From Rebecca billardiae RCC1528 (lineage: Eukaryota > Protista > Haptophyta), in contig OZ251231.1 of NCBI GenBank assembly GCA_965240325.2, positions 372,001 through 436,000 of the forward strand: 64,000 nucleotides of DNA, in the 5' to 3' direction. Positions 1 through 64,000 of this stretch are shown here, one piece after another. Each line of letters opens with the position of its first letter. Within the stretch, counting starts at the first letter, position 1. Below the pieces are notes generated by a model, which saw only the letters and a program-made list of their open reading frames with translations, was not told the DNA's origin and did not search any database. Both the position numbers and the translations under genes were made by a program.

Positions 1-1029
1 GCCGAGCGCGCGCACCAGCGCGCTAAACACGCGCGCCGCCTCGGGCAGGTTGGCCGTGCGCGACATCAGGCCCGCACCCGTCTCGCCTGCGTACGCGAGA
101 GGGACGTAGCCGAAGCCAGCGACCACCTCGCCGTCGACCGCCGCGCCCACCCACTCCACCGACACACCCTGCACCCACGCCTCCAGCAGCAGGCTCGTCC
201 GGCCCTTGGCTGCACGCCGCAGCGCCTCGCGCAGCTGCGGTGCCGTGCGGCAAATGCGCACGCCCCTGCCGGCGCTGTCGAGCGAGGTCTTGGCGACGAG
301 CGGCAGGCGCTGCGCGAGCTGCTCGAGCTCGGCCGTGCCCACGCGGGCCACGGACGATGGCTTGAGCGTCGTCTGCCACGCCAACGGCAGCCCGAGCTTC
401 GCCGCCAGCTGGAGTGTGCGCAGCTTGTCCGTGTGCCGCCCCCAGTGCTCGCGTACGCGCGGGAGCGAGCAGACAAGCGTGGCGAGCGCGCGCTCCTGCG
501 CCTGCGTGCGCGTGCTCAGGGCCTCGAGCCGTTTGGCCACTTGGACCATCAGCAGCGTCGACGTGCGGTAGTCCGCCAGCACGATGGCCGGGGCCCACTC
601 CACGATGGCCGCCTCGAGCGCGCTCGCTTCCGGGAGACCGTCCCGTGGCGTGCGAGCGTACCGGATCGGGTTAGTCGACGACGAGGTGTTCCACAGGCCG
701 TTCCTGGGGCCGTGCCGGCTCGCCTGGTGCCGAGAGATCAGCACGCCCACCTCCCATCCCGCGCCGTGCAGGTCGGTCGCGTACTGCGGCAGTAGGCCCG
801 GCCCGTTCGACGTGGACGCCAGGGCAACCACGAGCACGCGCGAGCCCCCGCCCAGCCGCGCGGCGTGGCACGCGTCGGCGCCGCCCTGGGGCGCGGTGCT
901 GCCGGGCGCCGATGAGGACGACAGCGTGCGTGCGCCTCCGCTGGCACCGCCGTGCGCCGCGCCGAGGAGGAGGAGGGCCGCGAGCACCAGGCGGCGACTC
1001 CTGATGCATCGGCAGTGAGGACTCATCAT
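1..1029 (-). CDS. ATP-grasp domain protein with N-terminal hydrophobic signal/anchor (3' end runs off the window)
   Basis: Manual translation from ATG 1029, open to position 1 (absent from the ORF track because no stop falls in the window): MMSPHCRCIRSRRLVLAALLLLG...TDKLRTLQLAAKLGLP...LPLVAKTSLDSAGRGVRICRTAPQLREAL...LLLEAWVQG. These are typical ATP-grasp motifs. Confidence 0.75.
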   Translation of the reverse strand, partial: MMSPHCRCIRSRRLVLAALLLLGAAHGGASGGARTLSSSSAPGSTAPQGGADACHAARLGGGSRVLVVALASTSNGPGLLPQYATDLHGAGWEVGVLISRHQASRHGPRNGLWNTSSSTNPIRYARTPRDGLPEASALEAAIVEWAPAIVLADYRTSTLLMVQVAKRLEALSTRTQAQERALATLVCSLPRVREHWGRHTDKLRTLQLAAKLGLPLAWQTTLKPSSVARVGTAELEQLAQRLPLVAKTSLDSAGRGVRICRTAPQLREALRRAAKGRTSLLLEAWVQGVSVEWVGAAVDGEVVAGFGYVPLAYAGETGAGLMSRTANLPEAARVFSALVRALG

Positions 1030-1124
1030 TGTCGGCCGCCACGAACTCACGAAGCGATTGGAGATTCATCAAGCGAAAGTGGATGACGAACGATTCATCA
1101 GTGGCCGGCGCCGGAACAAGCCTT

Positions 1125-1733
1125 TATGGAGCGCTCGTTGGAACTTGACACCGGTTTGGCGCCCGCGCGGCGAGGGCGACGACGGGCGTACACGGGGCCC
1201 GCGGCGGCGGGAAGCGCGCGGGCGCGGCCGAGAACGGCACGGTCCGGACGCCTCTCGCCAGCCGCGGACGCGCACCGCGCCTCCTCCTCGCACGCTGCTA
1301 ACTTGATCCGGGTTGAACGGCGGTTTTGCTGCCGACCAGCTCAAGTTCCACGGCTGGTCAAGGTTCGGCTTGCGACCTCGCCGCTGGTGCTTGCAAGAAG
1401 GTACACAAGTTGGTCGAACTCCCACGCACCCGCTCTGCGCTCGTCGACGCCCTCTGAAGGTGACTCGGGGTGCATGCGGGGCAGTGGAATGCAGTGGTTC
1501 GGCGTTGCCTCTCAGTCGTCCAGCGCGTAGGCCATGTAGCGCGGGTGTGGTGCGCGCATGGCCCGGTAATTCGGTCGCGGCATGTCTGTGTGGGCTGCCC
1601 AAGGCCTGCCGTACCGCAAAGCGAGCGCTCAGGAGCGTGTGCCGACCGTGCCAGCCCCGCCGAGATGGGGCACTTCGCTGGGAAATGCGGTGTCAAGTTC
1701 CACCCCCGCTCAAGTTCCAACGAGCGCTCCATA
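1125..1733. mobile_element. MITE-like non-autonomous TIR element (~0.6 kb), probable TA target duplication
   Basis: Perfect 24-bp inverted repeat TATGGAGCGCTCGTTGGAACTTGA (1125-1148) / reverse complement (1710-1733). Extra internal TCAAGTTCCA copies at ~1341 and ~1693. Confidence 0.7.
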
Positions 1734-2717
1734 CGCCCGACCGGGTGGTCACTCCCACTGGCGCCTTCGCGCGCTCATGGCGTCCGTGCGCGCGTGTGGG
1801 CTCTCAGGAGGGCGCACGGCTCAGTGTGGCGAGCGGAACGGTCGGTATGGTCAGTACAGTATGGGTGACGAGGTCGACGATGGGCCGGATGGGCTGCCAT
1901 CTGAGGACGAAGTCGGCCCGCTGGAGCTCGACGATCTGGCCGACGGTCGTGATTCCCTTGATCAGATGGCGACAACCGCGCGGACGACGAGACAGTTCAG
2001 ACGCCACCTGGCGGCAGGGCCCGCGCGCGACGCTGGAGTTGGGGTACATGCATCTTGTCCAATGCCTAGCCAGGGCGACGCGCAAGGTCAAGGCGACCAG
2101 CCCTCCCGCCGGTGCCCGCCGTGCGATCGAGCCTTCCACCCCATCTGCTGCATGACGTCTACCGGTTGGTAGCCTGCTGATCCAGAAGACTAGTGAGCAA
2201 GCATGTGTCCCTGGTGAGCGCGAGCGAGCGCTGCGGCTGACAACCTGACTCGGTTGACGGTTTGTGCGCGCGGCACGCGCACGCCTGACGCACTCTCCCG
2301 TCGGCCCGCGTCGGCGTGTGGCCGTGTGCGCGCGCGCCCGCACGGCCAGCCCAAGCACCAAACGGCCGCTGGCTCGCCGGTTGCGGTCCACCAAACTTGA
2401 CAGTGGCAGCAGGCTCCTGGTGGTGAGCAGCCTGAGATCGAGAGAAGATTATTGAGGAGTGACAATGAACACTACTACTACTTTTCAAAAGTACTCATAC
2501 GAGTGAAGTGTTAGCAGTGTACGCGCGCGTCCACCAATGGGGAGCGGGCACGCGCAGCGAGCTAGCCGCCAAATAGCCGAGCTTTATATTCCCGTAATCT
2601 TCTCGACGGAGCCACCGGCGCGCCGGCGCAGCAAACATTTTCAGCTCGGTGCGACGCGATCGTGCACGCACGGCCGGCAGCAACCTGCGCACGCGCGACG
2701 CGACCGGCGCGGTGGGG

Positions 2718-5700
2718 ATGTGCACGACACCGCCGCGGCAGGGGCTGCGCCCCGCCGCGTGGCGCCGGCGTGCCGCACCGCCCGGCACGCGCCGCGTCGG
2801 CACCGCGTGCGGCCTCCTTGCCTGCCTCTGCGCGCGCGCCGTCGCGCCGGAGGAGGTACGGGACCGGCTGCGCGCGGATGTGCCGGCGTGCTTCGACGAC
2901 GCGCCCGAGTACGACGAGCCCACGTGCGCGAATGTGACGGGCGCCATGTGCGTGCTCACCGCGTGTCGCGCTCGCTCGTGGCCCCCGTGATGCGAGTGGG
3001 TGTGGTTCGCCCTCGCGGCGCTGCGCTGCCGATGCGCCCTGATGTGTGCACCGCGCGTGAGGGTGTGCTGGGAGATGCGTGCGTCGCGCTCGTCGCCGCT
3101 GCCGCACGCGCATCACCCCACACAACCCTCAACCGCCCTGGCCCGCCTGCGTCGCCCTGCTGCCCTCCCCGCGTGTGCGCGCGCCCGCGCGTGCTGCGGC
3201 GCGCAGCGAGCTGCTAGGTAGAGGGTACACCGGCACACTGCCCACGGAGGTGGGCCGTCTGACGGCGCTCGGCCAATTGTGCGCGCAGCAGCACGCGCCC
3301 GCGCGCCGCGCGACGGCCGTCGCAGACCCCGCCCATCCTCACCGCAGCAGCAGCCGCGACGAGGTCGCTGCAGCCTTATTCATTCATCTGCACTCGTGAA
3401 TCAAGCGGCCACCACCCAACCCAAGGCTACCGCCGATGATGCCTCGCCCTGCTCACCTGCCGGCGGCTGTCCGGCGATGGTCGCTCCCCCCCCCCGCGCG
3501 CGCGTGCGACGCGCAGCGTGATGCACGCGACCTCGGCCAGCGGCGCGCTGCCCACGGAGCTCGGCCGGATGGGCGGTCTCACGCACTTGTGCGCGCGGCG
3601 CCGCGCATGGCGCGCGGCCCGCGTGCGCCGGCTCCGCACATGCTCCCGCCTCGGCCGCCTCTACCCGCGCGCCACGCCCCGCCGTCGCCCCGCCGCCTGG
3701 TGCCTGCCGCCCAGCCAGCGCGTGCAGCTGCTGCGCCGCGGCTGCTGTGCAGCCCCGCTGCTGCCGCCTCACTCCGCGCGCGCGGCCCACCCTGCAACGC
3801 CCGTGCCCACCGCGCGCCGCCTCCGTCCGCGCGCGCTTCACACAGCCGGGCGATCAGCACACAGCTGAGCGGGCCGCTGCCGACCGAGCTGGCCCTGCTG
3901 GAGCGGCTGCAGCAAGTGTGCGTGCCCGCGCGCCGAGTGCGCACCGCCGCGCGCGCCGCCGCCACCCGCCACGCGCCGCCGCACCGGGCGCTGCAGTGCG
4001 CGCGAGCGCGGATGCGTGCGATCGACAAAGCGCCGCGCGGTGCGAGGCTGTGGCCCTATGGCTGCGCACAGCCTTCCCCCCGCGCGTCTCGTCACGCGCG
4101 CACACCCCTGCCTGTGACGTGCGCTGCGCTCCAGCTTCCTGGTGGACAGCTCGCTGGGCGGCGCGTTCCCTCCGGAGCTGCTCAGCGCACACCAGCAGCC
4201 TGGCTGGGGCTCGCTGCAGACGTTGTGCGCGCGCACCGCCGCGCACCGCGCGCGCGGGCGCGGGGGCGCGGGCTGCTGGCGGCGGCGTGGCGGGCGGGCC
4301 GTGCGGGCGGGCGCGGGCTGCTGCGCCGCCCCCGGCCGCGCGCAAATGCGCGGGCAGCCCGCCGCGCCACGGGCTAGGCCTGCGCTCAGGGGCCCCAGTG
4401 CCATCCACCACCGCCTCCGCGCGGAGTCTGAACGTGCCCTCCGGTTCAGACTCCGGTTCAGACTCCGCGGAGCCTGATGCCCTCCCCGTCCGGACTGACT
4501 GGCGGCCGACCACGGCACGCACGCGCCTGCTGCGCCCTGCGCCCCCCCGGCCCCCTCCCTCTCTCCCCGCGCGCGTGTGCGTGCCGATGCAAATTGCATG
4601 CAGCATGTACGATGGACTGACGCAGGCGACCGAGGCGACCGGCTTCTGCGCGGACGGCGGCTGTGTGTGCGCGGCCGCGCCTCTCGACTCAGACGGTCGC
4701 TTTCAGCCGGACCCGGCGACGCTGCTCCAGTGCCCCTCGCCGCCGCCGCCGAGGCCGCCGCCGAGGCCGCCGCCGCCGAGCCCGTCGCCGCCGCCGCCCA
4801 ATCCACCGCCGTCGCCGCCGCCGAGCCCGCCGCCGCCCGCTCCGCCGCCGAGCCCGCCGCCGTCGCCACCGCCGCCCGCGCCTCCGCCCTCGCCGCCGCC
4901 GCCGCCCGTGCCGCCGCCCGCGCCGCCGCCTTCGCCGCCGCCTACGCCACCGCCCGCGCCGCCGCCGAGCCCGCCGCCGCCCGCGCCGCCGCCGAGCCCG
5001 CCACCGTCACCGCCGCCGCCCGCGCCGCCGCCCTCGCCGCCGCCCACGCCGCCGCCCTCGCCACCACCGTCGCCACCTCCACCGCCGGCGCCGCCGCCGT
5101 CGCCGCCGCCACCCACGCCGCCGCCCAGCCCGCCGCCCAGCCCGCCGCCGCCCAGCCCTCCACCCGCACCACCGCCCTCGCCGCCGCCACCACCCGCGCC
5201 GCCGCCCTCGCCGCCACCGTCGCCGCCGCCGCCGCCGCCACCGCCGCCCTCGCCGCCGCCTTCGCCGCCGCCCACCCCGCCGCCCTCGCCGCCCCCGCCC
5301 TCGCCGCCGCCCTCGCCGCCGCCCTCGCCGCCGCCCTCGCCACCGCCACCGTCCCCGCCGCCGTCCCCGCCGCCACCCAGCCCGCCGCCCGCGCCGCCGC
5401 CCACGCCGCCTCCCAGCCCGCCGCCCTCGCCGCCGCCCTCGCCACCGCCCTCGCCGCCCCCGCGTGCGCCGCCCTCGCCACCGCCTTCGCCACCACCCTC
5501 GCCGCCTCCACACGCGCCGCCCGCGCCGCCACCGCTGCCACCGCCCTCGCCGCCGCCGCGCGCACCGCCTGCGCCGCCACCGTCGCCGCCACCGTCGCCG
5601 CCGCCTGCCCGGCCGCCGACGCCGCCGCCCACGCCACCACCGTCACCGCCACCGAGCGCGCCGCCCTCGCCACCGCCCACGCCACCACCGTCACCGCCAC

Positions 5701-8437
5701 CGAGCCCACCGCCCTCGCCACCGCCCACGCCACCGCCCAGGCCACCGCCGTCGCCGCCGCCGTCGCCGCCACCGTCGCCGCCGCCCGCGCCGCCGCCCGC
5801 GCCGCCGCCCGCGCCGCCGCCGAGCCCTCCGCCCTCGCCGCCGCCCCATCTGCCGCCGAGCCCGCCGCCCTCCTCGCCGCCCGGTCCGCCGCCCAGCCCG
5901 CCACCCGCGCCGCCCCCGGGTCCGCCGCCCTCGCCGCCACCGCCCCCTCCGCCGCTGCCACCGCCCTCTGTACCGCCGAGCCTTGCTCCCTCGCCGCCAC
6001 CGTCGCCGCCGCCGCGCCAGCCGCCATCGCCGCCGCCTGAGGCACCGCCTGCGCCTCCGCCCTCGCCGCCGCCCTCGCCGCCACTCAGCCCGCCACCCCG
6101 CACGCCGCCGCCGAGCGCCCCGCCCCGATCGCCGCCGCCGCCGCCGCCGTCCGCGCCGCCACCGCCCTCGCCGCCGCCCTCGCCGCCGCCCTCGCCGCCG
6201 CCCGCGCCGCCGCCCTCGCCGCCACGCGCGCCGCCGCCCGCGCCGCCGCCCAGCCCACCGCCCGCCTCGCCGCCCGCGCGGTGCGAGGGGGACAGCTGCT
6301 GGGCGTACGCGGCGCGCCGCTGCCCAGCGCCAGCCGCCGAGCCCTCCGCCTGCGGCTGGGCCCTCGGCGGCTCCGCGTACGCGCGCTGCGCCGTGTTCCT
6401 CGACCTCGACGCTGACGAATCCTGGGACGCGGCCGCGGAGCCGAACGGCGAGACGGACGGCAGCGGCCGGTATCAGATGCTTGTGGGCGGCGCGGGCGCG
6501 GCGGCGGGGTCGCCGGCGGCGGGCGGCGGGGGCGGGCAGGCCGTGGGCGCTGCCGAGCGCGGCGGCGCGCCGCCGCTGCTGGTCTGGATGCTCCCGCCCG
6601 CGCCTGGCTGCGTCGATGCCGCCACAGGCCTGCCGCCCCCCGCCCCGCTGTGCACGCGCGCGCGCGCGGCTGTGCTTTCATCCCTCACCACACTGCTGTG
6701 CGCTGGGCGCGCGGCCGCGGCGCCGACGGCCGAGGGCTGGCTCCTGCGCGCGCTGGGGCTGGGAGCGCTGCTCGGCCGCGCGACGGTGCACGAGTACAAC
6801 CCGCAGCTCGCGCTGAGCGCGCTTGGCGCTGTATGCGCGCGCGCGCACTGCGGCACCACCGCGCCCACTGCGGCGCCGTGCGCGAGCGCGCGCGTGGTTC
6901 GGTGCCGCGTTGGGCGCGCGTGCGCGCCGCCACCGCCGATGCCGCGCCTCGCTCCGGCCTCGGCGCGCGCTGCCCTCGCGCCCGCCCGCTCCGGCCGTGT
7001 TCGCTGCCGCGCGCAGGCGGTGGGCGACGAGCGCACCGCGGCCATCCGCAGCGCGCGCGCACAGGCGCAGCTCACGGCGTGCGCGGCGTCCGCCGCGCAG
7101 CTCGCCCTCGCGCTCGGCGGCGCGCGCAACGCCACGGAGGCGCGCGCGGCCGGCGGCGCGGCGCTGTCGGCGCTGGCGCGTCTGCTGCTCGCGCGTGGCG
7201 AGGCGCTCGAGGCCCGAGACGCGGCGGAGGGCGGCGGTGCGGGCGGCGCGGCGGACACGGCCACAGCACGCCCTCTGGAGGTGCGTGCGGAGAGCCGAGG
7301 ACTGCAAGGCATGACGCCAATGCGTGGCGCAGCCGCGTGAGGGCTGAGGGCAGGATGACCGATCACAGCGCACTCACGTGGCGGCGGCGCGCAACGCCGC
7401 GGCTGCCAGCAGTGCTGCCCCTGCTGCTGTGCCACTGGGCTGGGAACGACTGCGCTTGTGCTCCGGCTGACGACGCCCCGCGGCCCTGCACACCGCCCCC
7501 CTGCCCTCCGCCCCGCCCGCCCGCCTGCCCCCCGCTGCCGCCCACCCACACACACGGCCCGCCCTGCCGCTGCCGACGACTTGGCCCTCGCCTCCGCCAC
7601 CACCGCCCGGCCGCGCCGCGCAGGAGAGCGGCGCGCTGCTCGCTGTGCTGCAGAGCGCGCTGGGCACGCAGCAGGGGCCCGGGGCGGACGGCGCGCCGAG
7701 CGCGCGCGCGGCCGCGCCGGCGCGCGCAGACGCCCAGTCTGCCTTCGGCTCGGGAGGCGCGGCGGGCTCGGCGGCCGAAGCGAGCTACTACTCTGCTGAT
7801 GACGGCGGCGCGGGCGTGGTGAACACGACAGCGCTTGCGGCTGTGCTCGGAGCCAGCCTGCGCGTGCTCGGTGCCGTCGGCGAGACGGTGCGCGGGCCGC
7901 GCCGCGCGGGGGCGCCCCGCCCACCACCACCCCGCGCGAGGGCCGCCGCCGCGCGCGTGTGCACCCCCCCTAAGTCGCGTGCCGGGCAGCGGCGCGCGCG
8001 CGGGCCGTGCGGGCAGCCAGCCACGCTCACAGTCAGACTGTGTGGTACCCCCTGCGCCCAGCCCTGTGGAGCGGAGCCAAGCACAGCCGAGCGGGGCGTC
8101 TGGCTGCTCTGGGCACGCCACGCTCCCTGCACCGCCCAGCACGCCTGACGCGCGCCGCGTCCCCCACCGCGCGCCGCTCGCTCGCGCCTGCGCCCCGCCA
8201 GGCCGCGCGCAGCGCGCTGGGCGCGGACGGCACCATAGCCGCACTCACGCGCGCGGCGCGCCTCGCGCAGGCTCGCGGCGCTGAGCTGCTGGTGGCAGTT
8301 GGCAGCGGCGCGCTCTCGGAGGCGGAGGCGCTGTCCGAGCTGCGCGACGCGGAGGAGCAGGCTGTTGAGGCGGTGCTGCAGGCCGCCGCCCTCGAGGCCG
8401 AGGGCGGCGGTGGCGAGCCGTCCGTCGGCGGCGGGGA

Positions 8438-8469
<32 letters not shown>

Positions 8470-8840
8470 CGGACGACGACAACGGCGACGACACCGCGCC
8501 GGGAAGCCTGGGCGGGGAGCAGACGGCGGCCATTCTGCTCGACGAGGCTCAGATAGCCGGCGCGTCAGCGGGCGGGCTGGTTGGGCTGTGCCTCGTTGGC
8601 GTGACGCTCGCCGCGTGCGTCGTGCACCGCGTCCGCCGCCGCGACGCGCGCGCACGCTGGCCAGAGCGTTGGCAGTACGTGGCGGCGGGCCGACAGCGGC
8701 AGCAGATGGGCTTTGCCGCCGTCGGCATGGGCGGCCTCGTGATGGAACGCGAGCAGCCGGACCACAGGCGGGCCCGCCAGCAGCCCTCCGCTACGCGCTG
8801 GCTGCAAGGCGCGGCGACGGCGCGGGTGTACCCCATTTAG
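2718..8840 (+). CDS. Multi-exon single-pass cell-surface protein: plant-type LRRs + Ser-Pro(n) extensin-like stalk + bacterial-surface-protein-like domain + C-terminal TM helix
   Basis: GT-AG bounded exons 3207-3278, 3517-3588, 3846-3917 and 4135-4224 encode LRRs ([47 protein letters not shown]). SPPP repeats lie at ~4735-6275, followed by [27 protein letters not shown] and [32 protein letters not shown]; stop at 8838-8840. The middle exon boundaries are uncertain. Confidence 0.75.
4735..6275 (+). repeat. Coding low-complexity Ser/Ala/Thr-Pro3-5 repeat
   Basis: About 500 codons of [12 protein letters not shown] (CCG-rich). Confidence 0.95.
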
Positions 8841-8845
8841 CGCGG

Positions 8846-9130
<285 letters not shown>

Positions 9131-11765
9131 CACAGTGCAGGATTGGAATTTTCCGTGACGCTTCGGACGGTCCGCAGCTCGAGTCAGCGAATCCGGTCTC
9201 GGCCGGACAGTGGAACTCGGGTGGAAGCCGCGACTTCGCGGCGGACGGAGCCTCAAACGAGCGGTGCCTCGGCTCGCGGCGCGATCTACTCGGCGAAGAC
9301 CGACGAGGCTGCTCGCGGGCCCGACTATGCGTCGACGCGGGCTGGGGTCGTCTTCCGCGTGGCGCTGGGCAAGTTCCTCGCCGCTCTGACGGGTGCTCTC
9401 CTTTCGCCCTCACGGCGCGCGCGGTGCGTTTCGCGAGCTTCTTGCATGCGCCGCCCGCGGTTGCGCCCGAGCCTGATGCTTCAGTCGACACGGCAGGTGG
9501 CTCGCGCAGGGTGGGATTGTGTGCGGGTGCCGCTGGCGGTGCGTCTCGCCCTCCTGAAATTGTGTGGGAGGCTGTGACATTGCACGCGTACACCCCGCCA
9601 CGCCCGCGGCCCGCCCGCGCAAACGCCGCGCCGCGCAGTTGTCTTTGACCTCGAGCGAGCCTGAGGCGTGGAGGCGACCGACGGCGGGGTGCGACTTGCC
9701 CACCGACCCGAGCCGCATCACCCAGCGCAGCCTCGCCCGCGACGACGCTTCGCCTGGCTGCCACTGCTCAGCCGCGTGCAAGGCGGGCTGGGCGACGTCT
9801 TTCGGCCGAGCGCGGCTGCAGCGCAGCACGCGAGAGGCTGGAGCGCCATGACGCGGATGGCGGAGCGGGCTTTGGGCTGGCTGGCATGAGCCGCCAGGCT
9901 GTACCGTCCGCGCAGATCGCGCTCGGCCCGGCCGCAGCCCTCCTGAGCGCGCGCCTCAGAGCTGAGACTGATCACGTGCACGCGCACAAGCCACACTGCC
10001 GTGGCTGTGTCGAGCAGCTGCGTGTGCTCGAGGCGCGGCGCTCGCACGGGCCACGCGGGCGCAGCGGGTGCGCGCAGCTGGCGCACGCAGTGCCACGTCC
10101 TGCCGCGCCAGTTTGGCGGCCGTCCGCCCCCCCGAGCTCGAGTTCTGCGCGCTTTGCGACGGCGCGGCCGGCCGCGCCCATCTTCATGCTTGGGCACGCC
10201 AGCATGGCCGCCGCCGGGCCTGCTGCGCGCGCCGAAGCTGGAGGGCGGAGGAGGGCGCTGGGCTGCTCCTACGGCGTGCTGCAGCCCGGGCAGGCTTTTC
10301 CGCGGCGCGGCGAGGCCGTCGCGCCTGCTCGCCGCCGTCGAGTCGCCCGTGCTGAGTGACCGTCGGCCGCATGTGCTCGGCGGCACCGCAGGCAGGCGTC
10401 CCATACCAGTGTGCTCGAGCCGCTGCGCGCACCCAAGGCGAGCTGCTCGAGCGGGCTAGGTGGGCCCACGGAGTGCGCGCAGCTGGCGCACGCAGCCCCG
10501 CGTCATGGGGTGTCGGTTTGACGGTCGCCAGCCCCCGTGGGCTCGAGCTCTGTGCGCTTCACCACGGAGGTGCCGACGGCGCCCCGCGGCGCGCAACGGC
10601 GTGGCAGCATGGCCGCCGCCGGCGCCGCCGCACATGCCGCCGCTTACGGGCAGTCGAGAGCTTGGGGCAGCACCTACGGCATGCTGCAGCTCGGGCGGGC
10701 TCTGCCAGCCTGCTGTGGCGTGATCGCGCATTTTCCAGACCGTCGACTCGCCCGCGCTGCATATTTGTTTGCTGCGCGTGCTCGACGGCGCCGCTGCTGC
10801 CGCTACGGCCGCGCGTTGCTGCGTCGCGAGCGAGCCCGATGCGAGCTGAACGGCGGCGTGCTCATCGCTGCTGGCGCAGATGGGCGCGTCATGGTGGCCA
10901 CGCACGATGCTGAGTGCTCGCGCGTGCCAGACGAGGCGCGTGCTCGCGCTGTGGCTCAATGTCCGGCAGTGCGCGTGGCAGGCCGCAGCTGCTCGACAAC
11001 AGAACCAGCGGGCAGTGATCGGGCTGCGCGCGCGCAGCTGATGGCGGCGAACGAGCGAGCCCGCACCGCCGCGCAAGGGCTGGGCGACTGGCGCCGAGGT
11101 GGCGCGCACGTCGTCCGCTGCCGTTGGCATCGCGGCGGACGCTTCAAGCTCGTTCGGCCGGCGTGTTTTCTCCGACGCCCACCTGCGAGCGCTGCCGGCA
11201 CCGTGCTCGGGCGTCAGTATCGGTGGGCTCGAGCACGCGTGGTGAGGCGCTCGGAGCGGTCGACGGCCATGATCGGGCAGCGCACGGTGGGCGCAGGCCA
11301 CGCGCACGCCAGCGCCCCGCGTGGCGTGGCTTCACGGGGCGCAGCCACCAGGAGACTGTGCTGCGACGAGCTCGGGCGCGCTCGGGCGCCGCTGCTCTGC
11401 ATTTTCCCGAAAAATCGGTTTTCGTGCCCTCGACCGGCGTTATGCCGCCGGGGTGGCCGCAGCTGCGCTCGGAGCAGCGCGCACGGGCACCGCCGTGTGC
11501 GCCCGCCCGCTTTCGCCGCCGCCGAGCTCGAGCACAGCGCTGCGCGGGGCTGCGTAATGCCAACGGCGCATGATTTTTTGCCCGCGCCGAGCGCGCGTCG
11601 GCGCGCGCAGCGCGCTCAGGTGTGGCCTGCTACCAAGGTCTGTGCCACGATTCGACGCGCCTATGGTGCGCCGAATTTAGGCGCACCGCTTCAGAATTGT
11701 CCGATGATTCGACTAGTGGTGCGGACAACTTAAAACGTCACCCTGAGCAGTTTTCCGGCACTGTG
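9131..11765. mobile_element. Non-autonomous DNA transposon with CACAGTG termini and interrupted 55-bp TIRs, inserted in a (TATG)n microsatellite
   Basis: The left end and the reverse complement of the right end align ungapped over 55 bp (33 identities in blocks). Both ends are flanked by TA, and no convincing internal ORF is present. Confidence 0.8.
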
Positions 11766-11843
11766 TATGTATGTATGTATGTATGTATGTATGTATGTAT
11801 GTATGTATGTATGTATGTATGTATGTATGTATGTATATATATA
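11766..11843. repeat. (TATG)n(TA)n microsatellite
   Basis: Directly visible. Confidence 0.99.
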
Positions 11844-14583
11844 TGTGTCTAGCCGTCCTCGTGAACGCCGACGCCAACTGCTGGCCGAAGGTGGGCACGC
11901 CGCCTGTTGCCGAAAGATGTTGGTCGGTGCACGCGACGCGCCACCCGCGTGCGAGCCGCCGCCGCCGGCGACGCAGGACGAGCTTGGCTGGAGCCATCTC
12001 GCACGCCGCGCCTGGCGAAGCAGGCGGCAGAGGCCGGCGCCGGAAATCGATCTCCTGGGCGGCAGAACAACCCGGACAGACTGTTTGTCCGGGAGCAGCG
12101 CCCTTTGAGGCGATGGTCTGGTAGAGGGCGATGTGGCTGATGAGCGGCGCTGGCGCCCGGCGTTCTTGTCGTCCTCTTAGACAATCAGTTATTGTACCAA
12201 TAACCCCACATATATAAGCTGACGGCATACTGCACGTTAAAACATAAGCTAGCACGCAGTATTATTATAAACGACTGTACGGTGTATCTCGCCTGCCTGC
12301 AGATTGAGCTGCTGTGTGCGTCTCTGCTTATTAATATTATTCTTATCCCCAATACTACCGCGCAGGTTGCTTCTATACGAAGCAAGATGGGTTCGCCCCC
12401 GCGCGTGCGTGCTCGGCGGGCAGGTGGACGCCGCGAGAGGGCACGCGATGGCTGAGAGGCATCTTGCCGTGTAGTGCTCCATCAATGCACTCCCGACTCG
12501 CGACGGCGCCGCGTGCAGCACAGCCTGTGCCGTTCGGGTCATAGCTCCCGCACACCACAAGTTGGCTCCGCGCGAGGCGAGACGAGGTGTCCGGAGTGGC
12601 AACATGCGGCTGGGGATGTCTTTGTTGGTGCACGGAGCGCCAATCTCCGGCTCGGGGGCCAGTAGTGACAAAGCGTTCGCGCGCCAGAGCCCGCGAGAGG
12701 GGCGCGGGGTCAAAGTCCCCGGGTTTCCACTGTCCTTTCCGCCGCACCCCTCGCACAGCGAGGGGTGCTCGACCGTTACGGGAGATTAGATGCACCTGCG
12801 TTGAGGGCCTGCCGGACTGATCAGCAACCGATCGGGACGGAGAGATACTGCTGTGTATCCTCCAAAAAGCGACGCTTCGCGGGGCAGATGCTCGAGAGAT
12901 CGGACGATCAAGCGAAAGTCATAGGTTGCATTTTTAGGCCCACTACGGCGAGACTTACTCACGTCATTAACAGAAGCTTACCCGCTGCTCAACTTTCGTC
13001 CCGCTGGAGCGACGTCTCGACCAATGGCGCGCGTCGGATGAAAGAAAGGTTCTCTGATCTCGCGTAATCTGGCGCTGGGGCTCAGGAAGTACCGGGAACG
13101 CAGCGGACTACGACCTCACCCTCGTCCAAGTGCTCCGGAAGGCGCTCAGGCCGCGGCGGCATCTGCCGTCGCGCCGCCACGTACCCCAGGCCGAGGCGGT
13201 GCTCCATCCCGGCCCTGCTCCCTCAGAGGCGGGCAGGGCTGCGGCCGCGGGTGGCGCACTGCCGCCTGACCTGGTTGGAAGGCGCGGACGCATTCTATAT
13301 GTGTCTGCTGGCACTCTCTGACTCCAGTGAGCCTGACGCTGCTGTCGCTTGCGCCCGTTGCATACCAGCACGTCATTAAACTGATATACAGGGGTAGCCT
13401 CAACCATTAATTGTCACATTCTGACTGAGCTGCACGCCACTGCTCAGGAACCCTGCCCCCCTCCGCCTGGGCTGATCCAGGCGGCCCCCACGGCCCGTGC
13501 ACGCCGGTTTCGACCCCGAGCGCGTCAGCCCCAGCGCGCGTGGGCTGGAGTTGGGCACACCAGCAGGTCACACGGCTGCAGGCGTACAGCCTGTCGCAGC
13601 TGGCCAGATCCTGCCACAGGCTTGTCGTCACTGGTCGCGGGCCGTGTGCCCACACACTGACACAGACCAGGCCTCAGCCTGAATTGTGCCTTGGCAGTGG
13701 ATCTGGTACCCCCTAGGGAGGGCTGCATGCCACCTGGGGGGGAGCTCATGGGATGCAGCTGCTGTGGCACAGTGCCCAATCCCGCACCCCCACCTGCGCA
13801 GACCTGCGCTTCAAGGACCTGTCCGCTGTCGGGTCAGCTCCCCTGCATACTGGGAGGCCAGCAGCAGGCCCAGCAGCAGCACCCGCTGACACACCCAGAG
13901 GGTGGCCAGCCACCCGACTAGTGACTGGGGGCTTAGGAGTGGGGCTCAGTGCAGCCAAGAGCTCCGTGCAGCCTAGGGTAGCTGCTGGTGGCTGGCCTGC
14001 ATGGATTTTATTCAAGCTGACCACCGCCCGGCCCACTGCTGCCTGCAGCACCCCTCGCTGCACCCACCTGGGCTGCTGCACATGCGCACTCTGGATGGCA
14101 CCACAGCCCAGCATGGAGAGCTGGCCATAAGCAGCCACCCACTCGTCAGAATGGCCAGGGAGTGGGCTGTAGTGCTAGACCACATCGTCTAGCCAGGCCG
14201 AATCGTCGTCAAGTGCCGTCACATCATATATATATATACGATCGACATGATGAATAACGAGTACTGGTAACGACATCATCACACAAGTGATGCCTGCTGT
14301 CATCAGCAGTGCATGGCACGACAAACAGAGATACAGCAGCGCTAATATTGTTGAGACCCCTGTATATCGCGTCATATCGTCATCTGCGAAGTGCGACGAG
14401 CGCAGCAGACGTCATCGTCGCGTCTGGGACTTGGTGCGCGCGCCGCGCGCCGCGTGAGTGCCGCGCCTCGGAGTCACGGACGACGATCATCGGATACAGC
14501 ATATAATATTATCATATATATACGTAGCGCGCGGCCGAACAGCACTCAGCAGCTGCAGCAGCGACGCCGCTGGTGCGGCGTCG

Positions 14584-17500
14584 TCACTCCTCGGGCAGGG
14601 CGCCCGCGACGGCTGACGCCTCGGCGTGGCCGATCGACGAGAGCTGCGCCTGCGAGCCGCCGCCGCCACTCCCGCTCGTGCCCGGCCGCAGCCCCATCGC
14701 CGGACGGGACGGCGGCCGGGAGCCGGCGAGGCTGCCGGTGTCGGCGCTGCTCCGACTTGTCGGCCGCCTGCTGAAGCTGCCCTCGCCGAGCTCGTCTGCG
14801 AGCGCGTAATTGAGCGGCAGCGCGCGCATCGGGCCGTGCAGCACCTTGCCCGCGTCCCACTCCACGCTGTCGTCCTCGACGAAGCCGTGCTCGGCGCGCT
14901 CGTCCGCGCTCATCCCCTGCAGCTGCTCCGTGAGCCGCGCCTGCGTGCGCGCGTCCACCGCGGAGCGCATCGCCGCCACCTCGACGCGGAAGGGGTGGGC
15001 AAGGCCGCCGAGGCTGGTGATCACGTTGGAGTAGCGCGTCTGCGAGCTCGTCGGGTCGCCGGGCAGCGCGTCCTCCGCCTCGCCCTGCTCCAGCCAGCCC
15101 GCGGGCAGCGTGTTGTTGCACGACAGAAGGAACTCCACCAGCCACGCCATCTCGGGCTCGTGCGTCAAGTCGACGTCGAGCGCGGACGCGGCGACGAAAA
15201 TGTCGGGGACTGGGCACGGCCGGTGGCGGAGCAGCTTGCCGCGCACGGTGCGGTGCAGCTCGGAGAGCTCCTCGATCGCGTCGCGCTTGCACCGGAGCGC
15301 GAGCGCGTGCCGAGCCGCCTCCTGCGCACGGCGCCGCGCGCGCGCGGCGTCGTCAGCCGCGGCGCGCAGCGGTGTCGCGCGCCGAGGCTGCGGAGCCGCG
15401 CGTCGCGCGCGCGCGCGGGGCGCTGTTGGCGCGCATCTCACGCACCCTCTCCTGCTGCATGGCGCCTCGGACGTTGTCAATCAGCCCGTGCCACCACGGG
15501 CCCTGCTGCTCGGTCTGGTTGCGGAGCTTCGCCTGTGCGCGCGCGCGCGCGGTGTGTGTGCCGGTGCGGGCGGCGCGCGGGTGGGCGCGAGCGCGCGCGC
15601 GCGGCGCGGCGGCGGCGCGGCGGCGCGGCGGCGGCGGCCGCGGCGGTGTCGGGCCTCGATCGCGCCGTGGCGGTGCGCAGCCGCCGCCGCACCTCTCGCG
15701 CTTTCTGCAGCCGCCGGCGCGTGATGGACGGGGCCTCGATCACGGGCAGCTCGGGCTGCGACTTGCCCGTGCGCAGGTTGTGGTAGTAGGGCTTGCCGGA
15801 GCGGTCGGCAAACTGACGGGCGCGGAGGGCGGAGGGCGCGCGAGCGCGGCGCCGGCGGGCGCGTCAGCCGCCGCGGCGGCGGGCATGCGCACGCGCGCGC
15901 GCGCGCGCGCCCGCTCGGCCGCGCGCACTCACCTGCATCCAGCCCTCGAGGTGCGACCACTTGCGCGGCTTGCCCTTGCTCTTGCGCTCGTGCTCGACGT
16001 GCTCGGCGAACGCGTCGAGCAGCGGGTGCGTGTGCCGCACCTCGCCGGTGAGCTCGTTCACGTATGCGCTCGCGGCGGTGAAGGAGGAGCGACGGGTGGA
16101 GCGGCGGGGCGCGCGGCGCGTGCCGCCCGCGGGCGCGGTCGAGTCGGCGCCGGCCGTGCTGGCATCGTCAGCCGTCTCCTCCGCCGTGCTCGGCCGCTCG
16201 AGCGTCTCACGCCGCGCGCCGAGCTCGGGCGTCTCCGCGCGCGCGTCCTCGGCGGCCGCGACACCGAGCACGTCCGCGCCGCCGCCCTCACCCTCGTCCT
16301 GGCCGTCGCCGCGCGCAGACCCCTCCGCCTTGCTTAGCTTGAGCAGCGCCTGCGCGGCGTCGTCGCCGGTGAGCTCGGCCCAGAAGAGAGGCAGCGGCGC
16401 CGAGATCGCCTCCACCGCGATCCACAGCAGGTGCAGCTCGTCCGACGACGCCGAGATGTCGATCCCGATCGCGTCGCCCATCACGCGCACGTCCGCCGGC
16501 GAGATGGCCTCGCGCTCAAGAGCGAACGCGGCGCGCGGCGTCATCTGCGTGCAGGCGCCCCACTCGTGTCGCTCGATGGTTGGCGCATTGTGCCGCCCGA
16601 CGACCGAGACAAAGGCCTGCGCCGGCAGGGGCGCGTGTGTGCGCGGGCGGGCGGGGCGTGAGCGCGCGCCGGCAGCGCAGCGCGGCGCGGCCCTTGCCCC
16701 CGCGTCCGCGGCCGCGCGCGCTCGCGCCCCGGCGGCCGACGGCAAGTCTGACGAGCACACGCGCACGCACACGCTCGGGCGCACGCGTGGCGGGGCATGC
16801 GCGCGCGCCCCGCCGCTCGCGCAACAGCCGCGGCAGGCAGGCACGAGAGCAAGCGCGAGCGCGCGAGCGCGCAACAGCCGCGGCAGACACGAGCGCGCGC
16901 GCAAGAGCAAAGGAAAGCAATACATGAACAATGGGCGATGATTCTTTTCCGCGCGCGCACCTCTTCGCTGATCGAGATGGCGCGGCGTGCGAGCCGCATG
17001 ATGAGCCTCTTCTGCGCGAGGTACTGCTCGCGCGAGACCCAGCCGTCCTGCTGGTTGGGCTCGTCCACGCGCACCTTGAGCCCCTTCACGACGTACTCGG
17101 GCAGCGCGGCTTGCACCTGCGCGCGCACGGCGCGCGCGCGCGGCGCGGGCGCGCGGTGGCGCGGCGCGCGGCGGTCCAAGGGCGGAGGAGGGAGGTGGCT
17201 CGTGAGAACAGGCGCGCGCGCGCTCCGCTGCCCCGCGCCCACCGTCCGCCCGCGGCTCCGCCCTCGGCGCGGCGCCCGCCGACGCCGCGCCCGCGCCCCG
17301 CACCGCGCGGCGCGGCAGCACACACCTCCTTCAGCGCGTCGTGCGCCGCGATCAGCTGCTGCTTCACAGCCTTGCGAGACGTGTAGTACGGTTCGACGCG
17401 CGCCACCAGCGAGCGCGGGCCCTCCAGCTCGGCGGTAAGACGGTCCTCGAGCGCGTCGAGTGCGCGCGGCAGCCACGCGCGCGCCTCGCGCTGGTTCTCC

Positions 17501-18301
17501 GAGCCGCGCGGGCACGAGCGGTCCAGCTCGCGCAGCACCTGCTCGCGCCCCATCGCCATGTGCAGCTGCTCCTTGGCCGCGCGCATCCGTGCCTGCGCGT
17601 GCACTTGCGCATCAGTCGGCGCGGCGGTGCCGTCCGCGCCCGCGGCCGCGTTGGCCGCCGAGCGCGCGGCCTTGAGGAGCAGCGAGTCCTCCTGCGCGCG
17701 CGCGTTGTAGATGTTGGCGATGCGCTCGCGCCGCCGCTTCTCCGCGATCACCGGCTGCATCGCGCGCTCCGCCGCCTTCAGCTCCACCTTGAGCGGCGCC
17801 ATCGTTTCGTTAATCAGCCGTCGGACGTTGAGCTCGGCCACCGCCGGCACGTCGCGAGATTGGATCTCGGCGGAGAGGGCGGTGGGCTCGAGGCCGAGCG
17901 CCTCGGCGACGGAGTCGAGCGAGAGGTCGGGCGCGGAGAGCGCCGAGCCGATCGCCGCGATCAGCTCGCGCGGCGCGCCGATCCGCTCGTCCGTCGACTC
18001 GAGCAGCGTGTACGTGAGCAGACACGACGCAGACGGCAGTCCTTGCTTCTCCGCGGCCGACGCCGACGCCGCCTCCGCGTCAGGACCGAGCTGCAGCCGG
18101 TCCGGGTCGACGTCGAGGTAGTTGTGCAGGTCGTACTTGAGCTGCGCGCGCGCACGCGCGCGGGGGGGGAGGGGGGCACGCGCGCGGCGGGGGCGGGCGG
18201 AAGCCGAGCGGCGTCAGCGCGCCATGGGCTGCGCGTGTGGCGGGCGGCGCCGGCGTGGCGATCGCGCGCGCAGGCTGCCACGTGCGCGCGCACACACACC
18301 A

Positions 18302-18348
<47 letters not shown>

Positions 18349-21300
18349 ACGCGCACACCGCGCGCACACCGCGCGCACACCGCACACGCACGCAACGCCC
18401 GCGCGCGCAGGGCGCCGCCCCGGCCGCACCTTTGCGCTGAACGCTCCGTAGAGCTCGGCGCGCGAGGGACCTCCCACTCCCTTCTGCAGCAGCGAGCAGC
18501 GCAGCGTGAGCCGTGTCGGCGGGATCACGGAGAGCTCGCGCAGCTGCGCGACCATCTGCAGGGAAGAAGGAGGGATCCAAGAGACGGGGGAACAGGGCGC
18601 GGCGAGGCGGCCGGGAGGGTGAGCGCGCGCGCACGCGTGCGGAGGGTTAGGGTTAGGGTTAGGGTTAGGGTTAATGACTGGGGGGACCGAGCGCGCGCGG
18701 AGCAGACTCGCTCCCGCGCGCGCGCGGGTGGTGGTGTGCGCACGCGCGCGTGCGTGCGTGACACGCGCGGCACGCAGCCTCGCGCGTGGGCCTCCGCCGC
18801 CGCGCGGCGCACCTGCAGCCCCCCCTGCAGCTCCTCGATGCGCCGCAGTGCGCTCTTATACACGCCCTTCATTCGGAGGGAAGCCGCGAGCCGGCCCGCG
18901 CCCGAGATGCGGCCGCGCTGGAGCTGCACCCAGCGCAGCCGCTCGAGCGCGTGCTCGAGCGTCTCGAGGCACATGAGCTCGCCGCGCACGCCCTCGATCT
19001 CCTCCTCCAGCCCCGCCAGCGCCTCCACCTTGTCCCGAGCCGGGCCGAGCAGCGGTCGGAACGACTCGATGTCGCGCGCCCAGTCCTGGGTGGTCATGTA
19101 GGCGCGGTCGAGCACGCGCTTGGCGGGCGTCTGGCGCGACGTGTCGTCGAGCAGCTCCCACAGCGCGTTGCGCCCGCCTGCGCGCCAGCCAGACGCGCGG
19201 GCGCGCGGCGCGCTCAGCCGTGCGCGGCGCGCGCGCGACACGCGCACACGCACGCGCGCGCGCGCGCGCGCGCGCAGACGGCGCAGCGGGGCGCGCGCGC
19301 GCACCGCGCCCCTCCTCGACGTGCGTGCACATCTCGGTGAGCTCGGCGATCGACGGCTTCGCCGCCTGCTCGCTCAGCACCTCGGCGTGCGTGCGGCTCA
19401 GGTGCCCGGTCGCACCGATCAGCAGCTGCGCAGCCCACGGGTGGCGCGCCTGCAGCTGCTGCGCCTGCGCGCGCGCGCCCTCGAGGTAGCGAAGGCGCGC
19501 GGCGGCGGAGCGCGCGGCGGAGGCCTCGTGCTGCAGCACGGCGAGCACGACCGGGCTCGTCCGCGCGCCGAACTGCACCTTCGGCCCCGCCTCCTCCGCC
19601 GCCTCGATCTCGACCATCCGCGCCTCCATCCACGCCATCGGGTGGCCGATCGATTCGAGCGCGCGCCGGTCAAACTGTTCGCCCACGTCGCGCAGCTGCG
19701 AGGTGAGCTGGAGGCGTCGGCGCTGCGCGTGCGCGGCGGAGGCGGCGAAGGAGGACTGCTCGTTCGACGGGAGGCCCGACGAGCCCTTCGCCGCCGAGCC
19801 GCGCCGCGAGCGCGCCATCGGCGGCGTGTGCTGCCCGGCTGAGCGAGGCGTGTCGCGCGCCGCGCCGTCCGCGCCCGCGCCGCCGCCGCCGCCGCCGTGC
19901 GGCGGCGTCGGCTGGCGCGGCGGCGAGCCGAGCGGCTGCGGCGCGGCGTCGGGGTCGGCGGCGGCCTCGTCCGCGCGCGCGCCGCCCGCCGCCTCGTCCG
20001 CACCGCCCTCGCCCAGCCCGCGCGCGCCGCCGCCGCCGCCGCCGGATGCGGCGGCGCGCGCGGGCGATTCGTCGGCGCGCGCGGAGCTGTCGTCCGGCCG
20101 CGGCGAGCGCCTCCCGGAGTCCTCGTCGGCGCGGCCGGACTCGTCGTTGGCCGAGAGGTCAGCGGCGTCGTCCGGGTCGAGGTCGGTGACGGGCGCCGCG
20201 GTGCCGCCCTCCGCCATCGACTCCGCGTCGCCGTCGCCCCAGAGCCCGCCCTCCGCCGCGGGCGCGCCGTCGGCCGCGCGCGCGGCGGCCGCCGCGGCCG
20301 CGGCCGCCTGCTGCGAGCGCGCGGTGCGCGCCGCCTCGGCGGCGGCCTCCGCGTCGCGCCGCGCGCGCGCCTCGGCCTCGGCGCGCGCGCGCGCGGCCTC
20401 CTCCGCCGCGGCCTCCTCCGCCGCGATCTCCGCCGCCAGCGCGTCCTCCGCCTCCGTCCGCCGCGCCGCCGCCGTCTCCGCGTCGACGTACGCGTACGCG
20501 CGCAAGCACTCGTCCATCACGCGCGACACGCCGACGCCGTGCGAGATCGCGGCGAGGAGGCGGTAGTACTCGGCGTGCGTGTTGGGCGGGAGCGCGCGGC
20601 GCTTGGCCTGCAGCCCGGCGAGCCGCGCCTCCAGCTCGGTGCGCAGCGGCGGCAGCGCCTCCAGCGCCTCCGCCACCGACGAGAGCGAGAGAGAGCCGCT
20701 GTCCGTCACGCGCGTGTACTCCGACCAGACCAGGTCCGACACCTCTTCCCAGCGGCGCACGTTGCGCTGCCACTTGACGGCGGCGTCGTTGAGCCGGCCG
20801 CCCTGCTCGCGCACCTTGGCGGTGAACTCGAGCCGCTCGCGCCGCAGCTGCCGCGCGCGGATCCGCGCCAGCTTGATCCGCATCCACACCTGGATCAGCA
20901 TGATCACGTGTTCGTACAAAGGGTAGCGACGCATGGCCGCCGCGAGCGTCTGCCGCCGCTTCACGAGGAGCGCCTCGCGCTGCCGCTTGAGGCGCTGGTC
21001 TGCGGCCTGCCGGATGAACTCGTCGCGCGAGAGGCCGGACTGCGAGAGCAGCATCGAGATGTCCCGGTCGCGCCGCGCCTTCCGCCGCCAGTGGTACTGC
21101 ACGACGCGCGCGGCGCCGTCCTCGCGCGCCCACACGCGCACGCCCACGCGCCGGTTGAAGCCGAGCCATCGGTACGCCATCGCAATCTTGGCGGCGGCGC
21201 GCTCGCGCGCGACGTTGGCGGCCTTGCGCCGCGAGAACTCGTGGGCGGAGCCGTACAGCAGCGCGGCCACCGCGTGCCACCGCCGCCCGTCGCCGTCCGC

Positions 21301-21515
21301 CGCGCCCAGGCTCGGCGGCAGCATCTGCTCCTGCGCATCCAGCTGCAGCCGCCGCCTCCGGCCCAGCATGTTTTCCATAATGAAAATATCGGCAGCGTTC
21401 ATCTCGCCAATCTCGTCGGCGGAGTGCGCGCGGGACGGGTGGAAGACGGAGGTGGAGGCGGCGGCGGCGCCGCCGCCGCCGCCGCCGAGCGCGCCCGCCG
21501 TGCCGCCCAACCCGC

Positions 21516-21554
<39 letters not shown>

Positions 21555-23890
21555 GCGCGGCCGCGCCGCCGCGCGAGGCGCCGAGCGCGCCCGGTGGCGG
21601 CGGCGACGCGCTGCGGCCGCCGCCGCCGCCGCCGGCGGCGTTGGCGCCGGCGGCGGGGCTTGGGCCGCGCCCCTTCTTCTTCTTCTCCTCGCGCGGCGGC
21701 GGCGGGTCGAACCAGTTCAGCGAGAACGGGTCCGTCGCCATCGGCAGCGGCAGCGTCCAAAAATCCGAGAGCACCTTGAGGACGAATGAGAAGCCGTGCC
21801 AGAGCGAGCGGCTCTCGCGCGGCCGCACGTTGGCGGAGGGTGGCGCCTCGATGTAGCGCAGCGCGTACGTGGAGATGAGCAGCGTGCCGTCGGGGCCGGA
21901 GGGCTGCGTCGCCGCGGCGATCAGCGCGCCCATCCCCGCGCCGCCCGCGTTCGCGTCGCGCAGCTGCAGTCGCTTCTCCGCGTCCTCCGACGCCTTGACA
22001 AGCTTGGCGGCGCGCGCGCGCTTGCGCGGCGCGTTCGGCGGCTCCGAGTACGAGGCGACGAACTCCTCCTGCGCGTGGTGCACCTGCTGGCACTCGCGGA
22101 GCAGCTGCACCATGCGCAGCAGCGTCATGCGCAGCTCGGCGAGCACCCGCGCCGCGTCCGAGCGCAGCTGGCTCGCCGTGGGAGAGGAGCGCGCTGCCGA
22201 GACTTCGCCTGAAAAGGCGTTGGGCTCGCCGGCGGTGCGCACGCGCCCGGGCGTGCCCGTGCCGCCGCTCGCGGCGGCGACGGCGGCGGCCTGCTGCCGC
22301 TGCACCTGCAGCCGCCAGCGCGTCGCCACGTCGAGCAGCGCCTCCGTCTGCATCTCGTAGAACTCGATCAGCGGGCGCATGTTCGCAGCCATCGGGTGGT
22401 CGTTGGGGAACGCCACGCCGCCGCCGCCGAGCGCCTGCCGCGCGCCGTCAGCGCCCGCGCCCGCCTCGGCCTCCGAGCCGCGGCCGGCGAGCGTGCGCGC
22501 GACGATGGCGCGGGTGGTCGAGTTCGCGCCCGCGGTGGTGATCAGGTGCACCACGCTCCCGCGCTTCGAGTGCGCCGTCGTCTTGATCGTCACGTGCCGC
22601 GCGGACGGAAGCGTCGACGGGGCGCGTGTCAGTCGAATGTGGTCCTCGGCGGTGAGCTGCGGAAGCATGGCCACGCCGAGCGGCGAGGTGGGCGCGGCGG
22701 CGGCGAGCGCGCCGGCGGGCACGAGCGCGGCGCCCACGCCCCCGCCCCCGCCGCCCGGCGAGCCGCCGCCGCCCGCCAGCGCGGGCTCGGCCCACGCCGG
22801 CCGAACGCCAGGGATCGGCTCCAGCGTCGCTCGCGCGCCGCGCGCGGTGCTGGCGCCCGCGCGCCGCGCGCCCGCGCCGCGCGCCGGCGGGGGCGCGCGG
22901 CCCGCGACGGTCGGGCCGGTGGTGGGGCGGGGGCGCGCTGCGCCGTCGGGCTCGGGGAGCGGCGCCGTGCGCTCGCCGATCGCGTGCAGCGTCACCGCGT
23001 GCTCGTCGACCGTGCGCGGGCGCGCCGCGCCGCCGTGCTCGGCCGTCCCCGCCGCGGCCGCGTCGCGACGGCCGCCACGCTTGCCGCCGCCGCCGTCGGG
23101 CGCGGCGGCGTTGGCGCGCGTGCGGCCGGAGAGCCGCTTCGGCTTGGGCTTGGGCTGCATCGCCGCCTGCCGCTCCGAGAGCGCGCTGAGCGACACCGCG
23201 TGCGCGCCCGTCGGGCGCGTGTCCACGTCCCTGGAGATCAGGCCAACCGCCTGCGCGTGCGAGCCGAGGCGAACGGCGGTTACATTCCGGGCGAGTAACG
23301 TCTCGGCGAGGTCGAGGTTCTTCGCGCCGACGGCGGCGGTGAGCGCCTCGCCGAGCATCAGCTCCGACGCGCCGCGCCGCGCCTCGCCGGACTCCCACCC
23401 GTCCCAGTGGTCGAACGCATCGAGCATGAGGTTGGTAATCCGGCCGGCGCGAGACGCGGCTGCGACGATCAGAGGCACGTGCGCTGACGTGAGCGCGGTC
23501 GGGTTCGCGTGCCGCGCGAGGAGCGCGCCGACGAGGGCGGAGTCGTTCGTCTCGATCGCGCGCTGCAGCGCGCTCCGCCCCGCGTGGTCCTTGATGTTCG
23601 TGTCCGCGCCGCGCGTGAGCAGCGCGTTCACCACCGCGCGCTCGTGCGCGTCGATGGCGCGCAGCAGCGCGGTGCAGCCACCCTCGTCGCGCGCGTCGAG
23701 CTGGATCACGCCGGGGGCGTGCACCGAGCCGAGGGCGACGAGGGCGGGGTGCTTCGCGCGCGCGCGCAGCCCGCCCGGGCCCGCCGACGCGCGGCGGCGC
23801 ACCGCCGACGCGCGCTTCGGCGTCGTCGGCTGCGCCGCGCCCCGGTCGCCGCCGTCGGCGCTGCCGCCGCTGCCGCCACGGAAGCTGGGC

Positions 23891-23935
<45 letters not shown>

Positions 23936-25497
23936 TCCTCGAAGGGGAAGGCGGCGTTCGGGTCCATCGGCGTCATGGGCGAGACGGGCGGCGAGCCGCG
24001 CGTGCTCCCGCCCGCGCCGCCGCCCGCCGCGGCCGACGGCGCCGCCGGCGCCGCCGGCGCCGTCCCAATCGCCATGTGCAACAACGTCGCCGACGGCTGA
24101 CCGCCCTTCTCAAGGAGCGCGGCGATGACAGGATCGCTCCCCTCCCAGAAGGCCACGTCGAGGGCGGTGAGGCCGGAGGCGTTGCGCACGGTGAGGTCGG
24201 CGCCGCGCTCGAGCAGCGTGCGCACGAACGACACCTCCAGCGCCGAGCTCGCCTCCTCCGACCGCGCCGCCTCCTCCGCCTGCTGCGCCGCCGCCGCCGC
24301 CGGATCGAGCGGCGCGCCGCCGTCCGCGCCCGCCGCCGCGCTGCTCAGTACGACGCCGGTGCCGCCGCCGGCGGCGCCGGCGGCGGGGCCGCCGTCGGCC
24401 GCGGCGGCGAGCTCGCGCGCGGCGCGGCTCGCGCTGATCATCACGCCGCACCGGTGCACCGCCACGTGCAGCAGCGTGTCGCCGCCGCCGACGCCGGTGC
24501 CGGCGATCGCCGCGCCGCCGAGCTGCGACGAGTCAGCGCGCGTCTCCGAGACGAGCGCGTTCACGTCGGCGCCCGCGTCGAGGAGGAGGTTGGCGGCGTC
24601 GTGGTCGCGCAGGTCGAGCATCGCCACCTCGAGCGCCGTCCGCCCCTGCTCGTCCCGCGCGCGCAGCAGCGCCGCGCCCTCCGACTCGAGCAGCGCCGCC
24701 ACCACGTCGGGCCGGCCGTGCACGAGCGCATCGTGCAGCGGCGCGCGCGAGCGCGAGCGGAAGAGCTGGACGGCGAGCTCGGTGCGCAGCGTGTGCTGCA
24801 CGCGCTCGTCGTGCAGCCGGTCGAAGTGGGCGTCGATCAGCCGCAGGCAGTACCGCACGAGCTGCCGCGCGTCCGCGTCCGCCGCCTCGTGCGCGCGCGA
24901 GATCAGCCGAGGGCCGACGTGCACGGACGCGCCGCGCGCGAGGTCATTCGCTATCTGCTGCTCGGCGAGCTCCTTGAGGCGCTGGAGCGCGTCGATCTCG
25001 CCGCGGTCGGCGCGCTGGAGCTCGTTGCACAGCTTGATCAGCTCGAAGAGCAGCGACGGCTTCTCCGACGGCAGCTTCACCCGCTCCGTGTACAGCTGCT
25101 CGAGCAGAAGACCGACCGCGTCCGCGTGCGCGCTCATCACAAACGCGCCCGACTTGTCGAGGTTGGCCTCGACGTGCGCGACGAAGCGCGGGCCGCAGCG
25201 CGCGGCGAGGACGGCCTTGTGCACCTTGAACTCGGTGCGCGCCACCGGCGGCGGCGCGTCCGCGCCGCCCACCGTGCCGACGTCGTGGTCCTCCGCGGAC
25301 GGCTGCTGCAGCGCATACGTCGTGCGGAGCGTGAGGTCGGCGTACTTGCCCGAGCCGAGGAGCGCGGCGAAGTCGCCGGCGTGGTCGGCGGGGCGGACGA
25401 GTGGGAGGTCCGGGCCGACCTCCCGCCCCGCCTTCGCGCCGCCGCCCTCCTGCCTGGTGCCCACGCTCATGCGCAAGCTGGGCTTGCTGGTGGCCAT
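14584..25497 (-). CDS. Giant multi-exon BTB/POZ - ankyrin repeat - IQ motif - coiled-coil - WW (CEP164-N-like) protein
   Basis: ATG 25497 (MATSKPSL). BTB: [20 protein letters not shown]. Ankyrins: [35 protein letters not shown]-like: [25 protein letters not shown]. Downstream exons give [63 protein letters not shown] and [22 protein letters not shown]. The exon 1 (~19305) to exon 2 splice checks in frame; later joins were not all verified. Confidence 0.75.
18643..18673. repeat. Interstitial telomere-like (TTAGGG)5 in an intron
   Basis: AGGGTT x5 inside intron 18556-18812. Confidence 0.9.
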
Positions 25498-25765
25498 GGC
25501 CCCCGGCGCTGCCCCGAGCGTCGCCGCGACCGCCGCGGCGATGAGGGAGAAACCGAACGGATGACGCGCGCAAAAGGAAACGTCCGCCGGCTGGTTTCCT
25601 TCCTCCTGGCCATTTTCTTCAGCGGGGAAATCAAGGATCGAAAAGGGCGTGCTGCCACGATGGCGCTCCCCTGAAACGACTCGGGGGAAACGAACTTGAA
25701 CCCCCCGGCGCACCTGGGGCGGGGCCCGGCCGCGCTCGGGGCGTCGCACCCACGCGCGCGCGCGC

Positions 25766-26320
25766 ATGAGCTCGTCCATCGCGATGTCGTCGCTCTCGTC
25801 CGGCTCGTCCATCCGCGCCCCCGCGCCCAAGATGGACGCGCCCACGCGCGCCACCACCGCGTGGCTGCGCGCGTGGGACAAGGCGCCGCGCTCGACCCGC
25901 GAGCGCATGCTCGCGCGCTTCGCGCACGAGCACGCGGGGCGCACGGCGCCCGAGATCGAGCGCGCGCTGGGCATCAGCGCGAGCCTCGTCTTCGCGCGCC
26001 TCGTCTCCTGGCTCCGCCTCACCGCGCCCACCGGCACGGCGATGACCGCGCAGCTGAACGCGCTCAAGGTGTTTGTGTGCGCCGCGTCGTCCGACCGCTT
26101 CGCCGCCGACCTCGTGAGCTCGGGCGGGCTGCAGACGCTGGTCGACGTGATCGCGCTGCCCACCGTCATCCTGCCCCACCTCCCCAAGCGCGAGGCCATC
26201 GTCATCCTCGACAGCATCGCGGCCAACAGCCGAGAGTACCGAGAGGTGAGACCGAGCGCACGCGCACGCACACACACGCGCGCACACGCACACGCACACA
26301 CGCACACGCACACACACGCG

Positions 26321-26353
<33 letters not shown>

Positions 26354-28377
26354 ACACGCACACACGCACGCGCACACGCACACGCACACACGCACACGCA
26401 CACACACGCGCACACGCACACGCACACGCGCACACGCGCACGCACACGCACACACACACACGCACACACACGCGCGCACACGCACACGCACACGCGGCGC
26501 ATACGCGCGCGCACACACACGCGCGCACACGCACACGCACACACACACACGCACACACACGCGCGCACACGCACGCACGGAGAGCGAGGGAGGAGAGAGA
26601 GAGCGCGCGAGAGACGCGCACACACAGCACACACGCGCACACACGCGCGCACGCGCGCACACACACGCGCGCACGCGCGCGGGAGCGAGGGTGTGCTGTG
26701 CTGGAGTTGTGTGCGAACGCCTGCCGCCCGCGCCAGCGGCGCCGAGACCCCCCCCCCCGCGCTGCGCCGCGCGGCTGCGCTCACCGAGCCGCGCGCGCGC
26801 GCCGCGGCGCAGACGATGTGCGCGCTGCAGGTGCCTGCCGTCGTCGTGACGTACGCCGGCGCGGCGCAGCACGAGTCGTGCGTGCGCGCGGCCACCGCCC
26901 TGCTCGTCACGCTCAGCGCGGCCAACCCTCGGTACGTGCACGCCGTGCACAGGGAGGCCCTCGACCTGCTCGTCGAGGAGCGCAACCCGCTGGCGCAGCG
27001 GTACGGGGGCGAGGCGCTCCGGCTCATCCTCGCCGCGCTCGACTACGAGGAGCTGTATGACGCGCTGCGCACGCGCCACCGTGCGGAGGACGACGACGAT
27101 GCGGGGGAGGAGGGGGGCGGCGCGGCCGCGGCGGCGCCCGCCGGCAGCGCGGCCAAGCCGGGCGCGAAGGGCGGCGAGGAGGAGGAGGAGGAGGACGAGG
27201 AGGAGGCGCAGGCGCGGCTGGCCGCCGCCGCCGCCGCCGCGGCCAAGGCCGCGCTCGCGGATGCGCCGGAGGCCGCCGAGCCCGGCACAGGCTCACGCGG
27301 CGGCACCGCCGGCAAGCCGGAGCGCCGCGCGCGCAGCCGGCTCGGCGCGGACCCCGAGCTCGCGCGCGCGCGGCGCGCGGCGCTCGACTCCGCGCTGGTG
27401 CTCAGCCCGGCGTACGTGGACGGCGGCGTGGCGCTTCTGCAGTCCTTCTCGATCCACACGCAGCGCGTCGGCGGGCACATTCTGCTGCTGCTTGCCGAGC
27501 ACAAGCCGCTGCACGAGCTGCTGCTGCTGCGCATGCGCGCCGTGCTTATCGAGGCGCGCGCGATGCACGCGCAGGTGCGTGCGCGGCTGCCGTGCGCCGC
27601 GGCGCGCGCGGCACACCGCGCCGCCAACCCGCGCCGCGCCGCCGCGCACCCGCCCCCTGCCCGACGCAGGCCGCCGTGGCGCACGTGATTGGCCAACTGC
27701 TCGGAACCGCGCCACTCAACCGACACGGCGCCGACCCGCCGCGCGACGAATCGTCCGTGCTCGCGGCGCACGAGGCGCGGATCTCGATCATCCCGCGCAC
27801 CAACCGCGAGCTCCTCGCGGAGCGGCTGGTGGGCGCGGACTTCATCCCGCTGCTCGTCGGGCTGCTGATGCACATGCGCTCGCACGAGTGCAGGCGGCAG
27901 GCGGCGGTGTCGCTCCAGACGATCGCGCGCTTTGGCAGCCCCGCCGCCGCCGCCGCGGTGCAGCAGTACGCCGCGCCGGTGTTCAGCGAGCTGCTGGTGC
28001 GCGCGCGCGCGCGCGCGCGCGCGCCAGCCCCCTCCGCACGCCGCGCACGCGCACGCCGCCCGCCCGCTCCAGCCTCGCCCTCGCCCAGCGGGAGCTGCCC
28101 GTCGCCCACAGCCCTCAGCTTCAGACTCACCTCCGCGCGCGCCGCGCCGCGCGCGCGCGTGCGCCGCCCGCCGCAGGATGACCCGCTCGGCCTCTCCTCC
28201 GCGCCCCTCGAGGAGGGCGTCCGGCAGCAGATCAGCGCGCTCGTCTCAAAGTACCGAGACCAGCTCGAGCGCGCGGCGGCGGTCAGCTTCGACCAGACGC
28301 CGCCCGGCTCGTCGGAGGCGACCCCGGCGGTTGGGAAGGACCGCTTCGCAAAGCCAGCGCAGCCGCCTGTCGCCTAA
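25766..28377 (+). CDS. ARMH1: Armadillo-like helical domain-containing protein 1 homologue (4 exons)
   Basis: [24 protein letters not shown]...[25 protein letters not shown] and ANPRYVHAV match my recollection of the ARMH1/C1orf228 N-terminus. Introns are ~26246-26812, ~27575-27669 and ~27997-28176. The start could be the ATG at 25832. Confidence 0.8.
26257..26680. repeat. Intronic (CA/CACG)n microsatellite-like tract
   Basis: cacacg/cacgca repeats filling ARMH1 intron 1; a similar tract lies at 18290-18390. Confidence 0.9.
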
Positions 28378-28584
28378 CTAGTAACGGGCTACGGCGGCTA
28401 CTCAGTACTCGCCCGCGGCCGCGGGCGCGCGGCTACGGCGGCTAGGGCTAGTCGTAAGCATTGTGTCGTCATCATCACTCACAGTCACATTGTCAGCAGC
28501 ATCCGATTCCGAAGTGCGACGCGACTCATCATCCGCGATTCCGCGGATAGCTAGATAATCAGTCGTCTGCTAGATATATATTAT

Positions 28585-28607
28585 AGATAGATAGATATAG
28601 ATAGATA

Positions 28608-28638
<31 letters not shown>

Positions 28639-28646
28639 TAGATAGA
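28585..28646. repeat. (GATA)n microsatellite
   Basis: Directly visible between convergent genes. Confidence 0.9.
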
Positions 28647-28896
28647 TGATGATGAAATAATCGTCGGCGACAGCAATCAATCATCCGCCGCGCGTCCGCG
28701 CCGTCGTGACTCACTAGTCACTGACTAATTCTATGATGATTTAAAGACACAGGCACGAGGGCGCAGCTCTCCTGATTCGTCTGTCGAAGTACTGAATGGA
28801 GTTACAGTGACTCGTCGGGCCGTCGTCGAGAGGAGCCTCGAGTCCTGAGTCCTGACTCCTGATGTCGACCGTAGCGCAGTCTGCTTAGTCGGACGA

Positions 28897-30039
28897 TCAT
28901 GATGACGATGCATCATGATGCTGACCACGCGCATCCGACGGGGGCGCGTGCCCGAGCTTCGCGCTACCCGTCGCCCCGACGCCAGCGCCGATCCTGTCGT
29001 ACACCCTGTCCATGTGCTCGCCCATCGTGCACGCGTCGTACCGCGCCGTGCCAAAGGCCGGGAGAGGGGCGACGCGCGTGTCCGAGGTGACGCCGTTGAA
29101 GCGCACAATCGACATGCGCTCGTGTGGCAGCGGCGGCACGCGGTGCGGCGTGGCAACGAGGGTGCCGTTCGTCCAGCGCTCGAGCATGTCGCCAACCAGC
29201 ACGATGAGCTCGCCCCGCGAGGTCGGCGGCGCGTCGATCCATGGCCCGCCATCGCCGGCCGACGCGGCCGAGCGCGCGTCCGCGGCGTCCCGGGCAGCGG
29301 GTGCGCGCGCGCGCAGCTGCAGCCCCGGCGCCGACTGGTGGATCAGGGTGAAGCACTCGAAGTCGGTGTGCGCGCTGATGCCCAGCGCATCGGGCTCGTG
29401 CGGGACGGCGCCCGGCGCGTATCGAAGCACGCGCATCGTCGCGCGCGCGTCCACGCCCGCGTGCTTGGCGAAGGTGTCGGGCGGAAGGCGCAGCGCCTCC
29501 GCAAGCGCGACGTGCAGCGCGTGCGACACGACCGAGAGGCGCGCGTACAGCTTGTTGAGGCACGGCGCGAGCTGCGGCAGCTCGGCGTGGGGCCACACGT
29601 TCGGGCCCATGTTCGGGTCACCGTTCGTGCCGCCCGGCGGGTGGTCGTGCCCCAGCTCGAACGCCTCGACCAGGCTCGTCGTCCCGGCCTCGTACGCCGC
29701 CTCGGCACCCGGCGGGGTCCAGCCGCGGCCGAGCGCTGGATCCTTGGCGACGTTGTACTTGTGCTTCACATCCGACGGCAGATCGCAGAAGAACCGGTTG
29801 CTGAGCGTGTACGCGGCCTCGATCTGCGCCGGTGGGACGACGCCAGTCGGCACGCTCGCGATGAAGAAGCCCGGCCATTCGACCGTTGCCGCGCGCAGCG
29901 CATCGAGCGCTGCGAGGCGCGACGGGTCAGACGAGCCTGCAGGCGCGCGTATCAGCGAGGCGACGTCCACGCGAGGTATGACGTCGCCCGACAGCGCGGA
30001 GCTGGCCAGGCGCCGCCAGCGGCCAACCCGGGCCGCCAT
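28897..30039 (-). CDS. 2-oxoglutarate/Fe(II) dioxygenase, isopenicillin-N-synthase-like (DIOX_N + 2OG-FeII_Oxy)
   Basis: 380-aa ORF with IPRVDV, PGFF, GPNVWP, AHTDFECFTLIHQ, GDMLERWTNG..ATPHRV and RMS (HxD...H and RxS motifs). Confidence 0.92.
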   Translation of the reverse strand: MAARVGRWRRLASSALSGDVIPRVDVASLIRAPAGSSDPSRLAALDALRAATVEWPGFFIASVPTGVVPPAQIEAAYTLSNRFFCDLPSDVKHKYNVAKDPALGRGWTPPGAEAAYEAGTTSLVEAFELGHDHPPGGTNGDPNMGPNVWPHAELPQLAPCLNKLYARLSVVSHALHVALAEALRLPPDTFAKHAGVDARATMRVLRYAPGAVPHEPDALGISAHTDFECFTLIHQSAPGLQLRARAPAARDAADARSAASAGDGGPWIDAPPTSRGELIVLVGDMLERWTNGTLVATPHRVPPLPHERMSIVRFNGVTSDTRVAPLPAFGTARYDACTMGEHMDRVYDRIGAGVGATGSAKLGHAPPSDARGQHHDASSS

Positions 30040-30221
30040 GCTTGGCAGTTCGAATCAGCCACGAGTTGTCCTCCGTTTCGTTCACACTCGTTTGGGGAGA
30101 GCCGACGACCTGCCGCCGCCGCCCGTTTCCTAGTCTGGGACGGCTTCTGGGCGTTCTTTGGGACGAACCTCTCGACGAGGAGCCCGACCGTCCGACGACG
30201 CGGAGGCGTGCGGCGTGCGCC

Positions 30222-31578
30222 ATGATGGGCGTCATCATCAGCCCTGCGGCGGAGAAGGCGCTCTCTTTCCTCGCTATGATTTGGGTGGGCTACATCATCC
30301 GCCCCAAGTTGCAGGACAAGAAGGCGCAGGCTGGCCTGCGCGCGCTCATCCTCAATGCGCTCCTCCCCGCCGTCATCTTCAAGGGCCTGGTCGGCGTGAA
30401 GGTGTCGATCGAGAGCCTCGAATTCCCGCTGATTAACGCGGTGCACATCGCCATGCAGCTCGTGGGCAGCGTGACCGCCGCGCGGTTCATCCTGCCGGGG
30501 ACCGATCGCTCCGCTCGCGCCGCGCGGAGCACGCTCGCCTTCATCGGCTCGTCCTTCGCGCCCGGTCTCTCCGCGTTTGTGTTTGTAAAGGAGTTCGCGC
30601 CCACGGGGATGGCGATGGGCGCGCTGATGGACCTGGCGAGCAAGGGGTACCTGCTGGTGGTGATTCCAACGATGATGCGCGTCGCGTACTCCCCGGCGGG
30701 CGGCTCGAGCGGCGTGCCCAAGGCCGCCGCGCCGGCGTCGGGAGGCTGGCTCAAGTCGGCCGCGCGTGCGCTGGCCGTGCCGCTCAACTTCGCCATCTTT
30801 GCCGGGCTGGCGATGAGCGTGCTTGGCCTCACCGTGCGCGACCTCGGCTTCATCGGCGTCGCGATCGACCGGCTCGAGGCGGCGCAGTCGCCTGTGCTCT
30901 TTCTCATGATCGGCATCACTGTCTCGCTGAGTGCGCGCAGCGCACCTCGTTTGCCCGCGCGCGCGCGCACGCGTGCGCAGGCGCACGCACGCCGCGGGCG
31001 GCATCTGACGCGCGGCACCGTGCCCACGCCGCGGTGCGCCCCACCCCGTGGCAGGCGGGGACACGCCGTTCGTGTGCGGCGCGATGGCCCTCGTGCGCGC
31101 GGCCATTGCGCAGCTCTGCGCCTTCGTCGTCGTGCGCACCTTGGATATGCAGGGCGACAGCGCCCTCACCGTCGTCATCATGTTCCGGGCAGCGTGCTCG
31201 GTCGTGTGCTACGCGCAGCTCGAGAAGGCCGCGGCGGCCGTGTCGGCGTCGGGCTCGGGGCGGGACGGCGACAAGGAGTGCCACGTCGGCCTGGCGCTCG
31301 ACCTGGTGAGCTACTCGTTCCCGCTGTCGATCCTCCTGAACACCTCTGCCGGCCTCTGCGGCGCGGCCTACATATCTGCGATCCCCATGCTTGCACCCGG
31401 GATGGTCGCCGCCGCCGTTGCTGTGAAGCTGGCTGGCGGCAGTGGTGGCAGTGGCGGCGCGAGCGCGCCGAGCAGCGGCAAGGCGGCTACCAGCGGCAAG
31501 CCTGCCGGCGGCAAGCCTGCCGGCGGCAAGCCTGCCGGCGGCAAGCCTGCCGGGGGCAAGAAAACGAAGAGCACGTAG
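30222..31578 (+). CDS. AEC family (auxin efflux carrier / PIN-like) membrane transporter, 2 exons
   Basis: Two clusters of TM helices separated by a hydrophilic loop; LILNALLPAVIFKGL and PVLFLMIG. Intron ~30931-31054 restores the frame. C-terminal GGKPA repeats. Confidence 0.7.
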
Positions 31579-32233
31579 CTAGCTCAAGCTGTCGTAGTCG
31601 TTAGCTTTAGCTAATAAGTTGGGCACGCTTTGTCGCTTACACTTACAGCACTGTCAGCAGGTCGCTGGGCCACCGTGCTGCATGGGCAGCCGATTAATAT
31701 TTATAATATAAATATAACTACTTAATTCTTAAAGCCAGCATCGGTCTGTACTCGTATTCGTAGCAGTGATCTGTGATGTACTACACGGCGACTGCCGTCG
31801 CGTAGCGCAGTCGCGCGTATAGTCACCGCGTATATCGTCATCAGCCATCAATATCTGACGAATAATCAGTCGCGAATAATGGATTAATCTCGTCTAGTAA
31901 ATTAAGGATAAATGCGATCGGCCGCGGCCCGGGGCCTAGTGGGGTCAGAGCTCCGACCGTTACGCTCTCCGGGGTGCCACAATCTCCCGAACTGATCTCT
32001 TAGCATGAACTATCACACGGGTATTTACTTGGACGAACTAGTTAGTAGGCGTTACTAAGGCTTAATTCCAGGGTCACAGCAACGACTTCTTTTTTAAAGC
32101 GGCCGTTAGCGTGTCCATCGGCCGGATTATTTTACGGAAAATTACTATGCGCTGCGCGCGCGCGCCCAGCGGGCGGCGCGCGCGCGCGACTAGTCCCCCC
32201 TGCATGCCCTAACCGTCAGCTGCCTGATTCCCG

Positions 32234-35200
32234 CTACCCAGCCCCGCTGCCGTCGCGCGCGACATCCGCGCCGTCGCTCACCGTCGCCGAGGCCGAGCGC
32301 GCCGCCGCCCTCAATTTGCTCTTGAGTGCCGACAAGTCCTCCTCCGGAAGCCCAGCCTCCTCGCGCACGAGCTTGCGCGCCGCGATGTACTCGTCGACCA
32401 GGTCGTGCGCGCCGGCCTTCGCCTTGCGCTGCCATTCGCGCTGCCGCTTGCCCTCCTTCTTCAGCCAGAGCCGCCGCACCTTGTCGCCGAACTCCTCCTC
32501 CGCCCACGTCGCAAGCGACACGCGGCGCAGGAGCTGCGCGGCCGTCGAGATGTGCGGCTGCACCGTCGACTTCTTCCCCTCGGCATACTCGCGGACGAAC
32601 GAGTCGAGCGACTTGCGCGCGTTCACGAGCGGCATCGCCCGCTTGGTCACCTGCACGAAGTGCTCCTGCACCTGCTCGTCCGCGAGCTGCACGAGGTGGC
32701 CCCACCGCCTGATCAGCAGAGGCAAGACGAACCGCGCGATCGTCTTGTACTGCGAGGTGACCGGCTTGAGGACGAACAGGTCGAGCGCCTCGACCCACGC
32801 CGTCGCGGCTGCCTCAACCTCGTCCGCACGCTTCGCGCGGCCATCGTCATCGTCCGTGTAGCCGCGCGAGGAGACGAGGTCGTGCAGCTGCCACGTGAGC
32901 ATGAGCAGGCGGCAGAAGAGTGCCATGCGCGGCATGTCCGCGATCTCGGCCTTCAACTGCGCCTCGTCGTCAAAGCCGATCTCGTCCATCATCTCGCGCT
33001 CCTCCTCGTCCTGCATGTCCGAGATGCGCGCGTCCTCGTCGCCGCTGTCCGCCGCGCCCGCGCTGCTCGCGCCGTCGAGATCCGCGTCGATCTTCCACAC
33101 GACCTGCACCAACGCCCAGAAGACCGCGTGCGTGCGCAGCAGCGAGATGCCGTCGCCGCGGAGGTCGGGCACGCCGATCTCGTTGGTGCGCGTGCGCCGC
33201 TTGGGCACTCGCACAGGCACGCCCGCGTTCTTGAACAGGACGATCAGGTCGTACTTGGTGAGCGGCGCGTCGCGGCCGTACAGCTCGTCCACCTCCCTCC
33301 ACAGCGCCGACAGCACCGGCTTGAAAGTGTCGTGCTTGAAGTGCATGATGCCGGGGAAGTAGTTGACGTGCTCGAGCTCCAGCTGCGGTAGCAGCCACTG
33401 GTTCTCGTGCAGCTTCTGGTCGACGATGCGCTCGGCGTCCTTCGAGTCGTCGGCGAGAAGGCGGCGGCGCTTGGTCATCTCGGCGTCGCACTCGCCCTGG
33501 TCGGCAGGCGTGACCTTGCACGCAGGGCACGTCACGCCCGGGTCCGCGTGGCACAGCGCGCGCGCGCGCTTGTACGTGCGCAGCCGCCACTGAGGCGAGC
33601 CGCCGTCCGCGCCCGCCTCCTTGACCGCCCACACGTTGAAGCGGAGCGGCGAGACGTTGTGCGAGCCCTGGCCGGCGAGGCTGGCAAGGTTGACATAATC
33701 GCCGGTGTACGTGATGATGGCCTTCTGCTCCTCCGCGTAGTCGGCCGCCTCGCCGCCGCCGCCAAAACCGCCGCCGGCCGCGCCGCCCGCCGCGCCGGCA
33801 GCGCCGGCCGCGCCGGCCGCGCCGGCCGCGCCGGCCGCGCCGCCGGCCGCGGCGGCCGCGGCGGCCGCGGCGGCCGCGGCGGCCGCGCCGCCGGCCGTGC
33901 CCGCGCTCGGGTTGCCAGCCGCGCTGCTCGCCGCGCCGCCGGCCGCGCCACCGGCCGCGCGGACGCCAGCGCCGGCGGTGCCGCCAGCCACGCCGCTGCC
34001 GCTGCCGCTGCCGCCCGCGCCGCCCGCGCCGCCCGCGCCGCCGCCAGCGCCCGCGCCCGCGTTACCAGCCGCGCCGCCGGCCGCGCCGCCGGCCGCGCGG
34101 ACGCCAGCGCCGGCGGTGCCGCCAGCCACGCCGCTGCCGCTGCCGCCCGCGCCGCCCGCGCCGCCCGTGCCGCCGGCCGTGCCGCCGGCCGTGCCGCCGG
34201 CCGCGCCGCCGGCCGCGCCGCGGGCCTCGCCGCGGCCCGCGCCGCCGGCCGCGCCGGCTGTGACGGCCGCGGCCGCGCCGCCGGCCGCGCCGGCCACACG
34301 TGCGGTGGCGGCAGCAGGCGGCGTCGGTCGCGGCGGAAGCAGGCCGCTCCGGATCACGTCATTGATCGCGTCGGCGTGCGCACTCCATAACTCGGACATG
34401 TCCGAGTCCGGCCGCTCCGAGATGGCGATCGCCTCTGACGACGCGAGCGCGCCGTAGTTGACGCCCCAGCCGTTGCGCACGATGGCGATCGTGGCCGTGC
34501 GCGAGTGAGCCGTGTTGCCCGCGTCCGCCGAGAGGAGGAGGACGTGCGGATGCCCGCGCGGGCGCGCGGACTTGCCGTTGCGCTCCGAGCGATCCAGCAC
34601 GGCGTGCACGGCCTGCGCCCACGGCCGCGCCGCCGACTCGCTGCCGATCATGAGCACGCCCGCGCCCGCGTGCTCGCGATCGCGCTGCGCGACCTCTCGA
34701 GAGCCAGCCGCCGGCGGCGGGATCGGGTGGCGGATCGGCTCGCGGCCGAAGCCGCCGCGGAAGACGGTGCGAGCCGAGTGCTCGCCCGTCACCGGGTGGA
34801 TCTCCTTCCCCACCCACTCGCGCCACGTGTCGAACTGCGCGTCCGTGACGTTCTTCGAGACGAGGTAGCCGGCGACGTCGTGGTGCGTCTGATGAGATTG
34901 AATCTCGCGCACAACGCCCACTGCGCCGCGGCGCTGCTGGAGGTAGGCGTGCCTCGCCCACGGCTTGCGCGAGCCGTCGTCTGCGCCCTCGAGCATCTCG
35001 TGCAGCACGAGGTCCATCACGTCGTCGGGCGTGCCACGCAGGATGTGCTCGATATGGTCCGCCTCCCCCCGCCTGCGCTTGCGGCACGCGTTGCTCGAGA
35101 CCGAGAGAGATGGGCGCTGAGCGCGCTGCCGATGAGCGCCGTCCAGCCCGTTCAGCTCGGCGAGGTGCTCGAACTTGCCGGCGGCTCGGTCGGCGCGCTT

Positions 35201-36979
35201 GCGCGCGGCGTCCTTGTCGCGCTTGAGCTCGACAAGCTGCGACTGCTGCTCGTCGCAGAGCGACTGGGCGTGCGCGCACTGCTGCTCGAGCAGCTGCTGC
35301 GCGTGCAGCGCAGCCGCGAGCTCGTGCTCGACGCCGCTCAGCGCGTCAGCGGCGATGTGCTCGGTCGCGGTGAGGCGGCGCTCCAACTCGAGGGCCCGAT
35401 CGCGCTGCGCGTCGGCGGCGCGCTGCGCAGCTGCGGCCCGCGCGTTCGCCTCTTCGAGATCGCGCCGAAGCTTCGCCTGCGCCTGCTCCGCCTCGGCGTC
35501 GTGGCGGGTGCGCGCATCCGCGCTGTGCCCGGCGCGGTACCCGGCGAGCACAGCGCGCCTCTCCGCGGCAGCAGCGGCGGCGCGCGCGGCGGCGATCCGG
35601 TCGAGGGCCTCGCGCTCGATGTTCTCGCACTCGAGCTTGACGGCGGCGATCACCACGTCGAGAACCGGCTCGAGATCGACGGCGGCCGAGTTGACGATGT
35701 CCTCGCGCTGCCGCACCGCGTCGTCGCGCTCGCGCTCGAGCTCGCCGTTGAAGTGCTCGAGCTCGGTCACACGTGTGCGCAGCGAGGTGAGCTCGAGCTC
35801 GGAAGGGACGCTGCGCGTGCTGTGCGAGCGCCGCAACTGCTGCTCGAGCTCGGCCACGTGCTGCAGCTCGGCCATGCGCCTTCGACCCCGTGCTGTCTGC
35901 TCGTCCGCCTCTGCCTCGGGCGTCGGCGCCACGCTGCCAGCCGAGCGCGTGAGAGGCCGCTGGCGGGTGGGCGCGGCCGAGAGCAGCACGGCAGGCGGCG
36001 GCGACATGAAGGCGGGCGAGGCGACGGCAGGTGACCTCGGCGGCAGCAGCTCTTCCGCCGACCCACCGACGAACGGCTGCGCCGCCGCGCCAGCGAGGAG
36101 GAGTGGCGGCGCGGGCTGGCGGGAGGCGCTGCGCGTGACCGCGGGCGACGGCGCAGCGGCAGCAGGAAAGCTCAAGGCGGAGGAGGCGTTGGTAGTGGCG
36201 GGCGAGAAGACGAGGTGGTCGGCGTGAGCGGGAAGAGACGAGAAGCGGGCAGCGACGACGGCGGGAGACAAATCGGCGGCGGCGGCGGCGGCTGATGCCG
36301 CCGCCTCGCCGCCATCAGCTCGAAGGAGAGCGAGCGCGCGCGCGGTCGGTGGACGGGCGGCATCATGCGGCGAGGACAGCGGCTGCGGCTGCGGCCGCGG
36401 CCGCGGCCGCGGCCGCGGCTGCGGCGGCTGCACGAGCGGCGGAGGCAGGTGCGGAGGCGCCGACGGCAGCTGCGGCGGTGGCGGAAGCGACGGCAGCGGC
36501 GGCGGCCCCAACGGAGGCAGCGGCTGGGTGTCCGCGACCGCGTAGGGCATCACGGCGGCGGACGATGGATCGGATGGCGCGTCGGCGCAGAGGCCGGGCG
36601 TGAGACCGAGGACTGGAACATGCGAGAGAGGCTGAGAATGAGAATGCAGATGGGCATGCGTGGGATCGAGGGCAGAGAGATCGAGGGGGGGATGCGGCGC
36701 GACCGCGCCGTCACCAGCTGGCGCGCGACGCCATCGGGCGCTGCTCGCTGCTCGGCGAGTGGCGGTCAGCTGCTCGCGCTGCGAGCGGCGCGCTTTCCAG
36801 TCCGCGCGCTTGCGCCGTGAGACGTCGGACTCGGGCGGCGCCGCCGGTGCCGCCGCGGCGGGCGCCGCGGCAGGCGCTGCCGGCGGCGCGCCCGTGAGCT
36901 CCGACGGGCCCTTCGTCACAGACGGCGTGCGCCGCCAGCCCCGCCTCCGCCGCGGCGCATCGAGACGCCCTGCGCGCAC
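32234..36979 (-). CDS. RAG1/Transib-like DDE transposase (true start uncertain; may be spliced to the upstream ORF)
   Basis: Colinear motifs: RPSLSVSSNACRKRRR (NBD-like), YLVSKNVTDAQFDTWR (DDBD-like), LLLSADAG (D1), YTGDYVNLASLAG (D2), PGIMH, DLRGDGISLL, VTSQY...LPLLIRRWGHLVQLADEQVQEH (E). Confidence 0.75.
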   Translation of the reverse strand: MRAGRLDAPRRRRGWRRTPSVTKGPSELTGAPPAAPAAAPAAAAPAAPPESDVSRRKRADWKARRSQREQLTATRRAASSARWRRAPAGDGAVAPHPPLDLSALDPTHAHLHSHSQPLSHVPVLGLTPGLCADAPSDPSSAAVMPYAVADTQPLPPLGPPPLPSLPPPPQLPSAPPHLPPPLVQPPQPRPRPRPRPQPQPLSSPHDAARPPTARALALLRADGGEAAASAAAAAADLSPAVVAARFSSLPAHADHLVFSPATTNASSALSFPAAAAPSPAVTRSASRQPAPPLLLAGAAAQPFVGGSAEELLPPRSPAVASPAFMSPPPAVLLSAAPTRQRPLTRSAGSVAPTPEAEADEQTARGRRRMAELQHVAELEQQLRRSHSTRSVPSELELTSLRTRVTELEHFNGELERERDDAVRQREDIVNSAAVDLEPVLDVVIAAVKLECENIEREALDRIAAARAAAAAAERRAVLAGYRAGHSADARTRHDAEAEQAQAKLRRDLEEANARAAAAQRAADAQRDRALELERRLTATEHIAADALSGVEHELAAALHAQQLLEQQCAHAQSLCDEQQSQLVELKRDKDAARKRADRAAGKFEHLAELNGLDGAHRQRAQRPSLSVSSNACRKRRRGEADHIEHILRGTPDDVMDLVLHEMLEGADDGSRKPWARHAYLQQRRGAVGVVREIQSHQTHHDVAGYLVSKNVTDAQFDTWREWVGKEIHPVTGEHSARTVFRGGFGREPIRHPIPPPAAGSREVAQRDREHAGAGVLMIGSESAARPWAQAVHAVLDRSERNGKSARPRGHPHVLLLSADAGNTAHSRTATIAIVRNGWGVNYGALASSEAIAISERPDSDMSELWSAHADAINDVIRSGLLPPRPTPPAAATARVAGAAGGAAAAVTAGAAGGAGRGEARGAAGGAAGGTAGGTAGGTGGAGGAGGSGSGVAGGTAGAGVRAAGGAAGGAAGNAGAGAGGGAGGAGGAGGSGSGSGVAGGTAGAGVRAAGGAAGGAASSAAGNPSAGTAGGAAAAAAAAAAAAAAGGAAGAAGAAGAAGAAGAAGGAAGGGFGGGGEAADYAEEQKAIITYTGDYVNLASLAGQGSHNVSPLRFNVWAVKEAGADGGSPQWRLRTYKRARALCHADPGVTCPACKVTPADQGECDAEMTKRRRLLADDSKDAERIVDQKLHENQWLLPQLELEHVNYFPGIMHFKHDTFKPVLSALWREVDELYGRDAPLTKYDLIVLFKNAGVPVRVPKRRTRTNEIGVPDLRGDGISLLRTHAVFWALVQVVWKIDADLDGASSAGAADSGDEDARISDMQDEEEREMMDEIGFDDEAQLKAEIADMPRMALFCRLLMLTWQLHDLVSSRGYTDDDDGRAKRADEVEAAATAWVEALDLFVLKPVTSQYKTIARFVLPLLIRRWGHLVQLADEQVQEHFVQVTKRAMPLVNARKSLDSFVREYAEGKKSTVQPHISTAAQLLRRVSLATWAEEEFGDKVRRLWLKKEGKRQREWQRKAKAGAHDLVDEYIAARKLVREEAGLPEEDLSALKSKLRAAARSASATVSDGADVARDGSGAG

Positions 36980-37773
36980 ACCTTGAGCAGCTCGCCGCTC
37001 ACGTCAGCGCGCCCCTTCTCCTTCTTGAAGCGCCATGGCTGCATCAGCGCGTAGCGCTCGGCGTCGACGCTCACGCCGCCCTGCGCGTCCTGTGGCGCGT
37101 GCAGGCCGCCCTGCGCGTTGAGCGAGATCACGCCCACGCGCACGTGCGCGAACTGCTGGTACGCGCCGTCCGGATCGAGCCGATGCATCTCGGTGTGCTC
37201 GATCGAGAGCGAGTGCACCGTGTTGATCGCCGAGAGGTGCCGGTCCGTGCGCGCGCCGCCGAGCGCGTTCGCCCGCAGCGGCTTCGGGACGCGGCGCATG
37301 CCCAGGTTGAGCCACGTCGAGATGCGCTCGGGCTGGTACGAGCTCACGGTGCGCCGCGTGCGGTCCTTCTCTCGCGTCTCGTGCACGACGCCCTGGTCGT
37401 CGAGCGAGGTGAACATCGGCGAGTAGAGGGCGTCACGCGGGAACAGCGCCAGCTTGGCCTTGCGCAGCAGGTTGCCCTTCTTCCGGCTGCCCTTGATGGC
37501 GACGAAGTTGTTGACCTTGCGCTTGACCTCCGCCAGGTAGTTCTCGTTCGGCATGATCGAGTGGTCCACCTCGCTCGCCGCCTCGCGCGCGCGCAGCATG
37601 AGCGTCTCGTGCTCAGCCGCCTTCTCCGCGGCCGCCGCGGCCATGCGCCGCCGCACAGATGCGGCAGAGACCTTGCGCCCGATGCCGTAGCCGCCCTTCC
37701 GCTGCAGCTTGACCTTCTTCGGCTTCGCGCAGGAACGCTTGCCCTTGCCCACGGTAAGCACAGCCGTCGTCAT
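36916..37773 (-). CDS. Basic transposon-encoded ORF of unknown function, or first exon of the transposase
   Basis: 285-aa ATG-initiated ORF, Lys/Arg-rich N-terminus (NLS-like), coding-like codon use; candidate donor AAG|GTGTGC at ~36981. Confidence 0.7.
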   Translation of the reverse strand: MTTAVLTVGKGKRSCAKPKKVKLQRKGGYGIGRKVSAASVRRRMAAAAAEKAAEHETLMLRAREAASEVDHSIMPNENYLAEVKRKVNNFVAIKGSRKKGNLLRKAKLALFPRDALYSPMFTSLDDQGVVHETREKDRTRRTVSSYQPERISTWLNLGMRRVPKPLRANALGGARTDRHLSAINTVHSLSIEHTEMHRLDPDGAYQQFAHVRVGVISLNAQGGLHAPQDAQGGVSVDAERYALMQPWRFKKEKGRADVSGELLKVCAQGVSMRRGGGGAGGARRL

Positions 37774-38653
37774 TGCTGCGCGCGGCGAGCGCGGTCCCGC
37801 GCGGCCGCCGCCGGGCGCAGCCGCAGCAAGTTAGTCTGATGCAAATTCCCGGTCACCCATGCAAAAGTAAGCGTTCCCGCTGAGCATGTGCGTGGATCAC
37901 GAGTAACCCGCCGCCTGAATACAAACTCCGCGCCCCTCCATACACTTCCTGCATCCCCGCGCGCGGCGGCGTGCAGGCGGGCGCAGATTCGCACCGTGTT
38001 ACGAACAGACCTAGCAAAGTAGATCGGCGTGGCGGGTCGGGACGCGGAGCGGGTGCGGGGCAGGTGGGGGATAGGTTGGGGAACACCCGCGATTAGAGCA
38101 CCGGTGGCGCAGCGGCGACGTGGACGCCGCCACACGCGCACGCACGGCGCACGCGCGCACCGGGACTTTCAACTTCGCGTCGGAGCTCTGGACGACCGTC
38201 GGTTGGTCCGAGCGGCGCGAGGAGGCTCTCGGGATTGTGGCCGGACGCCCGGGTTGAGCCGTTAACGGCCGAAAATCAATTTGTTGGAGTTTCCTTAACG
38301 GCCGCTTTAAAAAAGAAATCGTTGCTGTGGGTGTAGAATCCGCCTGTGCCAATTTCAGACTAAAATGTGATCTAGACGGTGCGATTCTGGTGCAAATAGC
38401 GAGATCGTCACCTTGGAGATCGTTATTTATTCGTGTATCTCCCCTCGGACTAATGTTGCCGAGATCGCGTCGAGATTGAGGTCGTATATCTCCAGTATAT
38501 TATTGTGACATTTTTTCGCAGAACTTGTCAGCGTGACCCCAGCTCATTTCAGGCGAATATTGACATCCCGAAGTTTGCTGAGAGCCTCATCCAGTCAAGA
38601 CGACAGGAAGTTGGATTTTGGGCCACGCACCCCCCAGTGGGGCTCTGACCCCT

Positions 38654-39196
38654 CTACGGCTCTACGCGGCGGCGTCCGTGATGATCACAGACCGTGATGG
38701 CTGTGCGCGCGCGGCCATCGACCAGAAAGCGATAGCTCTCGGGACTGACCGGCTGCACGCTGAGTCTCGCTTGCCGAAAGAGCACCATGTCGGCAATGGG
38801 TGAGGGCGCCCCATCTACCTCTCTGATGCACTTGAGGTCACGGAGGAGCAGAGGCTCGTCGAGCTTCGACTCAAAGCGCACATCCACGCACACCCACTCG
38901 GCGTCAGCCGGGTCGGGATACGCCTCACGCGCGACGATGACAGTCCCCACGACGCCCGTCTTAGACGGTCCGGCGCTCGAGTGGTAGAAGAGCGCGAGGT
39001 CGCCGAGTTTCATGCGTCTCATATTCGCGCGCGCAAGCTTGGAGCGCACGCCGTCCCACGGCGCCATCCCGTCCGCCTTCATCTGGTCAATCGAGTAGTC
39101 GTCGGGCTCGGACTTGAGGAGCCAGTACCCTGGCCCAGCGGCATGCCCATGATCCGCATCAGGGAGCGCGGTATCAAGCTTGCGCTTCGGGGCCAT
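38654..39196 (-). CDS. EVE domain protein (THYN1-like)
   Basis: YWLLKSEPDDYSID, WDGVR, MKLGDLALFYHS, REAYPDP, RLSVQPV. Confidence 0.92.
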   Translation of the reverse strand: MAPKRKLDTALPDADHGHAAGPGYWLLKSEPDDYSIDQMKADGMAPWDGVRSKLARANMRRMKLGDLALFYHSSAGPSKTGVVGTVIVAREAYPDPADAEWVCVDVRFESKLDEPLLLRDLKCIREVDGAPSPIADMVLFRQARLSVQPVSPESYRFLVDGRARTAITVCDHHGRRRVEP

Positions 39197-39391
39197 GGCC
39201 AGGAGAACGACGGGAGCGATGACAGTCCGCGATGCGAATGGTGATGCGATCAGCATTCTCGTCCGGCCCGGCGGCCATCGTGCGGCCAGCCAAAGCCCAC
39301 TATTGGACGGGAAATCGGGAATTCATGACTGTGCATGGGCGCATGGCCGCAGCCCGCAGCAGGGAATCGAAAATTGACGAGACATCGTCCC

Positions 39392-41532
39392 ATGGCTTGT
39401 CGATGGCTGCGTGGGCCGCTGCTGCTGGGCTTGCTGTCAGGCGTGCACGCGCGACCTGCAAAGCACAAGCCCGACGGGCCCAAGCTGCCGCTCCCGAACC
39501 TCTTCGCCCGCGACGAGGCGACGTGCTACGCGTTCAGCGCGCGGCCGCGCTGCCTCATCTTCATGGACCGGCACACGGTGAAGACTGGTGGGACGAGCAT
39601 CCGTGACACGCTGCAGCACATGCAGGCGCGCGCCGTGCGCCCTCGCCCACCCAGCTGCGCGCGCGGCCAGCGTCAGGCGCACGTCTCAGACCCTCCCGCC
39701 CCTCGCCGCGCGCCCGCGCGCCCGCTCGCCGCTCTTCCCTGCCGTGCGCCGCCGCAGGCCTCGGGCGTGTGCCAGTACTGGGGCTTCTCGCAGTACAAGC
39801 GGATGTGGCCGCGCACGGTGGCGCGCATCAAGGCCGCGCTCAACGCCACTCCGTCCGCGCGCCCCGCGCAGCTGCGCCTGTGCATGGAGGCGCACACCAC
39901 GCCCGACTACTCGTCGACGACGCGCTCGCGCACCGAGCACAAGGCGGAGGTGCAGGCGGACGGCGGCTCGGGCGCGGACGAGGCGTGGCGCTCGGTGTGG
40001 ACGGTGCACGGCGCGATGCTCGACCTGCGCCGGCTGCAGTGCCGCGTCGTCCTCACCGCGCGCGTGCGCCAGCCGCTCCCGTTTTATCGCTCGTACTACT
40101 TTTGGCGCGTGCTCGGCCTGCAGCAGGGCCGGTGGGATTTTGCCGAGTGGGCCTCGGGGGCGCCCGACCTGCAGGCGCACGCGATCTTCTTCGACCTCGG
40201 CGGCGACGACCAGCGCCAGCTGCGCAAGGGTGCGCGTGCCCGGCGGAGCGGCGCGCGCGCGCGCAGCGCGCGGCTCGCCACGCCACCCACCTACTTACGC
40301 GCCCGCGCCGCCTCGCGCGATCGCGCTCGGCGCGTGCTGCCGCGCGCCGACTGCCGCGCCGCGGCATTCGCGGCGCAGCCGGCAAGGTCACCCCTGCCCT
40401 GCTCGGCTCGATGCGCGCGTACCTCGCCTCGTTCGACCTCGTGTGGCCCCTCGAGCGCTTCGACGACGGGGTCGCCATGCTGTCCTCGCTCACTGGCCTC
40501 GATTTCTCCCGATGGGCCCTCGAGCCGACCGTGCCAGTCGTGCGCGGCGCCAAGGCGGTGCTCAAGAGCTACCCTTGGATCAAGGCGGCGGAGGGCGGGC
40601 GGACGGGCAGCTGCGCGTCGTTCGAGGCCAAGTCGCCCGAGTGCGCCGCGGACATCCGGCGCGCGCTCGAGCCGTGCGCGCCGCCGCTCAACCGCTCGCG
40701 CTGCGAGGCGGTCGTCCAGTCGGCCGCGCCGGCCGACCACGAGCTGTACCGCTTTTCGCTCGAGCGGTTTGAGCGCGCGCACGCCGAGTTCGTGCGCACC
40801 GGCGTGGCTCGGAGCCAGGCGCAGGGCGTGCCGCGGCCCCCGCGCGCGCCGCCGCCGCCGGCTCGGCGCGCCGCGCAGCCCTCGGCGCGCGCGCAGCAGT
40901 GCTCGGCGGCCGTGCCGGCCGAGCGGCGCGTTGCTCGCTCCGAGAAGCTCGGCTGCACCCGCGTCTACATCTGGATCAATGCCTCCGCGCCGCCGCCCGC
41001 GCTGCCGGCGCCCTCGCCCGCGCGGCTGCCGCGCGGCGAGGGCGGCGAGCCCCCGGCGTGGGCGTGCACCATGCTGCTCGACGGGCGGTACAACCCGTGC
41101 ATGCCGCTGCCCTACGAACTCAACGAGGCGCTCGGCCTCGGCCGGATGAAGGTGCACGGTTTCGTCAACATGTGCCCCCCGTACTGCGCGGCGTGGGTGC
41201 CCGAGGCGGCGACCGGCCACGCGACCCGGCTGCACTCGGCGGAGCGGTACGTGCGCGCGCACCTCAGCGAGCCGGAGTTCCTCCCCCTTGCCGACGGCGC
41301 GGCCTGGCCGAACGCAAGCTCCCAGGGTGGCGCGCCCGGCGCAGCCCCGCCGCTCGAGCTCGACTCCGGGCTGTCGCGCGCCGAGCTCGGAGCGCTGGTG
41401 CGCGCGTGCGGGTACAAGGGCGGCGAGCACTGGCCCGTCGGCCGATCGGCTCCAGCGCGCATCACGCCAAAGCCCGAGGTGTGGGTGCGGAACGAGAAGT
41501 GGCGGAGGAGGCTTGCGCCCCGGGCATTGTAA
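39392..41532 (+). CDS. Secreted/Golgi sulfotransferase-like protein (probably 3 exons)
   Basis: Signal peptide; 5'-PSB HTVKTGGTSI; 3'-PB RQPLPFYRSYY; FDLVWPLERFDD. Intron ~40230-40378 changes frame. Probable in-frame intron ~39626-39757 with a GC donor. Confidence 0.7.
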
Positions 41533-41958
41533 GCTAGACCTAGTCGTCTCGCCGCTGTCTCGCGGATGGCGGAGGAGTCATGAGTGAGATGACTGGCGTC
41601 CTGCTGTGACAGCTGGCTATCCGGGCACGATCGAAGTGCCGCAGGCGCAGCGTGGCGGTGCTGACAGCTTGTGAGCTAGTCAGCTAGTAGTCAGCTGATC
41701 CGTGCCCGCCCGCCGATACGGCTGTGCTGCCAGTGGCACAGCGCAGCTGTCACGGACCGACCGCGGCGGGCCGCTCAGGCCGTCGATATCTGACTACTGA
41801 GTGACTAGGCGCCGCCGCGCCGCGAGCGCAGCAGAGAGTCTGCCCCGTGCCCGCGGGGCCGCCGCCCGAGGCCGAACTCGTGCGCCTGTGACAGCGTCTG
41901 CGAGGTCCCGTCAGCACCCGTGCGTCACCGCGGTCCGCGCTACCGCCTGGAGCCGCCG

Positions 41959-43751
41959 TAGGGGGTCCAGCACACCAAAATAAAATCGAAAAAATGCCTC
42001 GACGGGTTTTCAAGTGGAGTGAGCGCGAGTTTCGCCATAAATTCGAGCGCCGCGAGCGTACGCGGCGAGCTGCCGGGTCGGGCTGTTCAGTGGGCTGGCG
42101 GCGACGGAGATGCACGACTGGACGGTCACCACCACCGTCGCCTCGGCGCGACAGAGCGCGTACGAGCGTCGAGAGCGCCCGATCGAGCGAGTCTACGTGA
42201 CCACCATGAAGTCCCCGGACATATCGGTCGCCGGCGTCGGACATTGAAACCGCGAGGTTGCACGCGTGCCAGTGCGTTCAAGCTGGCTCATGCGCTCGAG
42301 ATGGAGGAGGGTGCTCCCCTTGCAGGTGATGCGCGCGCGCCGCGCACGCATACGGTGCGCATACGCGGTCCCCAACACATACTCCTTCCATGTGTAGCGT
42401 TCCTGCGCACGTACCTGCCCCCCTGATGGCCCCGCGGTACTCCCGCACGCATGCTTTCCACTGCCGCATTCACTCATGCAGGCGTTGGCGAGCGCGCGCC
42501 GTCGCGTGTGCCGCCTCTCTCCGACGCCGAGACGCTGAATGTAATCATCACGATGCCTGCCGCTAGTTTCTTACCGGTGCCGGCTGCGCGAGCGCATCAA
42601 CCTCCTCTCGCTGGGCGATGTCCGCGCGCTCTGGCAACAACTCAAGGCACACGAGAACGCCACGGCGCTCAGGATGGACCCAGCTCGGCAAGGATGGCCT
42701 GTTGAACAAGAAGGTGGTGCACTACTGGTTTGAATCTCTCGCGTTCCGCCTCGAGTGGCCGCTTCCTTGGCCCTGCCTGTTCTCTGTGCACGGCCGAGGC
42801 GCACGCCTGGATAGTGGGGCTGCAGCACGGATGTGCGAAGCAAAGAACGCGCACGGACGTCACGCTCACCGCGGAGCAGGCGCGCGACGCCGAGCCCGCC
42901 GGCGCCATCACGGCCGCCAACAGCCGCGCAGGCACATCCGAGGCCAAGGCGCGGCGTGAGGATCTGGCGGCGATCACAGCGGAGCAGCGCGCGGACCGCA
43001 CTATGGTCAAGGCGGTGAGCACGGCGGGCGTGGCAGCAGAGTCAGAGAGCGCGAAGCTCGCCGCCGAGCAGCTCGCCGAGCCGGAGCCGGAGGCCGCCTC
43101 GGTGGCTGGGCGCTGCAGCCGCGGTAATCGTAGACCGGTGGTGGCCTCGCATGGGCTCATGGGCCGGGGTAGGACGACTGGCGACGCGGCGCCGGTGCCG
43201 GCTGAGTCGAGTGTTGCGACCGAGCCCGCATATTCATCTCCGGCGCCCGTATTCGAACGTACCCACATATATAGACATTGATTTGAATACATATGGACTC
43301 GCATCGACCGTTAGTATGTACGGGTACACACATGCTCATATTTACGGGTACCTACCTGTATTTAAATGGGTAACATGCTCGATCTTGCTGCTGTTTCTCC
43401 TGAATTTCTACGCGCCCAGCATGGTGCGCCAAATATGCAGTCGCTGCATCATAAATTCATTCGACTGAGTGGCAACGGTTGTCAATAAGTACTACCGACC
43501 GCATTCCGTCATCTAGCCGCCATCACGGGTGGGTACCACTTCGCTGAATCTCTATGTGACACTAAGTGGCCGGCAGCGCGCCCGCACGACGGCGCGACGG
43601 CACGCGGAGTCGGTTTTGAGTGCTTCTGACGGCTGGGCTGGGCTGGGGGGCATACTAGAGGGCACTTCAACAGGCGACAGCCTCGACAGACACCTACATG
43701 GCAGGCCTGTCGAATATCCCCAACCGCTAGGCTGAGGGCCTGGACCCCCTA
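41959..43751. mobile_element. Putative non-autonomous/degenerate TIR element (~1.8 kb) with TA ends
   Basis: Perfect inverted 12-mer TAGGGGGTCCAG (41959-41970) / CTGGACCCCCTA (43740-43751) bracketing a gene-free region of lower GC. Confidence 0.5.
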
Positions 43752-43859
43752 ACTGGAGGCTGGAATATGGCTGGAAGCAGCCGTTGGCGGCGTTTGAGTC
43801 GTATATGTCGTTTAATCCCGTTGGTACGTACCGTACTACTTGGTTCGGCCGGTTGGCGT

Positions 43860-44057
43860 TATATATATATATATATATTGGCGGCGCACTGCCGTGTTTT
43901 GTTACGCACGACATGCATATATACGACGCTAGCTAGCTATTGGCAGACGAAGGCCGACGCGATGACGACTCTGATGATGACCGGATATACAATATATATA
44001 TATATATAATATTTATTGACGACACACACACACATGCATATATATATATATATATAT
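43860..44057. repeat. Cluster of short (TA)n/(CA)n microsatellites
   Basis: Directly visible. Confidence 0.85.
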
Positions 44058-44181
44058 GCATGTGCTAGCTGCTGCACTGTTCACGGACACGCGGTTCCGT
44101 TCTATTATAATAACGACGGGCGCCGTTCAATGTCCGTTCTGCGTTCATCCCGCCGGATAACTACTCGATCGGCAGCAGCAT

Positions 44182-46122
44182 TCATACCCCCGGTGTGCCC
44201 GCGCCGTTCGCCCCGGGCGACGCGCTTGGAGATGCGCCGGCCCCGCCGTCGCCGTCCTTGGGCACGCTCACCTCCGGCAGCGAGTCGCGCACAGCGCTCA
44301 GCTCGACCGCGCCCTGGTTTGATGGCTCCCTCGGCGAGGTGAGGCTGACGCGGAGAGGCACGCCCGCGCCGTCACCGGCGGCGAGCATCATCTGGAACCT
44401 GCCGCGGCCCTCCGCCTGGCAGGGACAGCGGCCGCACGCGGCGCAGGCGAGGCAGGGCAGCGCGAGGCACAGCGCGACGCCGCTCACGATCGTCATGTAC
44501 AGCAGCACGTGCCAGTCCAGCCCCTGCCACGCGTCGGACGAGTCGCACGGCGGGACGGGCGGCGAGAAGGCCTCGAGCCGCGCAGACGGGACCCACCCCG
44601 CGTTGGCCGCGTCGAGAAAGCCCCAGCGCGGGTCCTGCAGCTCGTTGTGGAAGTTCCAGAAGGTCCAGCCGCGCGAGGCCTCGTACCCGCGCAGCGCGTA
44701 GTGCGCGAACAGCGTGTAGAACTCGTCGTACGACAGCCGGCCCCTCGGCACGACCAGGGGGTCGACCGGGCACTGACCGTTCTCATCCGGACCTCCGATG
44801 GCCGCCTGCGGCCGCGGCTCGCCCGAGCCGGTGGCGAAGGGCGGCAGCTTGCCGAAGCGCTCGGGGCACTTGACGCGGCCGCACGCCGAGGGCCGCGTGA
44901 ACGACGCGTCGAGCCCCATCCCGTTCAGCCACGTCATGCAGTCCGAGATGGCGAGCGACCACTCACCGACGACCGTCGGCAGCGCGGTGCGCTCCATCTC
45001 GGCGATCTCGTCGCGCGCGCCGCAGCCCGCGCGCCGCAGGTGCACGACCTGCGCGACCTCGGAGCCCTGCGGCCACCAGCCGTGGTACCGGTGCGTGTCG
45101 AGTACCGCGTCCGCCTCGAGCCACGGCTCGCCCTCCGCGCGCGCCACCCCCCAGATGTCGCTCCGGAACGAGACGTCCAGAACGGGCGTGACGCGAGTGT
45201 TGTTGGCGCGGATCGCCGCCCACGCGCGCCTGTAGAAGGCGAGGAGCTGGTCCTGCGGGATGGGGCAGCCGGACTCGCAGAAGCCGGAGAGCGCGAAGCC
45301 GATCGGCTCGTTCACGAGGCCCATCGCCACGACCGCCTCCTCCTCGGCGTACCGCCTCGCCACGCGGCCGAGCACGTCGATCGCGACCGCGGAGGCGTGG
45401 TGGCCCAGCCACGCCGTCGCGTTGAGCGGCCGGCCAAACGGCGGCTTGTGCGTGTCGCCCGAGTTGTCGAAGCCGTTCTGCGAGTGCATCACGCCGTGCA
45501 GGTCGAGCACCACCCGCAGCCCGTGCTTCTTCGCCCAGCCCACCGCCAGGTCGACGTACTCGATCGACGTGACGTTGGGGCAGAACTCAGGCCGGTCGCC
45601 AAACGCCCAGTAGCCGTACGGGAGCCGCACCGTGTTCACGCCGAGGGAGGCGAGGCGCTTGAAGACGGTCTCGTTGACCCACGAGCGGCGGAACACGTCG
45701 AGCTGCCGCTGCGCCTCCTTCGGCCCGAGCCGCTCGCACAGCGTGCGCTCGTCCACGACGGCAGGCTTCTTGTCGTCGAGGAACTGGTAGAAGAGAGAGG
45801 GCGTGATCCACGGCTCGAGCACGAGCCAGCCGCCGAGGTTGACGCCGCGCATCGTGGCGTGCGGGTCGACGGGGGTGGCGTTGTACCGGGCGGGCTCCAC
45901 CGGCGTGTAGATCGGGCTCGAGTACGTCGCAACGGCGAGCAGCGCGCCGCACAGCGCGCACACGCAGCCGAGCGCCAGCGTGAGCGCGCACATCACACCG
46001 CGCGTCGAGCAGCAGCCACCTGACAGCGGGCGCGCGGCCTCGCGCACTGCTGGGTTGGAGTCGGCAAGGTCTACGTCATCGTAGCTGTCCTCCACCGCCG
46101 TCGGGATCGGCGGCGTGCTCAT
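44182..46122 (-). CDS. Glycoside hydrolase family 5 exo-1,3-beta-glucanase-like, with N- and C-terminal TM helices
   Basis: RGVNLGGWLVLEPWITPSLF, VRLPYGYW, DLHG..SQNGFDNSG, NEP (acid/base), DTHRY, VGEWS (nucleophile), GWTFWN. Confidence 0.93.
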   Translation of the reverse strand: MSTPPIPTAVEDSYDDVDLADSNPAVREAARPLSGGCCSTRGVMCALTLALGCVCALCGALLAVATYSSPIYTPVEPARYNATPVDPHATMRGVNLGGWLVLEPWITPSLFYQFLDDKKPAVVDERTLCERLGPKEAQRQLDVFRRSWVNETVFKRLASLGVNTVRLPYGYWAFGDRPEFCPNVTSIEYVDLAVGWAKKHGLRVVLDLHGVMHSQNGFDNSGDTHKPPFGRPLNATAWLGHHASAVAIDVLGRVARRYAEEEAVVAMGLVNEPIGFALSGFCESGCPIPQDQLLAFYRRAWAAIRANNTRVTPVLDVSFRSDIWGVARAEGEPWLEADAVLDTHRYHGWWPQGSEVAQVVHLRRAGCGARDEIAEMERTALPTVVGEWSLAISDCMTWLNGMGLDASFTRPSACGRVKCPERFGKLPPFATGSGEPRPQAAIGGPDENGQCPVDPLVVPRGRLSYDEFYTLFAHYALRGYEASRGWTFWNFHNELQDPRWGFLDAANAGWVPSARLEAFSPPVPPCDSSDAWQGLDWHVLLYMTIVSGVALCLALPCLACAACGRCPCQAEGRGRFQMMLAAGDGAGVPLRVSLTSPREPSNQGAVELSAVRDSLPEVSVPKDGDGGAGASPSASPGANGAGTPGV

Positions 46123-46419
46123 TGCGCCCGGCCGCCGTATTCGGGGGCGCGAGGCCGGAAGGTCACCTTGCGCGGCTGGCTCACCTGCCGCCAATGCTGG
46201 TACCGAGTCCGGGGCCGCGCCGAACCGCCCGAAGCCGAAGCCCAAAGCTGAAAGCGCCCATCAGAATCAAGAGCTGGCGACCTCCCCAAGCCCGGCAAGG
46301 GCCGTGCTCCCGGACGCACGGCGTCGCCGCGTCGACCCGCGAGCGAAGACGACCAAAGACCGGGAGCCACGGCGCTCTGCCTCGTGCTCGCCGCGGCGGC
46401 GGTGTCGCCGTCGAGCGCG

Positions 46420-47049
46420 ATGTCGAAGCACACGATCACGTTCGTGACGGGCAACGCGAAGAAGCTCGAGGAGGTGCGCGCGATCCTCGCCGCCGGCGGG
46501 AGCGACCTTCCCGAGGTGGTCTCGCGCAAAATCGACCTGCCCGAGCTGCAGGGCGAGCCGGACGAGATCTCTGCGGAGAAGTGCCGGCTCGCGGCGCGCG
46601 AGACGGGCGGGCCTGTGATGGTGGAGGACACGTGCCTGTGCTTCAACGCGCTGGGCGGGCTGCCTGGGCCCTACATCAAGTGGTTCCTCGAGAAGACCGG
46701 CCACGCCGGCCTGAACAACATCCTCGCCGCGTACAGCGACAAGAGCGCGTATGCGCAGTGCATCTTCTCATTTACACCAGGCCCCGACTGCGAGCCGATC
46801 ACGTTCGACGGGCGCACGCCCGGCAAGATCGTGCCCGCGCGTGGTGACAACGCCTTCGGCTGGGACCCCGTCTTCGAGCCCGACGAGAGCGGCGGCAAGA
46901 CGTACGCGGAGATGGACAAGGATGCCAAGAACCAGATCTCGCATCGCCGCCGCGCGCTGGACAAGCTGACGACGTACCTGCGTGAGAACGCCGACAACGT
47001 CGCGCGGCAGATCGACGAAGTGGTCAGCAAGCGAGCCAAGACGGGGTAG
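46420..47049 (+). CDS. ITPA: Inosine triphosphate pyrophosphatase (HAM1 family)
   Basis: [55 protein letters not shown]. Confidence 0.97.
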
Positions 47050-47371
47050 CCATGCGGACTATCGGTGGGCGCGCACTGTCAAGCGTGGTCCGCTTGGAGG
47101 GCGGCCTTGAGGCTTGGCGGGCGGCAGCCATTGCCGCATCCGCCCGCCGCGGGTAATCTCGCCTGCCTGAGCTGTGTGCGTCAGTATTGTACCGACGATT
47201 GACAATTACTTACTGGTAGTAGTATGGGGGTACTGACAACTGAACTGACGAAATCACGATCGAAATCGGCAAATCGCCGAACTGGCCGGCTTCATCTCGC
47301 GGCCCGGTGGCCCACGGCCGTGCTCATCGGATCGGGCGCCCGGAGGGCGCGTGCACAGGCACACGCCGCTC

Positions 47372-48025
47372 ATGCGTCAGCTCGTTTGGGCACAGCGGGC
47401 TGCCTTATCGCGTGCGGCTGCAGCCTACCTGCGCCCATCGGCATGCAGCCCACACTGCGCTTCCTGGATCGCCAATGCGGCGCGTGCGCTCTCGTCCGAT
47501 ACTTCCGCGCCAAGCAACACTGCCGTCCTCAGCCTGCAGCAGGTGCGGCTCATCGGCGCCGACGGGAAGAATCGCGGGGTCATTGCCTCGCGCGAGGCGC
47601 TCAACGCCGCGAAGGCCGAGAACCTCGACCTCGTGCAAGCGAATGCAGGTGCCGATCCACCCGTGTGGCGGCTGGTGCCCAAGGACCAGGCAGTGGCGGT
47701 AAAGGCAGCGGCCACAGCTCGCGAGCAGGCACACGAGCCGGACAAGGAGGTGCGCCTGACGCTGGGCGTGGCTGATCACGACCTGGCTACGAAGGTGCGC
47801 AACGTTCACAAGTTCCTGGACAAGGGGCTCAGCGTGCGCCTCGTCTTCCGACCACCGCGCCGTCCGCTGCCGGATGCCGACTCTGGCACACTGCTCGAGC
47901 GCATCATGGACATGCTCGGCAAGCCTGCGCCAACGCGCAAGTACTGGAATAAGGATGCGAAGGGCAAGGTGACAAGTGTGACGCTCTTGCCGCCCGACCC
48001 GCCTTCGTCAACCGAGGCTTCCTGA
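47372..48025 (+). CDS. Organellar (likely mitochondrial) translation initiation factor IF-3
   Basis: Transit-like N-terminus; VRLIGADGKNRGV..EAL..A....LDLV....DPPV; KEVRL....DHDL.TK.....KFLDKG. Confidence 0.85.
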   Translation: MRQLVWAQRAALSRAAAAYLRPSACSPHCASWIANAARALSSDTSAPSNTAVLSLQQVRLIGADGKNRGVIASREALNAAKAENLDLVQANAGADPPVWRLVPKDQAVAVKAAATAREQAHEPDKEVRLTLGVADHDLATKVRNVHKFLDKGLSVRLVFRPPRRPLPDADSGTLLERIMDMLGKPAPTRKYWNKDAKGKVTSVTLLPPDPPSSTEAS

Positions 48026-48510
48026 TCACCTGTTCTGAATGCGGCCAGCCGACCGCCCTGACTGAGTCCCCGGCGCGACACGACTGGCGATCAAGATTCA
48101 GTATCTCAAGGCACGAGGGCAACTTGATTGAGGGAGCCTCAGTGATCATTGAGGCCCGCCATTCGCCACTGCCAGCCCGGCGGCAGTCACCTCTGGCCGT
48201 GTCTGTCTGTCATCGTGAAGCTACTAGTAACCGCCGTGACAGTGTCACGGCGAAAGTCGATAGACGATACTGCTATCTGACTCTCGTCGATCGATCTGAG
48301 TACCATAGTGAGTATCTAAATTCCCCTTTATAACGGGCTCCGGGTGATCAGGCTGGCGGCCGAAGCCTCCAGCCCTACCCTGGCCAGCCCCCAACCAACC
48401 ACCACCCTCACCCAACCTCAAACCACTGACCGATACACCAAGTGTCTTGACACCACTCCACTGTGGACGCTCTTGACCTGTTGACCAAGCGCCTGCTTTG
48501 GCGGAACACG

Positions 48511-49500
48511 ATGGCGTCCGCCGTCTCAACGCGCATGCCGACGCTGGGGTCCATTCCTTCGTCCACGAAGGTGGTGGCATTGATTGCGCTCGGCGCGGTA
48601 CTCGCCAATGGTCGCAGCGGGGGCATGGGCGTGCGTCACGGCAAACGCGTGCAGCTCCGGGCGAGCAATCCGTCCCCGCCCACGTGTAGGTGGCACACAC
48701 GGAAGCCGTTCTTCTGGATCCACGTGCCGAAGACTGGCTCGGCTTTCCACAACAGCCTCGTCCACGCCGGGTGCCCAGCTGTCGTCGGGATGGATGCCGT
48801 GCTGAGTGTCGACCCCCTTATCCGCGCGATCCGTGAGAACGAGTGCGGCGCAAACTTCTCGAGATTCGGCGGCAGCCATCCTCCTCTGCCGGTGGGCACC
48901 CCGGAGCGCTTCGAGGGGACCACGCTCGTGATGCTGCTACGCAATCCGGTGCGGCGCCTCGTCTCGGGCTTCTTCCACGGGCTCCACGACTGTGACCGCA
49001 TGCGCGAGGCCTTTGGCATCACTCAGGCGATGAATTGCTCTGAGCGAGGAAATCGGTGCTACGACTTCTACCAGTCGTACACGGACGCGCACGTGCGGGA
49101 CTACGCCGAGTGCGTGGCGGGGTGCGCCACGAACATGCTCACGGGCAGCAGGTGCGGCTCTGGGCGCCCGAACCGGACCACCGTCAACCGCGCGCTCGCG
49201 CAGCTCGAGGGCTTCGACTTCCTGGGCATCACCGACCGATGGGAGGACACCGTGAGCGCCTGGAGCGCGTTTGCTCGGCAGCCTGTCGCCGAGAGCCACC
49301 TGGTCGCGCTGCGCCAGGGTAGCTACACGCGCAACGACCTGAGGCGCGTGGGACGCATATTCAGCAGCATGTACCTGCCAGATCAACCTCTGTACGAGCT
49401 TGCGGACAGGCGGCTGAGCATGTTCTTGGAGCAATGTACCGCCGCCGACTCAGACAACGGCAACACCCTGCGGAGTGCGGCTCACTCAGGCTTTGGTTGA
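48511..49500 (+). CDS. Type II membrane sulfotransferase-like protein
   Basis: N-terminal TM; FWIHVPKTGSAF; LLRNPVRRLVSGF; FDFLGITDRWEDTV; D..LY. Confidence 0.85.
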   Translation: MASAVSTRMPTLGSIPSSTKVVALIALGAVLANGRSGGMGVRHGKRVQLRASNPSPPTCRWHTRKPFFWIHVPKTGSAFHNSLVHAGCPAVVGMDAVLSVDPLIRAIRENECGANFSRFGGSHPPLPVGTPERFEGTTLVMLLRNPVRRLVSGFFHGLHDCDRMREAFGITQAMNCSERGNRCYDFYQSYTDAHVRDYAECVAGCATNMLTGSRCGSGRPNRTTVNRALAQLEGFDFLGITDRWEDTVSAWSAFARQPVAESHLVALRQGSYTRNDLRRVGRIFSSMYLPDQPLYELADRRLSMFLEQCTAADSDNGNTLRSAAHSGFG

Positions 49501-49510
49501 CCCCCCTTAG

Positions 49511-50222
49511 CCGTACAGCGCCGGGAGACTTACGGGAGACTTACTCCACTTTGATAGCCGCTCCCGGGCGCAAGGCTGGGGCGCACGCGACAAGAATTGG
49601 CTCACATTTTTCGGACACTCCGCGCGCGGGTCGGTTGCGCTCCGCTGCCGCCCGCGCGCGCTATACTAATAAAATGGCTAAAATTATTCAGATCATATTC
49701 TTGAAAATAGGGGTTTCCGTGCACGAAGACCCAAGCGAAGAACATGACTCCGACGGGCAAAAAAAGCAAAATCATAATAAGGTTTGCGGGCCTTTCCTAG
49801 GCGCTGGAGGGGACGGTGCCAGGCAAGTGACGCGGCCCGCCACGCGGGCGCTCCATGGCCATGTCGGCCGTCGCGGATGGCGTCAATGCACGCCACGTGC
49901 TCAAGACACATGCTCATTCGCACAAACTTCCGGGGTTGGGCGGGGCGAGACCGCGCTCGCGCAGCCGATCGACACTCAACGACGCTTGTGCGTTGCGGCT
50001 GCTTTGACACAGCGAACGGCAGGGTGCAGACTCGAGACGTGAGGGTCATGCGGGCTTGGACTCGTACTGTAGCCAGTGCCCACTGGCGGCAGCCCGCATG
50101 CCGCGCGTACTCGTCCGGACGCGAACTCGTACATCGAGCGGCCATACTGCTGCGCGAGTCGCCGCCCCACGTCACAAGCTCGCCATGGATCGCAGAGCCC
50201 GCGTAATCTCGGCGCTGTACGG
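49511..50222. mobile_element. 712-bp MITE-like element, 13-bp TIRs, 4-bp TTAG target duplication
   Basis: TTAG|CCGTACAGCGCCG (49511-49523) ... CGGCGCTGTACGG (50210-50222)|TTAG. Confidence 0.7.
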
Positions 50223-50241
50223 TTAGTCCGGTCACTAGCCG

Positions 50242-51006
50242 TTACATCTGGACTACAATTACATACATGGAGATCGGCGCGGGATCGAGGCTGCCAATGC
50301 GACGCCGGCCTGAAAGGTAGGTGCACCAGAACCGGCGACTCCATGCGCCCACGCGTCGGGTCACGCCGGTTGCGCCCGTGTCGTCTGGCGCGCGGATGCG
50401 CATGCCGGCGCTGCGCTCCACCCAGAGCTCAAAGCGCCTGACCGGATTGCGTCTCGACGCGCGCACGGATTCGCGCCTGTGCTCACGCGGCCCCCACTCG
50501 CACAAGGTGTTGGCCTGGTACTCCCACTGGGAGACGTACAGGTCGCACACGTTGCGGATGGAGGCGATGGCGAATGCATCTGCGGGTGGCTGCGTGGCGT
50601 TGTCGTCCTTGAAGACGAAGAACTCTTTCGGCAGCCGGCGGCTGGCGGGCGGCAGCTGGTGCCCGTCGGCATTGCCAGGAGGCGCCGGCGGATGTGCCTG
50701 GCGCTCGAGCGCGGCGAAGATATTGGAGACGAGCGTGCCCCCTGCCTTGGCCGGTCGCTTGTAGTACACTCTCGAATGATGTTGCATGACGGAGAGTGGT
50801 GGGCATGCGCGCGGGTGCACCGGAAGTTCGCGGAACTGCGGATCTGCTGCCTGCCACTGCAGCCAAGCGCGCGGCGCATCTCGCATCTCGTCGTGGAGCC
50901 GAAACACGGCGCCGTCGAGAGTCGGCAGGCATACCAGGCGGCAGATCATCCCGATCCACAGCAACCGATGCAAGAGCCGGAGGATGCGGTCCCGACCTTG
51001 CACCAT
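50242..51006 (-). CDS. Sulfotransferase-like protein (possibly C-terminally truncated)
   Basis: Hydrophobic N-terminus; YYKRPAKAGGTLV; SIRNVCDLYVSQWEY. Confidence 0.6.
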   Translation of the reverse strand: MVQGRDRILRLLHRLLWIGMICRLVCLPTLDGAVFRLHDEMRDAPRAWLQWQAADPQFRELPVHPRACPPLSVMQHHSRVYYKRPAKAGGTLVSNIFAALERQAHPPAPPGNADGHQLPPASRRLPKEFFVFKDDNATQPPADAFAIASIRNVCDLYVSQWEYQANTLCEWGPREHRRESVRASRRNPVRRFELWVERSAGMRIRAPDDTGATGVTRRVGAWSRRFWCTYLSGRRRIGSLDPAPISMYVIVVQM

Positions 51007-51273
51007 GAGCTCAGTCTAGCGATGAGCAAACGCCCATCGTTCATGCGTACGTCCGTGCCTATCCCGACGCGACCTTGCCGGACGCATCTTGTCGGCGCAA
51101 GCACTGGGGCAGCCGTTGGGCCGCGCCCAAAATTCAGTATCGTCGCATTGTATTTACCCCGCCGTCCACCGACGCCGCGCGCCGGTGAGGGGTAGCTCGG
51201 CCCCAGTCTGGCTTGGTCACCTCCTCCGTCTGGAGGAGAACGGCCGACGGCTTGCGCATCGCCCTAGCTGCAA

Positions 51274-51699
51274 ATGAAGACCGCTCTACTTGCCATCGGG
51301 GTTGCTACACTCTGTGCGCGCACAAGCGCGTTTGGCCACTTCCGACGCGCTCCCGAGCCAACGCCCATGCCCACGGTCGAGCCTGAGCCAACACCCGAAC
51401 CGACGCGGACTCCGACGCCGACACCGACGCCGACACCCTGTTCGGTCTGCCCGGCCGAGTCGGTCTTCTCCAAGTGCCCGACGCTCTCACCGACCAATTG
51501 CGAGAGCGACCCTGACTGCACGTACTGCACATCGCCAGCCGGCGTCACTTCTGGCCCTGAGTGCCGCGTGAAGTGCACGTGCGGCGATCCGACTGGCTCT
51601 GGTCTCCAGGACGCGACCACCCTGCTGTACCTGGCGTGCGAGTATCGGGACGGCTTGCCGACAGCCGACGTGGCGTCCTGGCGCGGCTGCGAGTGCTGA
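51274..51699 (+). CDS. Small secreted protein: Pro-Thr linker + 12-Cys domain
   Basis: 141 aa; signal peptide MKTALLAIGVATLCARTSA; (PT/PE)n stalk; 12 Cys in the last ~86 aa. Confidence 0.75.
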   Translation: MKTALLAIGVATLCARTSAFGHFRRAPEPTPMPTVEPEPTPEPTRTPTPTPTPTPCSVCPAESVFSKCPTLSPTNCESDPDCTYCTSPAGVTSGPECRVKCTCGDPTGSGLQDATTLLYLACEYRDGLPTADVASWRGCEC

Positions 51700-52214
51700 G
51701 AGCGCTCGACGGCGTGTTGATGGGCGTCGCGACGAGATCCACATGCTGTGCAGACGATGCATTTAGGCCCGCGCTGCGAGCGCTGCCGAGTGCCGGCTGG
51801 AGCGGCGGCTGGCGCAGCAGCCGCGCTCGACAATCGACATGCTCCCGGCTGCCCGGCAGCTCCCGCCGCCCGCGTGATGACCCAGGCGCGTCAGGGGCGT
51901 CTATAATAATTCGTCTGCATGATGCGCGCGCTATCATGATTCATCAGCAGCATATACTACTGTATCGTCGTCATCAGCAGTCAGCATGTACTGATGATTC
52001 GGGCTGGCCCCGTCTGTGTGCCCCCACGGCCGCGCAAGCAGCCTGCAGCGGCTTAGCGCGGCCGGCACCAGCGAGTAGTCCCGGGGACACAGTCACAGGC
52101 GCTCATCCGGCGGCGGCGGGCGCCCATCACGTCCACGGCGATAGGCGTCCCGCGAGCTCGCCTGGCAGCCCGAGCGCGCGCGCAGCGCCGCTGGCTGCGC
52201 TCCGGCCGGAGCGC

Positions 52215-55050
52215 TCAGCGGCCGTGCTTGGCGGCCGAGCGCGCGTTGCGCATCGCCTCCACGTGCCGCTGCTTGGCGCGCGACGCGTTGTCCATCTCTG
52301 TGTGCAGCTCGTTGTACAGCTTGGTGCCGAGCCCCTCGTCGCCGCGGCACAGCACCTGCACGAAGTACGTGGCGGGCTTGCGGCAGAGCTTCTTGCCGTC
52401 GATGTCGGCGGGCAGGTTGTCGACGCACGCGCGGTACCGCCCCTGGCGCACCGCGCCCAGCCACTCGGCGAGCGCGGCGCGGCTCCACTCCTTGGGCGCG
52501 GGCGGCGGCGGCGCGAGCGCGCCCACGGCCGCGGGCGCGAATGCCACGTCCAGCCTGTGCTCGCTCGTGCGCCCGTCGAGGCCGCACATCGCGGTGACGG
52601 TGTGCAGCGTGTGCAGCGTGTGCTCCGTGTCCGTGCAGCCGGGCGAGACAGTCGCGAGCACGCCCACGAGCGCGCGCGCGTGCGTGAACGACTCGGAGAG
52701 CACGCGCGTTAGCGTCGATGCGCGGTAGGGCACGTGCCGCGCGCGCGCGCCGCCGCCGCCCGCCGCGGCGCTCGCCTCCGCCGCGGCGATCGCGCGCAGG
52801 CACTCCTTGAGCGCGTGCAGCGAGGCGTTGATCTCCGCGCCCTCCTTGCGCCGCGCGGCCGAGTGGAAGGCGCTGTCCTCCTTGCGCTCCGTGCCTGCGC
52901 TCGGCGGTTAGGGCGGCGGTTAGGGTTTAGGGGTTAGGGTGCGGCGGCGGTCGGTGCGGTGTGGGCAAGCGCGGGAGCGCGTGCGCGCGCCGGTGTGCGG
53001 TGGCGCGCGCGCGACACACACACGCGGCGCGGCGGCGACGGGTCGGGAGCGCGGCGCGCGCACCCGCGCAGTCCACGAGCACCAACCGTCCGAGCGCGCC
53101 AGACGACGAGTGCGCGCCGTCCGCAACGTCGACGCTGATCACGGCGTGTGAGCGTGATGAGGTGGCGTTCGCAGCCGTCTCCTCCGTCGCACGCCGCGAC
53201 TTGCCCAGCTGTGCCGCGCGGCGGGGGCGGCGCGGTGCGCCACGGGGCGTGCGCGCGAGAGGCGAGTGTGTGAGCGCTGGCTGCTGCTGCGGCTGCCGCC
53301 GGCGCTGCTGCTGCCGCTGCCTCTGCCGGCGCGGGGCCGGGCGCCGCGCCGCGCCGTGGCCGCGCCGTGCGCCAACGCGCCCACGCAGCGCGCGCGCGGC
53401 GCGTGCCCTGCCCCGCCACACGGCCCTCCGCCCCTCGCCCCGCGCACGGCGCCTCCCACGAGCGCGCGAGGCGGGCGCGCGGCCCCCCGGCGCGCGGCGC
53501 GCACGCACCTCGATCGCCGAGATCAGCTCAGACGCCGAGCGCACCGGCCGCGCCTCGGCGCCTACGAGCGCGGTGCGGCCCGCGCCGTCGTCCATCAGAG
53601 TCACGTCGCGGCCGGCTGCGCGCGCGGCGCGGCGGAGCGAGGGTTAGGGTTAGGGTTAGGGTTAGGGTTAGGGTTAGGGCGGAGCACGCGACGGCAGCGC
53701 GACGGCGTGAGACGGGGCGTGCCTCGAGCGCGCTCGGCGCGGCGGCGTCGAGCGCTGCCGGAGCCAAGCGCTGCAGTGCAGCGCAGCGCAGCGCAGCCGG
53801 CCAGCTGTCGCGCGGGCGCGGGCCGCAGGCAGCGGCGCCGCGCGCACGCGCGCACGCACACACACGCACGCACGCACGCACACGGCGCCAGGCCCGACGC
53901 GTGCGCCCGCGCTCGCTCGCACGCACTCACGGGCGCGCGGGCGCGCGGGCGCGCATGCGCACGCGGCGGTGGCGCACCATCCGAGAGGAGGTCTCGCACG
54001 CGCCGCCCGCTCAGCTCCACAAAGGTGACGGTGACGGCCAGCCCGTGCGCGCACGTGCGCACGTCCTGCACAGCGCAGGGCGGCGCGTGCGCGGCGCGTG
54101 CGCGGCGCGTGCGCGGCGAGCCGAGGTCAGAGGCGGCCAGGGCGGCGTTGGAGGGTGGCCGCCGCGCGCACGCCGGCCGCCGCTCGCAGGTAGCCGCGCC
54201 CGCGGCGCTCGGCGGGTGCGGAACGCGTGCGGCGCGGGTGCGGCGAGGCAGAGGCGAGGCTGCGGCGCGGAGGCGCGCGGCGCGGGTGCGGCGCGGGTGC
54301 GGTGCGCGCCGCACCTCAAAGAGCTGCGCAGCGGCGTGCTGCTCAATGGCGGTGCACGTGTGCGTCTTGCCGCTGCCTGTCTGCCCGAACGAGAAGAGCG
54401 TGGACACGCCGCCCTCGCACACCTGCACGTTAGGAGTGGGGTGAGGGTGAGTAGGGTGAGTAGGGTGAGTACGGTTTAGGGCACGCACGCCGCGAGGGCC
54501 CGGCGCGCGCGGAGCGGGGCTCGTCGTGTGAGGCGCGCGCGCACCGCGCACGCGCTGCCAGGGTCGCGCGCGCGCGCCGCGGTCGCGCCGCGCGCACGCA
54601 CCTGGCTGACCAGCGGGCGTGCGCACACGTCGTACACGCGCTCGTTGGTCGCGGTCTCCCCAAACGCGGCGGCCGAGTGGAACGTCGTGTGCCGGACGAA
54701 CATGCGTTTCAAGTCCGCCTCGTGCAGGCACGTGTGCACGGTGAGGCAGGTGGCGGCGTCGGCCTCGCCGCCCGTGCCCGCGCCCGCCGCCGCCGCGGAC
54801 GGCACGCTCACCACGTCGAACTCGCCCGAGTCCTGCTCGCGCGCGAAGAGCGGCCGCTTGCGCACGAACACGCGAAGCCAGCCGTGTGCCGCGCGCCCGG
54901 CGCGCGCCTCCGACACGCGCGCCGCGACCGCCGGCCCGTGCGCCAGCCGCCATTCTTCGATCGCCGACACGAACGAAGGCTTGTTGTCGCGCCGCAGCCG
55001 CCGCTTGTCAAACATCTGGCGCGTCGCCTTGCCCGTGTTGTTCGCCTCGT

Positions 55051-55089
<39 letters not shown>

Positions 55090-56353
55090 ACGCGCCCGCC
55101 TCGCCGCGTACGCTCGGCGCCGCTGCCTCGGCGCCGCCGGCCGCGCTCGGCGGCGCGGGCGCGGGCGCGGGCGCGGGCGGCGCGGGCGTCGCGGCGGCCG
55201 CTGCGGCCGCGGCCGCGGCCGCAGATGTTGCGGCCGCCGAGGCCGCTCGCCCGCGGTGCGACGCGGGCCGCGCCGCCGCGCTCGGTGGCGGCGGCTGCTC
55301 GTGCGCCCACGCGTCGTGCGCGCTGTCGCGCGCGCTCGGCTCCGCCTCCCGCGCGGCGGCGGGCGGCGGCGGCGGCGGCGCGTGGCGGTGCTGCGCGCTC
55401 GCCTGCGGCTGCGCACTCGCGCGCTCACTCGCGCGAGAGCGCGCGCCGCCGCGCAGGGCGTGGGCGTGCGCATGGGCCGGCTCGGCGGCCGCGGCGCCGT
55501 CGCGGCCGAGCGCAGAGGACACGGCCGCGACCATCTCAGCCGTCGTGTGGCCCGCGCCGCCGCCGCGCGGCGAGGCGGCAGCGACGGCGGCGGCGGCAGC
55601 GGCGGCGGCTGGGCCAATGCCCGCACCCGCGCCCGCGCCGCCGCCGCCGCCGCCGCCGGCTCGTCTCTCCTCCGCCGTCCCCAGCGGCCCGCTCCTGCGG
55701 CGCGGGCGGAGGTCAAGCGACGACAGCGCGCGCTGCACGCTGCCAGGGCTCTCCAGCGGCATGCCGCCCGCGCCGCCCGCGCCGTCCGTCGGGTGCGCGT
55801 GTGGCGGCAGCACGATGGAGGGCGGCGGCGGCGGCATGTGCGCGTGCGCGGCGTGCGCGGTGTAAGCGGGCGGCGGCGGCGCTGGCGCATGCTTGGGCGG
55901 CGTGCTCCCGCGCCCGCTCCCGCGCCGCGCGGCCATCTCACCGGCCGCCGCCACCGCCGCGGCCGCGGCGGCCACCACCTGGCGCCTGTGCTCTGCGAGC
56001 GTGCCGCCGCCTCCGCCCGCGCCGCCGCCCTCCGCCGAGCCCGCGCCGTCCGCGCCGCCGCCGCTGCCGCGGTCGAGCTGAAACCAACGCCTGCGCACGC
56101 GCCGCGCGGGCCGGCCGTCGGCGCCGGCCTGCTCGACGGCAGCGGCGTGCGCAGCAGCGCGCTGCGCCTCCGCCGCCTCGCTCCGAAAGTGCCGCTCGGC
56201 GTGGGCAGCGCTCGTGTCCGCCGTCACGCCCGCGCCGTCGGCAGGCACCGCGCCGGCCGACGCACGGCGCTGGAGTCGACCCGCGCGCCACGCGGCGATG
56301 GTGCGGAGTGCGGAGTGCTCGACGCCTCCGCCCTCCACGCCGTGCTGCTGCTC

Positions 56354-56386
<33 letters not shown>

Positions 56387-57792
56387 CTCCGCCTCCGCAG
56401 CCGCCTCCGCCGCCGCCGCTGCCGCCTGTACGTTCTCCTGGGAGCTCGCCTGCCGCTGGAACTCGGCCAAGGCCGCGACGCCGCCGAGCGCAGAGGGCGC
56501 GCGCCGGCGCATGGTGGGTGGCCGCGCCGCGCCCGCGCCGCGCCCCTTCGAGCGCGGCGAGCGCTGCGACTCGGCGTGCTCGGGCGGCGCGTGCTGCGGC
56601 GCGGCGCCCTCGCGCGCGCCGCCACGCGCACTGCCGCCGCCGCCGCCGCCACACTCGCCGCCGCCGGCCAACTCTTCCGCGAGAAGCGTCTCCAGCTCCT
56701 GCTGCGAGCGGCGGCGCGCGCCGACGCCGCCTCCGCCTCCGCCGCCTCCGCCTCCGCCTCCGCCGCCGCCGCCGCGCGCGGTGTCGCGCGGCGGCGTAGG
56801 CGGCGGCTCCTCCGAGCCCGGCGGCGTGGGCACCGCCGCCCACGCCTGCCGCTGCCGCTCCATCGCGCGCTGCGCCGGGCTGTGCACGGACGTGACGCCG
56901 TCCACGAGAGGCGACACGACGGCCGCGGCGGCGAGCGCAGACGCGGCGGCGGCGCCGCACGCGCCACCGTACGGCCCACGCCCCGAGGCGGGCCCGGCCC
57001 CTCCCGCTGCTGAGCCGTCTGCGCCCGCGGGCACCGCCGAGCCCGCCGCGAGCGCGGCCGTCGCGGCCGCGAGCGCGTCGCCCGGCGAGCTCCCCGCGGA
57101 GGAGCGGCGGCGCGACGAGTGCTGCTTCTCAAACAGCGAGCCGCTGCCGCCGCCGCCGCCGCCGCCGTTCCCGCCAGTTCCGCCGCCGCCGCCGCCGGTG
57201 CCGCCGCCGTCGGCCGCGTCGGCGGCGGCTCCGGCGGCTTCGCGCAGGCCGGGCGCCATCACGGGCGCGAAGTCGGGCGGCTTGGGCGTGTGCGCCTCGG
57301 CGTGCCGCGCGGGCGTGCCCACCGGGCCGAGCACCGGCGCGAAGACGGGTGGCTTGGGCGTGTGCGGGTCCGCGCGCAGAGCGGAGGCGCGGGAGGTACC
57401 GTCTGCGGTGCCGGCGGCGGCGGCTCGCGCGCCGTCCGCGGCCGAGCCGGCGGCGGCAGCCGAGCCGGTCGGCACGGACGCGCGGCGCGGGGGCCGCGCG
57501 TCCGAGCCCGCCGCCAGCGCAGACGGCGCGCGCGGGTCCGCGCGGCGCGCGTCGAGCTGCTCGCCCCTGGGCGTGGTTGGCTGCACCGAGTGGGCGACCA
57601 TGCGCGGAGCGAACGCGTGATCGCCATACCCGCCCGGCCCGTCGTCGTCGGCGGTGGCGCACGCGGGCGGGAGCGCGAAGCCGGGCGCGGCGTGCTCGCC
57701 CGACCCGCCGCCACCCGCGCCGCCGCCCGACGCCCTCGGCGCGGGAGCCGCCGCGGCGTCGACGTGCGCGGACGCGCGCGCCGCGTCCGCGT

Positions 57793-57827
<35 letters not shown>

Positions 57828-58543
57828 GCTGAGTGCGGGCTGGAGCTGTCGTCGGCGGCCGAGTCGCGCGCGTCGGCGAAGGCGTCGTTGTCGATCTCGT
57901 CCGAGTCGAACGCCTCGGCCTCGTCCATGCCGATGTCCTCGCCGTCCTCCAGCTCGTCGTCGTCCTCCGCGTCCGCGAAAGCGCTCGGGTCATCCGGGCC
58001 GCCGAGCCCGGCGGCGCCGCGGCCGCCGCGCTCGCGCTGCGCCTGCTGGCGGCGGCGGATGCGCTCGTTGCGCAGCGCGCTCGCGCGCTCCATCGCCTCG
58101 CGCCGCCGCGACGCCCACTCGTTCGCCGCCGCCGAGTTGGCCTGCTGCTGCCGCTGCGTGAACGGCGCGCGCGGTGACGTCGACTTGTCGCCGCCGCCCG
58201 AATCGCGCGCGCGATCGGCGCGCTCGAGCTGGAGGGCCATCTTGCCCTCGAGCCGCGCGCGGCGCTGCTGCGCGACCTGCTGCTGACGCTGCGCACCGAT
58301 ACGCTCCATCTCGTTGCGCAGCTCGTTGAACAGCTTGCGCGCCATCTCGTCGTCGCCGATCATGTGCGCCATCGCAGCGACCGACATGCGCGAGAGACGC
58401 CGGCCGTCCACGCTGCCGAACTTGGGCGCGAGCTTGGCGAAGCGGCCTGATTGGCAGGTGGACATCCATTCGCGCACCTCGTCCACCCCCCAGTCCTTGG
58501 GCGGCACCGCGAGGGCGCCGTTCTCACCCGCCCCCATCGCCAT
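52215..58543 (-). CDS. Kinesin-13-like motor with N- and C-terminal SAM-like domains (multi-exon)
   Basis: VFVRKRPL, FGQTGSGKTHT, NATSSRSHA, LVDCAGTER, EGAEINASLHALKEC, HVPYRASTLTRVL, TEHTLHTL. SAM-like KDWGVDEVREW..DGRRL..ARKLFNEL and KEWSRAALAEW..DGKKL..GTKLYNEL. Confidence 0.9.
52906..52940. repeat. Degenerate TTAGGG tract at an intron 3' end
   Basis: GGTTAGGG..GGTTAGGGTTTAGGGGTTAGGG next to acceptor at 52895. Confidence 0.8.
53640..53679. repeat. Interstitial telomere-like (TTAGGG)6 at an intron 3' end
   Basis: Perfect array ~25 nt from acceptor at 53616. Confidence 0.9.
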
Positions 58544-58864
58544 ACGCCTCCAACGTCCCCACCGCCAGCTGGGAGGAGCGCCCCAACCGCTCTTCGAAGT
58601 GATGCGCGCGGCCGCCCGCCCGGCGGGCGGCGGCGAATTTATTTGGGCACGGCGATTTTGCGCTGCCGAAATCGGTCCGGGCGCGGTATGGAACCGGACC
58701 AAACCTTCCTTCGGCTGCTAGATAAGCCCTTACTCGGCAGCTCGCGCGCTACCAGCAGTGTGCCACCCCCGTCGAACGCAGCGCCGGCGAATGTCACGCC
58801 ATCTCATGCAGTCGTCAGTGTCACCCGCCGATTCATCAGATTGACGCCGCAGCGGGTCGCAGAC

Positions 58865-60100
58865 TCAGCCCGCGGCACCCCAGTGCGGATACGGCGCGCT
58901 CGCGCCATACGGCGGGTGCGGGTGTGCCGCGCCCATGCCGCCGTACCCGGGCGGCTGTGGCGGCGCGCCGCCGTACGCCGGCGGCAGCATCGCACCCGCC
59001 ATCGGCGGCGCGCCGTGCGCATGCGGCGCGGGCGGATAGGCGCCGAGGGGCGCGGGCGCGCCCGCGCCCGCGCCCGGCCACGCTTGGAAGGGAGGCTGCG
59101 GCTGCGGCTGCGGCTGCGGCTGCGGCTGCGCGGCGGGCCAGCCCATGCCCGCGGGCCCCGCGCGCGGCGGCGGCGCGCCGCCGTCCTCCTTCGTCTTCTC
59201 GATCCGCATCACCCGCCCCGCCACCTCCTGCCCGTGCACGTACGCGATCGCCCGGTCCGCCTCTTCGACCGAGCTGAAGCTGACGAAACCGTACCCCTTC
59301 GGCTGGCCACTCGCGCGGTCCACGGACATCTCCGCGCGCGTGACGCGGCCGTACTGCGAGAAGAGGCCGCGCAGCTGCGACGTGTCGAAGTTGTCCGGCT
59401 CGCCGCGCCGCACGGGGCGCGCGACGAAGAGGTTCGCGCCGGGCGGCCCTTTCTTGCCATCGCCGACGCCGCCGCCAACCGGCGCGCCGCCGACGCCACC
59501 GCCACCGCCACCGCCGCCGCTGCCGCCCTTGGGTGGGCCGAGCCCGCCCGCGGGCGGGCGCCCTGGCGAGAGCAGCGGCGCACGCGCCGGCCCCAGCTCG
59601 GCCGGACGAGCCCACGTCGACTCTCCCGTCACCGAGTTGTAGTAGTACACGGCGCCTGAGCCGTCCCTGTACTCGCCCCACCCAGATGTGCCGGCGCCGC
59701 CGCCGCCCGCGGCTGGCGGAGCGGGGCCGCGACTCGCGGCGGGCCCGCCGCCTGGCCCCGCGACAGTATTTGCGGCCTTGATCACGCTCAGCTTCTGCTG
59801 CGCCTGTGCCACATCTGCTCGCAACTTCTCGCATGCCTGCGCGCGCGATGGGCCGGCGGCGCACGGACGCCAAGCACGCGTTCGGAACGATGAGTGCGCC
59901 CGGCGCGGACACGCGCGGTGTGTGACGCGCCGAGAGGTATCACGCGCCCGCACCGACTGCCAGGACGCGAGGGTCTGCTGCAACGACTCGCGCTGCGCGA
60001 AGAGCCGCGCTTTCTCTTCGCGCAGCGCGATGACATCGTTGAGCCCGTCGCCCATCTTGTGGCGGCCTTCGTCGTTTTCTCTCGCGCGGAATTCGTTCAT
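58865..60100 (-). CDS. Coiled-coil + WW + RRM RNA-binding protein
   Basis: WW: GWGEYRDGSGAVYYYNSVTGESTWARP. RRM: GPPGANLFV...FSQYGRV...KGYGFVSF. Probable in-frame intron ~59839-59953. Confidence 0.88.
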   Translation of the reverse strand: MNEFRARENDEGRHKMGDGLNDVIALREEKARLFAQRESLQQTLASWQSVRARDTSRRVTHRACPRRAHSSFRTRAWRPCAAGPSRAQACEKLRADVAQAQQKLSVIKAANTVAGPGGGPAASRGPAPPAAGGGGAGTSGWGEYRDGSGAVYYYNSVTGESTWARPAELGPARAPLLSPGRPPAGGLGPPKGGSGGGGGGGGVGGAPVGGGVGDGKKGPPGANLFVARPVRRGEPDNFDTSQLRGLFSQYGRVTRAEMSVDRASGQPKGYGFVSFSSVEEADRAIAYVHGQEVAGRVMRIEKTKEDGGAPPPRAGPAGMGWPAAQPQPQPQPQPQPPFQAWPGAGAGAPAPLGAYPPAPHAHGAPPMAGAMLPPAYGGAPPQPPGYGGMGAAHPHPPYGASAPYPHWGAAG

Positions 60101-60223
60101 CAGATTATCGCGATAATCTTGCACCGCGCGGAAGCCTCTTGGGCAGCCGGGCGGCCGCCTGCTCTTCACGGCCGCTGGCCACCTCGGCCGAGGCGCTCGG
60201 CGCAGTCGGCCCTGGTCTGATCG

Positions 60224-60589
60224 ATGGACCCTGGATTTCGCAAGTTTATCGACGACACGTGTAACTCGCCGTACGACGCGCAGCGCGTGAGCGACTCCCT
60301 CGAGCAGCTCGCCGTGACTGATATCCGCGCGCTCGCTGAGCGCACGCGCTCAGATCTGGAGGATGGTGTCCGCCTGCTCAAGCTGGTCGATGAGATGTGG
60401 GTGTCCACACACGTGCTGCGCGTGTACGAGGCGGCGCGCGTGGAGCTCTCCAGAAGTAAGTCCACGCGCCGCCCGCCCACCTCGCCGCACCGCGGCAAGA
60501 CGCCGGTGGACTCGATGGACGCGGACGCGGAGCCCTACGGCGACATGCACTCAGTCGAGGAGGAGGTCAAGCGCATGCGGCTGCAATGA
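60224..60589 (+). CDS. Hypothetical protein (121 aa)
   Basis: ATG-initiated ORF with coding-like codon usage, divergent from the WW-RRM gene. Confidence 0.55.
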   Translation: MDPGFRKFIDDTCNSPYDAQRVSDSLEQLAVTDIRALAERTRSDLEDGVRLLKLVDEMWVSTHVLRVYEAARVELSRSKSTRRPPTSPHRGKTPVDSMDADAEPYGDMHSVEEEVKRMRLQ

Positions 60590-62840
60590 GGCGGAGGCGT
60601 GCACTGAGTCGAGTCGAGGAGGAGGCCAGGCGCATGCGGCTGCAGTGCGGCGCACGGCGTGGTCGCCAGGTGAGAGCACGGAACGTGAGCTGGGGATGGA
60701 CGTGGCTATCGCTTCATTGTCATCACGAGCTGTCATCCTCACGCGCTGTGGATGAATAACGAAGCACACGCCGCGGCGGAGGCCGTGCTCGGCCTCGGGT
60801 AACAGGCCGTAGCTACATCGCGTGCATGGCGCGCGGACGACGGTCGTCTTGCCTCCTGATGGCTGTCGTGCGTCCGTGTCCCTGACCTGGAGTCGGAGAC
60901 CGGCTACCAGACTAGCTACGAGTACGTAACTACGAGTCTGACTGAATAGACAATAGTGGTGCCAGCAGGCGTTCGGCCGTTCGTGGCACTCATCACTCAC
61001 TTCAATCTTCATAAATCATGCGCGATAATGACGATGGCGATGATCGACGGCGCGATCAGTCGGGCGGCTATACTCATTGATGAGTTGACTCATTAGTCAT
61101 TCAGTAACATGACGAGTCATCCGTCTGACTCCGCGGTATCGGATTAGTAACGACACACCTCGGACACCAGGTAGGACGGCGCGGGTCTCCTGATTCGTCG
61201 GCGGCAGTGCCCGATCGTCGACACGAAGTCGGCGTTGGTGGCTGAATGCGCGGCGGCATATCATCAATAAATTACGCGGACGTGACGCGTAGTGAATTAA
61301 TATCTGCTCGTCCGACTACGGCTACGGCACGCTAATTCGAATCGGCGTGTAATCATCAAATGAGACAAAGTGACGGCGGTTATTCCGGGTGGCTGCCCGG
61401 TGCCCTTAGTCACGGCGGACGGCGCGACAGTAGAGGGCAAATGATCCAGCCCGAAATCAGAAGCTCGTAACCTGCCTCATCTAAACACTCGCTCGGGACT
61501 GTCCGCCGGGCCCGGCGCTCGTGGCCGTCGGTCAGTAACGCCACAGGCACAGACACAGTGGCCCCGAAGTTTGTCATCGTCTATATTATTATTCTGTCAG
61601 TCATCAATTAGGCCAACCCGCGCCGCCTAATTATTTTTATATATAATCATCAAGCCTGTAATAATTTAACATTTTCATATGACGATGAAGGCGCGGATGA
61701 TGATGATCTAGTGTCGTAGCAGACTCAGACGTAGGATCAGTACTCAGAGTCTGAGACTCAGTATTTGACGCGGTTTTCATGATTGATGATATAGTCGAAT
61801 TTCATGCCGGCCGATATCGAATCAGCAGCGCATATATCATCATCATCATCGGACGAATAACGACGATACGTACGAAACTCAACGGACGACGCACACATGA
61901 GGATCGCGGGCACGCAATCTCAGCATTCCTTTTTTTTCAGCCGACGTCGCCTCGCGACAACGACGCACGCGTGCACGTTCTGAACCTGCGTTCATTCCGA
62001 GCCCGCACGGTCGTGGTCGCCCGACGACACAGCCAATTCCTCGTGGGTCGCAACGTGCGCGCGCTCTGTGGCCTCGAGAGCGGCGCGAGGAGCCCTGCAC
62101 GGCGCAAAGCAATCGTGGAAATCCAGCGGTGAGGTTGAAGAAGCGGCGCGCTCGTGCCCACCAGTGATGAGCGAGCGAGTACGAAGCAGGTCGGAACGAA
62201 AAGCAGCAGCTGTGAGAGAACTCCGCAGCAGCGCAAAACTCCAAATCAGCATCGCACGCGGCATCGCGCTCGGCGCGGCCGTAGACCGTACGCGCCGAGC
62301 GCGGGCCGACGCGGATGCCCTGATCTCGAGTAGCGGTGAGGGCGAGTGCGGCGCGTCGGCCTGGCGAGTGGCGAAGACTCGCGCGAGGGCCAGGGTGCAC
62401 CGATCGCAGCCGCGGCATGGCATGGCATGGAGGACGCTCGGGGGCCGAGGGCGGCGGCGGGCGAGCCCCGCTGTCGGGGCTCGCAGGACGTGGCATCGCG
62501 CTCAGGAGGCTGAGGGCCTGCCCGTCCGGCTGGCTTGCTGTCTGTGTCTGTGTCGATCCAAGTGTCGACGGGAGAGGGCGAGAGAGCCGGAGCTGCGAGC
62601 GAGCGGCGCGCGTGCCGCCCGAGCGCGCGGGCAGGCGCGAGCGGGAGGCGGTCGGCATGGCTGGATCCAAACCAGGCGGATGGTGATGGCGGGTATGTAC
62701 AGGAGCACGCGAGAGGCACTCAGCATGGAGTCTGTTGGATGGTGCGACGTCGTGGCGGCGCGCCGCGCGCGCGGGCTGCTGGAGGCGCGCGGCGGCGGCG
62801 CGGCTTGACGGCGGGCGGCCGCGGGCAACACGCCTCGCGC

Positions 62841-64000
62841 TCACGCCACGGACACGCGCGTCGGCTCCGGGTCGTACGGGGCGGGCGGCGAGACCGGCGA
62901 GGAGGAGGACGACGACGTCGGCTCGGGCGACGTGCCGTCGTCGCGCTCGCCCGGCACCGAGACCGACGGCATCGAGCGCGCCGACGGCGCGGCCGAGCGC
63001 GCGCCTGGCGTCGGCGCCAGCTCCGGTTCCCTCACGCTGCCGCTCGCGGCCGAGGCTCCGCTGTACGAGCGCACCACGCCGACGGCGCCGGCGCGCGCGA
63101 GCGCCGCGAGCTCCTCCTCGTGCGGGTCGTCCACCACGCGCACGTGCTCCAGCGAGATCGGCGGCGGCAGCGTGGCGCTCGAGATGGACGAGAACATGGA
63201 AGGTGACGAGGCCATCAGGGAGGGGCGCGCGCCGGGCGCGCGGCCGTGCCGGCCCGAGCCGTCGTCGCTGCCTCCGCGGGCCGAGCCGCCGTGCTGCGAC
63301 GTGGCGGGCGAGCGCGGCGGCGTGGGCAGCACGAGCGGGCCGAACGCGAGCGGCGGCTCCAGCTGCTGCCCGTACCTCGTCAGGGGCGGCGAGCCGCCTC
63401 CGCCTCCGTGCTCGCCCGGCCGGCGCGCGATCGGCGAGCCCCGGCCGTAGCCGAAGGACAGGCCCCCGCGGGTCGGGCTGGAGGCGAGGGGCGGGCTGGC
63501 GCCGAGGGGCGGGCGCTCGGGCGCGGCGGCGGCGGCGTCGAGCGAGTGCGCGTACGGCGGAAACTCGGCCGACGACGCCGACGGGTGCACCACCATCCGC
63601 GGCATTGCCTCGTGCATCTCGAACGGCATCTGCTCGTCGGGCGGGCTGCCTGACACGGCGGCGGCGGCGGCGCCGGCCGAGCCCAGGCCCAGCGCCTCGT
63701 CGTCGTCGCCGAGCGCGGCGGCGGCGGCGTCGGGCGGCCCGGCCGACGACGAGCCGTGCGCGCCCTGCGCCTGCGGGCCGAGCAGCGCGCGGATCTCCAG
63801 CTCGAGGTGCCGCCGCGCCGCGCTGAGGAAGGCGTCCTCCCACGCGCGGCGCTCGGCGACGCTCGCGTCCGGGCCGCCGGCCGGCCGGTGGAGCGGGGAC
63901 TCGATCGGCGACATGGGCGGCGTGGAGTGCGGCACGGAGGAGGCGGGCGGCACGCCGGGCAGCGGCGGCGAGGGCGAGCGCGAGCCGGAGCGCGCCGGCA
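62841..64000 (-). CDS. 3' part of a low-complexity Ser/Pro-rich hypothetical protein (5' end outside the window)
   Basis: Open frame to the window edge with coding-like segments (AWEDAFLSAARRHLELEIRALLG). Confidence 0.6.
   Translation of the reverse strand, partial: PARSGSRSPSPPLPGVPPASSVPHSTPPMSPIESPLHRPAGGPDASVAERRAWEDAFLSAARRHLELEIRALLGPQAQGAHGSSSAGPPDAAAAALGDDDEALGLGSAGAAAAAVSGSPPDEQMPFEMHEAMPRMVVHPSASSAEFPPYAHSLDAAAAAPERPPLGASPPLASSPTRGGLSFGYGRGSPIARRPGEHGGGGGSPPLTRYGQQLEPPLAFGPLVLPTPPRSPATSQHGGSARGGSDDGSGRHGRAPGARPSLMASSPSMFSSISSATLPPPISLEHVRVVDDPHEEELAALARAGAVGVVRSYSGASAASGSVREPELAPTPGARSAAPSARSMPSVSVPGERDDGTSPEPTSSSSSSPVSPPAPYDPEPTRVSVA

Follow-up and report, generated by a model that had tools for sequence, protein, structure and literature searches.

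The window, by which we mean the whole 64,000-nucleotide stretch of DNA analysed here, carries at positions 9131-11765 a 2,635-bp element whose two 55-bp ends agree letter for letter with the reading given in the original prediction. The element starts with CAC and ends with GTG, and the heptamer CACAGTG is present at both tips in every copy that was read. The left end, on the forward strand, is made up of block 1 (9131-9142; CACAGTGCAGGA, which is the heptamer plus 5 nt), a 12-nt spacer 1 (9143-9154; TTGGAATTTTCC), block 2 (9155-9163; GTGACGCTT), a 6-nt spacer 2 (9164-9169; CGGACG) and block 3 (9170-9185; GTCCGCAGCTCGAGTC). The 55-nt right end (11711-11765, reverse strand) mirrors this layout, with block 1 at 11754-11765, spacer 1 at 11742-11753, block 2 at 11733-11741, spacer 2 at 11727-11732 and block 3 at 11711-11726. 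Between the two ends, blocks 1, 2 and 3 are identical at 11 of 12, 8 of 9 and 13 of 16 positions, respectively, and the 12-bp and 6-bp spacers at 1 of 12 (unrelated) and 0 of 6, so that the spacers are equal in length but not in sequence, exactly as had been claimed. Copies of the TA target-site duplication, whose 2-bp length is taken from 27 of 27 independent copies, stand at 9129-9130 and 11766-11767. The host sequence interrupted by the element is a (TA)n/(GTAT)n microsatellite (8848-9130, resuming at 11766-11845), which fits the AT-rich preference of the family as a whole.

The interior of the element (9186-11710, ~70% GC) was found to be non-coding in ORF, Pfam, Rfam and tblastn searches. 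Its five longest ORFs had no match in Pfam, long ORFs being expected by chance at such GC content, the element had no match in Rfam, and tblastn with the transposase encoded elsewhere in the window and the 33 database relatives of that protein detected no transposase remnant in it. Since no coding capacity was found, we regard the element as non-autonomous. We also considered the term MITE, which would suit a non-coding, high-copy element but is reserved for those under ~0.8 kb; at 2.63 kb, the element was classified as a non-autonomous DNA transposon. The interior contains a 405-bp tandem duplication (10010-10301 vs 10415-10706, 72% identical). The left spacer 2 together with the start of block 3 forms the palindrome CGGAC-G-GTCCG, and CGGAC/GTCCG occurs six times in the two 250-bp ends vs five times in the 2,135-bp interior. 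This ~4.7-fold enrichment is weak and comes from a small count, and CGGAC/GTCCG may be a subterminal motif of the element.

Copies of the element were sought in a 72-Mb, 41-contig eukaryote-type assembly. A pattern consisting of the heptamer, block 1 and block 2 gave 68 forward and 68 reverse matches, against 0 for the reversed control pattern, and these 136 ends dispose of the possibility, named in the original prediction as one that would undo it, that no other copies exist. A second pattern, block 2 plus block 3 with up to three mismatches, gave 69 and 68 matches on the two strands, nearly all of them paired ~2.6 kb apart. The exceptions to this pairing were a variant on contig 18 that measures 3.47 kb, a few ends without a listed partner and one 88-bp fragment (locus L001); candidate solo ends turned out to be either 2.6-kb copies with one mutated end or this fragment. 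BLAST with the whole element scored 40 copies out of 185 candidates, nearly all of them complete, so that the family has at least 40 full-length members, and in local BLAST against loci L001-L030, each holding about half a copy, identity was 95.1-99.9% except for two partial matches. Pairwise divergence among 27 independent full-length copies averaged 0.18%, with a maximum of 0.42%, and their alignment is invariant over 76 bases at the start and ~80 bases at the finish. The family is a recent burst of ~68 copies from one master copy. The contig 18 version (914462-917935) is ~840 bp longer than the others, carries a C as the ninth base of each end and is probably either a nested insertion or a member of an older subfamily. 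On contig 10, the copies at 772460-775092 (L049) and 831096-833728 (L048) have 1.5-kb flanks that are 99.9-100% identical on both sides, which implies that no less than 5.6 kb of DNA, including the element, was duplicated ~59 kb away; a third copy (809683-812315) lies between them.

All 27 independent insertions examined are flanked by a perfect 2-bp direct duplication, and its sequence varies: TA in nine cases, AT in four, CA in three, GT, TG and AA in two each, and GC, TT, TC, GA and CT in one each. The window copy lies within a (GTAT)n tract, where a duplication of 2, 6 or 10 bp is formally possible, and it is the other family copies that fix the length at 2 bp. The target duplication of the original prediction is thus corrected to 2 bp (TA) despite the ambiguity of the microsatellite. 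The flanks of the insertions (60 + 60 bp) have a mean GC content of 42% vs ~70% for the window, which points to a family that targets AT-rich DNA, and many insertions lie within TA-type microsatellites. GC content within the window ranges from 58 to 83% per 2 kb, and two segments, 4001-8000 and 54001-58000, reach 80-83%, which is extreme even for this genome. Insertion flanks often carry other repeats as well. One repeat immediately to the right of the element, at 11900-12216, matches DNA beside the insertion at locus L038 with 99.4% identity, so that the AT-rich landing sites are islands shared by several repeat families.

The full block pattern occurs at only two sites in the window, which are the two ends of the element, compared with 0 expected from 100 shuffles. 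The consensus of both ends reads CACAGTGC(A/C)GGA, 12 unrelated nt, GTGACG(C/T)TT, 6 unrelated nt and GTCCGCA(G/C)C(T/A)C(G/T)AGTC. When the left and right ends are aligned without gaps, 33 of 55 positions are identical (60%) and these identities form three blocks of 12, 9 and 16 nt. Of the 22 mismatches, 11 fall in the 12 positions of spacer 1 and 6 in the 6 positions of spacer 2, which leaves 5 for the other 37 positions. In 200,000 permutations, p was 0.0025 for mismatches gathered into so few runs and 0.0013 for two runs of such length. The blocks are not random decay, the alternative that the original prediction had set against its own reading (permutation p ~0.001-0.003). Past position 55 the two ends no longer align without gaps, a common GAATC being offset by 3 nt as judged by eye. 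The one mismatch in block 1, at position 9, coincides with the position that varies among copies. A copy of an older subfamily has a C as the ninth base of each end and differs in the far half of its block 3, and the shared C suggests that the two ends of the element were once more alike. An A-rich nonamer was looked for at an offset of 12 or 23 nt from the heptamer and none was present, as neither end is A-rich at positions 20-28 or 31-39; the spacers of the two ends are equally long, without 12/23 asymmetry. The lack of a nonamer and the symmetry of the ends in spacer length had both been predicted and are borne out by the sequence.

A second transposon in the window, 6.3 kb long (32075-38329, reverse strand), contains an ORF of 1,581 codons (32234-36979). 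It is bounded by continuous 34-bp inverted repeats that start with CACAGCAACGA and by a 3-bp duplication, GGT, and it is present in the genome in 10 identical copies. Its protein had no match in Pfam, no word-based homologue and no match in the PDB by sequence profile, and a HMMER search of 1.84 billion representative sequences recovered only 33 relatives. A model of the last 532 residues (mean pLDDT 67) could be superimposed on RAG1 residues ~700-985 with a Z score of 13-14 and an rmsd of 4-5 A over 240-270 residues. RAG1 or RAG-like chains filled the top 24 rows of the fold search (Z 11-14), the next unrelated fold having a Z of 7.8, and Foldseek gave weak E-values for the same model, the best being 0.15. 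The description of this protein, 20 kb away from the element, as a RAG1-like transposase therefore stands at the level of a predicted fold. The suggestion that a relative of it may mobilise the 2.6-kb element led us to evaluate the 6.3-kb transposon itself as the partner, and this we rejected, because the two sets of ends differ after CACAG, the duplications are 3 bp vs 2 bp, and no DNA common to the two elements was detected. The original prediction had itself observed that the inverted repeats of the neighbour share only CACAG with those of the element and that the duplications differ, and the two are indeed unrelated beyond these five bases. The two elements resemble each other in their CACAG start, in belonging to young, genome-wide families and in occupying the same AT-rich islands, whereas the neighbour differs in its continuous 34-bp inverted repeats of unrelated sequence and its GGT duplication. 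At one locus on contig 1 (L015:1533-1731, contig positions ~4966420-4966618), a copy of the 6.3-kb transposon ends ~40 bp from an older variant 2.6-kb copy, and just upstream two 2.6-kb copies (4960044-4962678 and 4963787-4966420) lie 1.1 kb apart. The genome also holds ~35 near-identical copies of an ORF of 466-471 codons, for example at 4456074-4456553 of contig 3. Over its end, this ORF shares 78% identity with the final 160 residues of the RAG1-fold protein encoded in the window, and it represents a more abundant related family.

In order to identify an autonomous partner, as the original prediction had proposed, we searched the genome with three forms of the block pattern; no coding or longer element with these ends was among the matches listed. 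Block 1 alone (CACAGTGCNGGA) had 146 matches in the genome, ~131 of them within the family, and the ~15 sites outside it are at chance level when compared with the 28 matches of the control and included no inverted pairs. Genome pattern searches for a donor element carrying either of the two spacers found none among the matches listed. Profile searches of the genome with Pfam Transposase_21 and RAG1 gave no matches, and neither did the controls. A separate family of ~8 copies, 1.8 kb long and likewise ended by CACAGTG, was encountered, for example at 358097-359896 of contig 15 and 3437515-3439310 of contig 5. Its ends, of which 35 nt were read from AGTG onwards (AGTGAACACGCCCCAGCGGCGrAGCGGACAAACAA), are near-identical to each other and have no block layout. 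This family, with the arrangement CACAGTG + 23 nt + ACAAACAA (ACAAACAAA), was discarded since its ends are unrelated to those of the 2.6-kb element. Several families in this genome thus have only the heptamer in common.

The block layout can be read in more than one way. According to the first reading, the ends would constitute a modular signal resembling an RSS, in which a RAG1-like transposase recognises the blocks at fixed 12-bp and 6-bp spacings and the spacing itself is under selection. The concentration of the mismatches in two runs, the exact spacing over 55 bp and the loss of alignment beyond that point speak for such a signal, as do the high mobility of an element with fully divergent spacers and the presence of RAG1-fold enzymes in the genome. 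Spacer sequence appears irrelevant to mobility, given that ~68 copies arose from a master whose spacers on the left are entirely unlike those on the right. However, all copies are clones of that one master, so that the fixed spacing was seen once, in comparing the two ends of a single lineage. No second family combining these blocks with different spacers turned up in the genome, according to three forms of the pattern and the matches listed for them, or in metagenome contigs, where the full end pattern had 0 matches and a looser pattern had 45 single matches, none of them with block 3 in place, which is the chance level. Furthermore, the 1.8-kb CACAGTG family shows no block layout in the 35 nt read, the 6.3-kb transposon has continuous inverted repeats, and the nonamer, the 12/23 asymmetry and the 5-bp duplication (here 2 bp) are all missing. 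For these reasons we consider a selected, RSS-like spacing plausible but doubtful.

The second reading, as simple as the one in which the blocks are bound, is that they are historical and without function, the master being a chimera or a gene-conversion patchwork of two related ends of which only the terminal ~12 bp matter. Spacer identities of 1/12 and 0/6 are at or below chance, and are more readily explained if entire patches were exchanged than by decay at single positions; the older copy, with the C that its two ends share at position 9 and the differing far half of its block 3, and the coexistence in the genome of families with unrelated sequence after CACAGTG are also in its favour. Such a replacement would, however, have had to keep the exact length in two separate patches, the older variant copy (95% identical over its left half) may have decayed after insertion, and the genome searches turned up no donor with either spacer. 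We therefore regard a patchwork origin, too, as rather unlikely. Among the more specific versions of block recognition, it seems improbable to us that the blocks at 12-bp and 6-bp spacings are a multipartite signal read by an algal RAG1-fold transposase, which would then move an element with ends unlike those of the element that encodes it. If this were true, it would place the RSS logic of a 'cleavage heptamer plus spaced binding boxes' in a branch with 2-bp duplications, far from Metazoa.

In regards to classification, Mirage proper is characterised by a 2-bp duplication (Repbase) and is defined by its transposase. The broader CACTA/EnSpm-Mirage-Chapaev-Transib (CMCT) assemblage has CA..TG termini and duplications of 2-5 bp (PMC12730594), and within it Chapaev elements have CAC..GTG tips with duplications of 3-4 bp (PMC4079192), whereas Transib is the one superfamily with 5-bp duplications and has ends of the form CACAATG + 23 nt + AAAAAAATC (PMC1131882). 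By its CAC..GTG tips and 2-bp duplication, the 2.6-kb element fits the broad CMCT group, which it resembles in its CA..TG termini, in a duplication that falls inside the 2-5 bp range and in the cut-and-paste spread of a non-coding derivative. It departs from that group in ends that are only 60% identical and arranged in three blocks, in its host, a GC-rich alga, and in having neither a partner found with matching ends nor the transposase that defines Mirage proper. The comparison with Transib and the RSS is less favourable. The heptamer of the element is the exact RSS consensus CACAGTG and fits CAC(A/G)(A/G)TG, and its ends, too, have conserved parts set apart by non-conserved spacers; in contrast, the element has a 2-bp and not a 5-bp duplication, no A-rich nonamer, spacers of equal length at both ends, and three blocks in place of two. 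An identity with Transib or the RSS was accordingly rejected on the 2-bp duplication in 27 of 27 insertions, the missing nonamer and the missing 12/23 asymmetry, and the likeness to RSS/Transib ends on which the original prediction had dwelt stops at the seven terminal bases.

A position outside CMCT, either as a relative of PIF/Harbinger-ISL2EU or as a Tc1/mariner-like element with a relaxed TA requirement, was considered as well. Among Harbinger relatives, duplications may measure 0, 2 or 3 bp (PMC12730594), and TA is the commonest duplication of the family (9 of 27). Against this, two thirds of the duplications (18 of 27) are not TA, by which Tc1/mariner is excluded, the CAC..GTG tips are a hallmark of CMCT, and CACAG tips recur on several RAG1-fold elements of this genome, so that we judge such a position very improbable.

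Taken together, our data make it likely that the element at 9131-11765 is a non-autonomous DNA transposon of the cut-and-paste type, very young and high in copy number, that is moved in trans by a DDE transposase of the RAG1-fold type. Such a transposase, supplied in trans, would most likely be one of the genome's own RAG1-fold (CACTA/Mirage/Chapaev/Transib-type) enzymes that make 2-bp duplications; that the genome has an enzyme with this predicted fold is seen in the 6.3-kb transposon of the window, and the link between transposase and element would depend only on the length of the duplication and on seven terminal bases. The catalytic core would cut at the CACAGTG tip in block 1 while the DNA-binding parts of the enzyme would grip the other two blocks (the centres of successive blocks are ~22 and ~18 bp apart, or roughly two helical turns each), with the bases between the blocks free to differ. 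Landing takes place in AT-rich DNA and involves a target cut with a 2-bp stagger. That the enzyme would bind the second and third blocks is deduced from a layout seen once, all copies going back to a single master.

As known now, the element is an ordinary non-autonomous transposon that resembles the V(D)J signal in seven bases and no further. Nevertheless, ~68 copies at 0.18% divergence point to a RAG1-fold-type transposition system that is currently, or was very recently, active in this alga. The asymmetric ends of the element may serve as a natural footprint of the end positions that the enzyme tolerates losing and, if the partner is identified, the two would make a convenient pair for studying end recognition by enzymes of the CACTA/Transib/RAG group.

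Follow-up and report, generated by a model that had tools for sequence, protein, structure and literature searches.

A 6255-bp stretch of the Rebecca billardiae RCC1528 genome (positions 32075–38329 of the window, i.e., the whole 64,000-nucleotide stretch of DNA that was analyzed) has the layout of a cut-and-paste DNA transposon and encodes a protein whose predicted fold resembles RAG1. Antibody genes are assembled by RAG1, an enzyme that arose from Transib-type transposases. The locus raises the question of whether the element belongs to the Transib/RAG1 lineage or to another group of transposons. The host is a haptophyte (pavlovophyte) alga with a very GC-rich genome.

The ends of the element are formed by the following features:

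32072–32074, no strand: putative left copy of the target site duplication (TSD), GGT, read directly and identical to 38330–38332
32075–32108, plus strand: terminal inverted repeat (TIR) at the 3' end of the genes, CACAGCAACGACTTCTTTTTTAAAGCGGCCGTTA, beginning CACAGCA, with a T6A3 block as well as the CGGCCGTTA motif inside it
38263–38271, minus strand: subterminal copy of CGGCCGTTA, a candidate transposase-binding site, recognized as a motif repeated at the element ends
38296–38329, minus strand: TIR at the 5' end of the genes, inverted partner of 32075–32108
38330–38332, no strand: putative right copy of the TSD, GGT, with the same letters as 32072–32074

The 34-bp TIRs match at 33 positions, with a single C/T mismatch at position 12, and give the element the termini CACAG...CTGTG. 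They had been noticed, with their CACAGCA start and one mismatch, in a preliminary description of this DNA; a search of the whole window returned the same two ends alone (n = 2, chance expectation 0). The exact GGT reported there on both sides was likewise read. The flanking 5-mers differ (AGGGT versus GGTGT), so the duplication is not longer than GGT, and the flush 2-bp flanks differ as well (GT versus GG). A flush 3-bp match has a chance probability of 1/64 and was seen in one instance only; GGT, resting on this one copy, is suggestive of a 3-bp target duplication. The CGGCCGTTA motif occurs three times in 64 kb, each time at the ends of the element (expected 0.61; no shuffle reached three).

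The coding part of the element comprises a large ORF of 1581 codons (32234–36979, minus strand) and, in a different frame, ORF1:

32234–35875, minus strand: coding region of the transposase, running from the long ORF's Met369 to its stop codon and delimited by third-position GC, homologues and the model
33769–34295, no strand: in-frame GC-rich microsatellite array of period 9–12 (Tandem Repeats Finder, 524 bp), between the first and second Asp of the predicted catalytic site
35930–36979, minus strand: about 1 kb without codon periodicity (phase-specific GC flat), between the transposase's coding part and ORF1
36916–37773, minus strand: ORF1 with an ATG start, 285 aa, a conserved accessory protein or N-terminal exon, with third-position GC of 0.92–0.98

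Third-position GC stays at 0.86–0.98 from ~35930 to 32330, over the transposase, which consists of an N-terminal coiled coil (~aa 369–620) followed by the DDE core (aa 620–1581). The ORFs had been described as stop-free; both are indeed open, but codons 1 to ~350 of the large one (36979 to ~35930) are probably not coding as read, because third-position GC periodicity is absent there. The stretch at 35930–36979 is either intronic or a spacer between two genes. GTGAG donors at 37074 and 37002 are compatible in frame and could join ORF1 to the transposase frame by splicing, and in two gene models of Pavlovales sp. CCMP2436 (P0025 and P0029) the ORF1 and transposase parts are fused. When read in the frame of the long ORF, this stretch is Pro/Ala-rich.

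ORF1 shows collinearity and weak similarity with the ORF1 of L006, a metagenome element, and with the N-terminal parts of P0025 and P0029. Its AF2 model (pLDDT 65) consists of a helix plus an antiparallel sheet. No match was found among solved folds (best Z 5.5), neither to a propeller nor to RAG2, and none in Pfam, in line with the earlier remark that the element has no RAG2-like partner. Within the transposase, the microsatellite encodes a 185-aa Gly/Ala stretch, disordered in the model (residues 275–458), at a site where relatives carry a Cys-rich insert.

These features bear on whether the element moves at all. A locus that is not currently mobile could be either a dead copy, its frames kept open only by the scarcity of stops at 72% GC, or a domesticated gene accompanied by chance repeats. 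Long spurious ORFs are frequent in the window, the first ~350 codons of the long ORF lack coding periodicity, ORF1 is out of frame with the transposase, a 524-bp microsatellite occupies part of the catalytic domain, and neither an empty site nor a second copy was retrieved. We nevertheless regard such an immobile locus as very unlikely: the nearly perfect TIRs (33/34) are unique in the window, third-position GC periodicity is strong over ORF1 and 3.6 kb of transposase, and the catalytic and family-conserved residues described below are all intact. The microsatellite, moreover, is in frame and falls in a loop that in relatives accommodates another insert. Even as part of a mobile family, this particular copy could be non-functional, given that its catalytic domain contains the microsatellite and that the frame changes from ORF1 to transposase.

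A full HMMER scan of 1.84 billion representative proteins yielded 31 homologues of the large ORF, originating from Pavlovales sp. CCMP2436, an MMETSP transcript and marine metagenomes, and none of them bears a transposase name. Pfam gave no match at E ≤ 1 for the 31 family members scanned (this protein and the 30 relatives in alignment A1), RAG1 and CACTA transposase families included. Searches of all PDB sequences with phmmer and two family profiles (E ≤ 10) returned no RAG1, RAGL or Transib chain. The element had been presented as RAG1/Transib-like; its protein fails every sequence test of membership in that family (Pfam, PDB sequence and profile searches). The suggestion that the lineage is undescribed fared better, since it has no Pfam family and our literature searches found no description of it.

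Among the relatives, L007 and L008, two metagenome elements, agree at 98.8% identity and share identical CACTG... TIRs in different flanks. Both are internal-deletion derivatives of the 5957-bp element L006, which has the same ORF1-plus-transposase layout as the Rebecca billardiae element. Judged by sequence comparison, the pattern of L007 and L008 is counted as apparent mobility of the relatives. The duplications of the three complete relatives are TA (2 bp) at L008 and none at L006 and L007.

The AF2 model of the transposase core was built from a 32-sequence alignment and reached a core pLDDT of ~90. In Foldseek, all top 49 matches were RAG1, RAGL or Transib. The VIA Z was 16.2–17.6 for RAG1 over 408–423 aligned residues (17.6 over 422), 15.4 for BbRAGL, the amphioxus RAGL, and 13.9 for HzTransib, and the next folds followed at 8.7 (P element transposase) and 7.8 (ISCth4). 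The structural alignment spans RAG1 476–1008 and nearly all of HzTransib (45–482). In the model, the domain architecture is of the RAG1/RAGL/Transib type from the RAG1 DDBD through the CTD. The comparison by AlphaFold and Foldseek proposed in the preliminary description placed RAG1, RAGL and Transib far above any other solved fold; the equivalence to the RAG1 NBD proposed there was not backed, as the structural alignments begin at RAG1 residues 476–482, past this domain.

The residues expected at the active site and the zinc site map as follows:

34523–34525, minus strand: codon of D819, predicted first catalytic Asp, motif LLLSADAGN, inside beta1 of the model and conserved in the family
33698–33700, minus strand: codon of D1094, predicted second catalytic Asp, motif TYTGDYVNL, directly after beta4 and conserved in the family
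33518–33529, minus strand: C1151-x2-C1154 (CPAC), the C(2)C motif common to the CMCT and RAG1 zinc site, recognized by conservation
32663–32677, minus strand: E1435-Q-V-Q-E1439, within a conserved S-x-Y-x8-P-x6-G-x7-E-Q-x-Q-E block

D819 corresponds to model residue 200, within strand 193–203, and is Asp in 10 of 11 aligned family members; D1094 is model residue 475, after strand 466–474, and Asp in 12 of 13. E1435 and E1439, invariant in alignment A4 (E41 and E45) and Glu in 20/23 and 19/20 members of alignment A3, belong to a segment at the N-terminal end of model helix 817–832, and E1435 is the likely catalytic Glu. By the secondary structure of the model (beta1, after beta4, C-terminal helix), D819, D1094 and E1435 are placed as a DDE RNase H fold needs. 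The protein motifs quoted in the preliminary description were all recovered where it had located them, and its choices for the D, D and E coincide with residues conserved in the family.

The zinc site tells a different story from that of RAG1, whose ligands we take to be C727, C730, H937 and H942. C1151 and C1154 are conserved (Cys in 15/16 and 14/15 members) and flanked by the family-conserved H1144 and H1191. In the family alignment, this protein and most relatives lack the RAG1-type H(3-4)H zinc motif: the positions 2 and 6–7 residues past the conserved Tyr hold T and F/V in this protein and His in at most five relatives, P0028 being the only one to keep an H(3)H.

A highly diverged but true member of the Transib/RAG1-like superfamily, with a target stagger shifted from 5 to 3 bp in this copy or lineage, would explain why strong structural matches are confined to RAG1, BbRAGL and HzTransib. 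It would also fit the termini, which begin CACAG as the RSS/Transib heptamer does (CACAGCA agrees with CACAGTG at 5/7 positions; the relatives have CACTGCT). The predicted succession of DDBD, RNase H, zinc-binding and C-terminal domains and the DDE placement are shared, and the CxxC past the second Asp and an MH..H motif stand in the order of what are presumably their RAG1 equivalents, C727/C730 and H795. Even so, no RAG1 match was found in Pfam and no RAG1/Transib match among PDB sequences, even with family profiles at E ≤ 10, whereas RAG1L and Transib proteins have a mean identity to each other of ~26% (PMC9435367). The duplication is 3 bp instead of their 5 bp, the length also made by AanRAGL of Aureococcus (PMC9435367). 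In place of the unconserved H(3-4)H ligands of RAG1, other conserved His flank the CxxC; the N-terminus is a coiled coil, with the NBD unmatched; and, unlike in ProtoRAG-type RAGL, no RAG2-like (Kelch propeller) gene is adjacent, the other coding ORF being the 285-aa ORF1. RAG1 as the best match cannot separate Transib from CMC, because no CMC transposase structure has been solved (none in the PDB). We consider a shifted Transib/RAG1 member improbable, and membership in that family was rejected on sequence similarity, duplication length, the H(3-4)H motif and the lack of a RAG2-like partner. The element is not a true Transib and not a RAG ancestor.

The CMCT assemblage (CACTA/EnSpm-Mirage-Chapaev-Transib) is defined by CA..TG ends, a TSD of 2–5 bp, and C(2)C and H(3-4)H motifs, and comprises EnSpm/CACTA, Mirage, Chapaev, Transib, Plavaka and ESTA, as well as Lanisha (Kojima 2025, PMC12730594). 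The element shares the 5'-CA..TG-3' termini, a duplication within this range and a family-conserved C(2)C. Like ESTA, whose RAG1-like similarity is visible only by structure-level methods (PMC12730594), it shows its likeness to RAG1 only at the structure level. CAC ends with a 3-bp duplication, the latter called non-canonical in the preliminary description, are not unusual in this published assemblage (PMC12730594). Unlike its members, the element and most of its relatives lack the H(3-4)H that helps define CMCT; it has a haptophyte host and an ORF1 domain of its own, and the Pfam and PDB searches gave no sequence match to the named members. The element fits within the broad CMCT assemblage by its predicted fold and short motifs, and the assignment rests on these because the Pfam and PDB searches gave no sequence-level link to CMCT members.

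CACTA elements carry a TnpA/TnpD pair, which the two-ORF layout of the present element recalls. Together with the C(2)C motif and with CAC...GTG ends plus a 3-bp duplication, the signature of EnSpm (PMC12730594), this layout could point to a very diverged member of a described CMC lineage (EnSpm/CACTA, Chapaev/Chapaev3 or Mirage) and not to a new one. Such an origin appears unlikely to us, as Pfam, with its CACTA transposase families, matched neither the protein nor its 30 relatives at E ≤ 1, the H(3-4)H is absent, and the 31 relatives in 1.84 billion representatives carry no transposase names. The terminus, moreover, is CACAG and not CACTA, a Pfam CACTA transposase domain is lacking, and ORF1 has no recognizable TnpA-like or other known fold.

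It is rather unlikely, though worth setting out, that the family forms a separate deep sister lineage to Transib and RAG1L instead of a branch inside CMC. If true, the zinc site would have been re-wired (H-x6-CxxC-x36-H versus CxxC...HxxxxH) and the target stagger shortened, the RAG1 fold would be rooted in unicellular algae independently of the Aureococcus RAGL, and the family would serve as a natural experiment on the way in which the fold determines duplication length.

Together, the element has what is generally expected of DDE cut-and-paste transposons: TIRs, a duplication, and a transposase with D/D/E conserved on a predicted RNase H-like fold. We infer that it is probably an apparently autonomous cut-and-paste transposon of a rare lineage, undescribed in the literature searched, which lies inside CMCT and outside Transib/RAGL and in which the RAG1-type His pair has been replaced. 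The transposase would dimerise and bind the TIRs, perhaps via the candidate CGGCCGTTA motif repeated at the ends, and would nick at the CAC termini, releasing the element. A hairpin on the flanking DNA may be an intermediate of this release, judging from the RAG, Transib and hAT enzymes. Insertion of the 3'-OH ends into the target with a 3-bp stagger would then produce the GGT duplication.

The element extends a known group of transposons by a rare algal branch; it does not represent a new kind of mobile element. As Pfam and repeat libraries miss the family, it is left unmasked in pavlovophyte genomes and labelled 'hypothetical protein'. To our knowledge, only short shared motifs have so far linked the RAG1 fold with the far larger CACTA-type group. 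Here, a haptophyte lineage has, in the predicted model, kept the whole RAG1 architecture, while detectable sequence similarity was lost, the zinc ligands changed, and duplications of 2–3 bp (GGT here, TA in L008) stand in place of 5 bp. It thereby offers a distant new data point for rooting the CMCT assemblage and for the question of what in the structure determines the target stagger.

The element at window positions 32075-38329 is a real, intact-looking DNA transposon with a RAG1-fold transposase. Its ends were read directly: on the left, CCAGGGT is followed by CACAGCAACGACTTCTTTTTTAAAGCGGCCGTTA, and on the right TAACGGCCGCTTTAAAAAAGAAATCGTTGCTGTG runs into GGTGTAG. The arms of the TIR match at 33/34 positions and are the only two TIR matches in the 64-kb window, where none would be expected by chance, which bears out the inverted repeats of the preliminary description. 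GGT lies directly outside both ends. Since neither the flanking 5-mers nor the flush 2-mers are identical, a 2-bp or 5-bp duplication is ruled out at this copy and 3 bp is the simplest, plausible reading of the flanks, from a single copy with a 1/64 probability of a chance match. The 3-bp duplication proposed earlier remains plausible in that GGT abuts both ends and other lengths fail, on the strength of one copy. Exact look-ups of ORF1 and two flanking ORFs put no other copy or empty site on record, and a TIR scan of metagenome contigs gave no match. Three copies of the nonamer CGGCCGTTA lie in the window, always at the element ends (one per TIR and one subterminal). Both TIRs carry a T6A3 block 8 bp past the CACAGCA terminus, a placement loosely reminiscent of the heptamer-spacer-nonamer layout; in the CACTG-type relatives (metagenome loci L006-L008) the block is not conserved.

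Main features of the element:
32075-32108 and 38296-38329, 34-bp TIR arms
32234..36979, minus strand, long ORF encoding the transposase, 1581 codons
36916..37773, minus strand, ORF1, 285 aa, ATG start

With TIRs, flanking GGT and the coding frames of ORF1 and transposase in place, the element is as complete-looking as first described, and all of the protein motifs quoted at that time were found where they had been placed. Because the GC content of the window is ~72%, open frames alone prove little, and coding was assessed by phase-specific GC content, which does discriminate in this window. Third-position GC reached 0.92-0.98 in ORF1 and 0.86-0.98 in the long ORF from ~35930 down to 32330; from 36979 to ~35930 the periodicity is absent and the translation is Pro/Ala-rich. 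A 185-aa Gly/Ala stretch was rejected as a protein domain, since it is a microsatellite: 524 bp of GC-rich repeat units, 9-12 bp each, arrayed in frame. ORF1 and the transposase lie in different reading frames; the sequence offers GTGAG donors (37074 and 37002) from which splicing could join them in frame. Two annotated gene models of Pavlovales sp. CCMP2436 (P0025 and P0029) have an ORF1-like domain fused to the transposase. The two frames may represent either one spliced gene or two genes.

No Pfam domain was detected in the whole ORF, its parts, ORF1 or any of the 31 family members, and phmmer and two profile searches (whole family and E-motif block) of PDB sequences retrieved no RAG1 or Transib. 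A word-indexed homologue search returned nothing with a single sequence as query and only the related proteins P0032 and P0001 with a profile. A full HMMER search with the C-terminal 506 aa identified 31 relatives among 1.84 billion representative proteins; three of these relatives scored below 1e-30, and the majority are fragments. They originate from Pavlovales sp. CCMP2436 (as 'hypothetical protein'), Logan assemblies, an MMETSP transcript and marine metagenomes of TARA and JGI. The family alignment reveals the conserved blocks S-x-D-A-G, T-G-D-x-x-N-L, H-x6-C-P-x-C, G-[IVM]-M-H-x-x-H, L-K/R-G-x-x-[ILV]-x-x-x-R-T and S-Q/E-Y-x8-P-x6-G-x7-E-Q-x-Q-E-x6-K. In long-ORF numbering, conservation was 10/11 for D819, 12/13 for D1094, 20/23 for E1435 and 19/20 for E1439.

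The family also keeps H-x6-C-x2-C-x36-H and M-H-x2-H (window 33400-33550 and 33330-33345), formed by H1144 (13/15), C1151 (15/16), C1154 (14/15), H1191 (15/15), H1213 (13/16) and H1216 (15/17). As this arrangement is retained and the RAG1-type H(3-4)H ahead of the catalytic Glu is not conserved, the alignment suggests a zinc site re-wired relative to RAG1.

For aa 620-1581, AlphaFold2 modelling from a 32-sequence alignment gave a mean pLDDT of 67.6, lowered by the microsatellite stretch, and ~90 in the core. D819 falls within beta1, D1094 immediately past beta4, and E1435 at a helix start after a large helical insertion, a predicted layout in keeping with an RNase H-like DDE core. The residue-by-residue equivalence and spatial clustering of the D819/D1094/E1435 catalytic triad are inferred. 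In a Foldseek search of the PDB, the top 49/49 matches were RAG1, BbRAGL or HzTransib, with marginal E-values (best 1.8e-3) and a best TM-score of 0.52. VIA-align was run on 48,161 representative chains and repeated on Foldseek's list.

VIA-align matches of the transposase model:
RAG1, Z 16.2-17.6, 408-423 aligned residues, model 96-885 to RAG1 482-1007
BbRAGL, Z 15.4, 429-438 aligned residues
HzTransib, Z up to 13.9, 373/480 aligned residues
P element transposase, Z 8.7, 298 aligned residues
ISCth4, Z 7.8, 222 aligned residues

Since RAG1, BbRAGL and HzTransib lead this comparison and the rows beyond the five listed are helical-bundle noise, the DDBD-to-CTD architecture of the modelled transposase is RAG1-like. 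The structural check suggested for the C-terminal part thus returned a RAG1-type fold (all 49 top Foldseek matches, VIA Z to 17.6). The RAG1 NBD has no counterpart in the structural alignments, and the NBD equivalence claimed previously is not upheld.

In the ORF1 model (pLDDT 65), an antiparallel sheet comes after one long helix. Its fold search gave no credible neighbour (best Z 5.5, negligible Foldseek TM-scores); because the model rests on a 4-sequence alignment, this result is weak evidence on the true fold. ORF1 was rejected as a RAG2 analogue, as the model contains no Kelch propeller; the element therefore has no RAG2-like partner, as the preliminary description had stated.

Because no CMC transposase has a solved structure, the best structural match to RAG1 cannot separate Transib-like from CMC-like proteins. 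Duplications of true Transib and RAGL elements are 5 bp long, also in AanRAGL from the alga Aureococcus, and RAG1L and Transib proteins share ~26% identity (PMC9435367); the element's family, in contrast, shows neither this duplication length nor this identity. The Transib/RAG1 membership initially put forward was accordingly abandoned: there was no match in Pfam or among PDB sequences, and the duplication is not 5 bp. The element resembles the CMCT assemblage (CACTA/EnSpm-Mirage-Chapaev-Transib; Kojima 2025, PMC12730594) in its termini, duplication and C(2)C, but lacks the CMCT His pair, with T and F/V at those positions and H(3)H in one relative only. The ESTA-RAG1 link was itself detected by HHpred only (PMC12730594). 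On its predicted fold and short motifs, we file the element as a probable new lineage within CMCT, not as a Transib. No paper or domain library searched describes this rare algal lineage.

Other features of the window:
9131-11765, second element with ends CACAGTG...CACTGTG, within a (GTAT)n microsatellite
18859-27027, minus strand, ankyrin-repeat ORF, 2723 codons
44185-46245, minus strand, GH5 glucan 1,3-beta-glucosidase-like host gene, 57% to a Diacronema lutheri protein
53604-54953, minus strand, kinesin-motor fragment

After D. lutheri, whose GC is 73% (PMC8379373), the next matches of the GH5 gene are other haptophytes. The GH5, ankyrin-repeat and kinesin-motor sequences are host genes near the element and point to a pavlovophyte haptophyte, one that differs from D. 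lutheri; same-species reads are assembled in Logan run ERR14847148. Across the second element the (GTAT)n phase is shifted by 2, which fits a duplication of 2 bp (TA) or 6 bp, 3 or 5 bp being excluded. This second element is possibly a non-autonomous relative that a sister transposase mobilises.

The closest relative, P0001 (68% identity; locus L001, a contig of GCA_046766215.1), is an internal-deletion derivative with a coiled coil joined straight to the transposase C-terminal third, the D1-D2 part being gone. In Pavlovales sp. CCMP2436 loci L005, L011 and L012, the search for TIRs met nothing beyond long palindromic duplications or gaps in the assembly. Among metagenome contigs, a scan by peptide pattern recovered three complete elements.

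Complete elements on metagenome contigs:
L006, 444-6400, 5957 bp, perfect 20-bp-plus TIRs starting CACTGCTTTGCC
L007, 100-3553, 3.45-kb internal-deletion derivative of the 5.96-kb autonomous relative L006
L008, 124-3586, 3.45-kb internal-deletion derivative of the 5.96-kb autonomous relative L006

The L006 ORF1 is collinear with that of the window element, with weak similarity. The L006 transposase (ORFs 2059..4926 and 4674..5435) switches frame at ~4830-4900, just ahead of the S-Q-Y...E-Q-x-Q-E block, probably owing to a short intron; the window element has no frame break there. Flanks show TA/TA at L008 and no duplication at L006 or L007, and carry little weight because metagenome assemblies can join the flanks of different copies. 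The window element itself is probably autonomous. Given that L007 and L008 are 98.8% identical deletion derivatives with the same TIRs in unrelated flanks, these sequences indicate current or recent mobility of the family in a marine eukaryote.
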